Shown piece after piece: positions 1 to 64,000 of a stretch of DNA of 64,000 nucleotides; positions within the stretch are counted from its first letter, which is position 1, and the number at the start of each line of letters is the position of its first letter. A model generated the notes under the pieces. It ran no database searches. It was not told the DNA's origin and saw nothing but the letters and a program-made list of their open reading frames with translations. The position numbers and the translations under genes were made by a program. The DNA is from Verrucomicrobiota bacterium (GTDB lineage: Bacteria > Verrucomicrobiota > Verrucomicrobiia > Limisphaerales > AAA164-E04), in NCBI GenBank assembly GCA_047947115.1, contig CP170459.1:3136001-3200000 (forward strand), read 5' to 3'.

Positions 1-1095
1 GAGTTCCGGGTAGGGCGGATTGATCGTGTGGTCATCGTCCTGGTTCTGTTGTTGTTCTTCATATTCTTTTTTGAGTCGGCTGTAGCGGCGGCGGACGGTT
101 TCGGCCATGCAGGCGAAGTCGTCTTGTCCTTTCACCGTTTTCATTTTGTAACGGCGGTAATTGGAGCGATCGGGGCGGCCGTTTTTAAAACGGACCATGG
201 AGGCAACTTTGAATGTTCCGCTGATGTTCGAGATGTCGAAACCTTCAATGCGTACTGGGAGTTCGATTAAACCCAGGACCTTGCGCAGCTCGGTCATATC
301 GGCGATGGGATCGATGGCAAGGGGTAAATTGTAGGGGAGTCGGGAGAATTTGCCGGTTTTTTGAGTGGCCTTTTTGAGGTCCTGCAGCATGTCACGGAGT
401 TCGGCGGCTTTTTCGAAGTCCTGTGATTCGGCAGCCTTTCGCATCATGGATTCCAGTTCGGTTTCCATTTCGGACGATTGTCCGGTCAGGAATTCACATG
501 CGGCTTCGACTTGTTTGAGGTAGTCTTCCGTGCTGATGTTGCCGATGCAAGGTGCGGTGCAGTGCTTGAGGTGTCCGTAGAGGCAGTGTTTGTAATCGTG
601 TTCGTTGGGGGTTAGCGGGCGGCAACCGCGCAGGTTAAACTTTTGTCGTACCAGGGTCATTGTACGGCGAATGGCACCCGAACTGGCGAAGGGGCCGAAG
701 TATTGGCTGCCGTCATCCTGGCGCATGCGCGTCAGGGTGAAACGTGGGATGGAGTCTTTCAGGTTGACCTTTAGCAGCAAGAATCTTTTGTCGTCCTTGA
801 AACTGATGTTGTAGCGGGGTTTGAATTCCTTGATCAGTTTTCCTTCCAGCAGCACTGCGTCCGGATCGCTTTTGACCTGGTGCACGTCGAAGTCCTGGAT
901 GGCTTCCACCAGGGCATTGAATTTCATGTCCCAACGTTGACGTCGCGAGGGATGGAAATACTGACTGACGCGCTTGCGCAAGCTCTTCGCTTTGCCGATG
1001 TAGATGACCGTTCCGAAACGGTCTTTCATCAGGTAAACACCTGGTTTGTGCGGCAGTTTGGACAGTTTTTTCCGAATGGTCTCATTAATGGGCAT
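1..1095 (-). CDS. uvrC: Excinuclease ABC subunit C (partial, runs off the window start)
   Basis: Not in the ORF track. Manual translation from the ATG at 1095 gives MPINETIRKKLSKLPHKPGVYLMKDRFGTVIYIGKAKSLRKRVSQYF (GIY-YIG), then a UVR segment and RIEGFDISNISG...YRRYKMK...DDFACMAE (RNase H-like domain). Confidence 0.95.
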   Translation of the reverse strand, partial: MPINETIRKKLSKLPHKPGVYLMKDRFGTVIYIGKAKSLRKRVSQYFHPSRRQRWDMKFNALVEAIQDFDVHQVKSDPDAVLLEGKLIKEFKPRYNISFKDDKRFLLLKVNLKDSIPRFTLTRMRQDDGSQYFGPFASSGAIRRTMTLVRQKFNLRGCRPLTPNEHDYKHCLYGHLKHCTAPCIGNISTEDYLKQVEAACEFLTGQSSEMETELESMMRKAAESQDFEKAAELRDMLQDLKKATQKTGKFSRLPYNLPLAIDPIADMTELRKVLGLIELPVRIEGFDISNISGTFKVASMVRFKNGRPDRSNYRRYKMKTVKGQDDFACMAETVRRRYSRLKKEYEEQQQNQDDDHTINPPYPEL

Positions 1096-1257
1096 GGTCG
1101 GAGGAGTGACCTGACAGGCCTGTTTTTTACCATGAAAACGCCGGGAACACGAAGTTTTTTTGGGAGAGGATCACGCGCATCCCGTCACGCCAGGAATTGT
1201 GTGTCCAGTTGCCGTCGTTCACGTTTCGTCGTAATAAGGTCTCCTTCTGGTGCCGGT

Positions 1258-1827
1258 TCAGGCTTTCAGAGATTCGATTTCCATGAAGGCGTAGCAAAGC
1301 ATGTGGCAGATGCCCATGTGACAATCTTCGACGCGACCGTAGTGTTCGGAGTCGATGACGATCAGGTGATCGGCCAGGTTTGCCAATCCACCGCGTTTGG
1401 CGCCAACGAAAGCGAGTACGATCAGGCCTTTTTCCTTCGCCCATTCGACGGCTCGAAGCAGGTTGGGGGAGTTGCCGCTGACGCTCATGGTGATGACGAC
1501 ATCGCCTGGTTGGGCGTAGTTTTCCATCTGGCGCTTGAACACGTCGTCGTAGGAGTAATCGTTTCCAATGGCGGTCATCCAGCTGACGTTGTCGTTGATC
1601 GAGAGCACCTTGAAGCGTTTGCTCATCTTGTCGGAGGAGCCTTTCCCAAGATCGGTGGTGAAATGGGAGGCGTTGGCCGCGCTGCCACCGTTGCCGAAAA
1701 CGAAGATGTGCTTGTCATCCTGCCAGGCTTTTTGCAGTACGCTGATGCATTCCGCCACTTTGTCGGCGGGGATGGAGTCGAGTGCGGTTTTTTGAGCTTC
1801 GATGTATGATGCAATCCAGTCGTTCAT
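1258..1827 (-). CDS. gmhA: SIS-domain sugar-phosphate isomerase, GmhA (phosphoheptose isomerase)-like
   Basis: Motifs FGNGGSAANASHF, TAIGNDYSYDDVF, SVSGNSPN, YGRVEDCH. Start could be 1827 or 1845. Confidence 0.75.
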   Translation of the reverse strand: MNDWIASYIEAQKTALDSIPADKVAECISVLQKAWQDDKHIFVFGNGGSAANASHFTTDLGKGSSDKMSKRFKVLSINDNVSWMTAIGNDYSYDDVFKRQMENYAQPGDVVITMSVSGNSPNLLRAVEWAKEKGLIVLAFVGAKRGGLANLADHLIVIDSEHYGRVEDCHMGICHMLCYAFMEIESLKA

Positions 1828-1918
1828 GGACAAGGAATCTTTCATGAAGCCGGGCAAAAGTCACGTCCAAATGGCGACTTGTAACCTGGTGGCTCAGTTT
1901 GTAATCCTTTTGCTCATC

Positions 1919-4900
1919 ATGATACACCCTATTGCCCGAACAGGAAATTGGCAGGCTGGATTGATTTGTCTGGTGTTGGTGGCGACGATGAATTTGACCG
2001 AAGCGCAAAACAATCGTCGTCAACGTGGCGCTGCCAATCAAGCGAACCATGCAAGCCAGGGTGATCCCTTGTTTGAACAATTCGCGCTGTACCGCAAGAA
2101 CGCGCCGCGCCCCTCTGAGGCCGAAAGCCCTCGTGCCACCAAACTTCCCCTGGTGTTGCCTCCGGACAGTCATGTCGCATTCATTGGCAACGCCCTGTTT
2201 GAAAGATCGGCTTGGTATGGTCAGTTTGAGTCGATGCTGCATGCAGCCTTTACGAAACATCAGTTAACCGTTCGTAACTTGTCCTGGGCGGCGGATACTC
2301 CGGACCTGCAGCCGAGACCCGACAACTTTGCGGATCTGGAGCAGCACTTGTTGCACGAACAGGTGGATGTGGTGTTCGCCGCTTTTGGGCTTAATGAATC
2401 CTTCGCGGGAGAAGAAGGGCTGGGGGTGTTCAAGCAAACGCTGGGGACCTTCGTCGAACGCCTCCGTTCATTGGCCTTCAACGGGCAGACGGGACCCCAG
2501 ATCGTTCTGGTTTCCCCGATTGCCTGCGAGAACATTCCCAATGTGCCGGCCGCCGACATGAACAATCAACGGCTTGCTCTTTACACAAAGGCCATGAGGG
2601 AAGTGGCGCAGGAGCGGCAGGTGGGGTTTGCTGATGTGTTCCAACCTGCTTCAAGTTGGCTGGCTGCATCAGACTCACAATACACCATCAACGGCCTGCA
2701 CTTGAATGAATCAGGTTACGCACGGTTTGCTGCAGATTTGTTCCAAGCCGTTTTTGGCCGTCCAGCACCGAACGTGCCCGAAATGTTGCGTCAGGCGGTT
2801 GTGGAAAAGAACCGGCAATATTTTCGGCGTTACCGTCCCTTGAACACGTATTATTATACCGGTGCTCGAAACAAGACTTATGGTTACTTGGATTTTCTGC
2901 CGGCGATGCGGAATTTTGAAATCATGGTTGGTAACCGTGATGCCTGGATCTGGGAGTTGGCCGGAGGGAATCTTGATGCCAAGCTGGACGATTCCAATCT
3001 GCCTCCCATGCCCGCAACACCTCAAAGCCGGGGTGCCAATCGATGGCTTTCTCCTGAGGATGAATTGGCCGAATTCAAGATTGATCCCAGATTCGAAGTG
3101 AACCTGTTCGCGTCCGAAGAACAGTTTCCCGATCTGGCTTGTCCCATCCAGATGCGATGGGATGCGCAGGGTCGATTGTGGGTGAGCTGTTCGACCACTT
3201 ATCCCCATGTTTACCCGGGAGGTGAACCGAAGGACAAGATCATTATTTTGGAGGATGTTGACAAAGATGGCCGTGCCGACAAATCCACAGTCTTTGCCGA
3301 TGACCTGGCGATTCCCTTGTCTTTTGAGCTTGGCGACGGCGGCGTGTATGTGTCCGAAGAGCCTCATTTCAGTTGGGTGGGGGATACCGACGGGGATGGC
3401 AAGGCGGATCAGCGGATTCGGTTGCTTTCCGGGTTTGGTTGTGAAGATTCGCATCACGCCTTGCACGATTTTGTGTGGACACCGGAAGGGGACCTGATGT
3501 TTCGGGAATCCATCTTTCATCACAGCCAGGTGGAAACGCCTTATGGACCCGTGCGAGTGGACAACAGTGCCTGGTTTTTATTTCGACCAGAAACACATCG
3601 TCTTCTGTCGTTCGGAAGTTATCCCAACACCAATCCTTGGGGCGTGACCTTCGATGACTGGGGATATCATGTCGCCAGTCACCCGGTGTTTGCTGCGGCG
3701 TTTCATGCTCCGAATCCACCTTATCCCGATCAACACCCCAGGGCGGCTGGGTTACAGGCTTACTCGGGTGTGTGCGGGCATGAGTTTGTGGACTTTGGAT
3801 TCTGGCCTGAGGAAATGCAGGGAGGTTTTGTTAAAGTGCGATACAAACCATCGAATCGCGTGGAGATCCATCAGTGGATTGAGAAGGACGATCATTTCGA
3901 GGAAGCTTATCAGGGAGACATCTTATATTCGTCCAATCTCAGTTTTATTCCAGTCGATCTCAAATACGGTCCGCGTGGGGCCATGTATGTCTGCGACTGG
4001 TATAATCCGGTTAAAGGTCACATGCAGTATTCATTGCGAGATGAGCGTCGAGATCGGCTTTCCGGGCGCATCTGGCGCATTGTGCCCAAAGGTGTCACGC
4101 TCCAGGATCCGCCGACCATCCACGGGGAATCCATTGTTGCATTGTTGGAGATTTTGAAACGACCCGATTATCGATATCGCTACTGGGCGCGCCGAGAATT
4201 GCGTGAACGTTCGGGTAACGAGGTGAAAACAAGTTTGGATCAATGGGTCAAACAGCTTGATCCCAAGGACGTTCGATACAGACATCACCAGATTGAAGCT
4301 CTCTGGCTCTACCGCACGATCGGTGCTTCCAATCATGATCTATTGCGAGATGTGTTGACGGGAGATCAGCATCATGCGCGCGCAGCAGCGACTCGTGTGC
4401 TGCGTTCCTGGCATGGAGATATGCCAGATGCATTGGAATGGCTTGCGAAGTCTGCGGCCGACGAGAGTGCATTGGTTCGCATGGAAGCCGCCATCGCCGC
4501 TGCCTGGATGGGGAGTCGGGAGGCCTTGGACATTCTCATCACCCTGCCGGATCGCCCCATGGGGGATCATCTGCGTTATGCGTTTGTCTGTGCACTCGGT
4601 TCGGAAAACATGAAACGTCATTGGGATGGGAATGCGCAATATGCCCTGGTGCCGGTTTTGCTGAAATCATCTGCCAAGGTGGAGGCGTTTCTCGAACCTT
4701 CAAAAAGCGCCCGTGATGCGGAGTTTGACCTGCAGCCGGATTTGGAAACGCTCCGTATCGCCTGTGTTCCCGAGCAGATGCGGTTCACCGTGGAAAAGGC
4801 GATTGTCAAGGCGGGGCAGCCCATCAAGTTGATTTTTACCAATCCGGATGCCACCGATCACAACTGGGTGTTGACGGAACCAGGGAAGATGGAAGCCGTC

Positions 4901-5677
4901 GGCATGGCAGCCAATGAGATGGTGAAAGATCCTGCGAATGCCGGTTCGGATTTCATCCCGTCCGATCAACGGGATGCCATCATTCAGTTCACCCCGCTAG
5001 TAGGTCCCGGTCGCAAGTCTAAAATCCACGTACTACGGTTCAATGCACCCGAAAAACCCGGCGTCTATCCGTTTGTATGCACCTTTCCTGGGCATTGGGT
5101 TGTGATGAACGGGGCCTTGTGGGTGACGGACGATCAGGTCGGGGAGAGCGAACTGGCCAATGCCATTTCAACGCCAACCTTTGTGAATGATTGGCAGATG
5201 TCCGATTTTGATCAGGTCAATGTCGCGGCTGATCCCAATACGATGATGCGTGGAATGAAGGCATTCCTGGATGCACAATGCCATCAGTGCCACCGTATGG
5301 ATGGTCGGGGTGTGGAGTTGGGACCTGATCTTACCACCGTTCGGGAACGGTTCAAAGGGAAGGAGCTGTTGCGTCAGATTTTGGAGCCCTCCTCTCATAT
5401 CGATGAAGCCTACCGACTGGTCCGCATCGAGACGAAGGATGAGACGGAATGGAGCGGAGGCCTGGTAGGGCAGGATGACCGGGAGATTCGCTTGCGCCCT
5501 AGTCTGTTGGTGCCGGATCAGGTCGTGACTTTGGATCGAAAGCAAGTTCGCTCCATTTATACCTCTCCACTTTCGCCCATGCCAGAAGGCATGGTTTCCA
5601 CCCTGACGCGTGAGGCCATTCTTGATTTGCTTGCCTATCTGGAAGCTGGTGGGCATGGCAGCCATGAGGGGCATTGA
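1919..5677 (+). CDS. Exported PVC-type multidomain protein: SGNH-like domain, beta-propeller dehydrogenase-like domain, HEAT repeats, azurin-like cupredoxin, c-type cytochrome
   Basis: Signal-like N-terminus; FEVNLFASE...PIQMRWD..GRLWV propeller; HN...YPFVCTFPGHWVVM type-1 Cu motif; CHQCH heme motif, GPDLT and SPMPEG. Start chosen to avoid overlapping the divergent SIS gene. Confidence 0.85.
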   Translation: MIHPIARTGNWQAGLICLVLVATMNLTEAQNNRRQRGAANQANHASQGDPLFEQFALYRKNAPRPSEAESPRATKLPLVLPPDSHVAFIGNALFERSAWYGQFESMLHAAFTKHQLTVRNLSWAADTPDLQPRPDNFADLEQHLLHEQVDVVFAAFGLNESFAGEEGLGVFKQTLGTFVERLRSLAFNGQTGPQIVLVSPIACENIPNVPAADMNNQRLALYTKAMREVAQERQVGFADVFQPASSWLAASDSQYTINGLHLNESGYARFAADLFQAVFGRPAPNVPEMLRQAVVEKNRQYFRRYRPLNTYYYTGARNKTYGYLDFLPAMRNFEIMVGNRDAWIWELAGGNLDAKLDDSNLPPMPATPQSRGANRWLSPEDELAEFKIDPRFEVNLFASEEQFPDLACPIQMRWDAQGRLWVSCSTTYPHVYPGGEPKDKIIILEDVDKDGRADKSTVFADDLAIPLSFELGDGGVYVSEEPHFSWVGDTDGDGKADQRIRLLSGFGCEDSHHALHDFVWTPEGDLMFRESIFHHSQVETPYGPVRVDNSAWFLFRPETHRLLSFGSYPNTNPWGVTFDDWGYHVASHPVFAAAFHAPNPPYPDQHPRAAGLQAYSGVCGHEFVDFGFWPEEMQGGFVKVRYKPSNRVEIHQWIEKDDHFEEAYQGDILYSSNLSFIPVDLKYGPRGAMYVCDWYNPVKGHMQYSLRDERRDRLSGRIWRIVPKGVTLQDPPTIHGESIVALLEILKRPDYRYRYWARRELRERSGNEVKTSLDQWVKQLDPKDVRYRHHQIEALWLYRTIGASNHDLLRDVLTGDQHHARAAATRVLRSWHGDMPDALEWLAKSAADESALVRMEAAIAAAWMGSREALDILITLPDRPMGDHLRYAFVCALGSENMKRHWDGNAQYALVPVLLKSSAKVEAFLEPSKSARDAEFDLQPDLETLRIACVPEQMRFTVEKAIVKAGQPIKLIFTNPDATDHNWVLTEPGKMEAVGMAANEMVKDPANAGSDFIPSDQRDAIIQFTPLVGPGRKSKIHVLRFNAPEKPGVYPFVCTFPGHWVVMNGALWVTDDQVGESELANAISTPTFVNDWQMSDFDQVNVAADPNTMMRGMKAFLDAQCHQCHRMDGRGVELGPDLTTVRERFKGKELLRQILEPSSHIDEAYRLVRIETKDETEWSGGLVGQDDREIRLRPSLLVPDQVVTLDRKQVRSIYTSPLSPMPEGMVSTLTREAILDLLAYLEAGGHGSHEGH

Positions 5678-5738
5678 ACGCGTCCTATTTCCATGGAGCG
5701 AAGAGCGCGAAACCTTGGATCTTGTCCAGTTTTTATTC

Positions 5739-8700
5739 ATGAAAAAAATCAATTTGAGAAACTTGTCCGTTTGGATTGTTGCGTTTGGATTGGGGATGCC
5801 CTCCTTGGCGGCAGCCACGGCGGGGCATGCTGAATTTGTCCATGCCATGCAACAATTGGAGTTGGCGGATGGATATGAAATCTCGTTGTATGCCGCCGAA
5901 CCTGACGTGTTGAATCCCATTGCATTGAGTGTGGATGAATCAGGGCGCGTTTATCTGGCCGAGACCGATCGATACCGTGATGCGGTCTTTGATGTCGTGA
6001 CCCAGAAACCGGAATGGTTGCCGGCAGATCTTTCGTTTCGCACTGTGGCGGATCGTACCGATTTCCTGAAACGCGAGTTTAAGGGCAATCTGGTACCACT
6101 TACCCGGGGTACTGAACGTGTCAGGGTCCTGTGGGATGTTGACGGCGATGGAAAGGCGGAACGCAGCACTGTCCTTGCCGATGGATTCAGCTCCATCCCG
6201 ACCGGACCGGCAGCCGGATTGTTGGCGCATCGAGGTCGGGTTTGGTTTCAATGTCTCCCCGGTCTGTGGAGAATCGATTGGTCTCCTGAAACCAATCAAC
6301 GGCATGGCATGAGGCAACTCCACGAAGGGTTCGGTGTTCACGTGGGAGTCTCGGGGCATGATCTGCACGGTATCACCTGGGGGCCGGAGGGAAGACTTTA
6401 CTTTTCCATGGGAGACCGCGGGTTGCATGTCGAGACTCCGGAAGGAACGTTGCATTATCCGGACACGGGCGCGGTGTTGCGTTGTGAGCCGGATGGATCG
6501 AATCTCGAGGTTGTGGCCTATGGTTTACGTAATCCACAGGAGATCGTATTTGATCCCTACGGAAATTTGTTTGCGGGGGATAATGACACATCGGGCGCCG
6601 ATAAATCGCGTATTCTGCATATTGTTCCACACGGAGACTATGGGTGGCGTTGTTCGTATCAGCACATGCAGGGATTCGGTCCCTGGGTGCAGGAATCATT
6701 CTGGAAAGGAGACATAGACGATATGCTGCCATCGACAGGGTATATCTCTCAAGGACCCTCCGGATTTGCGCTGCATCCTGAAGCCGGAGCGGAGGCCGAT
6801 ATGGCAGGGCCTTTCTTTATTTGTGATTTTCCAGGTGGGATACGATCGTTTGATCTGCGGCCCGACGGCGCCACCTTTGCCGCTTCGGACAATCAGAAAT
6901 GGCTGTGGAACCTTTGGGCGACGGACTTGGTCTTTGGTCCTGATGGAGTGGCCTATGTTACAGATTGGGTGGCGGGTTGGCAACAACCCGAGAAAGGCCG
7001 TGTTTACCAGATCAAAGCAGCCGAAGGCAACGCGGGATTGCTGGGGGCGGATGTGCGGCCCGTGATCTGGAGCATGAAGTCAGAGACCCGGCCAGAGCAG
7101 CTCGGAACCCTTTTATCTCATCGAAACCAATGGGTGAGACGTGAAGCGCAATTTCGCCTGGTGGATTTAGGGGAGGTTTCGGCGCGTGTCTTTGTGCGAA
7201 CATTGTCGGAAAACGAATCGGTGCTTGCTCGTTTGCATGCGGTCTGGGGATTGAGTCAGCTTACCCGCACCCAGCAGCCCACTTTGAAAGCCTATTATCA
7301 ACATGCAGCCAAAAGGGGGCTCAATGATTCGCAACCATCCGTTCGATCTGCAACGCTTCAATGGATCAGTGATGTGCCGGCCCTGGAGTTGTGGCAAGAG
7401 GTTGAAGGGCGCCTGGATGATGCTGATCCATCGGTAGTCATGTATGCAGCTTTAACCTTGAGTCATTGGTTGAGTCGATGGCCTGAAGTTGCGACGAAGA
7501 GTGAGACCTTCCTTCCCAGGGTTTTTGCAGGTTTGGAAGAGACATCATTAAAGGGGAATGCGCATCTGAGGCATGGGTATCATGTGTTGTTGAGCCGTTG
7601 GATCCAATACACAAAACCCGTGGAAGCCGTGGTGGATGGTTTGAGAAAACATCACTCGGAAAGTATTCGGTTGGCCATGTTGCAGGCGGCTCGTCGTTTG
7701 AAATCCACCAGTGCTGCCTTGTTTCTGTCGGATGCATCACCTCAGATTCGGGATTCGGCAGTTCGTGCCATTTACGATCAACGTATTGATGATGCTTTGC
7801 CGATCCTGCTTGATTGGACGCCTCCTGCCGGATCGAGTCCCGGAACGTATCGGCGATGGCTCTGGGCTCACTATCAGGTTGGAGGGGAACCCTGTTTTCG
7901 TAAGTTGGTCCATTACCTGGCTGGTTCGGATGTGGAGCCCGAGCTGATGGAAACCGAATTACCGTCCGATGTGAAACGAGTCTGCTTTGAAGTGCTGCGG
8001 AAATGGGGTGAAGGAACATCCCTGGATCCTGTGACCGGGTTGTGGCGTCCTGTTGCTGCACGTTCGACAGATCAGTTGGAGACCTTGTTGAAATCCAGGT
8101 TCGCCATTTTGTTTTCCAAGCAGAATGCCGCCATTCACCTGCCTTTGTTGGATTGGTTGACGGAAGGCACCATTGAGGATGCGGTTCCTTATATTGCAAA
8201 CTTGCTCGATTCACCTGATGCGAATCACGAAGTTAGGGCCGCATGCCTGAAAGCCCTCATTACATTGGATGCAGTGAAACGCACAGACTGGTTGCGTGCC
8301 GGGTTGGAAAGCGGTGTCGAATCAATGCAGTCTGTTGCGCTTGCTGCCTTGAGCGAGGGGGAAGGAGATCAACAGATGCCTGCTTTGTTCACTTTGTTGG
8401 AATGGTTCAAACCTGACTACGGCATCGAATTGCGGCAATCGGTCGTCAAATCAATCGCCCGCATGAATTCCACAGATGCGAAACAGGTGACCGAGGATTG
8501 GTGGCTGCAATTCAGGAATGGGACTTTTCCCGATGTGCTCAAGTTGGAACTGATCGAATCGGTCAGAGGGAGTGCCAAACCCGAGCGTCTTGCTTGGTGG
8601 AGGAGCTATCGTGACGAGGTCTTGTCCAAACAGTCCCGAGCGCTTCCGCTAGAAGTCCTGCATGGAGGTAATGTAGAAAGAGGACGTGCGATCTTCAGGG

Positions 8701-9080
8701 ATCGCGCCGATGTGGCCTGCATGCGTTGTCATCGTGCGGAAGGGAAAGGTGGGGTGGTGGGACCGGACCTGGATCGCCTATCGGAGCGCTTGACGCGAAA
8801 TCAGATACTTGAATCCGTCCTTTACCCCAACGCCGCCATCACGCCGGGATATGCTTCGGAACGCTTTTTCCTGAGCAATGACGAAGATCTTGCCGGGGTT
8901 GTATTGGAAGAATCCGGCACGGCAATCCGATTGCGCCTGGCCGATGGCTCGGAGAGGAACCTGGCCAAAGAACGCTTAGAGCAACGAGTATCCGCACTCT
9001 CTGCCATGCCTGAAGGTGTTGCGGCAGGTCTGAAGCCGGGCGAGCTGCGTGACTTGATGGCTTATCTGTCCGGTCTATAA
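5739..9080 (+). CDS. PVC-type heme-binding CxxCH protein (propeller dehydrogenase-like domain, HEAT repeats, cytochrome c)
   Basis: MKKINLR signal peptide; YAAEPDVLNPIAL, GLRNPQE, DND motifs; CMRCH...GPDL...SAMPEG. Confidence 0.88.
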   Translation: MKKINLRNLSVWIVAFGLGMPSLAAATAGHAEFVHAMQQLELADGYEISLYAAEPDVLNPIALSVDESGRVYLAETDRYRDAVFDVVTQKPEWLPADLSFRTVADRTDFLKREFKGNLVPLTRGTERVRVLWDVDGDGKAERSTVLADGFSSIPTGPAAGLLAHRGRVWFQCLPGLWRIDWSPETNQRHGMRQLHEGFGVHVGVSGHDLHGITWGPEGRLYFSMGDRGLHVETPEGTLHYPDTGAVLRCEPDGSNLEVVAYGLRNPQEIVFDPYGNLFAGDNDTSGADKSRILHIVPHGDYGWRCSYQHMQGFGPWVQESFWKGDIDDMLPSTGYISQGPSGFALHPEAGAEADMAGPFFICDFPGGIRSFDLRPDGATFAASDNQKWLWNLWATDLVFGPDGVAYVTDWVAGWQQPEKGRVYQIKAAEGNAGLLGADVRPVIWSMKSETRPEQLGTLLSHRNQWVRREAQFRLVDLGEVSARVFVRTLSENESVLARLHAVWGLSQLTRTQQPTLKAYYQHAAKRGLNDSQPSVRSATLQWISDVPALELWQEVEGRLDDADPSVVMYAALTLSHWLSRWPEVATKSETFLPRVFAGLEETSLKGNAHLRHGYHVLLSRWIQYTKPVEAVVDGLRKHHSESIRLAMLQAARRLKSTSAALFLSDASPQIRDSAVRAIYDQRIDDALPILLDWTPPAGSSPGTYRRWLWAHYQVGGEPCFRKLVHYLAGSDVEPELMETELPSDVKRVCFEVLRKWGEGTSLDPVTGLWRPVAARSTDQLETLLKSRFAILFSKQNAAIHLPLLDWLTEGTIEDAVPYIANLLDSPDANHEVRAACLKALITLDAVKRTDWLRAGLESGVESMQSVALAALSEGEGDQQMPALFTLLEWFKPDYGIELRQSVVKSIARMNSTDAKQVTEDWWLQFRNGTFPDVLKLELIESVRGSAKPERLAWWRSYRDEVLSKQSRALPLEVLHGGNVERGRAIFRDRADVACMRCHRAEGKGGVVGPDLDRLSERLTRNQILESVLYPNAAITPGYASERFFLSNDEDLAGVVLEESGTAIRLRLADGSERNLAKERLEQRVSALSAMPEGVAAGLKPGELRDLMAYLSGL

Positions 9081-9081
9081 C

Positions 9082-10014
9082 TTATCGAACCACCAACACC
9101 GAGCATGCGGCATGCTGGACGACCCGTTCCGCCGTGCTGCCGAGCAGCACGTGTTTGAGTCCGGTGTTACCTTGAGTGGAAAGGATGATCAGATCCGACC
9201 GTTTTTTCTTGGCCCATTCGGTTATCTGGAAATGAGCTGATCCTGATTTGACGGAATGGCTGTTGATGAGGTCCATATCGACTTTTTCCTTTTCAAGGAA
9301 ATGTGCCATTTGTCCTTTGGCGGTTTGAATGGCCGAGCGTTCCTTAACCGCCAGATGTGCGTAACCGAACTCGGGATAAGCCGGCGGTTCCACCACATGG
9401 ACGATATCGATCGTGGCCCCGAAGTCCTTGGCGAAGGATTGGGCGTAAGCCAGTGTCTGGCGGCTTTTTTCGGAAAAATCCACCGGCACCAGAATTTTTT
9501 TGAAATGCGACACGGAGGATTTGGTACGGGTCCTGCGTTCTCGATGTACGAGGACGGGAGTGCTCGCGTGTCGAACGATACGTTCGGCAGTGCTGCCGAG
9601 CAGGACATGCTTCAACCCCGTGTTGCCATGGGTGGTGATGATGATCAGGTCATGGCCCCTTTTTTTTGCTGCCTGAGTGATTTCCTGGGAAGGGACGCCG
9701 GTGATGATATCGGTTCGGATGCGGTCTTGTAACGTTCCTGCAGAGCGGCGTTGTTGTTCGAGATAATCACGCCCGTAGCCTTCCAGTTTTTCTTCATCCA
9801 CCAAAGCCAGCGCGGTTTTGGGGCAAACGTACAGGAGCGTCATATCGGCGTCCATGCTGTTGATGAAAGTGAGCGCATACTCAAACAGCTTTTGAGCTGG
9901 TGTGGAAAAATCGATCGGGACCAAAACCTTTTTGAATCCATTTTTCGGGTATGGGACGATTTGATCGTTGTTCTTCCTTTTGGAGACTTTTTGGGATGGG
10001 CTGTTCTTTTTCAT
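9082..10014 (-). CDS. Universal stress protein with two tandem USP domains
   Basis: Two copies of KK(V/I)LVP(I/V)DFS...T(H/Q)GNTGLKHVLLGSTAER(I/V)V; AGGAAGG-like RBS before the ATG at 10014. Confidence 0.92.
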   Translation of the reverse strand: MKKNSPSQKVSKRKNNDQIVPYPKNGFKKVLVPIDFSTPAQKLFEYALTFINSMDADMTLLYVCPKTALALVDEEKLEGYGRDYLEQQRRSAGTLQDRIRTDIITGVPSQEITQAAKKRGHDLIIITTHGNTGLKHVLLGSTAERIVRHASTPVLVHRERRTRTKSSVSHFKKILVPVDFSEKSRQTLAYAQSFAKDFGATIDIVHVVEPPAYPEFGYAHLAVKERSAIQTAKGQMAHFLEKEKVDMDLINSHSVKSGSAHFQITEWAKKKRSDLIILSTQGNTGLKHVLLGSTAERVVQHAACSVLVVR

Positions 10015-10190
10015 ATCCTTCCTGTCTGTCTGGCACACCATACGATGGCAGTGCTCATATTACCATCCCTTATTTGTAGAATGGTGGCTTCAGTTTGTGA
10101 CCTGATCCACCTGATGAACTGTTTTATAAGATTGTCTTTTCCCCCGAAAAGTTGGAGTCTGCCTGCCATACCTGAAACGTTTACAAGATT

Positions 10191-11597
10191 ATGATATCCA
10201 CACATACATTGAATCGTTGGTTCCTGTTGCTTGCCTCTGTGATGTTGCTTCCTTCAGCTTCCCTTGTTGCTGAGGTGCGCTTACCGAATGTTTTGGGCAA
10301 TCACATGGTGCTTCAACAGCAGTCAGATGTTCGACTGTGGGGCTGGGTGACTTCTGCTGAAAAAATCGAAATCACCACCGAATGGGATGCCGTCCCTCAT
10401 GAAATCACTGCTGACAGTGGGGGTAGATGGGAAACCATCGTTCGGACACCTGAAGCGGGTGGTCCCTATCGCATACGCATCAAAGGGGCCAATGAGATTG
10501 TTTTGGAGGATGTGATGATCGGAGAGGTCTGGGTTTGCAGCGGACAGAGCAACATGGAATGGAGTGGCAACCAGCGCTTGCCTCAGTCTCTGGAGGAAGC
10601 GCCGCATGCAAATCATCCCGGAATTCGATTGTTTTACATTCCCAAAACAACGTCTGATACACCTCAGGATCAATGCGAAGGAGAGTGGAAAGTCTGTTCG
10701 CCCGAGGAAATGGTGAAATTCAGTGCTGTCGGTTATTTCTTCGGCAAAAAACTCCATCAGGACCTTGGCGTCCCCATCGGGTTGATCAACAGCAATTGGG
10801 GCGGCACGCCGGCCGAGGTGTGGACTCCGAAGGATGTTGTTGAAGATGATCCCATGCTGAAAGAGGCAGCAGGGAAACTGCAGCCCTTTCCATGGTGGCC
10901 AAAAGATCCGGGAAAATGTTACAACGCCATGATTTATCCCATCACCCGATTTGAGATTGCCGGAGCCATCTGGTATCAGGGCGAGAGCAACGTGAGCACG
11001 GCTTACGGTTACGAAAAACTGTTCACGAACATGATCGGCTCCTGGCGCGAGGCTTGGGATAAGGATTTCCCATTCTATTATGTTCAAATTGCTCCCTACA
11101 CCTATGGGGATAATCTGAACGGTGCCTTATTGCGTGAGGCACAAACCCGCAGCGCTTCATATCCCAACACCGGCATGGTGGTGGTTTCCGATCTGGTGGA
11201 TGATGTGAAGGATATTCATCCGAAGAACAAAATCGGTGTGGCGGAGAGACTGGCCAATTATGCCTTGGTACAGACATATGGCAAAGACGGTATGGCTTAT
11301 CGAAGTCCGACCTATGATCTTATGGAGATTGAGGGTAACGCTGTTCGTGTGCATTTTAACCACGCGCAAACCGGATTGGTGGCCCGTGGGGGAGAGCCTG
11401 CCGAGTTTTTTATTGCGGGGAACGACAAGAAATTTGTTCCGGCAAACGCGGTCATTGACGGCTCCTCGGTGGTGGTTCGTAGTGAGGCGGTAAGCGATCC
11501 AGTAGCCGTGCGGTTTGGTTTTTCCAATGAGGCCATATCCAATTTGTTTTCCAAAGAAGGTTTGCCGGTCAATTTGTTCCGGACAGATGACTGGTAA
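10191..11597 (+). CDS. Sialate O-acetylesterase (SASA/DUF303) family, exported
   Basis: Signal peptide; GEVWVCSGQSNMEW, WGGTPAE, IWYQGESN, DIHPKNK. Confidence 0.92.
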   Translation: MISTHTLNRWFLLLASVMLLPSASLVAEVRLPNVLGNHMVLQQQSDVRLWGWVTSAEKIEITTEWDAVPHEITADSGGRWETIVRTPEAGGPYRIRIKGANEIVLEDVMIGEVWVCSGQSNMEWSGNQRLPQSLEEAPHANHPGIRLFYIPKTTSDTPQDQCEGEWKVCSPEEMVKFSAVGYFFGKKLHQDLGVPIGLINSNWGGTPAEVWTPKDVVEDDPMLKEAAGKLQPFPWWPKDPGKCYNAMIYPITRFEIAGAIWYQGESNVSTAYGYEKLFTNMIGSWREAWDKDFPFYYVQIAPYTYGDNLNGALLREAQTRSASYPNTGMVVVSDLVDDVKDIHPKNKIGVAERLANYALVQTYGKDGMAYRSPTYDLMEIEGNAVRVHFNHAQTGLVARGGEPAEFFIAGNDKKFVPANAVIDGSSVVVRSEAVSDPVAVRFGFSNEAISNLFSKEGLPVNLFRTDDW

Positions 11598-11704
11598 TCC
11601 GCATTCCGTGAAATCCGTAGTCCGGTCTTGATGCCTTGTGTGTGTTGGACTATGGTCCGGGGCTTGCCACTGAGTGGCATTGAACCTTGTGACCCAATAA
11701 CCTT

Positions 11705-12955
11705 ATGTCAGAAGAATCCTATATTCAGAATCTTTTTGCGGAACGCATCGGCGGAAACCAATACGGCAAGACAACTGCCATCTACAAATTTGAAAAAATC
11801 AAACGCGCCAAACAAGCCGCTTTAGCGGCGAATCCCGGTGCCGAGATCATTGACATGGGAGTGGGGGAGCCTGATGAAATGGCTTTCCCTGAGGTCATCT
11901 CCGTGTTGCACGAAGAAGCTCAGAAGCCTTCGAACCGTGGTTATGCGGACAATGGCGATGCCGTCATGAAGGAGGCTGCTGCTCGTTACTTGGATAAAGT
12001 ATGTGGTGCTTCCGGTATTGATCCGAAAACCGAAGTCTTGCATTCCATTGGAAGCAAAGCGGCCCTTTCGATCCTTCCTGCCGCTTTCATCAATCCCGGC
12101 GATTATGTGCTGATGACTACTCCCGGGTATCCGGTATTTGGCACGCATGCGAAATACTACGGCGGTCTGGTTCACAATTTACCCATAACCAAGGAAAATA
12201 ACTTTTTACCCGATTTGGGCAGTGTCCCGGCTGATGTGTTGGAAAAAGCCAAAGTGCTGGTGATCAACTATCCAAACAATCCAACCGGTGCCAGCGCGAC
12301 CAGGGATTTTTTTGCGGAAGTCGTGGCGTTTGCCAAGAAAAACAATATCATTGTGGTCCACGACGCAGCCTATGGCGCACTGGTTTTTGACGGGGCTCCG
12401 CTGAGTTTTCTATCTGTCGAGGGATCCAAAGATGTCGGAATCGAACTGCACTCCACGAGCAAAGCTTTCAACATGACCGGTTGGCGTTGTGGCTTTGTGG
12501 CTGGAAATGAACTGTTGGTGAAAGCTTACGGTGATGTGAAGGACAACACCGATTCCGGTCAGTTCCTCGCCATTCAGCATGCTTCTGCCTATTGCTGGGA
12601 TCACCCGGAAATTACGGAAAAAATCGCAGCCAAATACAGCCGCCGCATGGACGGGCTCGTGGAGGTTTTGCGAGGGGCTGGGCTGGACGCCATCAAGCCC
12701 GGCGGTTCTTTCTTCCTGTATCTGCCTTGCCCGAAGGCTGCGGTTGCCGCTGATGGAAATCGCATTTCGTTTGAGAACGCGGAGGCCGCTTCCCAGTGGT
12801 TGATTCGTGAAAAATTGATCTCAACCGTACCTTGGGACGATGCCGGCGCTTTCCTTCGCTTCAGTGTGACCTTCGCAGCCCCAAGCATCGAAGAAGAACA
12901 ACGCGTGCTCAACGAAATCAAAACCCGCTTGAGCGACGTGACCTTTGAGTTCTGA
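11705..12955 (+). CDS. dapL: LL-diaminopimelate aminotransferase (PLP class I/II)
   Basis: DMGVGEPD, NYPNNPTG, HDAAY, HSTSKAFNMTGWR (PLP Lys), KDNTDSGQF. Confidence 0.8.
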   Translation: MSEESYIQNLFAERIGGNQYGKTTAIYKFEKIKRAKQAALAANPGAEIIDMGVGEPDEMAFPEVISVLHEEAQKPSNRGYADNGDAVMKEAAARYLDKVCGASGIDPKTEVLHSIGSKAALSILPAAFINPGDYVLMTTPGYPVFGTHAKYYGGLVHNLPITKENNFLPDLGSVPADVLEKAKVLVINYPNNPTGASATRDFFAEVVAFAKKNNIIVVHDAAYGALVFDGAPLSFLSVEGSKDVGIELHSTSKAFNMTGWRCGFVAGNELLVKAYGDVKDNTDSGQFLAIQHASAYCWDHPEITEKIAAKYSRRMDGLVEVLRGAGLDAIKPGGSFFLYLPCPKAAVAADGNRISFENAEAASQWLIREKLISTVPWDDAGAFLRFSVTFAAPSIEEEQRVLNEIKTRLSDVTFEF

Positions 12956-12988
12956 CCGGAGTTCGATTCAAATTTTCAATCACGATTC

Positions 12989-13028
12989 AGCAGGTGGAAA
13001 AATGAATTTTTCACCTGCTTTCTTTTTG
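12989..13028 (+). terminator. Intrinsic terminator after dapL, possibly bidirectional
   Basis: Stem agcaggtggaaaa / tttttcacctgct followed by ttcttttt, between convergent genes. Confidence 0.7.
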
Positions 13029-13196
13029 CTCCATATCGGAGGATTTTAGAGCTTGGATGTGATTCGGTAGCTTTTCATGCACATCAGGCTCCAAATGGGT
13101 GTTGTCTGACTCCGTTTTTTTCTTTCTGTCCTTGATCCTGAAGTAGAACTGACGCATGTCATCCAGTTCCTTCAAAGTTCGCTCAATCCTGGTCAT
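13011..13196 (-). CDS. Small charged hypothetical protein (~61 aa), possible partner of the upstream nucleotidyltransferase
   Basis: ATG at 13196 overlaps the 3' end of the upstream gene; ORF ends inside the terminator stem. Confidence 0.45.
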   Translation of the reverse strand: MTRIERTLKELDDMRQFYFRIKDRKKKTESDNTHLEPDVHEKLPNHIQALKSSDMEQKESR

Positions 13197-13653
13197 GTGA
13201 TTTCCTGAGGTTTTCGATATCAACGAGATCCTGGGGGGAGCTGCGCAACTGTTTCATCCAAATCAAATCTTCACGTCTTGCTAAACGAACGTTTCCAGCC
13301 GGAGATTCATCGATGATACTTTGTTCTATGACTTTCATGTGTGATGGTTCGTTTCCTATAAGCAAGTCTACCACCAATAGTTCTTCCCTGGACTCCTGAC
13401 TACGTTTTCCATAGCGATGCAAGGTAATGTTTGTGTTTTCGAAAGTCCAAGGACTTCCCAAGGAGATATATCCAAGCTCAGTAAAAATCTGACCATATTT
13501 TTCGATATCTTCTTTTACTCCCAGAATGTCAATATCACGCGTGAATCTGGGAAGGGAATGGAAGGCAAGAGCGATTCCACCCACCACGGAATATGAGGCT
13601 TCTTGCTCATTTAATTTACGGATCAGGTGGAAAAATTCTTTATAGAGCTCCAT
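13183..13653 (-). CDS. Minimal nucleotidyltransferase-fold protein (DUF6036/AbiEii-like)
   Basis: VVGGIALAFH..PRFTRDIDI (GG...DxD) and C-terminal LIWMK...PQDLVDIENL. Confidence 0.8.
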   Translation of the reverse strand: MELYKEFFHLIRKLNEQEASYSVVGGIALAFHSLPRFTRDIDILGVKEDIEKYGQIFTELGYISLGSPWTFENTNITLHRYGKRSQESREELLVVDLLIGNEPSHMKVIEQSIIDESPAGNVRLARREDLIWMKQLRSSPQDLVDIENLRKSHDQD

Positions 13654-13721
13654 GATCTAAGTTGACGTAGCTTATTCTACTCGATTTTGAATACTCAAGG
13701 ATTATCCTGTGGATTCTAGAG

Positions 13722-14498
13722 CTAGAGTCCGTTCAGGTCCCAGTCATATTCTGTCCACTTGATTGAGAAGTGGCGCGCTTCTGGTGGAATCAGTTTAGGA
13801 AACGAGGTGGTGAGGTATTCATTGATCGAGTCCGCATTCAATTCAAAATCGTCTTTGTACCAATCGAATATCGGGGACAGGTGAAGCGTGCGGGTCTCCC
13901 TGTTAACCCGGTTTTTTGAAGTGTTGGACAGGAATGTTCTACCCTGATCGCGGAGTTGTTTGATCAACTGGTCGCCGGTATAGGCCTCTGTTCTTAGAGG
14001 CGGGCAACCTTTGGCTGCACATACAAGCGCGAAATGAATTTCCGGATGGGATTTGGCCCGTGGTCGGATCAACTCGTGCTCGATGTGATTCAACGAGACT
14101 TGACCGCCCCACAACGATACGAACTTTCTGCGCCAGGCGGCATGGGGGAGGAAGCCGATGTCTTTGATGCTTTTGACCGGGTATTCATCAAGAACCAGCC
14201 GGATGGTGGCGGCGTTGTAGAGATTGATGAGGCACGCCAGTTGATCTTCGTTTTTCCAGCTCTCAAAGTCGTTTGATGTAAGTTCGGCGATGGAGGTAAG
14301 GTAGCTGTCCAACAGTGTGCTGTTTTGTTTGAGGGTTTTGTAGTCTACATTGGCGTCATTCGAATGTGTCTTCAGGACGATCGTCCATTTGGAATGGGTC
14401 ATGTCGAAAGCCCTCACAGAACTGAGGATCTCACACGCTCCCAAGAAGATCAGGAGGTAATTGATCCATGATGAGCGTGATGTCAGGTTGTTGGTCAT
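13722..14498 (-). CDS. DUF547 domain protein, exported
   Basis: VDYKTLK, LINLYNA, SLNHIEH, IHFALVCAAKGCPPL, LSPIFDWY, YDWDLN. Confidence 0.9.
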   Translation of the reverse strand: MTNNLTSRSSWINYLLIFLGACEILSSVRAFDMTHSKWTIVLKTHSNDANVDYKTLKQNSTLLDSYLTSIAELTSNDFESWKNEDQLACLINLYNAATIRLVLDEYPVKSIKDIGFLPHAAWRRKFVSLWGGQVSLNHIEHELIRPRAKSHPEIHFALVCAAKGCPPLRTEAYTGDQLIKQLRDQGRTFLSNTSKNRVNRETRTLHLSPIFDWYKDDFELNADSINEYLTTSFPKLIPPEARHFSIKWTEYDWDLNGL

Positions 14499-14605
14499 TT
14501 TTGGTTTGTTTCTTTCCAAATGGGAAGGCTGAGCATTCAATTTCTTTCGGAACTTGAAAAGACTTTTCCTTGCAGGGCGCTCTGGTCTCGCTGCATGCTT
14601 GTCTC

Positions 14606-16000
14606 ATGCACGTTCAATTTATCGGAGCCACCCGTACTACGACGGGTTCGATGTACCTCATCCAGGTCAATGGCCAGAAGATCCTGCTTGAATGTGGGCT
14701 TTACCAAGGTCGACGCGATGAAACCATCGAGCGAAATCGCACTTTTCCGTTTGATCCGTCTGAAATTGATGCAGCGGTGTTGAGTCATGCTCACATCGAT
14801 CATTGTGGAAATTTTCCCAATTTATGCCGACAGGGTTTTCAGGGGAATATCTACTGCACATTTGCCACGCGCGATCTGGCCGCCATCATGCTGGCGGATT
14901 CGGCTCATATCCAGCAGTACGACGCTGAATATGTTTCGCGCAAACGTGCCAAGAAAGGCCAGGGTCCAGTTGAACCGCTCTACACGGCCAAGGATGCGGA
15001 ACAGGCGGTGTCGCAGTTTGTTGCCATCAATTATGATCGAAGCATGATGATCGCCAAAGGCGTGAAGGTGACATTTAAAGACGCCGGACACATTCTGGGA
15101 TCCGCTCAGGTGGTGTTGGATGTGGAGGAGAATGGGCGTCGGTTCCGTTATTTGTTCAGTGGTGATGTGGGACGGGGCGGGCACGAAATTCTTCGCGATC
15201 CTCAGGCGGTTGATGGAGTGGATTTTCTTCAGATTGAAAGCACCTACGGTGGGCGTGATCATTCAGACCGTGTTCACGCCAAGGAAGAAGTGGGGAAATT
15301 GGTCAATGATACGTTGAATCAAAAAGGAAAGGTCATCATTCCCGCATTTTCTGTGGGGAGAACGCAACTCATTGTATACACCCTGCATCAACTGACCTTG
15401 AACGGGACCATCCCCAAGATTCCCATATTTGTGGACAGTCCGCTGAGTGTCAATGCAACGGAGGTTTTTCGACTTCATCCGGAGTGTTATAACGAAAAAA
15501 TTTACCGATTTCTCCACGATGAAGCCAATCCGTTTGGTATGGAAAACCTGACGTATATCCGCCATGTCGAACATTCAAAAAAGCTCAACGAACTGCGGGA
15601 ACCTGCCATCATCATCAGCGCATCTGGCATGTGTGAAGCCGGACGCATTCGACATCATTTGAAAAACAATATTGGTAATGCTCGTAATTTGGTTTTGTTC
15701 GTCGGGTATTGTGCGCAAAACACACTGGGTTCCAAGATTTGTAATAACATGAATCCTGTGAACATCTTTGGTGAGCCGGTCGAAGTGCGTGCCAAGGTGG
15801 CGCGGGTGGATGCTTTTTCCGGGCATGCCGATCGTCAGGAATTGATTCAGTACGTCAAGAATCTGACCGGTCGTCTTGCCAAGGTGACCGTGGTACATGG
15901 CGAGGAGGAACAGTCTCTTCAGTTTTCACAAACACTCAAAGAGATATTGCCCGGGGCTTCCGTGACGGTACCGGAACGGCTTGAGACGATAGAATTTTGA
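14606..16000 (+). CDS. MBL-fold beta-CASP metallo-hydrolase (putative RNase)
   Basis: SHAHIDHCG, AGHILGSA, FSGDVG, ESTYG, FSGHAD, VVHGE. Confidence 0.92.
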   Translation: MHVQFIGATRTTTGSMYLIQVNGQKILLECGLYQGRRDETIERNRTFPFDPSEIDAAVLSHAHIDHCGNFPNLCRQGFQGNIYCTFATRDLAAIMLADSAHIQQYDAEYVSRKRAKKGQGPVEPLYTAKDAEQAVSQFVAINYDRSMMIAKGVKVTFKDAGHILGSAQVVLDVEENGRRFRYLFSGDVGRGGHEILRDPQAVDGVDFLQIESTYGGRDHSDRVHAKEEVGKLVNDTLNQKGKVIIPAFSVGRTQLIVYTLHQLTLNGTIPKIPIFVDSPLSVNATEVFRLHPECYNEKIYRFLHDEANPFGMENLTYIRHVEHSKKLNELREPAIIISASGMCEAGRIRHHLKNNIGNARNLVLFVGYCAQNTLGSKICNNMNPVNIFGEPVEVRAKVARVDAFSGHADRQELIQYVKNLTGRLAKVTVVHGEEEQSLQFSQTLKEILPGASVTVPERLETIEF

Positions 16001-16032
16001 TCATCCTTATTGATTCCCTTTTCACAGAACCC

Positions 16033-16926
16033 ATGAAACTACGTGCGATAAGCTTGTTATGCGGCTTTTGGGCCGTTTTGAGTGCCCTTGCAGCAGATCC
16101 AATGGTGCTTCCTGTATGGCCGAATGATCCGCCGGATGACACCATGGAATTGCCTCCCGAGAAGGACATGACCACCGAAGACTCCGGTAAAGTGGAAGGC
16201 AAACGAGTTGCAAGAATCACCAATGTGTCCAATCCAACCATCACTGTCTACAGGCCTCAAAAAGAATTGGATACAGGGGCATCGGTGGTGATTTGTCCGG
16301 GAGGGGGGCATCGCATTCTTGCCTGGGATCTGGAAGGGACCGAGGTGGCTGACTGGCTGAATTCGATAGGGGTGACCGGGATTATTCTCAAGTATCGTGT
16401 GCCAGCCAGGCACAAAGAACCCCTTTGGCGTTCTGCTGTTCAAGATGCCCAGCGCGCGGTAAGGTTGGTCAGAAGTCGTGCGAGTGAATGGCAGTTGGAT
16501 CCTGATCGTGTCGGCATTCTTGGTTTTTCGGCGGGCGGTCAGACAGCAGCCATGACCTCCATTCTTCACGAAGGAAATCATTACCAACCCATTGATGCGA
16601 TTGATGACCTGCCTTCGCGTCCCGATTTTGCCGTCCTGGTTTATCCAGCCTGGCTGGTGGACGAAGAAAGGCGGCTGTTAAAGCCTGAAGTCCGAGTGAC
16701 TGAATCCACTCCGCCCATGTTTTTTGCGCATGCCATGGATGATCCGATCACAGTAGATAACAGTATTTTACTCGGGAGGGCGTTGAAAGATGTTGGAGTT
16801 CACTCAGAGATCCATCTGTATGATGGGGGAGGGCATGGATTTGGCTTACGTGAATCTCGTTTCCCATGCTCCACTTGGCCTGTCTCTTGTGAACGCTGGA
16901 TGCGTATTCGCGGTATTCTTCCCTGA
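16033..16926 (+). CDS. Exported alpha/beta hydrolase (acetyl-xylan-esterase-like)
   Basis: ICPGGG oxyanion motif, GFSAGG nucleophile elbow, HAMDD, GGHGFG. Confidence 0.9.
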   Translation: MKLRAISLLCGFWAVLSALAADPMVLPVWPNDPPDDTMELPPEKDMTTEDSGKVEGKRVARITNVSNPTITVYRPQKELDTGASVVICPGGGHRILAWDLEGTEVADWLNSIGVTGIILKYRVPARHKEPLWRSAVQDAQRAVRLVRSRASEWQLDPDRVGILGFSAGGQTAAMTSILHEGNHYQPIDAIDDLPSRPDFAVLVYPAWLVDEERRLLKPEVRVTESTPPMFFAHAMDDPITVDNSILLGRALKDVGVHSEIHLYDGGGHGFGLRESRFPCSTWPVSCERWMRIRGILP

Positions 16927-17017
16927 TATTTGGAAAAGATTGCTCTGAAAGGCGGTTTTACATTGCGGGCGGCTTCCAGCAGGAGTAGCTTACGGAGTGT
17001 AACCCCTTTCAAGCACT

Positions 17018-19092
17018 ATGTATTTCGGAGTCGATTATCATCCGGAGCATTGGGTCTTCCCGTATGCTGGAACCAAGGACAATCCCGAAGCACGATGGGA
17101 GGAGGATGCCCGCTTGATGGCGGAGGCGGGTGTGAATGTGATTCGGTTCGGCGAATACGTCTGGGGCATCTGTGAGCGCGAGGAAGGGAAGTTTGAGTTT
17201 GATTGGATGCTTCGACTCATGGACGTCATGAAGAAGCATGGGATTAAAGTAGTACCTGTACCCCTACCGCAGCTCCACCTATTTGGCTGACTCGCAAACA
17301 TCCGGAAGTTCTGCCCGTCGATGAGAATGGGCTTCCTCATCATGAAGGCACACGCCACGCAGCCTGTTTGAACAGCGGGGTATTCTGGGATTACAGTAAG
17401 CGCATCGTCACCGAACTTGCCAAAGCAACCGGCGGTCATGAGCAATTGGTTGCCTGGCAGATCGATTCGGGTGTGGGGGGGCATACCACCGAGTTTTCAT
17501 TCAACGAGGAAACCCGAAATGACTGGCATGCCTGGTTGCAGGCCAAATATGAGACTGTTGAAAATCTCAACGACTGCATGGGAGGGCGTTTTTGGGGACA
17601 ACTGGTCAATGATTTCTCGGAAGTTCCCATGCCTCAGCGCGCCCCGACAGTTCACAACCCTGCTTTGGTGCTGGATTGGATGCGGTTTTCCAGTGACACC
17701 ATTGTCGCTTACATCAAAATGCAGGCGGATCTGCTCAAAGAACTGACTCCTGGCAAACCGGTAACCACCATGATGCGTGCTTTGTCACGGCATTATGATC
17801 ATTTTGATGTCGCGGAGACACTTGATTTCAGCTCTCTGGACAGTTACGCCACCATTAAATCCAAACCCGCGGAAAATGCCATGGAAGTGGATATCCTTCG
17901 CTCGTTGAAGAAGGAAAATTGTTTGTTGCCCGATGGAAGCCACAAGGGCTTCTGGGTGATGGAACAAAAGGCGGGTAATGTGAACTGGCAAAAGGTCAAT
18001 TCGCTCGTTCGGCCCGGGGTGGTGCGTTTGTTCACATATCAATTGATTTCGCGTGGTTGTGACGGGGTCCTGTTCTTTTTCTGGCGTCAGCCACGCATTG
18101 GTTCTGAGAAGTTCTATGGTGGCGTTCTCTCTCATACTGGCAAAGGAGATACGCGGATTTATCGTGAAATCAAGCAGATCGGCGAAGAAATCAAATTGCT
18201 GGATCCGATCATCAAGGGATCCGAAGTCAAGGCTGAGACCTGCATTCTGTACACACATGATAATGCCTGGAGTTTGAAGCAGGGAATGCAGCCCACGCAG
18301 GATTTTGATTTAAGGAATCACATGCTGATGTTTTACAGCGCGTTGCATGATCGTAATATCCCTGTCGAGTTTGCTCGGCCCACTGATGATCTATCCAAAT
18401 ACAAACTGGTCATTGCCCCTTCGTTGCATCAACTCGCCTGGGGAGAAGCCGATCGCCTGAAACTGTATGTGCAAAATGGAGGGACTTTGGTGGGCACGTT
18501 TAATTCGGGTATGGTTGATGAACATCATATTGCCCCGGATGATGGGTTTCCTCTGGGAATGACGGATCTGTTTGGGTTGGAAGTGGTGGAATTTGACCCC
18601 ATACCGAGTGATTCGGAAAATCACCTTCACATGAAGGCGGATTTTCCATCCAGCCACCTTCATCCAGCCAAAGTGTGGTGTGACCTGATCGAACCGCGTG
18701 AATGCAAAGTCATGGCCACGTTTGCCAAAGATTTCTACGCTGGCCGTCCGGCCATGACGATCAATGAGTTCGGACTTGGCAAGGCCATCTATATCGGAAC
18801 CATGAGCCATCTCTATTTCTATCTGGATCTGGTCACATGGCTGCGTCAGGAGTGTCAATTATTCCCGTTGTTGCGTGTGCCGGAAGGAGTAGAAGTCAGT
18901 CTAAGGCAACGTGATGACACCCGGATCTACTTTCTGCTGAATCATCAGAACAATCCTGTCCGACTTCAATTTTACAAACCGGTTCACGACTACCTCACCG
19001 GGAATACGTTTCAGGGGAGCTATGATCTTCCGCCTCATGGTGTTTTGGTGATCGATGAACGCAGTGATAATGGCGAGGGTGGGGTTGCCTGA
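17018..19092 (+). pseudogene. GH42 beta-galactosidase-like gene with a one-base frameshift near 17255 (pseudogene or sequencing error)
   Basis: ORF 17018 (MYFGVDYHPEHW...GIKVV) continues in another frame as CTPTAAPPIWLTRKHPE, which is in frame with ORF 17368-19092 (FWVMEQ, SEKFYGG, trimerisation domain). Confidence 0.85.
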
Positions 19093-19123
19093 GGATGCCG
19101 GTCAAAAATTCTTGAAAATAGTT

Positions 19124-19152
19124 GAAACCTTCCTGATCACTCTGAGGTTTAT
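19124..19152 (+). promoter_or_regulatory. Putative ECF-sigma (autoregulatory) promoter
   Basis: GAAACCT-N16-GTTTAT about 47 nt upstream of the ECF sigma gene, resembling the AAC...GT pattern of ECF promoters. Confidence 0.5.
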
Positions 19153-19198
19153 TCACCATACGATCCGTTCGAGTCAGATAATGGATTGATGGAATAAA

Positions 19199-19828
19199 AT
19201 GGAATCATCGGACCAACAATTTGAGGCATTTGTTTTGGAGCATCAGGATATGGTGTTCGGTTACGCCATGCGGATGTTGAGCAACCGGGCCGAAGCACAG
19301 GACATTGCTCAAGAAACATTTCTTCGTGCCTTTCGACATTTCAGCTCCTTGCGGCAGGAACCTGCGGTTCGGGGATGGTTGAAAACAGTGACACGAAACC
19401 TTTGCTTGAATCACTTGACGCGCTATCGGTCCCGCTGGCGCTTTTTCAGCGATTGGCGCAAAGAAAGAGCAGGTGAGAAAACTCCGGATCCGGTGGAGTC
19501 GATCCCAAGTCCGGTCGATGACAAAAGTGAAGCAGAACGCTCGGATGAACGGGCGCTTCTTGAAAAGCTGTTGGGGCAATTGCCCGAGCAACAGCGCATC
19601 CCCCTCATCCTTTACCATTTTGATGACATGAGTTATGAGGAGATAGCCGGCATGCTCAAGGTATCTCTCGGGAAGGTTAAAACAGACATCCACCGAGCCC
19701 GACACGCTTTGAAGAAGAAAATCTCAAAACATCAGGCAGCTCGGCAGGAGTGGGGTAATGCGGTCGATACGGATGATTTCTCCCCATTACAATGTCAATT
19801 ATACGGAGCAGGAGGAGCCATATCATGA
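19199..19828 (+). CDS. ECF sigma-70 factor (SigW/RpoE-like)
   Basis: AQDIAQETFLRAF, WLKTVTRNLCLN (region 2); MSYEEIAGML..SLGKVKTDIHRAR (region 4). Confidence 0.95.
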   Translation: MESSDQQFEAFVLEHQDMVFGYAMRMLSNRAEAQDIAQETFLRAFRHFSSLRQEPAVRGWLKTVTRNLCLNHLTRYRSRWRFFSDWRKERAGEKTPDPVESIPSPVDDKSEAERSDERALLEKLLGQLPEQQRIPLILYHFDDMSYEEIAGMLKVSLGKVKTDIHRARHALKKKISKHQAARQEWGNAVDTDDFSPLQCQLYGAGGAIS

Positions 19829-20289
19829 GTCGGAAACCAGATTTTGATTCCTTGGAAGATTGGGCCGATCGCAAGCTCAAGCAACTGGGCTCTCCTGCGG
19901 CTCCAAGTGATTTTCTTGCCGGTGTCATGCAGAAAGTGCATGACGATCCCGTCGCTTATGTTGCAGCGGAGAATCCTTCCGCAATGTTGATCTGGCTGCG
20001 ATACGGGGTGGTCATCGCTTCAACATGTCTATTAGTCGCGGTCATGTTGTTCGATGCTTCCTGGGTGGCTCATTGGTGGGATCAATCATGGTTGGCCAAT
20101 GCTTACTCCATCGGATCACATCTGTTTTTGGGGGGGAGGCAGATTGTCGTGAGCTTGGCGGGGATGATACCTGCCTTTGTCTGGGTGGGGATGGGTGTGT
20201 CCATCCTGGCTGCATATGGCATGTTGGCATTGACCGGAGGCTTTTTGGTTCATTTCACACTCAAACGCACAAGAATTCACGCAGCATGA
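19825..20289 (+). CDS. Putative membrane anti-sigma factor
   Basis: ATGA overlap with the sigma gene; short cytoplasmic N-terminus (LKQL...APSDFLAGVMQKV) followed by hydrophobic segments. Confidence 0.65.
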   Translation: MSRKPDFDSLEDWADRKLKQLGSPAAPSDFLAGVMQKVHDDPVAYVAAENPSAMLIWLRYGVVIASTCLLVAVMLFDASWVAHWWDQSWLANAYSIGSHLFLGGRQIVVSLAGMIPAFVWVGMGVSILAAYGMLALTGGFLVHFTLKRTRIHAA

Positions 20290-21860
20290 TTCACTTCAGA
20301 ACATTTACTGGATTTTACTGGAGAACCTGGTTGGCTGCTCTTGCCGCCCTTCTTATATGCAGTGACGTCATCTCTCAGGAAAATGGGAACTCACTGAGAC
20401 GTCGTTCTCAGGATGATTTGATTATTGTCAACCGTTCCGAAACGGTGCGAGCCGATCAAAAGGTTCGCAGCGCGGTAGTGATCGGGGGAGACATCGTGGT
20501 CGAAGGGGTGATCGATCGGGATTTGGTCGTGGTGGGTGGTTCCGCCATTGTGCGTGGTGAAATCGGAGGACAACTCATTGTGGTCGGAGGTAAACTTGAG
20601 GCCGGTTCTGATGCCCTGATACGCAATGGAGGTGTTTTGATTGGCGGACCTTTCGAGATGGAATCTTCCGACATTTTTGAACGGGATGTATTCCAATTTC
20701 CGCTTCCAGGTTTGTTTTCATTCCTGTCGGGAATCAAGGCCTGGATTGCTTACTGCGTGTTTCTTGTCAGACCCTTCGCGCCCAGTGTCGGTTGGACGAT
20801 GATGTTGGCCGGATTGTTGACTCTTGTAAATTTTCTTATCCTGATTCTGCTGGGCAGTGGGGTGGATCGTTCGGTTAAAATGATGATGCCGCGACCGCTG
20901 ACAGCCTTTTTTGTCGGGCTTCTCGGTTTTGTTTTGCTCGGACCGCTTTTGGTGTTGGTGACCGCAACCGGAGTGGGAGCCTTAATGGTGCCGTTTGTGC
21001 TCTGCGCTTTGGTTGCTGCGATATTGATCGGGAAAGTGGCGGTCTATTCGGCCCTCGGACAGCGTATCGGTGAGAGGGCGGGCTTGCATTGGGATGGTGC
21101 CTCCATTCCGGCATTCCTTTCCGGTAGTTTGATTGTTTTCCTCCTCTATCTGGTGCCGTTTTTGGGAGGGCTTGTTTTGGGTGTGGTGATTCCGTTGGCA
21201 TTTGGCGCTGTTTTGATGGCGGGATTCCAGATGTTCACGACCGAAGTTGATCTTCCAGCTTCCAAACCTTCCAGACCCTTTGTGATGCCTTCCGCAGCCA
21301 CCACACAACCAACCTCATCATCCGTCAAAACCGGTTCCGGCTTTGGTGAATCCGTTAAAAAAGTGGAAACGGAAGATTCCCAATCCGTCGGCACCAAATT
21401 CGATGACGGTTTATCGGATTCCTCTTCAAGTGCGTCGAAGGATACTCCCATGCAGGATCAGGAGAAGACCGTTCGGGATGAATTCCAATATGAGCGGGCC
21501 GGATTCTGGTTGCGCATGGCTGCTGTAGGCCTGGATTTTTTACTTTTGTTTTTTGGATTGCACTTGTTGGATTTGATGGGGCATCACGGTGCTTTCCGGC
21601 GTTTCGTGATGATTTGGATGGTCTATCACATCGTCCTGTGGAGTTGGAAAGGAACCACGGTTGGAGGCATGATCATGCATTTGAAACTCATGCAAACGGA
21701 TGGAAACCATGTGACCTGGGGCACCTCTGTGATGCGTTCCTTGGCCTCCTTTTTTTCGTTCATTGCCCTCGGGCTGGGCTTTATATGGGTCAGCTGGAAT
21801 GATAATCGTCAGTCCTGGCACGACATCATCGCAGGAACGGTGATTATTAAAGAACCGTAA
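20286..21860 (+). CDS. Membrane protein with bactofilin-like beta-repeat N-domain, multi-TM core and C-terminal RDD domain
   Basis: ATGA overlap; repeated VVIGG/VVVGG; AGFWLRMAA..LD, GTTVGG, RQSWHDIIAGTVI (RDD). Confidence 0.82.
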   Translation: MIHFRTFTGFYWRTWLAALAALLICSDVISQENGNSLRRRSQDDLIIVNRSETVRADQKVRSAVVIGGDIVVEGVIDRDLVVVGGSAIVRGEIGGQLIVVGGKLEAGSDALIRNGGVLIGGPFEMESSDIFERDVFQFPLPGLFSFLSGIKAWIAYCVFLVRPFAPSVGWTMMLAGLLTLVNFLILILLGSGVDRSVKMMMPRPLTAFFVGLLGFVLLGPLLVLVTATGVGALMVPFVLCALVAAILIGKVAVYSALGQRIGERAGLHWDGASIPAFLSGSLIVFLLYLVPFLGGLVLGVVIPLAFGAVLMAGFQMFTTEVDLPASKPSRPFVMPSAATTQPTSSSVKTGSGFGESVKKVETEDSQSVGTKFDDGLSDSSSSASKDTPMQDQEKTVRDEFQYERAGFWLRMAAVGLDFLLLFFGLHLLDLMGHHGAFRRFVMIWMVYHIVLWSWKGTTVGGMIMHLKLMQTDGNHVTWGTSVMRSLASFFSFIALGLGFIWVSWNDNRQSWHDIIAGTVIIKEP

Positions 21861-21891
21861 CATAAAGCGGCTCTGGCCTGAACCCGGTTGT

Positions 21892-23532
21892 TTAATGCTC
21901 CAGTGATCCCGGCTCAATAATAGTGTCTTTCTGTTGCCAGCTTTGGCTCGATTGTGGGTAATTCAGATTGTAGTGAAGCCCTCTGCTTTCCTGTCGTTTC
22001 AGGGCGGATTCGATGATCAGTGAGGAGACGATTGCCAGGTTGCGCAACTCAAGCAGATCCGGGGTTAGAACAAAGTTCCAATAAAATTCGTGGATTTCTT
22101 CCTTCAGGTTGGCGATGCGCTTGCGTGCCCGAAGCAGTCGTTTGTTGGTTCGGACAATGCCAACATAATCCCACATCATTCGTCTGATTTCATCCCAGTT
22201 GTGGGAAATGACCACCAATTCGTCCGGATCCTGTGCGCCTCCGCTTTCCCAGTGTGGCAGTTTGGCATCGTAGTGATTCAAAGCCCCTTCTTTTTTCAAA
22301 TTTGAAATGCGCTCGATGGCTCGATGCGAGCAGACCAATGCTTCCAGAAGTGAATTGCTTGCCAGTCGGTTGGCACCATGCAGTCCGGTGCACGAAACTT
22401 CACCCACGGCAAAAAGTCCTTCAATATTTGTTTCACCATCAATCGTGGTCATCACCCCGCCGCATTGGTAATGAGCAGCGGGCACTACCGGTATGGCTTC
22501 TTTGGTGATGTCGATTCCGTACTGCATGCAGGTCTGATAGATATTCGGGAACCGGTTCATGGTGAAGGGTGCGGCTTTGTGGGTGATGTCCAGATTCACG
22601 TGGTCGGCGCCTGTTCGTTTCATCTCTGAATCGATGGCTCGGGCGACCACGTCCCTTGGAGCGAGTGAAGCCAGATCGTGCGCTTTTTCCATGAAGGAAG
22701 CTCCGTCCAGGTTTTTGAGAATGCCTCCTTCGCCTCTCAAAGCTTCACTAATGAGGAAGGTTTTGGCTTTAGGATGATAAAGGCAGGTTGGGTGAAACTG
22801 GACGAATTCCATATTGGCGATCGGGACACCAGCCCGATAAGCCATGGCGACCCCATCTCCAGTCGCAATATCCGGGTTGGTGGTGTAAAGGTAAACCTTT
22901 CCGCATCCGCCTGTTGCCAGCAGGACAACAGGAGCGCGGAATGTCTGAATGCGATGGGTTTTGCTGTCCAGCACATAGGCACCAAGGCATTTGTTGTTAC
23001 CGGAAAGCCCCAACTTGTTGGACGTGATGAGGTCGATCGCGAAATGGTTTTCAAGGACTTCGATGTTTGGGTTCTTTGCAATGGCATGCAAGAGAGCCCT
23101 CTCTATTTCCCGTCCGGTGACATCTTTGCAATGGAGAATGCGTCGCTTGGAATGGCCTCCTTCCTTTCCGAGATCCAGTTCTTTTTCCCCTCCTGAGTTG
23201 GGAATCTCGCGTTCGCTGAAGCGCATGCCGAGCTCCATCAATTCGTGAATGCGATCAGGTCCTTCTGAAATAATGGTTCGAACCACATCTTCGTTGCAAA
23301 GTCCCGCTCCCGCGTCGCAAGTGTCCTTGATGTGCATTTCGAAGGAATCTTCCTGACTGGTCACCGCGGCAACGCCTCCTTGGGCGTAGTTGGTGTTTGA
23401 TTCGGCTTTGTGCTTTTTGGTGATGATGGCCACCCGTCCTTGTTGGGCTGCTTTCAAAGCAAAGGTCAGGCCGGCGATGCCACTGCCAAGAACGATGAAA
23501 TCATAGGAGGGTTGTTGATTGCTGTGTGTCAT
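21892..23532 (-). CDS. nadB: L-aspartate oxidase
   Basis: [52 protein letters not shown]. Confidence 0.97.
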
Positions 23533-23541
23533 GGCAAAGGA

Positions 23542-24414
23542 TTATAACCGAATATTGTCGATGAGTCGTGTGGTTCCAAAATACACCGCCAGGGCCATGT
23601 GCGATCCCTGTCGAACCGTAGATAAGGGTTCCAATGTGTCCGGATCGAAAAAGGCGATGTAATCAAGGCGCGCAAGAGGACATCGTTGAATGGCCTGCTC
23701 CAATTGTTTCTTCAGTGTAACTGTTTTCAATCCTGTTTGAGAAGAGTAAGCCTGAACCTTGCGCTTCGCCGCCTTTAATATGTCAATCAGGATGGTTGCC
23801 TGTGCCCGTTGCTCCGGGGTGAGGTAGGCGTTGCGCGAACTCATGGCCAGACCGTCCGGTTCCCGAACTGTTGGGGCGACAATGATGCGGACGGGGAGAT
23901 TGAGATCTTTGGTCATGCGTCGAATGATGGCAGATTGCTGGTAGTCCTTTGCGCCAAAAACCGCGAATTCAGGTAGTGTTAGCATGAACAGTTTGGTGAC
24001 AATGGTCGTCACGCCCTTGAAATGGGTCGGGCGCGTACCACCTTCCATGGATTGAGATAATTGGGATTCTTCCACATAGGTTGAGAAATGCCCGGAATCT
24101 TTTCCCGGGTACATGGAAGCGTCATCCGGTAGAAAAGCAACATCAACTCCTTCCTTGCGGCAGATGTCCAAATCGCGCTTCAAATCCCTGGGATAGGCGC
24201 CAAAATCCTCGTTCGGACCGAACTGGGTGGGGTTGACATAGATGCTGACCACGACCTTGCCTTCGTTCCCAACCTTCCTTCGCGCACGTTGAATGAGGCT
24301 GGTGTGACCCGGATGCAAATACCCCATGGTTGGGACAAGAGCCACGGGTGTCCCGTTTTTCTTCATTCCAAGCGCCCAGCGTTGCATGGCCTTTACGTTA
24401 CGGACTTGCTGCAT
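23542..24414 (-). CDS. panC: Pantoate--beta-alanine ligase
   Basis: VPTMGYLHPGH, YVNPTQF, RPTHFKGV, FGAKDYQQ, GLAMSSRN, RLIDN. Confidence 0.97.
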   Translation of the reverse strand: MQQVRNVKAMQRWALGMKKNGTPVALVPTMGYLHPGHTSLIQRARRKVGNEGKVVVSIYVNPTQFGPNEDFGAYPRDLKRDLDICRKEGVDVAFLPDDASMYPGKDSGHFSTYVEESQLSQSMEGGTRPTHFKGVTTIVTKLFMLTLPEFAVFGAKDYQQSAIIRRMTKDLNLPVRIIVAPTVREPDGLAMSSRNAYLTPEQRAQATILIDILKAAKRKVQAYSSQTGLKTVTLKKQLEQAIQRCPLARLDYIAFFDPDTLEPLSTVRQGSHMALAVYFGTTRLIDNIRL

Positions 24415-24495
24415 TTTCCACCATTAGTGCGGGAAATTCGGGCTGATGCAATCCTATTGTCAATTTGTCCGGATTGGATTAGGTTCGCCGGACAC

Positions 24496-25176
24496 ATGAT
24501 CACATTGAAACAATTTATCTTCGTCGGCGCATTGAGCGCTTCACTCGCTTTTTCATCGGCCTGCAAGGCACAGACAGTTGCGGGAAAGCCAACCCCGCTT
24601 GTTCCCGACAAGGATGGGTGGATTCAGCTGTTTGACGGGAAAACACTGAGTGGCTGGATGACCTTCGATCCGCATGCCTGGAGCATCAATGAGAAGGGAG
24701 AACTGGTGGGAGTTGGAAAACGCAGCCATTTGTTCAGCCCGAACACGTATCGCAACATGGAATACCGGGCCACCGTGAAACTGAATCATAAAGGGAACAG
24801 CGGCATGTATTTTCGCGCACAGTTGGGTGAAGGATGGCCCAAGGGCTATGAGTCACAAGTGGAAAACACCAGCCCGGATCCACAGAGAACCGGTTCACTT
24901 TACAATTTTGTCAAAATTGGTGAGCAACTGATCGAAGACGACACCTGGTGGACACAACACGTGATTGCGATTGGTAACCGGATCATCATCAAAGTGAACG
25001 ACAAGATTGTGGTGGATTATGTGGACGAAAAGAACACCCACACCGAAGGCCATCTGGCCGTTCAGCAACATGATCCAGGCAGCGTTGTTCATTACAAAAA
25101 CGTGGAAGTACGCCCTCTGCCTGACGATGCCGCAGCAGCACTGGCCATCGCCAAAAAAGAAACGCCCGGACTTTGA
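24496..25176 (+). CDS. DUF1080 (3-keto-disaccharide hydrolase-like) protein, exported
   Basis: WIQLFDGKTLSGW, GNSGMYFR, GYESQV, TGSLY, GHLAVQQH...VHYKNV. Confidence 0.9.
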   Translation: MITLKQFIFVGALSASLAFSSACKAQTVAGKPTPLVPDKDGWIQLFDGKTLSGWMTFDPHAWSINEKGELVGVGKRSHLFSPNTYRNMEYRATVKLNHKGNSGMYFRAQLGEGWPKGYESQVENTSPDPQRTGSLYNFVKIGEQLIEDDTWWTQHVIAIGNRIIIKVNDKIVVDYVDEKNTHTEGHLAVQQHDPGSVVHYKNVEVRPLPDDAAAALAIAKKETPGL

Positions 25177-25215
25177 GGTCCGAGCGTTCGCAACTTGAGT
25201 GGAAGGGAAGAATGC

Positions 25216-26586
25216 CTATTTCTTTTTCTTCTGCCCGAGGCGTTTGATCTTCAGATTGCGGTAGTGCACTTCATCCTGGTGGTCTTGAAGCAGGATGTGT
25301 CCCTGGTGGCGATAGCCGAATTTGTCGACTTTCTTGAATTTGCTGTTTGCCACCGCATCCAACACTTCCTGGCTTCCCAGGGTGTAGTGCAATACCATTA
25401 CCCCGTTGAGCCAGTGCTCGACCTTTTGTCCTTTGATCAGCACGCGGCTCTTGTTGAAGGAGCCAACTGGTTGTAATACCCGGTTGTTGGCTGGGAAAAC
25501 GTCGTAGAATGCAGCCGTCTGCCACTTGGGTCCGCGAAGGGCATCCGGGTGTTTGGAGTCGTCGATGACCTGATACTCATGGCCGATGGCGCCGCCGCGT
25601 TCTTCCATGATGAAGTATTTGACACCACTATTGGCTCCCGGGGCGACTTTCCATTCCCACTGGAAATCGAATTGACCATATTTCTGCTTGGTGATGATGT
25701 CCCCACCGCCGCCTTTGCTGATGTGCTTGATGCAATCGTTTTCAATGACCCAGCCTTTCTCGGGAAAGGCTTCTTTTTTGAATCCGCGCCACTGGTCGGT
25801 GTTCTTGCCGTTGAAAAGATTGCGCCATCCGGCCTCGCGAGCTGCTTTGCTGAGAACGTTTGCACGGCGCGCTTCCGGCAATGCTTCGGGCTCCGGCAGT
25901 GAACGCACCTTGATGTTCCTGAACCATACCTCATCGTGATGGTGCTGAAACACGATGTGACCGGTGCGCTCTTTGTCAAAGTTCTTGTGGGGGGCGAACT
26001 TGCTGTTGGCAATCAATGTCTGAATGCCATATGAATCCAGTTCACAGGCGACGACTTTATCTCCGTTCAACCAATGTTCCAGTTGGTTGCCCTGAAGTAT
26101 AATGCGGGATTCGTTGAAGGAACCAACCGGTTTCAGTGTTTTCCTCTCGGCACTGACCAAAGCATAGAGGGAACCGGCCGCCGTCAGCGGATTAGCGCCA
26201 TCGGCGTGTTTGGAGTCGTCCAATACCTGATATTCAGGTCCCGTGTGCCAGGGACTGTCGCTGTTTTCCTGAACGCGATACATCACGCCACTATTGGCGC
26301 CCGGCGTCGCCTTCCATTCGAAGACGAGTTCGAAGTTGCGGTATTGTTTTTTGGTGACGATGTCTTTGACGGTTCCTTCCGGGTTGGTGCGCAGGGTGCC
26401 GTCTTTAACGGTCCAGCCATCGGATGGGAATGAGTCCATCTGATACCCCCTGAACGCTTCGGTGCCGTTTCCGTTGAACAAGGTTTCCCATTCCCCGGCC
26501 ATGAGCGGTGATTGAGCCATGGATGCCCCGAAAAGGACCATACATGCGGTTTGTGTGATACGATTGGAAATCATGTAGTTGATCAT
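25216..26586 (-). CDS. Tandem double-DUF1080 protein, exported
   Basis: Two copies of LFNG...GANSGV.Y...EYQV.DD...GHI..Q.H.DEV..RN.K. Confidence 0.9.
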   Translation of the reverse strand: MINYMISNRITQTACMVLFGASMAQSPLMAGEWETLFNGNGTEAFRGYQMDSFPSDGWTVKDGTLRTNPEGTVKDIVTKKQYRNFELVFEWKATPGANSGVMYRVQENSDSPWHTGPEYQVLDDSKHADGANPLTAAGSLYALVSAERKTLKPVGSFNESRIILQGNQLEHWLNGDKVVACELDSYGIQTLIANSKFAPHKNFDKERTGHIVFQHHHDEVWFRNIKVRSLPEPEALPEARRANVLSKAAREAGWRNLFNGKNTDQWRGFKKEAFPEKGWVIENDCIKHISKGGGGDIITKQKYGQFDFQWEWKVAPGANSGVKYFIMEERGGAIGHEYQVIDDSKHPDALRGPKWQTAAFYDVFPANNRVLQPVGSFNKSRVLIKGQKVEHWLNGVMVLHYTLGSQEVLDAVANSKFKKVDKFGYRHQGHILLQDHQDEVHYRNLKIKRLGQKKKK

Positions 26587-26806
26587 GAAGGATGGAGAGG
26601 GGGTATTTCAATGCTTAAAGTCGGGTCTCAGGTGCTTGGAGGAGGTGTTGTTCAACCGGATCGTTCCGGCATCTTCTTATTTTTAGCCTGCAAGATTTCC
26701 TCCACCTAATTCTTGAAGAATTGATCTTTTCGGAGCATAAACAAGGGTCCTGAGGCCATCCAACGAGTTGGTGTGGTGCTCAGGGGCTGACAAAGCAAAC
26801 ACTAAG

Positions 26807-27115
26807 ATGGAAACATATTTCAACAATCTGACGACCAACGACGGTGGTCGCAAACAATTGCTTCAGGATATACGGAAGTTGATTGAGGAGGCGGAGGGGC
26901 TCATCAAGAACACTGCCGAAGACCTTCCCGAAAAATCCAAATCCGAGATTCTGGAGCGACTGGAGCGCCTTAAAAAGTCCTGTCACCGGATCGATGAACA
27001 AACCTATGCAGGTGTGGAAGCGGTGGATCAGATAGTGCGCCGTTATCCGTATCAATCCATCGGAATCGCCGCGCTTGGAGGCGTCATTCTCGGAACCATT
27101 CTGAATAAGAAGTAA
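26807..27115 (+). CDS. DUF883/YqjD/ElaB family tail-anchored protein
   Basis: Helical N-terminus and C-terminal DQIVRRYPYQSIGIAALGGVILGTIL. Confidence 0.88.
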   Translation: METYFNNLTTNDGGRKQLLQDIRKLIEEAEGLIKNTAEDLPEKSKSEILERLERLKKSCHRIDEQTYAGVEAVDQIVRRYPYQSIGIAALGGVILGTILNKK

Positions 27116-27263
27116 TTTCCAGCAGATATTAGTCCTTTCTCACGTGAATAAAGCTTGTTGTACGCGGGTGGCTTGCTGAAATCAGCTTGACCTGGTGCGA
27201 TACCCAACAGGCTTTGTGCCCTATTTAACAAAATCCAATTCTTTTTTCTGAACCATAGACGAT

Positions 27264-29945
27264 ATGCGTAAGCAGTATCCATTCGACCTGATCGAATCCA
27301 AACGTCAACGCATCTGGGATGAATCCGAGGCATTCCGGGCATGGAACCCTGGAGAATCCATCCCTGAGGATCACCCCTTTTCCCAACGGCATGGCCTGAC
27401 AGGGGCGGTGGCGGCCTCTCAACTTCCACCAAAGTATTACATTTTGGATATGTTTCCGTATCCATCGGGTTCCGGGCTTCATGTGGGACACCCGGAAGGC
27501 TACACGGCTACCGACATCCTGGCTCGATATCGTCGTTCAAAGGGGTTTAACGTGTTGCACCCCATCGGATGGGATGCGTTTGGTTTGCCTGCCGAGCAAT
27601 ATGCGATCAAGACCGGCCAACACCCCCGCATTACCACTGAGGCCAACATTGGTAATTTTAAACGCCAGATCAAGTCCCTGGGCTTCAGTTATGACTGGTC
27701 CCGTGAAATCGACACCACCGATCCGGACTATTTCCGCTGGACGCAGTGGATTTTTCTGAAGCTGTATCATTCCTGGTTCAATCCGGAATCCAAAAAAGCG
27801 GAACCCATCGAGACATTAAAAATTCCCGATCACCTTGCAGATGAAAAGGAGAGGGCCGCCTTTCGCGATGATCATCGTTTGGCCTTTGTTGCGGAAGCGC
27901 CCGTCAATTGGTGTCCCGAGTTGGGAACTGTATTGGCCAATGAAGAGGTTGTTGACGGCAAAAGCGAAGTGGGAGGTTTTCCTGTTGTTCGTAAGCCCAT
28001 GCGGCAATGGATGCTTCGCATAACGGCATTTGCGGAAAAATTGTTGGAGGGGCTGAATGATATCGAATGGAGCGATTCGCTCAAGGAGATGCAGCGTAAT
28101 TGGATCGGTCGATCTGAAGGTGCCGAAGTGCATTTTAAAGCGGCGGATCATGATGAGACCATCACGGTGTTCACCACTCGGCCGGACACCTTGTTCGGTG
28201 CGACCTACATGGTGTTGGCGCCCGAGCACGCTCTGGTTGATACACTGACGACTGAGGAACAAAAGCAGGCCGTCGAGGAATACCGGGAGTATGCCTCCCG
28301 AAAAAGCGATTTGGAACGCACTGAATTGGCCAAGGAGAAAACGGGTGTGTTCATTGGAACCCATGCCATCAATCCAGTCAATCAGGAGCGTATACCGATC
28401 TGGATTGCTGATTACGTGCTCTCAACCTACGGAACGGGTGCAATCATGGCAGTTCCTGCCCACGATGCCCGCGATCTGGAGTTTGCTGAGAAATTTAACC
28501 TTCCCGTACTGAAGGTGGTGCAGGCCCCGGAAGGGCAGGATTCCATTGGTTTCGTAGGAGAGGGGACCAGCGTTAATTCAGGGTTTTTGAATGAACTCAG
28601 CACACCGGAAGCCAAGCAAACCATGATCGAATGGTTGGAAGAGCAGAAGTTTGGCAAGCGTCGTATTAATTTCAAGTTGCGCGACTGGTTATTCAGCCGT
28701 CAACGCTTCTGGGGCGAACCGTTTCCGATATTGTGGAAGGACGGACAGCATCGTTCGGTCGGTGAACATGAACTTCCAGTGATGCCTCCCGATTTGTCCG
28801 ATTTCAAACCCACTTCTGATGGCGAACCGCCTCTGGCTCGGGCCAAGGATTGGGTGACCTTGTCCGATGGTTCGGTCCGCGAAACCAATACCATGCCTCA
28901 ATGGGCGGGCAGCTGTTGGTATTACTTGCGTTACCTGGATGCGCGGAATAATGAACGGTTCTGCGGTGAAGGGGCGGAATCGTATTGGATGGGTTCGGAA
29001 TCTTCATCCGCGAATCCCGGTGTTGACCTGTATGTCGGAGGGACAGAGCATGCCGTGTTGCATCTGCTCTATGCACGATTCTGGCATAAAGTGCTGCATG
29101 ATCTGGGATTAACCACGTCAACCGAGCCCTTCTTCAAATTGGTCAATCAGGGATTGATCCTTGGTGAAGACGGCCAGAAGATGTCCAAATCACGCGGAAA
29201 TGTGGTGAATCCGGACGAAATTGTTCAATCCTTCGGAGCCGATGCTTTCCGTCTCTATGAAATGTTCATGGGACCCTTGGAAATGTCCAAGCCATGGAAC
29301 ACCAAAGGTGTGGAAGGGGTTTACCGCTTCCTCGGACGTGTCTGGCGTATGTTGATCGACGAGCGGAGTGAGGTTGACTTCGAGCAGCATCTTGCGGCCG
29401 ATGCTGAAAAAGAAGAATCCATCTTGTCCGAGCTGAAATTGCATGCTGCTGTCCAAAAAGATGCTAATCCATCTCCGGAACAGCTTAAGTCCCTCCACAC
29501 ATGCATCAAAAAAGTGACGGAAGACCTGGATGGCATGCGTTTCAACACCGCCATCTCTGCCATGATGGTATTCGTCAATGATGCCATGAATTGGGAGGTG
29601 CGCCCCAGTGCGTGCATGAAAACGTTTTTGGTGCTGCTGCAACCTTTTGCGCCTCACCTGGCGGAAGAGCTTTACGGGATGTTGGAAGGGGATTCGAATC
29701 TCGTGATCGCCTATCAACCCTGGCCTGCTTTTGATCCGGCTTTACTCGTCGAGGACACCATTGAAATTCCGGTTCAAGTGAACGGAAAATTGCGGGATCG
29801 AATCAAGGTGCCCCGGGATGCCGACCGACATGCCATTGAAGAATTGGCCTTGGCTTCTGAAAAAGTCGCCCCTTTCAAAGATGGGAAAACGGTGAAAAAA
29901 ATGATCGTCGTTCCAGGAAAACTCGTTAATCTAGTCATACAGTAA
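27264..29945 (+). CDS. leuS: Leucine--tRNA ligase
   Basis: [14 protein letters not shown] (HIGH), TTRPDT editing domain, [17 protein letters not shown]. Confidence 0.98.
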
Positions 29946-29989
29946 CCCGATTGAAACACAACGAATCTACCATCAAACATTGAATCATT

Positions 29990-30853
29990 ATGATGCATCG
30001 CAGAACATTTTTGAATCGTACCTTGACCGCTGCCGCTGCAGCAGGCGCCACATGGTTTGACGTGCCGGCCATCCTTGCCGACACACGCGAGGAATCTTTC
30101 AAAAAATACGGCGGTTTTCCCATGGGGATTCAAAGTTATTCATTGCGTGGATTTGGTGTGGATGGAGCTCTTGAGAAGATCGAGGAATTGGAACTGCATT
30201 ACACCGAGATGTTTCGCATGCATTATCCGCCCATTCCCGATCCGGTGAAAATCGGTGAAATGAATGCAAAACTGGAAAAACACGACATCTCAATTTCGGC
30301 CCATGGCGTCCAGTCCTTTACTGATAACCACAATCAGAACAAAGCCTTTTTCGAATTCGCCAAAAAGGCGGGCATCCGTAATATTAGCGCCAATCCTGAA
30401 CCAAATTCCTTCGAAAGCCTGAACAAACTGGTAGCGGAGTATGATATCCGGATCGCAATCCATAACCACGGCCCAGATGCCCTTTATGACGCGCCCCTTG
30501 ATGCCTTAAAAGCGGTGGCGGGTTACGATAAACGTATCGGATTCTGCGCTGATTTGGGACATTACATCCGATCGGGTGTGGACCCGGTTGAAGTCGTTTA
30601 TCAACTTGGAGATCGACTGTATGGAATTCATCTGAAAGATTTCGCCGAACAGAAGAAAAACACCAAAGGCGTCATTCTTGGTCGGGGGCATTTGGATGTG
30701 GAAGGTGTATTCAAAGCCATGAAGAAAGTCGGCTTTCCTGCCGACGGTGCCTTATCCCTCGAATACGAGGAGAATCCCCAGAATCCCATGGACGACATCC
30801 GAGCTTGCCTGAACGTGGCCGCCGAAGCTGCGCAGAGGGTTGGTAAGGGGTGA
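29990..30853 (+). CDS. Tat-exported sugar phosphate isomerase/epimerase (TIM barrel, IolE/XylA-like)
   Basis: MMHRRTFL twin-arginine signal; IAIHNH, DLGH, HLKD, LEYE metal ligands. Confidence 0.88.
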   Translation: MMHRRTFLNRTLTAAAAAGATWFDVPAILADTREESFKKYGGFPMGIQSYSLRGFGVDGALEKIEELELHYTEMFRMHYPPIPDPVKIGEMNAKLEKHDISISAHGVQSFTDNHNQNKAFFEFAKKAGIRNISANPEPNSFESLNKLVAEYDIRIAIHNHGPDALYDAPLDALKAVAGYDKRIGFCADLGHYIRSGVDPVEVVYQLGDRLYGIHLKDFAEQKKNTKGVILGRGHLDVEGVFKAMKKVGFPADGALSLEYEENPQNPMDDIRACLNVAAEAAQRVGKG

Positions 30854-31025
30854 TTTTTGTTTGTTCGTATTCTCAAATGTCACGCTTTCAATTGATTGGG
30901 TGTTGATTGGCTGTTCCCAAGAGTGGAGTTTTAAATCTTCGGGATACTTGATTTTTTGTATCAATAAGATGTTGACAAAAGGAAGGTTGATCGAAGATGA
31001 TTTACTCGCTCATATACGTGGAATT

Positions 31026-31034
31026 TGGTATAAT
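31026..31034 (+). promoter_or_regulatory. Putative extended -10 sigma70 promoter upstream of the giant surface-protein gene
   Basis: Perfect TGnTATAAT about 310 nt upstream of the start, in an AT-rich intergenic region. Confidence 0.45.
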
Positions 31035-31347
31035 CTGTCGAGGGGCAAGTAGTGTCGACTGAGGAGGATTACTGCTCTGCTTAGCCAAAACGATCTCTGA
31101 TCAGCTCCCGTAAAATGAAGCTTAACCGACATCAGTGGTGACGTGTATTTTTCTCGACGCCTGCCGATCAGTTCAGGGAACCCAAATCCACTTCAAAATG
31201 AGGTTGTGCTAAAGCAATTTAACATGACGACTCACTCGTGTTTGTGGTTATCAGGGTTGATTGATTTGTGCAAATCCGGTCAGGCAATCCTTGTCCGTTT
31301 TGTGCCTGAACCAACAGGGTTATTGTTAACATTGCCACATTTTGACC

Positions 31348-34300
31348 ATGATAAAATTGTCTAACACTCGTCCTTTTTTAGGTAGAAGCTATTCGGATGC
31401 TTGCTTGTGGATGGGACTTCTTTTGACGAGTTTCTTCCATGTTACTGGTTTCGCCCAGACTTCAATTACTCAGGGGCATTCCGAAAACCCGGATGCAGCA
31501 GATTTATTAGCCAATATACATTCAGAGGACGATTTGCTCACCTGGCAAAGCGAAGCAATCTTGACCTCAATGACCGACTCTAATAAGCATTTTATAACCT
31601 GTAACTTAGACCTCCATGCGGAAACGAAAGAATCCCAGATGATAACCAAGGCGATTCAAGAAGCAGAAGGAGTTCTCTACGATTTACCGAATCGAAAGGA
31701 TTTTGCGTCTTTGCTCGAAATGGCTTTTGGCAATGCTGGTTCTGAAATTTCGTCTTTCGAAACGCGCTTAGTCATGCTTCAAAGAGAACTAAATGGTAAC
31801 GGGCTCGAGTTGCCATTGGAGTTACGACAGGGTAAGGAAATGGAAGGCATTCTGGCCGCTTACGCAGAATCATCTCCAGATGGCAGTGAGCGGATTTATG
31901 TCAATATGGATTGGGTCTCTCGCTTGCCCTCACCAAGGCAACTGACATCCGTGCTCCTTGAAGAAGCTGGACACGCCATTGATCGGCGTCTCAATGGAGC
32001 ATTTGACTCCAAAGGCGACGAAGGTGCCATTTTTGCAATGCTTTTGAATCAAGAGAATCTCCGAGGACTTGATGCAGATCTGCTGAATGAGAATGATAGC
32101 ATGATTATACAAATTGATGGTGAATCTGTTAATGTCGAATGTGCCAGTGCTGGAGACGTGAGCCTAGTGTTTGTTGATGGATACATTGGGACTATGGGGT
32201 CAAATCCCCAACAGAATAATAACGTCAATAGATTTAGTACACTGGGAATAGACAGAATGGCTTTCTCGCAGAACGATAGCGACGGTGATGGGAACTTTAG
32301 CCTCCAAGGAAATGATATTCAGGGAACACTGACAATCACTGCTGACAATGGCAATAAATACACATTGGCTGCAACAATGGTTTGGTTGGATAAATCCGGA
32401 AATTCTATTGACAATTTTGGAGCGCTATTTGATGACGCATCACAATCGACTCAAACAATTGTCACCAGTAAGGGCAGCCTCACACTTCAGCTTGGAGATG
32501 ATGCAAATCTCGATTCAAACGTTAGTTTAACCGCTTTAACCACGTCAAAAACCTATGCAGATGGAAGTAATATCAGTGGTAGTGCTGACAAGAATAACCT
32601 GCTGAGAGCACTCAATGACTACCTTGGTGACACTGTCCAAGTGAGCACCATCACCACCAGTGACATTACCGAGGGTGATAACCTCGTTTATACGGTTACC
32701 CTGGAAGCTGCTGCTCCCAGCAACGCCTACTACGCTTATATTATCAGCAGCACAGATTCAACGGTAACAAACGCAACTTTTTCAAACGGAGTGACGGTGA
32801 ACACCGCAGACGGTACGATTCTCGTCCCTAATGGAGTCTCCTCATTCACAGTGACTTACAATACGAGTGACGATTCAACCGTGGAATCCACCAAAACGGC
32901 CACCCTGACAGCGGGGAATTTTGCGGCGACTGCCAATATCCTTGATAATGATTCAGCCGCCCCTGAGATCAATGTGCAGGGAGGCACCCCGGCGACGGAC
33001 ATTGCCGACGGGGACACGGTTCCGAGCACGACGGACGACACGGATTTTGGCAATGTGCTGACCGGATCAAGCGATGCACACACCTTCACGATCCAGAACA
33101 CCGGGACCGGTTCATTAACGGTGGCGACGCCGACCTTCAGTGGAACGAACTCAGGAGATTTTTCGATCACGACCGCGCCGACGAGCCCTGTAGCGGCCAG
33201 CGGGAGCACGACCTTTGTGGTGACGTTCACGCCCGGGGGAACGGGAGAGCGCACGGCGACCTTGTCGTTCACCAACTCGGACGGCGATGAGAGCCCTTAC
33301 AACTTTGCGTTGAAGGGGACGGGTGTGACCCCTGAGATCAATGTGCAGGGAGGCACCCCGGCGACGGACATTGCCGACGGGGACACGGTTCCGAGCACGA
33401 CGGACGACACGGATTTTGGCAATGTGCTGACCGGATCAAGCGATGCACACACCTTCACGATCCAGAACACCGGGACCGGTTCATTAACGGTGGCGACGCC
33501 GACCTTCAGTGGAACGAACTCAGGAGATTTTTCGATCACGACCGCGCCGACGAGCCCTGTAGCGGCCAGCGGGAGCACGACCTTTGTGGTGACGTTCACG
33601 CCCGGGGGAACGGGAGAGCGCACGGCGACCTTGTCGTTCACCAACTCGGACGGCGATGAGAGCCCTTACAACTTTGCGTTGAAGGGGACGGGTGTGACCC
33701 CTGAGATCAATGTGCAGGGAGGCACCCCGGCGACGGACATTGCCGACGGGGACACGGTTCCGAGCACGACGGACGACACGGATTTTGGCAATGTGCTGAC
33801 CGGATCAAGCGATGCACACACCTTCACGATCCAGAACACCGGGACCGGTTCATTAACGGTGGCGACGCCGACCTTCAGTGGAACGAACTCAGGAGATTTT
33901 TCGATCACGACCGCGCCGACGAGCCCTGTAGCGGCCAGCGGGAGCACGACCTTTGTGGTGATGTTCACGCCCGGAGGAACAGGAGAGCGCACGGCGACCT
34001 TGTCGTTCACCAACTCGGACGGCGATGAGAGCCCCTACAACTTTGCGTTGAAGGGGACGGGTGTGACCCCTGAGATCAATGTGCAGGGAGGCACCCCGGC
34101 GACGGACATTGCCGACGGGGACACGGTTCCGAGCACGACGGACGACACGGATTTTGGCAATGTGCTGACCGGATCAAGCGATGCACACACCTTCACGATC
34201 CAGGACACCGGGACCGGTTCATTAACGGTGGCGACGCCGACCTTCAGTGGAACGAACTCAGGAGATTTTTCGATCACGACCGCGCCGACGAGCCCTGTAG

Positions 34301-37300
34301 CGGCCAGCGGGAGCACGACCTTTGTGGTGACGTTCACGCCCGGGGGAACGGGAGAGCGCACGGCGACCTTGTCGTTCACCAACTCGGACGGCGATGAGAG
34401 CCCTTACAACTTTGCGTTGAAGGGGACGGGTGTGACCCCTGAGATCAATGTGCAGGGAGGCACCCCGGCGACGGACATTGCCGACGGGGACACGGTTCCG
34501 AGCACGACGGACGACACGGATTTTGGCAATGTGCTGACCGGATCAAGCGATGCACACACCTTCACGATCCAGAACACCGGGACCGGTTCATTAACGGTGG
34601 CGACGCCGACCTTCAGTGGAACGAACTCAGGAGATTTTTCGATCACGACCGCGCCGACGAGCCCTGTAGCGGCCAGCGGGAGCACGACCTTTGTGGTGAC
34701 GTTCACGCCCGGGGGAACGGGAGAGCGCACGGCGACCTTGTCGTTCACCAACTCGGACGGCGATGAGAGCCCTTACAACTTTGCGTTGAAGGGGACGGGT
34801 GTGACCCCTGAGATCAATGTGCAGGGAGGCACCCCGGCGACGGACATTGCCGACGGGGACACGGTTCCGAGCACGACGGACGACACGGATTTTGGCAATG
34901 TGCTGACCGGATCAAGCGATGCACACACCTTCACGATCCAGAACACCGGGACCGGTTCATTAACGGTGGCGACGCCGACCTTCAGTGGAACGAACTCAGG
35001 AGATTTTTCGATCACGACCGCGCCGACGAGCCCTGTAGCGGCCAGCGGGAGCACGACCTTTGTGGTGACGTTCACGCCCGGGGGAACGGGAGAGCGCACG
35101 GCGACCTTGTCGTTCACCAACTCGGACGGCGATGAGAGCCCTTACAACTTTGCGTTGAAGGGGACGGGTGTGACCCCTGAGATCAATGTGCAGGGAGGCA
35201 CCCCGGCGACGGACATTGCCGACGGGGACACGGTTCCGAGCACGACGGACGACACGGATTTTGGCAATGTGCTGACCGGATCAAGCGATGCACACACCTT
35301 CACGATCCAGAACACCGGGACCGGTTCATTAACGGTGGCGACGCCGACCTTCAGTGGAACGAACTCAGGAGATTTTTCGATCACGACCGCGCCGACGAGC
35401 CCTGTAGCGGCCAGCGGGAGCACGACCTTTGTGGTGACGTTCACGCCCGGGGGAACGGGAGAGCGCACGGCGACCTTGTCGTTCACCAACTCGGACGGCG
35501 ATGAGAGCCCTTACAACTTTGCGTTGAAGGGGACGGGTGTGACCCCTGAGATCAATGTGCAGGGAGGCACCCCGGCGACGGACATTGCCGACGGGGACAC
35601 GGTTCCGAGCACGACGGACGACACGGATTTTGGCAATGTGCTGACCGGATCAAGCGATGCACACACCTTCACGATCCAGAACACCGGGACCGGTTCATTA
35701 ACGGTGGCGACGCCGACCTTCAGTGGAACGAACTCAGGAGATTTTTCGATCACGACCGCGCCGACGAGCCCTGTAGCGGCCAGCGGGAGCACGACCTTTG
35801 TGGTGACGTTCACGCCCGGGGGAACGGGAGAGCGCACGGCGACCTTGTCGTTCACCAACTCGGACGGCGATGAGAGCCCTTACAACTTTGCGTTGAAGGG
35901 GACGGGTGTGACCCCTGAGATCAATGTGCAGGGAGGCACCCCGGCGACGGACATTGCCGACGGGGACACGGTTCCGAGCACGACGGACGACACGGATTTT
36001 GGCAATGTGCTGACCGGATCAAGCGATGCACACACCTTCACGATCCAGAACACCGGGACCGGTTCATTAACGGTGGCGACGCCGACCTTCAGTGGAACGA
36101 ACTCAGGAGATTTTTCGATCACGACCGCGCCGACGAGCCCTGTAGCGGCCAGCGGGAGCACGACCTTTGTGGTGACGTTCACGCCCGGGGGAACGGGAGA
36201 GCGCACGGCGACCTTGTCGTTCACCAACTCGGACGGCGATGAGAGCCCTTACAACTTTGCGTTGAAGGGGACGGGTGTGACCCCTGAGATCAATGTGCAG
36301 GGAGGCACCCCGGCGACGGACATTGCCGACGGGGACACGGTTCCGAGCACGACGGACGACACGGATTTTGGCAATGTGCTGACCGGATCAAGCGATGCAC
36401 ACACCTTCACGATCCAGAACACCGGGACCGGTTCATTAACGGTGGCGACGCCGACCTTCAGTGGAACGAACTCAGGAGATTTTTCGATCACGACCGCGCC
36501 GACGAGCCCTGTAGCGGCCAGCGGGAGCACGACCTTTGTGGTGATGTTCACGCCCGGAGGAACAGGAGAGCGCACGGCGACCTTGTCGTTCACCAACTCG
36601 GACGGCGATGAGAGCCCCTACAACTTTGCGTTGAAGGGGACGGGTGTGACCCCTGAGATCAATGTGCAGGGAGGCACCCCGGCGACGGACATTGCCGACG
36701 GGGACACGGTTCCGAGCACGACGGACGACACGGATTTTGGCAATGTGCTGACCGGATCAAGCGATGCACACACCTTCACGATCCAGAACACCGGGACCGG
36801 TTCATTAACGGTGGCGACGCCGACCTTCAGTGGAACGAACTCAGGAGATTTTTCGATCACGACCGCGCCGACGAGCCCTGTAGCGGCCAGCGGGAGCACG
36901 ACCTTTGTGGTGACGTTCACGCCCGGGGGAACGGGAGAGCGCACGGCGACCTTGTCGTTCACCAACTCGGACGGCGATGAGAGCCCTTACAACTTTGCGT
37001 TGAAGGGGACGGGTGTGACCCCTGAGATCAATGTGCAGGGAGGCACCCCGGCGACGGACATTGCCGACGGGGACACGGTTCCGAGCACGACGGACGACAC
37101 GGATTTTGGCAATGTGCTGACCGGATCAAGCGATGCACACACCTTCACGATCCAGAACACCGGGACCGGTTCATTAACGGTGGCGACGCCGACCTTCAGT
37201 GGAACGAACTCAGGAGATTTTTCGATCACGACCGCGCCGACGAGCCCTGTAGCGGCCAGCGGGAGCACGACCTTTGTGGTGACGTTCACGCCCGGGGGAA

Positions 37301-40300
37301 CGGGAGAGCGCACGGCGACCTTGTCGTTCACCAACTCGGACGGCGATGAGAGCCCTTACAACTTTGCGTTGAAGGGGACGGGTGTGACCCCTGAGATCAA
37401 TGTGCAGGGAGGCACCCCGGCGACGGACATTGCCGACGGGGACACGGTTCCGAGCACGACGGACGACACGGATTTTGGCAATGTGCTGACCGGATCAAGC
37501 GATGCACACACCTTCACGATCCAGAACACCGGGACCGGTTCATTAACGGTGGCGACGCCGACCTTCAGTGGAACGAACTCAGGAGATTTTTCGATCACGA
37601 CCGCGCCGACGAGCCCTGTAGCGGCCAGCGGGAGCACGACCTTTGTGGTGACGTTCACGCCCGGGGGAACGGGAGAGCGCACGGCGACCTTGTCGTTCAC
37701 CAACTCGGACGGCGATGAGAGCCCTTACAACTTTGCGTTGAAGGGGACGGGTGTGACCCCTGAGATCAATGTGCAGGGAGGCACCCCGGCGACGGACATT
37801 GCCGACGGGGACACGGTTCCGAGCACGACGGACGACACGGATTTTGGCAATGTGCTGACCGGATCAAGCGATGCACACACCTTCACGATCCAGAACACCG
37901 GGACCGGTTCATTAACGGTGGCGACGCCGACCTTCAGTGGAACGAACTCAGGAGATTTTTCGATCACGACCGCGCCGACGAGCCCTGTAGCGGCCAGCGG
38001 GAGCACGACCTTTGTGGTGACGTTCACGCCCGGGGGAACGGGAGAGCGCACGGCGACCTTGTCGTTCACCAACTCGGACGGCGATGAGAGCCCTTACAAC
38101 TTTGCGTTGAAGGGGACGGGTGTGACCCCTGAGATCAATGTGCAGGGAGGCACCCCGGCGACGGACATTGCCGACGGGGACACGGTTCCGAGCACGACGG
38201 ACGACACGGATTTTGGCAATGTGCTGACCGGATCAAGCGATGCACACACCTTCACGATCCAGAACACCGGGACCGGTTCATTAACGGTGGCGACGCCGAC
38301 CTTCAGTGGAACGAACTCAGGAGATTTTTCGATCACGACCGCGCCGACGAGCCCTGTAGCGGCCAGCGGGAGCACGACCTTTGTGGTGACGTTCACGCCC
38401 GGGGGAACGGGAGAGCGCACGGCGACCTTGTCGTTCACCAACTCGGACGGCGATGAGAGCCCTTACAACTTTGCGTTGAAGGGGACGGGTGTGACCCCTG
38501 AGATCAATGTGCAGGGAGGCACCCCGGCGACGGACATTGCCGACGGGGACACGGTTCCGAGCACGACGGACGACACGGATTTTGGCAATGTGCTGACCGG
38601 ATCAAGCGATGCACACACCTTCACGATCCAGAACACCGGGACCGGTTCATTAACGGTGGCGACGCCGACCTTCAGTGGAACGAACTCAGGAGATTTTTCG
38701 ATCACGACCGCGCCGACGAGCCCTGTAGCGGCCAGCGGGAGCACGACCTTTGTGGTGATGTTCACGCCCGGAGGAACAGGAGAGCGCACGGCGACCTTGT
38801 CGTTCACCAACTCGGACGGCGATGAGAGCCCCTACAACTTTGCGTTGAAGGGGACGGGTGTGACCCCTGAGATCAATGTGCAGGGAGGCACCCCGGCGAC
38901 GGACATTGCCGACGGGGACACGGTTCCGAGCACGACGGACGACACGGATTTTGGCAATGTGCTGACCGGATCAAGCGATGCACACACCTTCACGATCCAG
39001 AACACCGGGACCGGTTCATTAACGGTGGCGACGCCGACCTTCAGTGGAACGAACTCAGGAGATTTTTCGATCACGACCGCGCCGACGAGCCCTGTAGCGG
39101 CCAGCGGGAGCACGACCTTTGTGGTGACGTTCACGCCCGGGGGAACGGGAGAGCGCACGGCGACCTTGTCGTTCACCAACTCGGACGGCGATGAGAGCCC
39201 TTACAACTTTGCGTTGAAGGGGACGGGTGTGACCCCTGAGATCAATGTGCAGGGAGGCACCCCGGCGACGGACATTGCCGACGGGGACACGGTTCCGAGC
39301 ACGACGGACGACACGGATTTTGGCAATGTGCTGACCGGATCAAGCGATGCACACACCTTCACGATCCAGAACACCGGGACCGGTTCATTAACGGTGGCGA
39401 CGCCGACCTTCAGTGGAACGAACTCAGGAGATTTTTCGATCACGACCGCGCCGACGAGCCCTGTAGCGGCCAGCGGGAGCACGACCTTTGTGGTGATGTT
39501 CACGCCCGGAGGAACAGGAGAGCGCACGGCGACCTTGTCGTTCACCAACTCGGACGGCGATGAGAGCCCCTACAACTTTGCGTTGAAGGGGACGGGTGTG
39601 ACCCCTGAGATCAATGTGCAGGGAGGCACCCCGGCGACGGACATTGCCGACGGGGACACGGTTCCGAGCACGACGGACGACACGGATTTTGGCAATGTGC
39701 TGACCGGATCAAGCGATGCACACACCTTCACGATCCAGAACGCCGGGACCGGTTCATTAACGGTGGCGACGCCGACCTTCAGTGGAACGAACTCAGGAGA
39801 TTTTTCGATCACGACCGCGCCGACGAGCCCTGTAGCGGCCAGCGGGAGCACGACCTTTGTGGTGACGTTCACGCCCGGGGGAACGGGAGAGCGCACGGCG
39901 ACCTTGTCGTTCACCAACTCGGACGGCGATGAGAGCCCTTACAACTTTGCGTTGAAGGGGACGGGTGTGACCCCTGAGATCAACCTGGTGGGCAACAGTA
40001 ACAACATTGCTGATGACACAGGTCATACGCCATCAACCACGGATGATACCGATTTTGGAAATGTAGACACAGTGGCCGGAACGGACGTCAACACCTTTAC
40101 GATCGAAAACACGGGAACCGGAACCTTGACCGTGGGCACGATCACGATCAGTGGTGCCAACGCCGCGGACTTTACCGCCGGCACCCCAACGAGCACGAGC
40201 ATTGCAGCTGGCGGAACAGCCACTTTTACTCTGACGTTTAATCCGAGTGCTGACGGCGAACGCACGGCGAGCATCTCAATTACCAGTGATGACGGAGACG

Positions 40301-43300
40301 AGAACCCATACAACTTCAATCTGAAGGGAACAGGGACTTCACCAGAGATCAACCTGGTCGGTAACAGCAACAACATCGCCGATGACACCGGTCATACGCC
40401 ATCGACGACCGATGATACCGATTTTGGCGATGTGGATACGGCAGCTGGAACGGACGTCAACACCTTCACGATTCAGAACACCGGGACGGGAACTTTGACT
40501 GTGGGAACCATCACGATCAGTGGGACCAACGCAGCGGACTTTACAGCCGGCACACCAACAAGCACGAGCATTGCTGCTGGAGGCACGGCGACCTTTACCT
40601 TGACCTTCAACCCAAGTGGTGACGGCGAACGCACGGCAAGTATTGCGATCGCCAGTGATGATGGAGATGAAAATCTATATAACTTCAATCTGAAGGGAAC
40701 AGGGACTTCACCAGAGATCAACCTGGTGGGTAACAGCAATAATATTGCAGACGATACTGGTCACACGCCATCGACTACGGATGACACCGACTTTGGGAAC
40801 GTTGATACGGCTTCTGGTACTGATGTGAATACGTTTACGATCCAGAACACTGGCACAGGCACGTTGACCGTAGGAACAATTACGATTAGTGGCACCAACG
40901 CCTCGGACTTTACCGCCGGCACCCCAACGAGCACGAGTATTGCAGCTGGCGGAACAGCCACGTTTACTCTGACGTTTAATCCGAGTGCTGACGGCGAACG
41001 CACGGCGAGCATCTCAATTGCCAGTGATGACGGAGACGAGAACCCATACAACTTCAATCTGAAGGGAACAGGAACTTCACCTGAAATCAACCTGGTGGGT
41101 AACAGCAACAACATCGCCGATGACACCGGTCATACGCCATCGACGACCGATGATACCGATTTTGGCGATGTGGATACGGCAGCTGGAACGGACGTCAACA
41201 CCTTCACGATTCAGAACACCGGGACGGGAACTTTGACTGTGGGAACCATCACGATCAGTGGGACCAACGCAGCGGACTTTACAGCCGGCACACCAACAAG
41301 CACGAGCATTGCTGCTGGAGGCACGGCGACCTTTACCTTGACCTTCAACCCAAGTGGTGACGGCGAACGCACGGCAAGTATTGCGATCGCCAGTGATGAT
41401 GGCGACGAGAACCCGTACAACTTCAACCTGAAAGGAACGGGGACTTCACCTGAGATCAACCTGGTGGGTAACAGCAACAACATTGCTGATGACACAGGTC
41501 ACACGCCATCGACGACCGATGATACCGATTTTGGCAATGTGGACACGGCAGCTGGAACGGACGTCAACACCTTCACGATTCAGAACACCGGGACGGGAAC
41601 TTTGACTGTGGGAACCATCACGATCAGTGGAACCAACGCAGCGGACTTTACAGCCGGCACACCAACAAGCACGAGTATTGCAGCTGGCGGAACAGCAACG
41701 TTTACTCTGACGTTTAATCCGAGTGCTGACGGCGAACGCACGGCGAACATCTCAATTGCCAGTGATGACGGAGACGAGAACCCATACAACTTCAACCTGA
41801 AGGGAACAGGAACTTCACCTGAGATCAACCTGGTGGGTAACAGCAACAACATCGCCGATGACACCGGTCATACGCCATCGACGACCGATGATACCGATTT
41901 TGGCGATGTGGATACGGCATCTGGAACGGACGTCAACACCTTTACGATTCAGAACACCGGGACGGGAACTTTGACTGTGGGAACCATCACGATCAGTGGA
42001 ACCAACGCAGCGGACTTTACAGCCGGCACCCCAACAAGCACGAGTATTGCAGCTGGCGGAACAGCAACGTTTACTCTGACGTTTAATCCGAGTGCTGACG
42101 GCGAACGCACGGCGAGCATCTCAATTGCCAGTGATGACGGAGACGAGAACCCATACAACTTCAACCTGAAGGGAACAGGAACTTCACCTGAAATCAACCT
42201 GGTGGGTAACAGCAACAACATCGCCGATGACACCGGTCATACGCCATCGACGACCGATGATACCGATTTTGGCAATGTGGACACGGCAGCTGGAACGGAC
42301 GTCAACACCTTCACGATTCAGAACACCGGGACGGGAACTTTGACCGTGGGAACCATCACGATCAGTGGAACCAACGCAGCGGACTTTACAGCCGACACCC
42401 CAACAAGCACGAGCATTGCTGCTGGAGGCACGGCGACCTTTACCTTGACCTTCAACCCAAGTGGTGACGGCAAACGCACGGCAAGTATTGCGATCGCCAG
42501 TGATGATGGAGATGAAAATCCATATAACTTCAATCTGAAGGGAACAGGGACTTCACCAGAGATCAACCTGGTGGGTAACAGCAATAATATTGCAGACGAT
42601 ACTGGTCACACGCCATCGACTACGGATGACACCGACTTCGGGAACGTTGATACGGCTTCTGGCACGGATGTTAATACGTTTACGATCCAGAACACTGGCA
42701 CAGGCACGTTGACCGTAGGAACAATTGCGATTAGTGGCACCAACGCCTCGGACTTTAGTGCCGGTACCCCAACGAGCACGAGCATCGCAGCAGGCGGCAC
42801 GGCCACCTTTACACTGACCTTCAATCCAAGTGGTGACGGCGAACGCACGGCAAGTATTGCGATTGCCAGTGATGATGGAGATGAAAACCCTTACAACTTC
42901 AATCTGAAGGGAACAGGGACTTCTCCAGAAATTAATGTCCAAGGAAATGCCATCAATATCGTTGATGGTGATACAAGTCCAAATACAAATGACAATACGG
43001 ACTTTGGTAATGTATTGACAGGTTCCAGTGATGCCCATTCCTTTACCATCCTAAACGTTGGATCAGGTGATTTAACGGTGGCGACCCCTACGTTCAGCGG
43101 GACTCATGCCACAGATTTTTCCATTACAACCACACCGAGTAGTCCTGTTGGGGCTTCTTCGAATACCTCGTTTGTGGTGACGTTTACTCCAGGAGGTACT
43201 GGAGTGCGCACAGCAACATTGTCGTTTACGAATTCCGATGGTGATGAGAATCCTTATAACTTTGATCTTCAGGGAACTGGGGTAACCCCTGAAATCAATG

Positions 43301-46300
43301 TCCAAGGTAATTCCATCGACATTGTGGATGGTGATACATCGCCATCAACAGCTGACGATACGGATTTTGGTGATGTGCTGACTGGTTCGAGTGATGCTCA
43401 TACGTTTACCGTTCAGAATACCGGGACCGGCACCCTGACGGTGGTGACTCCTACCTTCAGTGGTACCCATGCTGCAGATTTTTCAATCACCACGGTTCCA
43501 AGTAGTCCAGTCGCTGCAAGTAGCGATACGACTTTTGTAGTGACCTTTACCCCCGGAGGAACCGGGACGCGCACAGCTTCGTTGTCCTTCACCAATTCTG
43601 ATGGAGATGAAAGTCCCTACGATTTTGATTTACAGGGAACAGGGGTGGTTCCGGAAATGAACGTTCAAGGAAACGGGACGGATATCGCTTCGGGTGATAC
43701 AACTCCGGCAACTTCAGATGATACTGATTTCGGAAGCGTGAATGTCAGCGGAGCAACTCAGCCCAAAACGTTCACCATTCAAAATACCGGCACAGGTATG
43801 TTGAGTATAACGGGGACACCTCTGGTAGATATCACAGGCGCTGACAAGTCACATTTTTCGGTGACAACCGATCCTTCCAACAGTGTGGTAGCAAGCGCCG
43901 ATACAACCTTTGTCGTGACTTTTGATCCGAGTTCATCCGGAACGAAAACGGCAACTATATCTATAGCGAACAGTGACTCTGACGAGAATCCCTATACTTT
44001 CACTATACAAGGTTATGGTGATGAGGCCCCGGATGCCGTCAATGACACCTATGCTACAAATGAGGATGTTGCTTTAACAGTGGCTGCAAGTGGTGTGTTG
44101 GCCAACGATAATGTCGGAGGCAATGGTGCACCCGTGGGTGGCATGGCAGCCACCAAGGTTACTGATCCTGCCAATGGTTCACTTACCTTGAACAGTGACG
44201 GAAGTTTTACATATACTCCTGCAAGCAATTATAATGGAGCGGATAGCTTTACTTATTCCATTACTGATAGTGATGGAGATTCCGACACAGCCACCGTTTC
44301 CATTACCGTAAACGGAGTCAATGATACTCCTGTTGCCACGAATGACGCTTATTCTGTTGATGAAGATACCAGTTTGACCGTCAGTGCAGCCGGTGTGTTG
44401 AGCAATGATAGTATCGGGGGAGATGGGGGAACTCTTGCTGCAACAAAGGAAACAGATCCTTCCAACGGTAGCGTGACACTCAACACTGATGGAAGCTTGG
44501 TTTATACGCCTACAGCCAATTTTAATGGGACAGATTCCTTCACTTACAGCATTGTTGATTCGGATGGTAGTAAAGCAATTGCCACTGTAACGATCACAGT
44601 CAATCCGATTGATGACAATCCTAGTGCAGTGGATGATACCTATGCGGTCAACGAAGACACGACGTTGACGGTTCCGGTTGCCACGGGTGTGCTTGACAAT
44701 GATAACATTGGAGGCGATGGCGGAACATTGGAGTCTGTGAAGATCACGGATCCAGGTAACGGCACGTTGACATTGAATACGGATGGAAGTTTTACCTATA
44801 TCCCAACAGCCAACTTCAACGGAACTGATACTTTTACATATCAGATCGAAGATGCCGATGGTGATACGGATGACGCGACTGTTACCATCACAGTCAACTC
44901 GGTGGACGATAATCCTGATGCCGTCAATGACACGTATGCCGTAAATGAAGACAATACCTTGACCGTTCCTGCTGGCACCGGAGTGTTGAACAACGATGAC
45001 ATTGGCGGAGATGGTGGGACTTTGAAATCGGTGAAGATCACCGATCCGACCAATGGCACCTTGATCCTGAACAGCGACGGCAGCCTGGCCTACACACCAA
45101 ACGCCAACTTCAACGGCACTGATACCTTTACATATTCGATCGTGGATGCGGACGGAGATACGGATGCCGCAACGGTGACAGTGACGGTGAACTCGGTTGA
45201 TGATAATCCCGATGCAGTGGACGACACCTATGCGGTGAATGAAGATAACACGTTAACGGTTGCCGTCGGCAACGGGGTTTTGAACAACGACAATATCGGT
45301 GGAGACGGCGGAACCTTGGTTGCCACGAAATTAAGTGATCCAAGCAATGGAACATTGATCTTAAACAGTGATGGCAGTCTGACCTACACGCCGAACGCCA
45401 ACTTCAACGGCACCGATACCTTTACATATTCGATCGTGGATGCGGACGGAGATACGGATACTGCAACGGTGACGGTGACGGTGAACTCTGTGGATGATGG
45501 GCCGGATGCCGTGGATGATACCTATGCGGTGGACGAAGACAATACGTTGACGGTTGCCGTCGGCACCGGGGTTTTGAACAACGACAATATCGGTGGAGAT
45601 GGCGGAACCTTGGCTGCCACAAAATCAAGTGATCCGAGCAATGGCACATTGATCCTGAACAGTGATGGCAGTCTGACCTACACGCCGAACGCCAACTTCA
45701 ACGGCACCGATGCCTTTACATATTCGATCGTGGATGTGGATGGAGATACGGATAACGCAACGGTGACCGTGACTGTCAACTCGGTTGATGATGGTCCTGA
45801 CGCGGTGGATGACCTTTATGTCATTGATGAAGATACACCATTGATCGTTCCAGCGGAGACGGGTGTTTTGAACAATGATACACTGGGAGGAGATGGGGGG
45901 GTGTTGGTCGTGGCCAGTAATACACCGCCGTCAAACGGTATACTGAGCATCAACCCGGACGGAAATTCCAGTCTGCCTAGACGCGTCATTCGTCAAGCCG
46001 TCACAGAATTGACCATTAACGTTGACGGAAGTTTTAGCTACATTCCCAATCCAGATTTTAACGGAACGGATAGTTTTACCTACACCATCACCGATGCCAA
46101 CGGCACCACGGACACGGCGACGGTCGTGATTAATGTCAACGCAGTGGATGACCAACCCGCCGCTTTGGATGATACTTATGCTGTGAACGAAGATGGCACA
46201 TTGACCGTCCCGGTAGGAACGGGAGTGCTGAACAACGACAACATAGGAGGAGATGGTGGAACCCTGACAGTGACCGGTAGCACCCAACCATCCAATGGTT

Positions 46301-49300
46301 CGCTGACATTGAATCCGGACGGAAGCTTTAGCTATGTTCCAAATCCAGATTTCAACGGAACGGATACATTCACCTATACCATCACCGATGCCAACGGCAC
46401 CGAGGACACGGCGACGGTCGTGATCAATGTCAACGCTGTGGATGACCAACCTGCCGCGGTGGATGATATTTTTGCAGTTGATGAAGATGGCACATTGACC
46501 GTCCCGGTTGGAACGGGAGTGCTGAACAACGATACCCTTGGCGGAGACGGAGGAACACTTACAGTGACCAGCAGCACCGAGCCAACAAACGGTACGCTGA
46601 CTTTGAATCCGGACGGGAGTTTCAGTTATACGCCGAATCCTGACTTTTTCGGTTCTGACAGCTTTACCTATACCATTACAGATGCCGATGGAACATCAAA
46701 TACGGCTACTGTCGTAATTGTGGTAAACAGTGTGAATGACGCGCCCAAGGCCAATGATGACGTTTTCACCATTAATGAGGACGACACTTTAAGCCTGCCT
46801 AAAGAGTCAGGTGTTCTATCCAATGATACAGCGGGTGGGGATGGTGGCCCATTGGAAATCGTGGATCATACGCAGCCCCAGAATGGAACTGTTATTTTGA
46901 CTCCCGACGGTGTCCTTATTTATATCCCCGATCCGAATTTTCATGGTTTGGAAATCTTTGAATACACCGTTCAGGATGGAGACGGGACTACCGATACCGC
47001 GATTATCACTATTGTTGTGAACGATGTGAACGATGCGCCAACGGTTGATAAGGATTTGCTACCCGAAGAGTTTGATGCCGATAACGGATTCACCTTGAAA
47101 ATCTTTGACGGAGAATCGATCAATCGTGACATTGGAAGCGCATTCAGTGATGAAGACGGCGATCCGTTGCTCTTTACCGCTGAAGGTTTGCCACCTGGTT
47201 TAATCCTTGATCCCGATACGGGGATTCTCTCCGGAGTCGTGGACAACTCGGCCAGCCGCGGTGGTGAAAACAACGATGGTCTTTACGTTGTTGTGATCAC
47301 CGTGAGCGATCAAAACGGAGGCTTGGTTGAATGGGTCATCACCATTGTGGTGGGTAATCCTGTTCCGTTAGCCAATCAGGATATTTACTTTGTGGATGAA
47401 GACTCGGCACTGAATGTTTCGGCCCCGGGTGTGCTTGAAAATGACACGGACCCTGACGGTGATACTTTGCAAGTGGTCACCATCGTCTTGCCACCTTCGC
47501 ACGGGAGCGCCGTGGTGAATCCGGATGGAAGCCTGACTTACACCCCGAACCCGAACTTCAACGGCAGCGACCTGTTGTTGTATCAAATTCAGGATGCTGA
47601 CGGAGATACTGCAGTTGCCGATGTGGTTTTGATCGTCAACCCAGTGAATGACGGGCCTGTTGCTGTGGATGATGTTTATTCGATCAATGAAGATCAGACG
47701 CTGACGGTGCCATCTGAAGGTGGATTGTTAGTCAATGACTCTGTTGGCGGGGACGGGGGACTTCTACAGGTTGTTGATTTTACACAACCGGTAAGTGGTA
47801 CGTTGATTGTGACTCCGAATGGTGAGGTGATCTATATGCCGGAGCCAAATTTCAACGGTAGCGTAGAGTTTGAATATACCTTACAGGACGGTGACGGTAC
47901 TACCGCCACGGCTCGCGTCTCCATTGCAGTGAATTCCATCAATGATGTGCCCAAATTGGACAGTGCCTTGGTGCCCGGACAATTTGATCCTGATTCCGGT
48001 TTTGTTTGGTCAATCGATGACGGAGAATCGATCAATCGTGACATCGGAAGCGCATTCAGTGATGAAGACGGCGATCCGTTGCTCTTTACCGCTGAAGGTT
48101 TGCCTCCTGGTTTAACCCTTGATCCCGATACGGGGATTCTGTCCGGAGTCGTAGACAACTCGGCCAGCCGGGGTGGCGAAAACAACGATGGTCTTTACGT
48201 TGTTGTGATCACCGTGAGCGATCAAAATGGAGGTTTGGTTGAATGGGTTATCACCATTGTGGTGGGGAATCCTGTTCCAGAAGCCAATCAGGATGTTTAT
48301 TTCTTGGATGAAGACACTTTGCTGAATGTATCGGCTTCGGGTGTTCTTGAGAATGATACGGATTCGGACGGGGACGCCTTGCAGGTCACTGCAGTGGTCT
48401 TGCCACCCAGCAATGGGGTGGCGGTATTGAACCCTGATGGAAGCCTGACTTATACCCCGAACCCTAATTTCAACGGTAGTGATTTGCTGCTGTATCAAAT
48501 TGAAGATGCAGATGGAGACACCGCTGTCGCTGCGGTGATATTGATCATCAATCCTATCGATGACGGCCCTGTTGCGGTGGATGATGTTTACGTGGTCAAT
48601 GAAGACCAGGTCCTGACTGTTCCGGATGTGAGCGGACTTCTGTCGAACGATTCAGTTGGAGGTGATGGGGGATTGTTGACCGTGGTGGATAATACCTCGA
48701 TTGCCAATGGTGTCTTGATCGTCACTGCTTCAGGGGAATTGATTTACATACCAGCCCTCAACTTTAATGGAACTGAAGTGTTCGAATACACCATCGAGGA
48801 TGCGGATGGAACCATCGATACAGCAACGGTCACTCTCATCGTCAACGAAGTAAATGATCCGCCGATGCTCCAGGCAGGGCGTTTGCCTTCCGAACTTGGT
48901 GACGGGCCTGTTTTCCAATGGAAGGTGTTGGATGGGGAATCTCTAAACTTGGACCTGGGAGGCGGGTTTGACGATGCAGATCAGGATGGTTTGCGATTCA
49001 TCGCCGAAGGATTGCCTCCGGGATTGTCCATCCATCCAGAAACTGGAGTTATCAGTGGCATCGTGCCAATCGTCGCCAGCAGCGGAGGTGATGGCAATGA
49101 AGGTGTTTATGTGGTGGTTGTCACGGTCAAGGATCAGCGAGGCGGGACAACCGAACTCGAATTGGAATTGGTCGTGGGGAATCCGTTGCCAAGCGCCGTT
49201 GATGACTCATACACAATCGACGAGGACACCTTGTTGAATATTCCAGCTCCAGGAGTTCTTGCAAACGACACGGATCCTGATGGAGATGTGCTTCGGGTGA

Positions 49301-51669
49301 CGGGCATTGTCCTTCCGGCCAGCAATGGAGAGGCAACTCTCAACCCTGATGGAAGCCTGACATACTTGCCGAATCCGGAATTCAATGGATCCGACTTCCT
49401 GATCTACCAGATGGAAGACAGTGATGGTGGAACTTCCGCGGCTGTGGTTTCGATCACCGTGATTCCGGCGAATGATCCTCCTTTGTTGGATTTGTCACTT
49501 CTGCCGGAAGAGTTCCAGACCGAACCTGTTTTGACCGTGGTCCTGGAAGATGACCAGAACGTGAGCATCGATCTTGGTGGAGCTTTCAGAGATCCAGAAT
49601 TGGACAACCTGTCCTTCCTGGTGGACAATTTGCCGCCAGGTTTGCGAATTGATCCGGAAACAGGATTGATCTCCGGCACCATTCCGCCATCGGGCAGTCA
49701 AGGTGGAACCAATGAGGATGGTATTTATCAGATCATCATTTCGGTATCCGATGGCAAGGGTGGTATTACTCCGGTAGATGTTCAGATCAGAGTCTTGAAC
49801 CCGCCTCCTGTTGCCGTTGATGATGCCTACTCGGTGAGTGAGGAATCGGTTCTGGTGGTGGACGCTCCGGGAGTGCTTGTCAATGACAGTGATCCCGACG
49901 GGGATGGAATCTCCGTATCAAGATTGCTGGTGCAACCGTCCGGGGGAGTAGCCACCATCAATAGTGATGGCAGTCTGATTTACACCCCGAATGGCGATTT
50001 CCATGGCCTTGATCAATTTGTTTATGAATTAATCGATACAAATGGTGGTACCAGTTCCGCCTTTATTTCGGTCGATGTCATCGACATCAAGGATCCACCC
50101 GTCGCCAATCCTGATTCCTATGTCCTCGGTGAGGATGTCTCAGAAACATTTTTTGATATCAAAGTCAACGATTACGATCCGGATTCAACGGAGTTGACTC
50201 CTGTTATCGTGGATGCACCTCCGGGAGGTTCCATTCGAATCGATGCCGTCGGCGATTTGTATTACACGCCGAATGACGACTTTTCCGGAACAGATATCTT
50301 CACCTACAAACTGGTGGATGAAGCCAATCAGGAATCAGCACCTGCCGAAGTGAGGGTTCGTGTTCTGGCGGGACCGAAGAACCATCTGCAGTCTCCGGAT
50401 GCACCGATTGTCATTTTCCAGAATGTCGAAGGTTTTGGTACGACATTGACTTTTTCTGCGGATAACAATCCTCCGAACCAGATCAGTGTTACGGACCCTG
50501 ACAGTGAAGAACTGACGATTACCATGTCGGTGACCAATGGTAATTTGTCCGTGGATGCAAATCCAAATCTCGTCTTTACCGACGGTGTTTTTGAAGACTC
50601 GCGTGGGATTCAGATGTTCGGACGTAAGGAACACTTGAATGAGGCGCTGGCTTCCTTGAGGTATGTTCCGGACATTGATTACCTGGGCCCGGATCGGTTG
50701 GTTATCTTCACTGAAGATGAAGGTGGACCCGGAGAATTGCCTGTCAGATTTGACGAGGATAATGACGGGTTGACCATTCTGGTTGAACTGCGTGCTCTGG
50801 CTGGCTTGCAAAGCTCTGACGTGACTTCATTACTCAGTCATTCGGCCGTTCCTATCAAGAACGTGGAACTGGTTGGGTTCGATGATAAAGTGATTGGCGG
50901 TGTGACCATCAGTACAGAGAATGGTCTGGAGGTGGCCTTTGATCCTCTACCCGGTCAAGGTGGTTTGAAACAACCCACCGAAATCGAAATTCTGGTGACT
51001 TATGAAGACGGATCGAAGGAAACCCTCAAGATTCCCGTCACGGTATTTCAGCCTGAGTTGATCGTGGTTGAGGAATTGGTGCCGACCATTTCGACATCCA
51101 GCAATTTGAATCCTCAAACAGGTTTCTTTGAGCAGGTGATTGAAATTGCCAACAACACCCCATTCGATTTTGCTGCTATTCGAATTTATATTCATGACAT
51201 GCAGCCAGACGTGAACGTCAAGTTCATGACCAAAAAGGATCTGTTTGGAACGTATGTGGAGTTTGCTGTGGACCTCAAGGAGGGCGAGAGTACCACAGTT
51301 ATTCTGGAATACTTTAGCACCACCGGTAAGGCAATCACTCCGCCGCGTCTTGAAATGTTGGTAAGGCGTTCCATTGAATCCGATCCAACCGGACCGACCG
51401 GTGAACGGCTGGAAGCAGCCTTTTCTGCGGGGGTTGGGGCCAATGGTCGCGTCAATCGATCCTACCTCAGTTTCCATTCTGAAGAAGGGTTTGTTTACTG
51501 GGTGGAATACAGTGACGACATGGTCAACTGGAAAGCAGCCTTGAATTCCATCGAAGGAACAGGTGAAATGATCCTATGGCAGGACACGGGAGCACCCAAC
51601 ACGGCTCCAATGCCTTCCGGAGATGGTCAAGGCCGAATTTATCGCATTGTCAAGCAACCATTGGAATAG
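31348..51669 (+). CDS. Giant (~6,770 aa) repetitive secreted surface protein/adhesin
   Basis: Single uninterrupted ORF with a Sec-like signal (…GLLLTSFFHVTGFA-Q), an LLEEAGH..D domain, a Calx-beta-like unit, 30 choice-of-anchor-D-like Ig repeats, ~17 tandem-95 repeats, 4 He_PIG-like domains and a C-terminal module. Confidence 0.93.
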   Translation: MIKLSNTRPFLGRSYSDACLWMGLLLTSFFHVTGFAQTSITQGHSENPDAADLLANIHSEDDLLTWQSEAILTSMTDSNKHFITCNLDLHAETKESQMITKAIQEAEGVLYDLPNRKDFASLLEMAFGNAGSEISSFETRLVMLQRELNGNGLELPLELRQGKEMEGILAAYAESSPDGSERIYVNMDWVSRLPSPRQLTSVLLEEAGHAIDRRLNGAFDSKGDEGAIFAMLLNQENLRGLDADLLNENDSMIIQIDGESVNVECASAGDVSLVFVDGYIGTMGSNPQQNNNVNRFSTLGIDRMAFSQNDSDGDGNFSLQGNDIQGTLTITADNGNKYTLAATMVWLDKSGNSIDNFGALFDDASQSTQTIVTSKGSLTLQLGDDANLDSNVSLTALTTSKTYADGSNISGSADKNNLLRALNDYLGDTVQVSTITTSDITEGDNLVYTVTLEAAAPSNAYYAYIISSTDSTVTNATFSNGVTVNTADGTILVPNGVSSFTVTYNTSDDSTVESTKTATLTAGNFAATANILDNDSAAPEINVQGGTPATDIADGDTVPSTTDDTDFGNVLTGSSDAHTFTIQNTGTGSLTVATPTFSGTNSGDFSITTAPTSPVAASGSTTFVVTFTPGGTGERTATLSFTNSDGDESPYNFALKGTGVTPEINVQGGTPATDIADGDTVPSTTDDTDFGNVLTGSSDAHTFTIQNTGTGSLTVATPTFSGTNSGDFSITTAPTSPVAASGSTTFVVTFTPGGTGERTATLSFTNSDGDESPYNFALKGTGVTPEINVQGGTPATDIADGDTVPSTTDDTDFGNVLTGSSDAHTFTIQNTGTGSLTVATPTFSGTNSGDFSITTAPTSPVAASGSTTFVVMFTPGGTGERTATLSFTNSDGDESPYNFALKGTGVTPEINVQGGTPATDIADGDTVPSTTDDTDFGNVLTGSSDAHTFTIQDTGTGSLTVATPTFSGTNSGDFSITTAPTSPVAASGSTTFVVTFTPGGTGERTATLSFTNSDGDESPYNFALKGTGVTPEINVQGGTPATDIADGDTVPSTTDDTDFGNVLTGSSDAHTFTIQNTGTGSLTVATPTFSGTNSGDFSITTAPTSPVAASGSTTFVVTFTPGGTGERTATLSFTNSDGDESPYNFALKGTGVTPEINVQGGTPATDIADGDTVPSTTDDTDFGNVLTGSSDAHTFTIQNTGTGSLTVATPTFSGTNSGDFSITTAPTSPVAASGSTTFVVTFTPGGTGERTATLSFTNSDGDESPYNFALKGTGVTPEINVQGGTPATDIADGDTVPSTTDDTDFGNVLTGSSDAHTFTIQNTGTGSLTVATPTFSGTNSGDFSITTAPTSPVAASGSTTFVVTFTPGGTGERTATLSFTNSDGDESPYNFALKGTGVTPEINVQGGTPATDIADGDTVPSTTDDTDFGNVLTGSSDAHTFTIQNTGTGSLTVATPTFSGTNSGDFSITTAPTSPVAASGSTTFVVTFTPGGTGERTATLSFTNSDGDESPYNFALKGTGVTPEINVQGGTPATDIADGDTVPSTTDDTDFGNVLTGSSDAHTFTIQNTGTGSLTVATPTFSGTNSGDFSITTAPTSPVAASGSTTFVVTFTPGGTGERTATLSFTNSDGDESPYNFALKGTGVTPEINVQGGTPATDIADGDTVPSTTDDTDFGNVLTGSSDAHTFTIQNTGTGSLTVATPTFSGTNSGDFSITTAPTSPVAASGSTTFVVMFTPGGTGERTATLSFTNSDGDESPYNFALKGTGVTPEINVQGGTPATDIADGDTVPSTTDDTDFGNVLTGSSDAHTFTIQNTGTGSLTVATPTFSGTNSGDFSITTAPTSPVAASGSTTFVVTFTPGGTGERTATLSFTNSDGDESPYNFALKGTGVTPEINVQGGTPATDIADGDTVPSTTDDTDFGNVLTGSSDAHTFTIQNTGTGSLTVATPTFSGTNSGDFSITTAPTSPVAASGSTTFVVTFTPGGTGERTATLSFTNSDGDESPYNFALKGTGVTPEINVQGGTPATDIADGDTVPSTTDDTDFGNVLTGSSDAHTFTIQNTGTGSLTVATPTFSGTNSGDFSITTAPTSPVAASGSTTFVVTFTPGGTGERTATLSFTNSDGDESPYNFALKGTGVTPEINVQGGTPATDIADGDTVPSTTDDTDFGNVLTGSSDAHTFTIQNTGTGSLTVATPTFSGTNSGDFSITTAPTSPVAASGSTTFVVTFTPGGTGERTATLSFTNSDGDESPYNFALKGTGVTPEINVQGGTPATDIADGDTVPSTTDDTDFGNVLTGSSDAHTFTIQNTGTGSLTVATPTFSGTNSGDFSITTAPTSPVAASGSTTFVVTFTPGGTGERTATLSFTNSDGDESPYNFALKGTGVTPEINVQGGTPATDIADGDTVPSTTDDTDFGNVLTGSSDAHTFTIQNTGTGSLTVATPTFSGTNSGDFSITTAPTSPVAASGSTTFVVMFTPGGTGERTATLSFTNSDGDESPYNFALKGTGVTPEINVQGGTPATDIADGDTVPSTTDDTDFGNVLTGSSDAHTFTIQNTGTGSLTVATPTFSGTNSGDFSITTAPTSPVAASGSTTFVVTFTPGGTGERTATLSFTNSDGDESPYNFALKGTGVTPEINVQGGTPATDIADGDTVPSTTDDTDFGNVLTGSSDAHTFTIQNTGTGSLTVATPTFSGTNSGDFSITTAPTSPVAASGSTTFVVMFTPGGTGERTATLSFTNSDGDESPYNFALKGTGVTPEINVQGGTPATDIADGDTVPSTTDDTDFGNVLTGSSDAHTFTIQNAGTGSLTVATPTFSGTNSGDFSITTAPTSPVAASGSTTFVVTFTPGGTGERTATLSFTNSDGDESPYNFALKGTGVTPEINLVGNSNNIADDTGHTPSTTDDTDFGNVDTVAGTDVNTFTIENTGTGTLTVGTITISGANAADFTAGTPTSTSIAAGGTATFTLTFNPSADGERTASISITSDDGDENPYNFNLKGTGTSPEINLVGNSNNIADDTGHTPSTTDDTDFGDVDTAAGTDVNTFTIQNTGTGTLTVGTITISGTNAADFTAGTPTSTSIAAGGTATFTLTFNPSGDGERTASIAIASDDGDENLYNFNLKGTGTSPEINLVGNSNNIADDTGHTPSTTDDTDFGNVDTASGTDVNTFTIQNTGTGTLTVGTITISGTNASDFTAGTPTSTSIAAGGTATFTLTFNPSADGERTASISIASDDGDENPYNFNLKGTGTSPEINLVGNSNNIADDTGHTPSTTDDTDFGDVDTAAGTDVNTFTIQNTGTGTLTVGTITISGTNAADFTAGTPTSTSIAAGGTATFTLTFNPSGDGERTASIAIASDDGDENPYNFNLKGTGTSPEINLVGNSNNIADDTGHTPSTTDDTDFGNVDTAAGTDVNTFTIQNTGTGTLTVGTITISGTNAADFTAGTPTSTSIAAGGTATFTLTFNPSADGERTANISIASDDGDENPYNFNLKGTGTSPEINLVGNSNNIADDTGHTPSTTDDTDFGDVDTASGTDVNTFTIQNTGTGTLTVGTITISGTNAADFTAGTPTSTSIAAGGTATFTLTFNPSADGERTASISIASDDGDENPYNFNLKGTGTSPEINLVGNSNNIADDTGHTPSTTDDTDFGNVDTAAGTDVNTFTIQNTGTGTLTVGTITISGTNAADFTADTPTSTSIAAGGTATFTLTFNPSGDGKRTASIAIASDDGDENPYNFNLKGTGTSPEINLVGNSNNIADDTGHTPSTTDDTDFGNVDTASGTDVNTFTIQNTGTGTLTVGTIAISGTNASDFSAGTPTSTSIAAGGTATFTLTFNPSGDGERTASIAIASDDGDENPYNFNLKGTGTSPEINVQGNAINIVDGDTSPNTNDNTDFGNVLTGSSDAHSFTILNVGSGDLTVATPTFSGTHATDFSITTTPSSPVGASSNTSFVVTFTPGGTGVRTATLSFTNSDGDENPYNFDLQGTGVTPEINVQGNSIDIVDGDTSPSTADDTDFGDVLTGSSDAHTFTVQNTGTGTLTVVTPTFSGTHAADFSITTVPSSPVAASSDTTFVVTFTPGGTGTRTASLSFTNSDGDESPYDFDLQGTGVVPEMNVQGNGTDIASGDTTPATSDDTDFGSVNVSGATQPKTFTIQNTGTGMLSITGTPLVDITGADKSHFSVTTDPSNSVVASADTTFVVTFDPSSSGTKTATISIANSDSDENPYTFTIQGYGDEAPDAVNDTYATNEDVALTVAASGVLANDNVGGNGAPVGGMAATKVTDPANGSLTLNSDGSFTYTPASNYNGADSFTYSITDSDGDSDTATVSITVNGVNDTPVATNDAYSVDEDTSLTVSAAGVLSNDSIGGDGGTLAATKETDPSNGSVTLNTDGSLVYTPTANFNGTDSFTYSIVDSDGSKAIATVTITVNPIDDNPSAVDDTYAVNEDTTLTVPVATGVLDNDNIGGDGGTLESVKITDPGNGTLTLNTDGSFTYIPTANFNGTDTFTYQIEDADGDTDDATVTITVNSVDDNPDAVNDTYAVNEDNTLTVPAGTGVLNNDDIGGDGGTLKSVKITDPTNGTLILNSDGSLAYTPNANFNGTDTFTYSIVDADGDTDAATVTVTVNSVDDNPDAVDDTYAVNEDNTLTVAVGNGVLNNDNIGGDGGTLVATKLSDPSNGTLILNSDGSLTYTPNANFNGTDTFTYSIVDADGDTDTATVTVTVNSVDDGPDAVDDTYAVDEDNTLTVAVGTGVLNNDNIGGDGGTLAATKSSDPSNGTLILNSDGSLTYTPNANFNGTDAFTYSIVDVDGDTDNATVTVTVNSVDDGPDAVDDLYVIDEDTPLIVPAETGVLNNDTLGGDGGVLVVASNTPPSNGILSINPDGNSSLPRRVIRQAVTELTINVDGSFSYIPNPDFNGTDSFTYTITDANGTTDTATVVINVNAVDDQPAALDDTYAVNEDGTLTVPVGTGVLNNDNIGGDGGTLTVTGSTQPSNGSLTLNPDGSFSYVPNPDFNGTDTFTYTITDANGTEDTATVVINVNAVDDQPAAVDDIFAVDEDGTLTVPVGTGVLNNDTLGGDGGTLTVTSSTEPTNGTLTLNPDGSFSYTPNPDFFGSDSFTYTITDADGTSNTATVVIVVNSVNDAPKANDDVFTINEDDTLSLPKESGVLSNDTAGGDGGPLEIVDHTQPQNGTVILTPDGVLIYIPDPNFHGLEIFEYTVQDGDGTTDTAIITIVVNDVNDAPTVDKDLLPEEFDADNGFTLKIFDGESINRDIGSAFSDEDGDPLLFTAEGLPPGLILDPDTGILSGVVDNSASRGGENNDGLYVVVITVSDQNGGLVEWVITIVVGNPVPLANQDIYFVDEDSALNVSAPGVLENDTDPDGDTLQVVTIVLPPSHGSAVVNPDGSLTYTPNPNFNGSDLLLYQIQDADGDTAVADVVLIVNPVNDGPVAVDDVYSINEDQTLTVPSEGGLLVNDSVGGDGGLLQVVDFTQPVSGTLIVTPNGEVIYMPEPNFNGSVEFEYTLQDGDGTTATARVSIAVNSINDVPKLDSALVPGQFDPDSGFVWSIDDGESINRDIGSAFSDEDGDPLLFTAEGLPPGLTLDPDTGILSGVVDNSASRGGENNDGLYVVVITVSDQNGGLVEWVITIVVGNPVPEANQDVYFLDEDTLLNVSASGVLENDTDSDGDALQVTAVVLPPSNGVAVLNPDGSLTYTPNPNFNGSDLLLYQIEDADGDTAVAAVILIINPIDDGPVAVDDVYVVNEDQVLTVPDVSGLLSNDSVGGDGGLLTVVDNTSIANGVLIVTASGELIYIPALNFNGTEVFEYTIEDADGTIDTATVTLIVNEVNDPPMLQAGRLPSELGDGPVFQWKVLDGESLNLDLGGGFDDADQDGLRFIAEGLPPGLSIHPETGVISGIVPIVASSGGDGNEGVYVVVVTVKDQRGGTTELELELVVGNPLPSAVDDSYTIDEDTLLNIPAPGVLANDTDPDGDVLRVTGIVLPASNGEATLNPDGSLTYLPNPEFNGSDFLIYQMEDSDGGTSAAVVSITVIPANDPPLLDLSLLPEEFQTEPVLTVVLEDDQNVSIDLGGAFRDPELDNLSFLVDNLPPGLRIDPETGLISGTIPPSGSQGGTNEDGIYQIIISVSDGKGGITPVDVQIRVLNPPPVAVDDAYSVSEESVLVVDAPGVLVNDSDPDGDGISVSRLLVQPSGGVATINSDGSLIYTPNGDFHGLDQFVYELIDTNGGTSSAFISVDVIDIKDPPVANPDSYVLGEDVSETFFDIKVNDYDPDSTELTPVIVDAPPGGSIRIDAVGDLYYTPNDDFSGTDIFTYKLVDEANQESAPAEVRVRVLAGPKNHLQSPDAPIVIFQNVEGFGTTLTFSADNNPPNQISVTDPDSEELTITMSVTNGNLSVDANPNLVFTDGVFEDSRGIQMFGRKEHLNEALASLRYVPDIDYLGPDRLVIFTEDEGGPGELPVRFDEDNDGLTILVELRALAGLQSSDVTSLLSHSAVPIKNVELVGFDDKVIGGVTISTENGLEVAFDPLPGQGGLKQPTEIEILVTYEDGSKETLKIPVTVFQPELIVVEELVPTISTSSNLNPQTGFFEQVIEIANNTPFDFAAIRIYIHDMQPDVNVKFMTKKDLFGTYVEFAVDLKEGESTTVILEYFSTTGKAITPPRLEMLVRRSIESDPTGPTGERLEAAFSAGVGANGRVNRSYLSFHSEEGFVYWVEYSDDMVNWKAALNSIEGTGEMILWQDTGAPNTAPMPSGDGQGRIYRIVKQPLE
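32962..39972 (+). repeat. 19 near-identical tandem 369-bp (123-aa) coding repeats, type A
   Basis: Unit starts cctgagatcaatgtgcagggaggc (PEINVQGG) every 369 bp; (39973-32962)/369 = 19. Confidence 0.97.
39973..42924 (+). repeat. 8 tandem 369-bp coding repeats, type B (PEINLVGNSNNIADD), synonymously diverged mosaics
   Basis: Units at 39973, 40342, 40711, 41080, 41449, 41818, 42187 and 42556. Confidence 0.95.
42925..44025 (+). repeat. Three diverged choice-of-anchor-D-like repeats
   Basis: PEINVQGNA, PEINVQGNS and PEMNVQGNG units, each with TDFG and DE.PY.F motifs. Confidence 0.85.
44026..50370 (+). repeat. ~17 tandem-95/cadherin-like Ig repeats interspersed with 4 He_PIG-like domains
   Basis: Recurring P.A.DD.Y...ED...GVL.ND...DGS..Y.P..NFNG.D.F.Y, plus four (G/N)LPPGL.(L/I)(D/H)P.TG.(L/I)SG domains. 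Confidence 0.88.
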
Positions 51670-51673
51670 GCTC

Positions 51674-52921
51674 ATGAGTCGCAATATATCAAGATATAAA
51701 CGCATAACGCCCGTCTCACTGATGATGGCTGCTGCCGGTTCGTTGAGTGCACAAGAGATTCCTCAACCATTCGTGGTCAACGAAAGCCTGCTGGCCCTCA
51801 CACACGTGGAGCAAGCCATCATGCTCGCGCAGAATGATGCTATGGGGCAGAGTGATGTCATGGCCAGTGGTAATATCGTTGAGTCGAATACCATCTCGGA
51901 GGATGTTTCGAACATGGGTATTGTGGAACCGGAAAAGGATCGCAAATCCCGCATTGGAGCAGGTTTTTCCCTCTTGACCAATGTGAAAGCCTCCATCGGT
52001 TCGCTGTCGATATTCACCGCAAACAGTGGGCCCGCCACGGGCAGCACGGTGAATCGCGATTATCTGGATGGGTTTGTCTATCTGGATTCGTCAGACAATC
52101 TCGGTGACTTGCGGGTGCCATTTCGCACACACAATTTTGGGTTTGTAAGCAGGGGGCAAGTGCACCCTGCAGCGGGGGCAGGCACCATTGATTTTCACGA
52201 TGTCCGCCTGGATGGGGGAAGTTATGCGTCACCTGAAAAATCCGGTTTTGCTCCTGGATTTGAAGTGCATTACAGCCACCGGCTTAAACGCACTGACAAG
52301 TGGAAATATGAACTGGAACTTGGACTTGGAATTCAGGATTTTGATTTTGATATCAAAGACAAGCCAGCCGATTTCCAGGTTCTGACAGACTCCTATCAAC
52401 TGGGTGGTGTGGACCCAACAGTGTTCGGAGTTCCCTATACGGGAAGTTTCTTCCCGAAACCCACTGGATCACCGAAAATCGGATCGACTCCCACGCGCAC
52501 GTTCGGAGCGGCAACAGGTACCATTGCCGGAGGAGCGGAAATCGAATCCTATGCCATCATCGGTCGATTGGGCCCAGGTGCACGTTATGATGCGACCGAG
52601 AAACTGGATCTTACCATGATGGGAGGCTTGACCCTGGCTTACATGCATGCCGATGTCACTTACGATGAATTGCAGACACTCAACCTTTCTGGTTCCAGTT
52701 TGACTTTCAATCAAGCCGGGGCGTTTAGTGAATCCGGGACCTTCTGGGGGTTCTTCGCTGCAGCTCGGGCCACCTATGACCTGAGTGAACGGCTCGGTGT
52801 TTACGGTGAAGCGCGTTACTTGCACTTGGAATCCTTCGACCTGAGCGATGGCGTACGCACTGTGGAACTGGACTTCGGAAGTGCCCTCGGTTTTCTGGTT
52901 GGTGTGACCTACGATTTCTGA
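51674..52921 (+). CDS. Putative outer-membrane beta-barrel protein with long loops
   Basis: Signal peptide (…MAAAGSLSA-QE); alternating amphipathic strands (GFEVHYSH, YELELGLG, FFAAARATYD, GVYGEARY); C-terminal GVTYDF Bam signal; starts 4 nt after the giant gene's stop. Confidence 0.82.
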   Translation: MSRNISRYKRITPVSLMMAAAGSLSAQEIPQPFVVNESLLALTHVEQAIMLAQNDAMGQSDVMASGNIVESNTISEDVSNMGIVEPEKDRKSRIGAGFSLLTNVKASIGSLSIFTANSGPATGSTVNRDYLDGFVYLDSSDNLGDLRVPFRTHNFGFVSRGQVHPAAGAGTIDFHDVRLDGGSYASPEKSGFAPGFEVHYSHRLKRTDKWKYELELGLGIQDFDFDIKDKPADFQVLTDSYQLGGVDPTVFGVPYTGSFFPKPTGSPKIGSTPTRTFGAATGTIAGGAEIESYAIIGRLGPGARYDATEKLDLTMMGGLTLAYMHADVTYDELQTLNLSGSSLTFNQAGAFSESGTFWGFFAAARATYDLSERLGVYGEARYLHLESFDLSDGVRTVELDFGSALGFLVGVTYDF

Positions 52922-52945
52922 TGCGGTTCTCCTAAAAGATCTGGA

Positions 52946-54337
52946 TCAAAGCTTATTGCGTAGTTCAGAAAAAACATTTCCTGAAGGCCCTTCAGGAAGG
53001 GAAGATTGCCATTGTTTCAACTCGGCTGCCAAACTGGTTGCGACTGTTGCTTGCTTTTTTAGCAGGTTGTTTTTCTCATAGGGATCCTTCGATATGTCGT
53101 AGAGTTCCATGTAATCCAGATCCCGGTTGGCAACCAGTTTCCAATGATGATGCACGATCGCCCAGGAAACCCAGTGATGAGGTCGGGTTTTATTGGCCGG
53201 CCATGTAGAAGGAAACTTCCAGAACAGTGGTTTGGGTCGGGAGAGCAGGGGAGATCCTTGGAGTACCTGGGTGATATCGACGCCATCTGGTTGGTAGGTT
53301 TCCGGCATGGCAGTTCCGCTGATGGAGCAAAATGTTGGCAGCAGGTCAACGGCTGAAAACAATGATTGATCGTCCACTTTCCTTGCGCTGATTTTTCCTG
53401 GCCATCGCGCAATGAAAGGAACCCCGATGCCGCCTTCAAAAAGGGATGATTTATACCCTTTGCGGCCTCCGGTGATTCCTTTGGAGGCTGCGATTCCCCA
53501 TCCGGCGCCGGTGGCTGTGTCGTATTGCAGTTTGAGTTCCGTCGGTCCGGTTGATCGCGCTGGTCCGTTGTCGGATGTGAAAATGACCAATGTGTTGTCT
53601 GCAATATTCAATGTATCCAGCGCATTCAGTATCTCTCCGATCCGGTCATCCGCGTGTGACAGGACCGATGCGTAGATGCGATCCGTTTCACTTTCCATAT
53701 GACGGAACCTCCATTCGTATTTTGGAACCGTGTGGAAGGGGGTGTGGGGTTCGTGAATCCAGAGGTTGATATAGAAAGGTTTGTTTTCTGCAACTGCTTT
53801 CTGGATGAAGGAGACGGCATGCTTGGAATCTTCATGCACCGGCATCTGTTCTCCCGCACAATTGAATGCGCCATAGTCATCGTAACCATAGGCACTTGGT
53901 AAGGGGGAGTCCGGAATCATGTCATTCGCCAAGTGCCATTTGCCGTAGTGTGCGGTGGCGTACCCGGCCTGCTTCAGCATGCGGGGCAATGTCGGCGCAT
54001 TGGTATCCAACCAGTCGGGCATGTTTCTTTTGGCATTGCTGGGCACCCAGGCAAAGTGCCCGTCGATGTTGTAACGCGCCGGAAAGTGTCCGGTCATGAT
54101 GGCCGTGCGACTGGGGGAACACACTCCGCTGGCAACAGTGAAACGATGGAAATCGGTACCTTCACGCGCCAGGCGGTCGATGTTGGGCGTTTTGACATAA
54201 GGATGTCCATGACAGCTCAAATCTCCCCAACCCCAGTCATCCGCCAGGATGAACAGTATGTTGGGGCGGGGCGATGTCTCACTGTTTAACGTTCCGATCA
54301 GGACAATGAGGAAAACGAAAAGATGATGCAGTTTCAT
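52946..54337 (-). CDS. Formylglycine-dependent sulfatase (S1), exported
   Basis: RPNILFILADD, CSPSR, GKWHL, TSDNG, LFEGG. Confidence 0.95.
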   Translation of the reverse strand: MKLHHLFVFLIVLIGTLNSETSPRPNILFILADDWGWGDLSCHGHPYVKTPNIDRLAREGTDFHRFTVASGVCSPSRTAIMTGHFPARYNIDGHFAWVPSNAKRNMPDWLDTNAPTLPRMLKQAGYATAHYGKWHLANDMIPDSPLPSAYGYDDYGAFNCAGEQMPVHEDSKHAVSFIQKAVAENKPFYINLWIHEPHTPFHTVPKYEWRFRHMESETDRIYASVLSHADDRIGEILNALDTLNIADNTLVIFTSDNGPARSTGPTELKLQYDTATGAGWGIAASKGITGGRKGYKSSLFEGGIGVPFIARWPGKISARKVDDQSLFSAVDLLPTFCSISGTAMPETYQPDGVDITQVLQGSPLLSRPKPLFWKFPSTWPANKTRPHHWVSWAIVHHHWKLVANRDLDYMELYDISKDPYEKNNLLKKQATVATSLAAELKQWQSSLPEGPSGNVFSELRNKL

Positions 54338-54350
54338 GTTGGTTTCCGGT

Positions 54351-57128
54351 TTATCGTGATGTCTGAACTCTTAAAATTCCCTGCATGGCCATCCAATGTC
54401 CGGGAAAGGTGCAGATGTAGGGGTAATCACCCGGTGTCTCGGGCGCCCTAAAATGGAGGGTATGTGTTTTACCGGGATTGACTATGGGAATGAACTGCAA
54501 CACTTCCGTCAGTTCGGGAACGTAGCTTTTTTCACCGGCTTTGGGATCGTTCAACATCTTGAATGACGCCTCTCCAACGCTGCGCGTCGAGCCCTGTTTT
54601 ACGATGACCAGATTGTGCGGCATGACATCGGTGTTGTTCAGGGTCAGAGCCAGGGCTTCACCGGGTTTTGCAACGAGTAATTTCTGCTTGTATTGAAGAC
54701 CTCCGATGGCATCCACGACGAGCTGGCGTTCATTCGTCTCTGCAGTACCTGATTGATGGTCGTCCGAAGTCGATGCTTCTTCTCGAGCTACTCTCAAGGC
54801 AATGGCCGTGGGTTTTCCAACCCGGGCGGGCTCAAGTCCGGTGGCATCAAAATGCGGGCCGGGATACATGGGGGAGGCGAACAGGTCTGTTTTAAATGCC
54901 TTCCCTTCAATGGAGGTCAAATGCATGCGGATGTGAAGTTGCATCACGGGGCGCATGGTTGGCATTTCCACAAACAGTGAACTTCCATCTCCGAGCAGGG
55001 TGACCGAACGGATGGAAACAGGGTCATGTCCGAGTGATTCCGGATGGTTCGGCGAAAATTCGGGAGATCCGTAGCGGTTGGCGTATTCGTAGTTCCACCC
55101 ATGCGCAAAAAAACTGCCCAAATCACCCCGGGTGTTCGGATCCAGTTTGGTGGTGAAGTCAATGCGGATTCCATTCCTTTGTACCCGGAATCCCTTGGGT
55201 TTGTAAACCGGGTTGCCTGTGTATCGGACCCGGTGAAAACAACCGTCCTTGGTGGAGTAATCACCCCAGCCATCCAGCCCCACCACATAAAGTTGTCCAT
55301 CCTTGGGATGAAACGCCCCGCGCATTGACCCGGCCAGAAACTCTCCTTCAAGCGGCACAACTGCCCCTTGCGGTCTGCCACCCGTTGCGTCGCGCAGGAT
55401 CAGGTAATGAATGCCGGAGCCGTAACTCAAACCGATATGGGAACCTTGAAAGGGTCCCCAACGATTGCTTGTGACCTCAAGCATGCCACCGGTGGAATTG
55501 TCCACTCCTCGTGGGATGAAGCACAAGGGCGCGGCAATGGTGCCTCTCCTGCCGTTGCTGTCGGGTAGTCCGTAAAACTCGCCCTGATTCACCTCGATGA
55601 TGGCTGAAGCTGGCGTCCAGGTGCCTTCCTGTGGGGCAACCCAGAAGTAGTCGTCCGATCCACCGATTCCCATGCAGTTTCTCACACCCCAACCTTTTTC
55701 GGTGGTGACGCGATCGGGGCCGGTGCGCAGGATGTTTTCGCGTTGAGTAAAATGGAAGGAGCCATCCGCCGTCCGATGCAGACCGAAGGTGTGGGAATGA
55801 CTGCGATTGTAACCTCCGAAATCATGCGCGTAGTTTTCGTAGAAATCGGCTTCTCCATCGTTGTTGGTGTCATGAAGACGATAGATCTGCCCACGGTCGA
55901 GAACGAAGATGCCGTCTTCATCAATGTGGATCCCGATCGGCTGGTTCAATCCGGTGGCGAAACGTTGCCAGGTGACCTGTTTCAAATCTTCCGTGATACC
56001 GGATATCAGCCAGATATCCCCGGGCAATGTGCAGACCAATGCATCTCCATTCGGAAGGAAATCGATGCCGCTGATTTGCATGACAGTTTGATAAGGGTTG
56101 TCATAAGGCACATTCAATGTGTCGACCACGTATGCAGTATCTGCTCCTGGATTGGCCACGGTTCCCGGAACTTTCAACGTTTCCGGCCAACGCCTGGTCA
56201 GTTTGCGAGGCATTTTGAGGTGGTCCAATGCAGGCTTTGTTTGTCTGGGAGCGGGAGTTTTACTGATGCTCAGGATGACAAAGGAGTCCTCCCTGGTATC
56301 GGTTAAATGAATGTGACCGTTCTTCCATTTCGCGCCGCTGACTCGATGCGTGGTTGGAAATTGAACCTCGAATCCCTCTCCAACCGGGCAGGGGATTTGG
56401 AGGGTGCTGGTTGCTTTTTTAATGTCAATCCTGCGGAAAAAAGTGTCGGAAGCGGCCCAAGGCTCGTCACCTATGGGAATGTCATTGATGGTGTAATTAA
56501 AAACTACCCGTTTTCCGTAACGATGAAATCCGTGATAAACGCTTCCCGCTGGCATATCGGCTTCCGGAACAATAAACCAAGGTTTCCCTTGGAGTTGAGC
56601 ATTGCGTGATGTGCCCCACCGGAATGGATCAAACTGAACGAACCCATCTTCCCATACTGCCCGATAGGTCAAACTCATCGGATCAAAACAGGCCGACAGT
56701 TCACGTTGTTCGCCCAAACGGAGGCTGATACCTTTCAACACAACCAGATCCTCTGCGCGGAAAACTTGAGTAACAACTTCACCCATTTCAATCTCGTTCC
56801 AACGTCCGTCACCGTAGTTGTTTTGGTTGTGTTTGCCCCAGTGCCCATGCTGTCCGGCGTCCAAACCCGGGTATGCTGGGAGTATCTCCGGCATCTCATC
56901 GGGATGTTCCATGTAGTAGTCGGCCTGACGCTGATAGAAATCGTAGAGCCGGGCTTCGTTGACGGTTTCAGTTGAGAGCTGGTAGGACTCTCTTCCAAGC
57001 GCTGGATTTGCATAGGGGTGTTTGGAAGGCGTGGCAAGGTTGCTTTCCTGTGCCTGTGTGGCCGGTATGCTTATCAGAACAAATGCCGCCAAACACTTTG
57101 AAATGGAATGATGAAAACGAAATCTCAT
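54351..57128 (-). CDS. Exported protein with DUF6797-like and beta-propeller domains and a C-terminal azurin/auracyanin-like cupredoxin
   Basis: Signal peptide; propeller-like WQRFATGLNQPIG, QEGTWTPAS; MPHNLV...YPYICTFPGHWMAM type-1 Cu motif. Confidence 0.8.
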   Translation of the reverse strand: MRFRFHHSISKCLAAFVLISIPATQAQESNLATPSKHPYANPALGRESYQLSTETVNEARLYDFYQRQADYYMEHPDEMPEILPAYPGLDAGQHGHWGKHNQNNYGDGRWNEIEMGEVVTQVFRAEDLVVLKGISLRLGEQRELSACFDPMSLTYRAVWEDGFVQFDPFRWGTSRNAQLQGKPWFIVPEADMPAGSVYHGFHRYGKRVVFNYTINDIPIGDEPWAASDTFFRRIDIKKATSTLQIPCPVGEGFEVQFPTTHRVSGAKWKNGHIHLTDTREDSFVILSISKTPAPRQTKPALDHLKMPRKLTRRWPETLKVPGTVANPGADTAYVVDTLNVPYDNPYQTVMQISGIDFLPNGDALVCTLPGDIWLISGITEDLKQVTWQRFATGLNQPIGIHIDEDGIFVLDRGQIYRLHDTNNDGEADFYENYAHDFGGYNRSHSHTFGLHRTADGSFHFTQRENILRTGPDRVTTEKGWGVRNCMGIGGSDDYFWVAPQEGTWTPASAIIEVNQGEFYGLPDSNGRRGTIAAPLCFIPRGVDNSTGGMLEVTSNRWGPFQGSHIGLSYGSGIHYLILRDATGGRPQGAVVPLEGEFLAGSMRGAFHPKDGQLYVVGLDGWGDYSTKDGCFHRVRYTGNPVYKPKGFRVQRNGIRIDFTTKLDPNTRGDLGSFFAHGWNYEYANRYGSPEFSPNHPESLGHDPVSIRSVTLLGDGSSLFVEMPTMRPVMQLHIRMHLTSIEGKAFKTDLFASPMYPGPHFDATGLEPARVGKPTAIALRVAREEASTSDDHQSGTAETNERQLVVDAIGGLQYKQKLLVAKPGEALALTLNNTDVMPHNLVIVKQGSTRSVGEASFKMLNDPKAGEKSYVPELTEVLQFIPIVNPGKTHTLHFRAPETPGDYPYICTFPGHWMAMQGILRVQTSR

Positions 57129-57142
57129 GGATAGCCCCTAGT

Positions 57143-58579
57143 CTACGGGGTTTCATCCATTGGTTCCAGCGGAATGAGGTGGTGTTTTCGTAACAGAGAA
57201 TCTATCCTGGAAAAAGAGTGTTCTTCGAATCTCTCCTTTGCCAGCGGCAGATTATCAAGCAACTGCGCTGCATGCTCGTTGTGTTGGGCTATTCGCTGCA
57301 GGAAACGCGCGCGATCTTTTGACATGTTGATCATTCCTTTCGACTGTTTGTCCCGTTTTTCTGCAAAAAGAGGAAGCATATCCCCAAAAAGTTCCTCCAA
57401 ATAAGCCCAGACTTTTTCATCTTTCGGGTTTTGTTCCAGTAAGAGAGCCATCGCTGTGATGTCCCGGTTTCGCACCGAAAAGAATCCAAATTCATTTTCG
57501 AACGGTGAGAAGGTCAGTAATAGATGGAGTTTTGGAATGAATGGGGACAGATCCGCATTACGCAGTCGAAGTAATTCGATCATCTGCAGGTACTCGTCAG
57601 GCTTTTTGCTGCTTTGAACGAGTTCGGTTAATACCTGATGCAAGGTGGAGATCGAGTATGGCCAGGCACGCAAGATGTCAAGGCAGCGGGTATGGCTGGA
57701 TTCAACGTCGGTTTTTACGAGCTCGATCAGTCTTTCTTGGTGAGATGTTTCTTCAGGGTATCCATGAACCAGGGCGAGGTGCACCTGGATGGCGAGTCTA
57801 GGTTCAGGAGAACTTTTTAATTCTATCAAACGCTGCTTTATTTCAGGAGAGTCCGAAGCGTATTTCGCCAAAATATGGAAATACTCCTAGTTTTTAATGT
57901 TTAAATGCACCGGATCTACCAATCCCGGATAACAAATGCGAGCCTGTTCAGGACGGATGTTCTTCATGGTTTTAACTGCCCAAAACCGGGGTCCGGCATC
58001 GGCGTGAGTTAAAAAAGGTACGGTTTTTTCGGCGATCAGGTCCTGCCGGTTGGTCACCAAATGGTAGATCCATATCACGGAATTCCGGGTGTCTGGATTG
58101 GAAGACCGCAGTTTTGATTTGGCAAGCATCTCAGCCTGTTCGTAGGAAATTCCCATGGTTGAAAGCAGATAACTTGCTGTCGACGATTTGTTGATTGCTT
58201 CTTGCCGAAAATTCCTCCGCTTGGACCAGGGGATCAAATTGATAACCCTTTGAACAGAGGTGGCAATCAAGTTCGTCCTACCTGATCTGTAAGCTTCGGT
58301 GCAGAGGAATTCGACGCCGGGATCCCCAAAGGTTTGGAACGCTTCGATACATTGCTCCCGGCGTGGAGACACCTGTTGGTCATGGCCTTCCAGTGGAATG
58401 CCATCCGGTCCAGTTTTGTTGGCATAATCGAGCCACCATTCCATGTTATGCCCCTGATAGGTCGGTCCAGATGAATGTTTGAACAACCAGTGTCCGGCAA
58501 AGCCAGCCAGCAACAAAAAGACAAACCAGGTTCCGGTTCGGGTCCAATTTGATTTCAGTCTTTTGAACATGTAGCTCAT
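57143..58579 (-). pseudogene. Membrane-anchored HEAT-repeat-like protein interrupted by one in-frame TAG (57887-57889)
   Basis: ORFs 57887-58579 and 57143-57871 are in the same frame: ...HLNIKN-TAG-EYFHILAKYASD.... N-terminal TM helix followed by PTYQGHNMEWWL. Confidence 0.6.
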
Positions 58580-58752
58580 TTCAGCGATGCTTGATGGGGA
58601 TATGCGGTAATAGTGACGTCAATGATAAGAGGATGCAATGAAACTTCGCCTCGGCGTGATGCTCTTTTCTTCAAACAACCGGAATTGAATTCCTGAATGC
58701 CTACGGTGAACCCGAGAGTGGTAGCGGGCCGACATCTGGATACTCCGGTTAT

Positions 58753-59049
58753 ATGGGATGTCCCATAAATGCGGCGTTATCGGTAAATCCAGACAAAGTG
58801 TCCGGATTATGTGTGTTGATCAGCCTAATCATGGCCGCTTTGGATGTTTGCTGGTGGCCGCTGGAAATTGTGCCCGACACCTTGAGCACCGTTGCGCATG
58901 TTTTTCCGACTGCCCGGGTGATGGATGCTTTAGAGTAAACGAATCACTTTGGGGGAGGTCTCGGCCGAATCGGGACTGAATGGGTGATTCACTTTGGTTT
59001 TGGCGCTATTTCCAATTTGGTTGCCGTCAAATGATTCAAGTTTTCCTGA
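58753..59049 (+). pseudogene. Decayed C-terminal remnant of an ABC-2-type transporter permease
   Basis: GLCVLISLIMAALDVCWWPLEIVP..L..VAHVFPT..VMDAL, then in-frame stops and a final hydrophobic segment (FGFGAISNLVAVK*FKFS*). No N-terminal part. Confidence 0.65.
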
Positions 59050-59148
59050 AATCGCATCAGAGGCCCGCCAAATAAGGCGATTCTGTGACATTTAGCGCCC
59101 ATTCTGCACGGTTTCTTGGTGTTTTTCTTCGCATTATTTTGAAAACAA

Positions 59149-59178
59149 TTGACGCTACCTTCCACGCTTCCATAGATT
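59149..59178 (+). promoter_or_regulatory. Putative sigma70 promoter of the citrate synthase-sucCD cluster
   Basis: TTGACG-N18-TAGATT about 58 nt upstream of the ATG at 59237. Confidence 0.4.
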
Positions 59179-59236
59179 CTCCTTAGAACATAGTGATTTG
59201 ATTTGAACATATTCATCGAAGATAGACCCTAGGGAT

Positions 59237-60364
59237 ATGAGTAGCGCAGCAACTAAAGGACTTGAAGGAATCGTGGCAGCCCAAACCTACCTCAGCGATG
59301 TGCGGGGTGATGTGGGGGAACTGATCTACAGAGGTTATGACATCAATGAATTGGCCGGTAACGTTGGTTACGAGGAGACGGTCTATTTGCTGCACTACGG
59401 AAAATTGCCGAATCGCACCGAGCTGGATCAGCTCAAGGCGAAACTGGCTGGGTATCGCCAACTTCCTCAAGGGGTTATTGATTTGATTCAATCCCTTCCA
59501 AAAGATACGGTTCCGATGAATGCCCTGCGTACCGGGATTTCCGCGCTTGGATGTTTTGATGTCACCGCAGAGGATAATTCCAAGGAGTCCCTGGAAGAAA
59601 AAGCACTTAAGATCATCGCTCAAATCCCAGTCGTCACCGCGTACTTCCACCTTTACCGGCAGGGAAAACCACTTGTGGAATCCCGCTCTGATCTTGGAGA
59701 GGCTGCCAATTTCCTTTACCTGATCAACGGAGGCAAGGAGGCGGATTCCGAGAGTGTTGATACATTGGACATGTGTTACGTGCTCCACGCGGATCATGGA
59801 ATGAATGCATCAACCTTTGCCTCCCGTGTCACCATAGCCACCTTGTCTGACATTTATTCAGCTATCACCAGTGCCATAGGCACCTTGAAAGGTCCTCTTC
59901 ATGGAGGAGCCAACGAGGCCGTCATCCGAATGTTGCAGGAGATTGGTAGTCCGGAAAATGTGGATACCTACATCCAGGATTGCTTGGATAACAAGAAAAA
60001 GGTGATGGGGATCGGCCACCGGGTTTATAAGGTGCTGGATCCACGCGCTCTGAAGCTGCGTAAAATGGTGCTTAAGATGGGGGAAAAGGTTGCAGATCCA
60101 AAGTGGATTCAAATGAGCGACAAAATCGCCGAAATCATGCTTCACGAAAAGGGCCTGCACGCCAACGTGGATTTCTATTCAGCCAGTGTTTATTACTCCC
60201 TCGACATCCCCATCGATCTGTTCACCCCGATTTTTGCCATCGCCAGAACGTCCGGATGGTCGGCTCACGTGTTGGAGCAGATGGCGGACAACCGATTGAT
60301 CCGTCCTCAAAGTGATTATATCGGGCCGGAAGGACTGACGGTGACACCGATTGACGAGAGATAA
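59237..60364 (+). CDS. gltA: Citrate synthase (short, dimeric type)
   Basis: HADHGMNASTF, GPLHGGAN, MGIGHRVYK..DPR, NVDFYS; lies upstream of sucCD. A methylcitrate synthase is not excluded. Confidence 0.88.
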   Translation: MSSAATKGLEGIVAAQTYLSDVRGDVGELIYRGYDINELAGNVGYEETVYLLHYGKLPNRTELDQLKAKLAGYRQLPQGVIDLIQSLPKDTVPMNALRTGISALGCFDVTAEDNSKESLEEKALKIIAQIPVVTAYFHLYRQGKPLVESRSDLGEAANFLYLINGGKEADSESVDTLDMCYVLHADHGMNASTFASRVTIATLSDIYSAITSAIGTLKGPLHGGANEAVIRMLQEIGSPENVDTYIQDCLDNKKKVMGIGHRVYKVLDPRALKLRKMVLKMGEKVADPKWIQMSDKIAEIMLHEKGLHANVDFYSASVYYSLDIPIDLFTPIFAIARTSGWSAHVLEQMADNRLIRPQSDYIGPEGLTVTPIDER

Positions 60365-60456
60365 TCCTGTTCATGTCCCTGGTTCAAACGAATGCTTTTT
60401 TGGGTGGTTCCCGGAATGGAATCCCCTCCACCTATTGATTTTTATCGACTAACTCC

Positions 60457-61656
60457 ATGAATATCCACGAATACCAAGCCAAAGAATTACTCGCACGACA
60501 CGGGGTGAATGTCCCCTCCGGTCAGCCCTGCAAATCTATCGAAGAAGCCGAGCAGGCGGCGCGCACATTATTTGACGCAGGTCAAACAATGGTGGTCATC
60601 AAGTCACAAATCCACGCTGGCGGCCGTGGGAAGGGAACATTCAAGAGTGGATTCAAGGGCGGTGTCCATTTGTGCAAGTCCGTGGAGGATGTCGTGGAAA
60701 AGGCCAAAGCCATGCTGGGGCAGGTATTGGTGACCAAACAAACCGGTCCCGAAGGGCGCGAAGTAAAGACTCTCCTCGTGGCCAGTGCCGAAAAAATCGT
60801 CAAAGAACTTTATCTGGCGGTGTTGCTTGATCGCAATTCGTCCCGACCGATTGTCATGGCCAGCACAGAAGGTGGCATGGATATTGAAGAGGTTGCCGAA
60901 AAGACACCCGAAAAGATTGTCAAAGAAACGGTCGATCCTTCCATGGGATTGTTGCCTTACCAGGCCAGAAAGATTGCCGCTGCTTTGGAACTGCCTTCTG
61001 AGCTCATCGGACAAGCTGCCAAGTTGTTGATGGGGGTTTATCAGACTTTTTGGAAATGCGATGCCTCCATGGTGGAAATCAATCCGCTTTGTATTGTGGA
61101 AAACGTGGATGGAACTCATGGCATCGCCGCGGTTGATGCCAAGATCTCCCTCGACGACAACGCGCTCTACCGCCACAAGGACATCGTGGAGATGCGGGAT
61201 CTGGGTGAGGAAGCCCCGCTTGAGATCGAAGCAGGCAAGTATGACCTGAATTACATCAAACTGGATGGCAACATTGCCTGTCTGGTGAACGGTGCGGGTT
61301 TGGCCATGGCGACCATGGACATCATTAAACATTTCGGAGGAGATCCCGCCAACTTCCTGGATGTCGGAGGTGGTGCCACGCGTGAACAAGTGACCGCTGC
61401 ATTCCGGATCATTTTAAGTGATCCCAATGTGAAAGGGATTCTGGTCAATATCTTTGGTGGTATCATGCAGTGTGATGTCATTGCCGAAGGAGTGGTTGCT
61501 GCGGCAAAGGAAACCAATCTTTCCATTCCTCTGGTTGTGCGGCTGGAAGGAAACAACGTGGAAATTGGCAAAAAGATTCTAAATGAATCCGGACTCCAAC
61601 TGATCAGTGGCGATACCATGGCGGATGCCGCTCAGAAAATCGTAGCCGCCGTTTAA
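60457..61656 (+). CDS. sucC: Succinyl-CoA synthetase beta subunit
   Basis: [48 protein letters not shown]. Confidence 0.98.
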
Positions 61657-61706
61657 TCCTGAAATCACGCAAACTGAACAATCAATTTCCAAACAAGATC
61701 TGACTT

Positions 61707-62597
61707 ATGGCAATTTTAGTGACCCCCGAGACAAAGGTATTGGTACAAGGAATCACAGGTGGATTTGGCGGACGACATGCCAAGCTGAGCCTGGATTACG
61801 GTTCCCAAATTGTGGCAGGTGTGACTCCCGGCAAGGGTGGACAGAAGTTCGAAGACAATGTGCCTGTTTTTGACACCGTCCATCAGGCGGTCGCCGAAAC
61901 CGGTGCCACGACTTCGGCCATTTTCGTTCCGCCACCATTCGCCGCAGATGCCATTCTTGAAGGAGTGGATGCAGGGCTCGACCTGGTGGTCTGTATCACC
62001 GAAGGCATTCCTGTCAACGACATGGTCAAGGTGAAGCGCGCCCTTCAGGGTAGCAAAACACGTTTGATCGGTCCAAACTGTCCGGGTATTGTGACCCCCG
62101 GTGAAGGAGAGGGTTCCAGTGGTGGATGTCGTATCGGAATCGCACCTGGTTACATTCATAAAAAGGGGAACGTCGGCGTGGTATCTCGCAGTGGCACACT
62201 GACTTACGAGGCCGTTTGGCAGTTGACCTGTCGCGGCGTCGGTCAGTCGACTTGCGTGGGAATCGGTGGTGATCCTGTCAATGGGACTTCGCATCTGGAC
62301 GTCATTAAAATGTTCAATGAAGATCCCGATACACACGGTATCATCATGATTGGTGAAATCGGGGGTTCGGCTGAGGAGGAGGCCGCCGCCTGGATTCGGG
62401 ACCATTGCAAAAAACCAGTTGCCGGATTCATTGCCGGAACCACAGCGCCTCCCGGACGCCGCATGGGGCATGCAGGAGCCATTGTCAGCGGAGGCAAAGG
62501 AACAGCGGAAGCCAAGATTGCCGCATTCCGCGAGGCTGGTATCCAAGTTGCTGAAACACCATCCGAAATGGCCGATGTGCTGTTGAAAATCATGTAA
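61707..62597 (+). CDS. sucD: Succinyl-CoA synthetase alpha subunit
   Basis: [33 protein letters not shown]. Confidence 0.98.
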
Positions 62598-62759
62598 GCC
62601 GTTAGGTTCGCCTGATGAAGCGGGACTTAAGGGCCGCGGGCACGCTGAACCGATAGGTGTGGTTGCCAGTGGGCCGTGAAACCGATCAGATTCAATACTT
62701 CTGAAAGGTTCCCTGGATTTGGCTTGGAATCCATCTATGAAGTGCCAGCTCTTCCATTC

Positions 62760-63446
62760 ATGAATGTTGCCATCATTGTCGCAGCCGGAAAAGGGACCCG
62801 CATGGGAAGGGATAAACTGTGGATGGAGGTTCACGGCGTCCCCATTGTGGGTCATACCTGGCGCACGTTTGATCGTTCTGAAGTGATTGATCAGGTAGTT
62901 CTGGTGGTGAGGGAAGAAAGCCAGCAGGCATTCAGGGATCTGGCTGAGCAGATCCAGGTACAAAAGCCATTTCACTTTGCTCCAGGCGGCAGTGAAAGGC
63001 AGGATTCGGTTTGGAATGGCTTGCAGTGTTGCCCGGAGGATTGTGACTTGGTAGCGATCCAGGATGCCGCACGCCCCTGTACTCATCCGAGTCATATTCG
63101 AGCTTGTATCGAGGCGGGTGGTAAATATGGTGCTGTGGTTGCTGCGCAAAAAGTCACCGATACACTGAAACGTGTGGGCGGTGGTTTGACGATTCAATCC
63201 ACCGTGGATCGTGAAGGATTATGGTCCGTGCAAACGCCTCAAGTATTTCGAGTTGATGTGATTCGGAAGGCGATGCAATCCGTTCGAGATCAAGGATTGA
63301 TTGTGACCGATGACACGGCGGCTTGCGAGTCAATCGGGTGCTCCGTCAAAGTGGTCTCTGGGGATCATCCAAACCCAAAAGTGACGTATCCGGGTGATTT
63401 GCCATACATCAGTTGGTTGCTTGCCAATTTGGACGGCGGTGTTTAG
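62760..63446 (+). CDS. ispD: 2-C-methyl-D-erythritol 4-phosphate cytidylyltransferase
   Basis: AIIVAAGKGTRMG, GGSERQDSV, QDAARP, VQTPQVF, TDD, NPKVTYPGDL. Confidence 0.95.
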   Translation: MNVAIIVAAGKGTRMGRDKLWMEVHGVPIVGHTWRTFDRSEVIDQVVLVVREESQQAFRDLAEQIQVQKPFHFAPGGSERQDSVWNGLQCCPEDCDLVAIQDAARPCTHPSHIRACIEAGGKYGAVVAAQKVTDTLKRVGGGLTIQSTVDREGLWSVQTPQVFRVDVIRKAMQSVRDQGLIVTDDTAACESIGCSVKVVSGDHPNPKVTYPGDLPYISWLLANLDGGV

Positions 63447-63490
63447 ATTTCCCGCCGATCGGTCGTGGATGTTTGATACCCATCGATATC

Positions 63491-64000
63491 ATGAGAAAGA
63501 AGCTCATCTATTCCTCAATTCTTGTTCTGCTCGGCGTCAATGTGACGGTGGGGCTTTTGCTTTATCTGGAAACGGCCCGTGCCTCATCGGGAGACGATCC
63601 TTTCGAGAACTTCGAGTTATTCGCCAGAGTGGTTGAGCGCGTGCGTTCGGATTACGTTGAAGGTCATAAGCTTACCTATCGCGAGTTGATCGAAAGCGCT
63701 TTAAAGGGAATGCTGGGATCTCTGGATCCACATAGCGAGTTCATGGAACCCGTCCAATATGATGAGCTTAAAAAGGATACGGAAGGCGCTTTTGGCGGGG
63801 TAGGGATCGTGGTGACCATGGAGGAAAACAAGAGTTACCTGACGGTTGTATCACCCATGGCCGATACGCCAGCCTATCGAGCAGGTATTATTTCGGGCGA
63901 CCGCATTGTCAAAATTGATCAGCGCAGTACTGAAGGAATCAGCTTGCAGCAAGCTGTTGAACGGCTGCGCGGCGAACCGGGGACCGAAGTCACCATCACG
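63491..64000 (+). CDS. S41 carboxyl-terminal processing protease (partial, runs off the window end)
   Basis: Manual translation: MRKKLIYSS...(TM)...VRSDYVE...ALKGMLGSLDPHSEF...FGGVGIVV...VVSPMADTPAYRAGI (PDZ). Confidence 0.92.
   Translation, partial: MRKKLIYSSILVLLGVNVTVGLLLYLETARASSGDDPFENFELFARVVERVRSDYVEGHKLTYRELIESALKGMLGSLDPHSEFMEPVQYDELKKDTEGAFGGVGIVVTMEENKSYLTVVSPMADTPAYRAGIISGDRIVKIDQRSTEGISLQQAVERLRGEPGTEVTIT

Follow-up and report, generated by a model that had tools for sequence, protein, structure and literature searches.

A two-domain C-terminal tail and an adjacent outer-membrane barrel as a candidate anchoring pair for a giant adhesin-like protein of Verrucomicrobiota

The locus analysed here raises the question of what an outer-membrane barrel does for the giant adhesin-like protein (the cargo) whose gene ends 4 nt upstream. 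The window is the whole stretch of 64,000 nucleotides that contains both genes. The answer favoured here, with moderate confidence, is that the barrel, through contact with the two-domain tail, serves as a surface anchor for the adhesin, which itself leaves the cell probably via a T2SS.

The giant protein and its terminal tail

The cargo ORF spans 6,775 aa from a TTG codon, or 6,773 aa from the ATG at 31348, and its stop codon ends at 51669; the giant ORF of the initial annotation is real, its size of 6,770 aa being slightly off. The signal peptides of cargo and barrel were both called by eye, and cleavage of the former is likely after residue 38, as judged from the residues themselves. The first repeat array has a unit of about 123 aa, and in the second both NF012211 and PF17963 match 17 stretches. 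A motif search of the giant protein was negative for RTX nonapeptides, LPXTG and PEP motifs, in agreement with what had been annotated.

31342..51669, + strand: giant adhesin-like cargo, 6,775 aa (ORF reading and domain matches)
31348..31455, + strand: probable Sec signal peptide of the cargo (read from sequence by eye)
32960..44025 (start approximate), + strand: choice-of-anchor D / HYDIN-like Ig repeat array (NF012200, PF22544, copy counts)
44026..50373, + strand: Tandem-95 / Big_9 cadherin-like repeats with He_PIG domains (NF012211, PF17963)
51079..51384, + strand: tail domain A, Ig-like beta-sandwich, barrel-linked (model; coupling to barrel)
51103..51126, + strand: NPQTG hairpin within domain A, by prediction the principal contact to the barrel loops (interface residues 9-16; conservation)
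51406..51666, + strand: tail domain B, FN3-like end-domain, Y..W..RFYR (model; profile match 98.4%)

The C-terminal tail, of about 195 aa, consists of domains A and B. Each half gives one match within the giant protein, both at the C-terminus, and the tail motifs quoted in the initial annotation are present. Domain A is single copy in the window's genome. Domain B, which in this cargo bears a GPPKT-type insertion, alone terminates about 60 proteins of the same genome, where there is one barrel, and it occurs in 99 of 251 genomes of the phylum, only 7 of those 99 having a tail-barrel pair. Domain B is a general feature of the phylum's exported proteins, while domain A is linked to the barrel. 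The single sorting signal originally proposed merged two signals; the earlier statement that similar tails end many verrucomicrobial proteins is borne out by these counts. Tail-bearing cargoes have unrelated adhesin-type architectures of 233-15,710 aa, and in 40/40 the tail lies at most 7 aa from the protein end, a terminal position as claimed before, internal occurrence having been named as what would speak against a sorting role. The strict hairpin motif was found in 35/62 coupled tails versus 7/15 lone tails.

The barrel gene and its association with the tail

51670..51673, + strand: 4-nt spacer, cargo stop to barrel start (sequence; RNA-library contigs)
51674..52921, + strand: outer-membrane barrel gene, 415 aa, C-terminal Phe (sequence; fold prediction)
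51674..51751, + strand: probable signal peptide of the barrel (read from sequence; homologues' signals clearer)
51950..52918, + strand: beta-barrel region, eight strands predicted, outer loops very long (structure prediction, pLDDT 80.8)

The barrel ORF starts with the ATG at 51674, the spacing after the cargo stop being that first described, and its product ends in YDF; the hydrophobic stretch of its signal-like N-terminus is short. Structure comparison places the predicted barrel with those of OmpA/OmpW/OprF type (Z 17-18.5). In profile searches its sole match was PF13505, with 27.7 bits for the full protein and 30.2 bits for the trimmed barrel (cutoff 28.7), and neither an NCBIfam match nor a POTRA domain was found. 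Sequence, profiles and predicted fold hence agree with the earlier description of a long-looped barrel ending in YDF and devoid of POTRA. OmpA-class 8-stranded barrels have no protein-sized pore, and the present one is predicted to be too narrow for a translocon.

Contigs of close strains cross the junction without indel in three of four public RNA-library runs (X1, 51261-52979; X2, 51025-51702; X5, 51603-53369), which shows that the arrangement is no assembly artefact, although they leave a single transcript unproven. The survey of the order took in 151 genomes: 114 of their 136 barrel loci come immediately after a two-domain tail, and for 107 of their 127 full tails the next gene is a barrel. 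In the sample of 251 phylum genomes a barrel follows 9/9 full tails outside the window's genome, seven of these pairs belonging to genomes of other classes. Such adjacency is far more frequent than chance would give, spans at least two classes and gives the enrichment that the initial annotation had proposed to look for. No conserved third gene was seen, by eye, downstream of the barrel in pair loci. Exceptions exist on both sides. Orphan barrels make up 12 of those 136 loci, and one family (f81) has barrels in 18/20 genomes and full tails in 0/20. Of the 20 lone tails, 16 are not followed by a barrel and 17 occur in genomes with a barrel elsewhere, while three genomes (G122; G146, one contig; G154) contain a full tail but gave no barrel match.

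Predicted docking, natural fusions and export machinery

52085..52132, + strand: loop 1 segment, predicted tail contact (complex prediction, chain 1 residues 53-68)
52403..52477, + strand: loop 2 segments, predicted tail contact (chain 1 residues 159-167, 175-183)

Complex prediction docks the NPQTG hairpin into the outer loops of the barrel with a score of 0.69, against 0.01 for the best control, a mark reached by 116/157 solved complexes versus 2/215 mismatched pairs. The docking was obtained in two of three runs, one run scoring 0.00; the criteria were a partner pLDDT of at least 60 and an agreement between runs of at least 0%. From strand order, the contacted loops would be extracellular. 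Since no solved structure is related by sequence to either tail or barrel at E<0.1, recall of a similar complex is unlikely. The predicted interface residues were no better than other positions at separating coupled from orphan barrels, a tail-barrel covariation test gave no clear signal, and orphan-barrel clades retain most conserved loop residues.

Natural fusions, found in three clusters (P0153; P0160 at 74% and P0161 at 40% over the region), have the order cargo, tail, GlyGly-CTERM, second signal-like segment, barrel. Between tail and barrel lie a Gly-rich motif, a membrane helix, basic residues and the second signal-like segment. At one locus, L208, the Gly-rich motif matches TIGR03501 (16.2 bits, cutoff 15.5) and the gene after the fusion is a rhombosortase (TIGR03902, 98.8 bits, cutoff 84). 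According to PMC6219818, surface display of a Vibrio GlyGly-CTERM cargo requires rhombosortase and T2SS. Neither the window's own pair nor any other protein of its genome has a GlyGly-CTERM. The fusions and the passing complex prediction back the 'receptor or anchor' option of the initial annotation.

Eight secretin loci occur in the window's genome, along with several T2SS-like operons. GspD-like and GspF-like genes were found in 5/5 other pair-carrying genomes tested, over the cutoff in 2/5 and 0/5, respectively. The evidence that ties T2SS to the cargo is indirect: secretins are widespread in the phylum, profile-matched domain-B genes lie within 20 kb of only one of the eight secretin loci, and 6,775 aa is unusually large for a T2SS substrate. 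The initial annotation had named export by a known T1SS or T2SS as evidence against its proposal; the presence of several T2SS operons goes part of the way there, and the cargo probably leaves through such a system.

The same binding evidence, that is adjacency, complex prediction and fusions, would be expected if the barrel were a cognate shuttle or assembly factor, binding the tail as the cargo exits the secretion pore and needed for secretion or release rather than as a lasting tether. PorP/SprF-like proteins of the T9SS act this way, type B CTD substrates depending on them for secretion (PMC12618676), and lone tails in genomes with a barrel elsewhere resemble orphan type B CTDs with a shuttle in common. 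However, the many domain-B proteins without a barrel partner, the three genomes with a full tail and no barrel match, and cargoes of stalked adhesin types, whose obvious need is a tether, make this unlikely. A co-inherited adhesion cassette without direct binding, in which the barrel would be an Opa/Ail/Hop-like surface adhesin or receptor, is quite unlikely. Known adhesins do occur among eight-stranded barrels with long loops (PMC13721041), and the loop residues kept in orphan clades fit such a role, but in at least two classes the barrel is found behind this particular tail on cargoes that are otherwise unrelated, the fusions unite precisely these two parts, and the controls of the complex prediction stay at 0.01.

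That the barrel, by itself, as an oligomer or together with BamA, is the dedicated translocator in a novel type of two-partner secretion is very improbable. The two-gene layout and the fused forms invite the idea, and searches of the window's genome gave neither an autotransporter barrel nor a T1SS adaptor above the cutoff. Against it stand the eight predicted strands without a protein-sized pore, the lack of POTRA, tail contacts predicted on the outer loops and tails that exist without barrels; moreover, threading through the barrel is disfavoured because the fusions carry, between cargo and barrel, two membrane segments as well as a rhombosortase target. The 'dedicated translocator' of the initial annotation is not supported, given the predicted fold and the about 60 domain-B proteins in a genome with one barrel.

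A proposed anchoring pathway

In the favoured anchoring model, cargo and barrel would cross the inner membrane by Sec, as their signal-like N-termini suggest, and BAM would insert the barrel, consistent with its C-terminal Phe and fold. The cargo would then cross the outer membrane via a general machine, most likely T2SS, in the weakest step of the scheme, domain B being a candidate general tag for this export. The NPQTG hairpin of domain A is predicted to dock on loops 1 and 2, which would hold the adhesin stalk base-down on the surface. The adjacency of the genes would give matched partners at about 1:1, as the cleavable polyprotein of the fusions may do in one lineage.

The tail-barrel pair probably represents a mode of surface-protein anchoring in Verrucomicrobiota that has not been described before. 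The fused forms are superficially like autotransporters, and the pair shares its two-gene layout with TpsA/TpsB; its barrel has no POTRA. In the anchoring reading it would work in the manner of the type B CTD/PorP pairs of the T9SS, to which it shows no detectable homology.

Coupling of a C-terminal tail with an outer-membrane barrel

The adhesin-like giant protein of the window and the gene behind it are arranged as follows:

31342..51669, + strand: giant protein (the cargo), a 6,775-aa ORF that runs from a probable signal peptide through an N-terminal region lacking annotation, choice-of-anchor D repeats and tandem-95 cadherin-like repeats to a non-repeat tail of ~195 aa at the C-terminus
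51674..52921, + strand: outer-membrane barrel, a 415-aa ORF that starts 4 bases past the giant-protein stop and has a terminal YDF

The initial annotation had set the two genes side by side, and this arrangement stands: close-strain contigs span the junction without indel in 3/4 RNA-library runs, contigs of this kind being silent on expression level and co-transcription. The giant protein had also been described as devoid of RTX, LPXTG and PEP signals, and the motif scan found none of them (RTX nonapeptides, 0). The barrel has PF13505, close to the cutoff, as its sole Pfam match and no match in NCBIfam; a single copy is present in the genome, a single 6.08-Mb contig, and the protein-atlas neighbours are Verrucomicrobiota clusters without names. 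In the N-terminal region of the giant protein (window 31954-32040), EExGH is followed by DxxGDEG, a stretch with no Pfam match that resembles a metal-binding-like region seen in further giant proteins that are secreted. At least 18 almost identical 369-nt repeats occupy window 33328-39970, and their copy number could reflect strain variation or an assembly effect. The window also contains a small AbiEii/DUF6036-like nucleotidyltransferase gene (13183-13653).

The coupling of tail and barrel is conserved phylum-wide. A search of relatives located the barrel in 17 of 41 genomes, the window's own included, and at barrel loci outside that genome the tail lay directly upstream in 11/11 (one truncated at a contig end). 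An order-level survey, with profiles built from 8 barrels and 10 tails and the same 151 genomes, found the barrel in 86 and the tail in 90 of them. The adjacency that the initial annotation had proposed to check is enriched: among the matches listed in these genomes, 114/136 barrel loci lie at most 1 kb downstream of a same-strand tail match and 107/127 full-length tails have a barrel next, counts that leave out 29 weak tail matches, cover the best-scoring candidates per genome and comprise non-independent kin, seven of the sampled genomes having given profile rows. In the phylum survey, in which 49 of 251 genomes have the barrel, all 9 full tails outside the window's genome (6 genomes) are followed by a barrel, 7 of the 9 in genomes outside the class.

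Twenty-two barrels of the order-level survey are unpaired: 7 at contig ends, 3 fragments and 12 true orphans (20/22 retrieved). Among 20 lone tails, 3 lie at contig ends, 1 stands in tandem ahead of a paired cargo and 16 have no barrel behind them; the genome has a barrel elsewhere in 17/20 cases, and three genomes with a tail (G122, G146 and G154) gave no match to the barrel. In family f81, 18 of 20 genomes have a barrel and 0 of 20 a full tail. A quick tree of 101 barrels gathers 21 of 33 orphans in one clade and spreads coupled barrels across the deepest branches. A clade of orphan barrels from families f81 and f86 (L082-L105) has longer loops, and the gene upstream of these barrels is often a coiled-coil or TonB-like one. 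Of the barrels at L006:1498-2550 and L041, one contains an in-frame TGA, its cargo apparently intact, and the other is a fragment; barrel loss could result in release of the adhesin. The barrel family comprises 1,388 clusters at 50% identity (E up to 1e-10), none of them named, and the single-protein locus search for P0012 gave no match.

Tail domains and cargo repertoire

The tail model consists of two beta-sandwiches (pLDDT 86.4), the Ig-like, barrel-linked domain A and the FN3-like end-domain B. Fold searches with the tail returned generic Ig/FN3 matches only (best Z 7.1), and none of 49 tail members could be placed convincingly in a Pfam or NCBIfam family. Domain A has one copy in the window's genome, whereas a domain-B profile iterated three times matched 67 ORFs, 60 of them at the C-terminus; therefore the barrel, present once, cannot serve domain B generally. 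Domain B and the latter half of the coupled tail are homologous (98.4% profile match), and domain B occurs in 99 of 251 genomes of the phylum. By a crude test, a hydrophobic N-terminus is present in 43/50 of the longer domain-B ORFs versus 1,087/1,994 background frames. The initial annotation's statement that similar tails end many secreted verrucomicrobial proteins holds for domain B. Domain B is not strictly terminal: it is near the N-terminus in ~6 other proteins, and a 3,023-aa protein outside the window (C1:476355-485426) bears seven tandem copies at its C-terminus.

As the initial annotation had it, the full tail is terminal: in 40/40 retrieved cargoes it ends no more than 7 residues before the C-terminus. 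Full-tail stop-to-stop frames range from 233 to 15,710 aa, and the Pfam content of the 40 cargoes includes Ig, cadherin-like, DUF11, MBG, HYR, Calx-beta and vWA modules, with few enzyme domains. An ice-binding domain (DUF3494) is located at the tip of 6/40 paired cargoes (L130, L132, L136, L138, L139 and L154), which suggests that these are anchored ice adhesins. The constant elements are the tail and the barrel; the cargo can be exchanged.

Predicted docking and natural fusions

The barrel model (pLDDT 80.8, pTM 0.70, alignment of 8), read by eye, has eight long strands, and strands 1 and 3 are each followed by a large loop; in this barrel of ~330 aa the loops, of ~90 and ~50 residues, bear conserved motifs. 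The best structural matches (VIA) were 3dzm (Z 18.5, rmsd 3.7, 166 aligned), OmpW (18.3), OmpA (17.9), OprF (17.7) and NspA (16.7); omptins and FadL, top-ranked by Foldseek, were set aside at rmsd >23. PF13505 is weakly matched by 8 of 41 barrel members, and a terminal Phe is found in at least 90% of the 41. As modelled, the barrel would thus combine the eight strands, signal peptide and C-terminal aromatic residue of the OmpA-like 8-stranded class. Barrels of this class have no protein-sized channel. Three barrel homologues (P0092, P0117 and P0133) have a long N-terminal extension, with weak SH3-type cell-wall-binding matches in P0092 and P0117, possibly a tether to peptidoglycan as in PorE and the C-domain of OmpA.

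The initial annotation offered two roles for the barrel, a dedicated translocator and a receptor or anchor. For the second, prediction of the tail-barrel complex, in which neither partner has a solved relative by sequence, scored 0.69, 0.00 and 0.69, the best control reaching 0.01; partner pLDDT was at least 60 and agreement between runs at least 0%. In the calibration, that mark was reached by 116/157 solved complexes and by 2/215 mismatched pairs. The closest predicted contacts join tail residues 12-16 (the NPQTG hairpin) and 79-84 to residues 55-68, 160-162 and 175-183 of the barrel; these barrel residues lie in loops that, by strand order, would face outward. The complex gained no further support from covariation or conservation. 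Inter-chain covariation over 62 pairs (effective number 52) gave a mean z of 0.24 at 25 predicted contacts, a value reached by 7/100 shuffled pairings (4/100 for the interface block), and neither conservation in coupled versus orphan barrels nor hairpin counts discriminated. The mirror-tree correlation of 0.63 (0/500 permutations) is not taken as co-evolution because shared ancestry predicts such a correlation.

Natural fusions bear on both roles. The search for longer barrel homologues yielded a sole match among 7,997 candidates:

P0153: cargo, full tail, Pro/Ser linker, glycine run, membrane helix, basic residues, second signal-like segment, complete barrel

The same architecture is found in P0160 (74% over the region, with the junction in 7/7 members) and P0161 (40%); the P0160 fused protein had no match in 151 class genomes at E 1e-40 among the best 3 candidates per genome. 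At locus L208 (2-3446) the fused ORF is uninterrupted and a rhombosortase gene is next (TIGR03902, 98.8 versus a cutoff of 84). Its internal segment passes the GlyGly-CTERM model narrowly (TIGR03501, 16.2 versus 15.5), and the Gly motif, membrane helix, basic cluster and adjacent rhombosortase fit a GlyGly-CTERM in an internal position. This concerns the fused variant only, one locus having been seen at the DNA level, and the motif is absent from the window's own pair. An internal GlyGly-CTERM at which a polyprotein is cleaved would be unusual in its own right. Surface arrival of a Vibrio cholerae GlyGly-CTERM protein is reported to need rhombosortase and the T2SS (PMC6219818), and the motif is reported in Opitutus terrae (PMC3237569). 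We infer that the fused ORF is a polyprotein from which a cut at the inner membrane separates cargo and barrel. Such a cut fits a one-to-one partnership of proteins that travel separately and does not fit autotransport. A dedicated translocator is hence unlikely, given the predicted eight strands, the lack of POTRA and the fusions. Receptor or anchor is the part of the earlier proposal that gains, from predicted docking in 2/3 runs, the fusions and the adjacency; covariation and conservation added nothing to it.

Export route and comparison with known systems

A type II secretion system is the best candidate for export of the cargo. The window's genome has eight secretin loci together with GspF-like genes, two GspK matches, an operon outside the window that by inspection is an apparently complete T2SS (C1:5,050,036-5,063,976) and at least 3 further partial ones, also by inspection; GspD-like and GspF-like genes are present in 5/5 other pair-carrying genomes. 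A phylum-wide T2SS profile (PF03934) was dropped, many of its matches being ORFs of 700-900 aa, much longer than the GspK-type genes of the window's genome. In that genome no autotransporter barrel (PF03797) was found, the control being matched, nor was one found in the fusion P0153, and the T1SS adaptor TIGR01843 was not above cutoff; genome searches for ShlB/TpsB, SprA and PorP gave no match, with control genomes equally silent. A secreted protein downstream of the apparently complete operon (C1:5050036-5066247) has a C-terminus that is domain-B-like by eye and unmatched by the profile. Elsewhere outside the window (C1:5785517-5802517), an operon that by inspection combines PilM/N/O-like genes and a secretin directly precedes three domain-B proteins, a further secreted protein and, next to them, an exosortase-like, sugar-transferase region.

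Verrucomicrobiota are abundant in soils, sediments and the sea. In the literature searched, the means by which they export and retain their many giant surface proteins appears undescribed. The barrel is a first concrete partner for a common verrucomicrobial C-terminal domain family and makes, with the tail, a testable two-gene unit. The best account of the pair, with predicted or inferred binding, location and export route, is that of a cognate anchor, or shuttle, that would serve adhesins leaving the cell through a general machine. A fuller reading, which we advance tentatively and judge somewhat likelier to fail than to hold, is that Verrucomicrobiota possess a surface-display system of their own, so far undescribed. 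In each genome the FN3-like end-domain would mark dozens of proteins as type II secretion substrates, and the added Ig domain would pass chosen adhesins, some as large as 15,000 aa, on to a cognate 8-stranded barrel anchor, a solution convergent with T9SS CTD/PorP and built from unrelated parts; in the polyprotein version, rhombosortase and signal peptidase would make the cuts. If this is true, docking of a separately secreted adhesin by an OmpA-class barrel would be a new anchoring mode, and the T9SS logic of a signal plus a cognate barrel would have arisen twice. Surface display could also make use of tail and barrel as a compact tag and dock. The literature searched, which excluded supplements and subscription journals, yielded no account of the pair (PMC3482391, 10.1101/2023.11.21.568195, PMC9143113, PMC3237569, PMC13721041, PMC9957290, PMC12618676 and PMC6219818 among it).

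Membership of the pair in type Vb, type Va or T1SS/RTX was rejected, POTRA/TPS domains, PF03797 and nonapeptides being absent. TPS (TpsA/TpsB) and autotransporters likewise place a large surface protein beside a beta-barrel or fused to it, but the barrel here is far smaller, the signal is C-terminal and the fusions have membrane segments between cargo and barrel; Pfam and NCBIfam revealed no POTRA, TPS or autotransporter domain in the barrel or in the cargo N-terminus. The resemblance to GlyGly-CTERM/rhombosortase sorting with T2SS is confined to the fused variant, whose internal motif precedes a second signal-like segment and the barrel. The barrel shares its fold with the OmpA/OmpW/NspA/Opa class (PF13505) and differs from it in its very long, motif-bearing loops and its self-encoded secreted partner. 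The closest parallel lies in the type B CTD of the Bacteroidota T9SS. Its cognate PorP/SprF-like barrel, in many cases encoded next to the cargo, is described as binding the CTD to anchor or shuttle that cargo (PMC9143113, PMC12618676), and PorP-like barrels are 14-stranded FadL-family proteins (PMC9143113). In both systems the cargo is adhesin-like and exported by Sec, its signal is a C-terminal beta-sandwich, a cognate barrel gene is often adjacent and orphan signals occur, and the split between secretion signal and targeting signal parallels domains B and A. The two differ in phylum and in strand number, 14 in PorP/SprF (PF11751) and a predicted eight in the window-type barrel; PF11751 matched 0/41 barrels and the T9SS CTD models of Pfam and NCBIfam 0/49 tails. 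Therefore the pair would work like the type B CTD and PorP without being a member of that system: its parts have no precedent, its logic has one.
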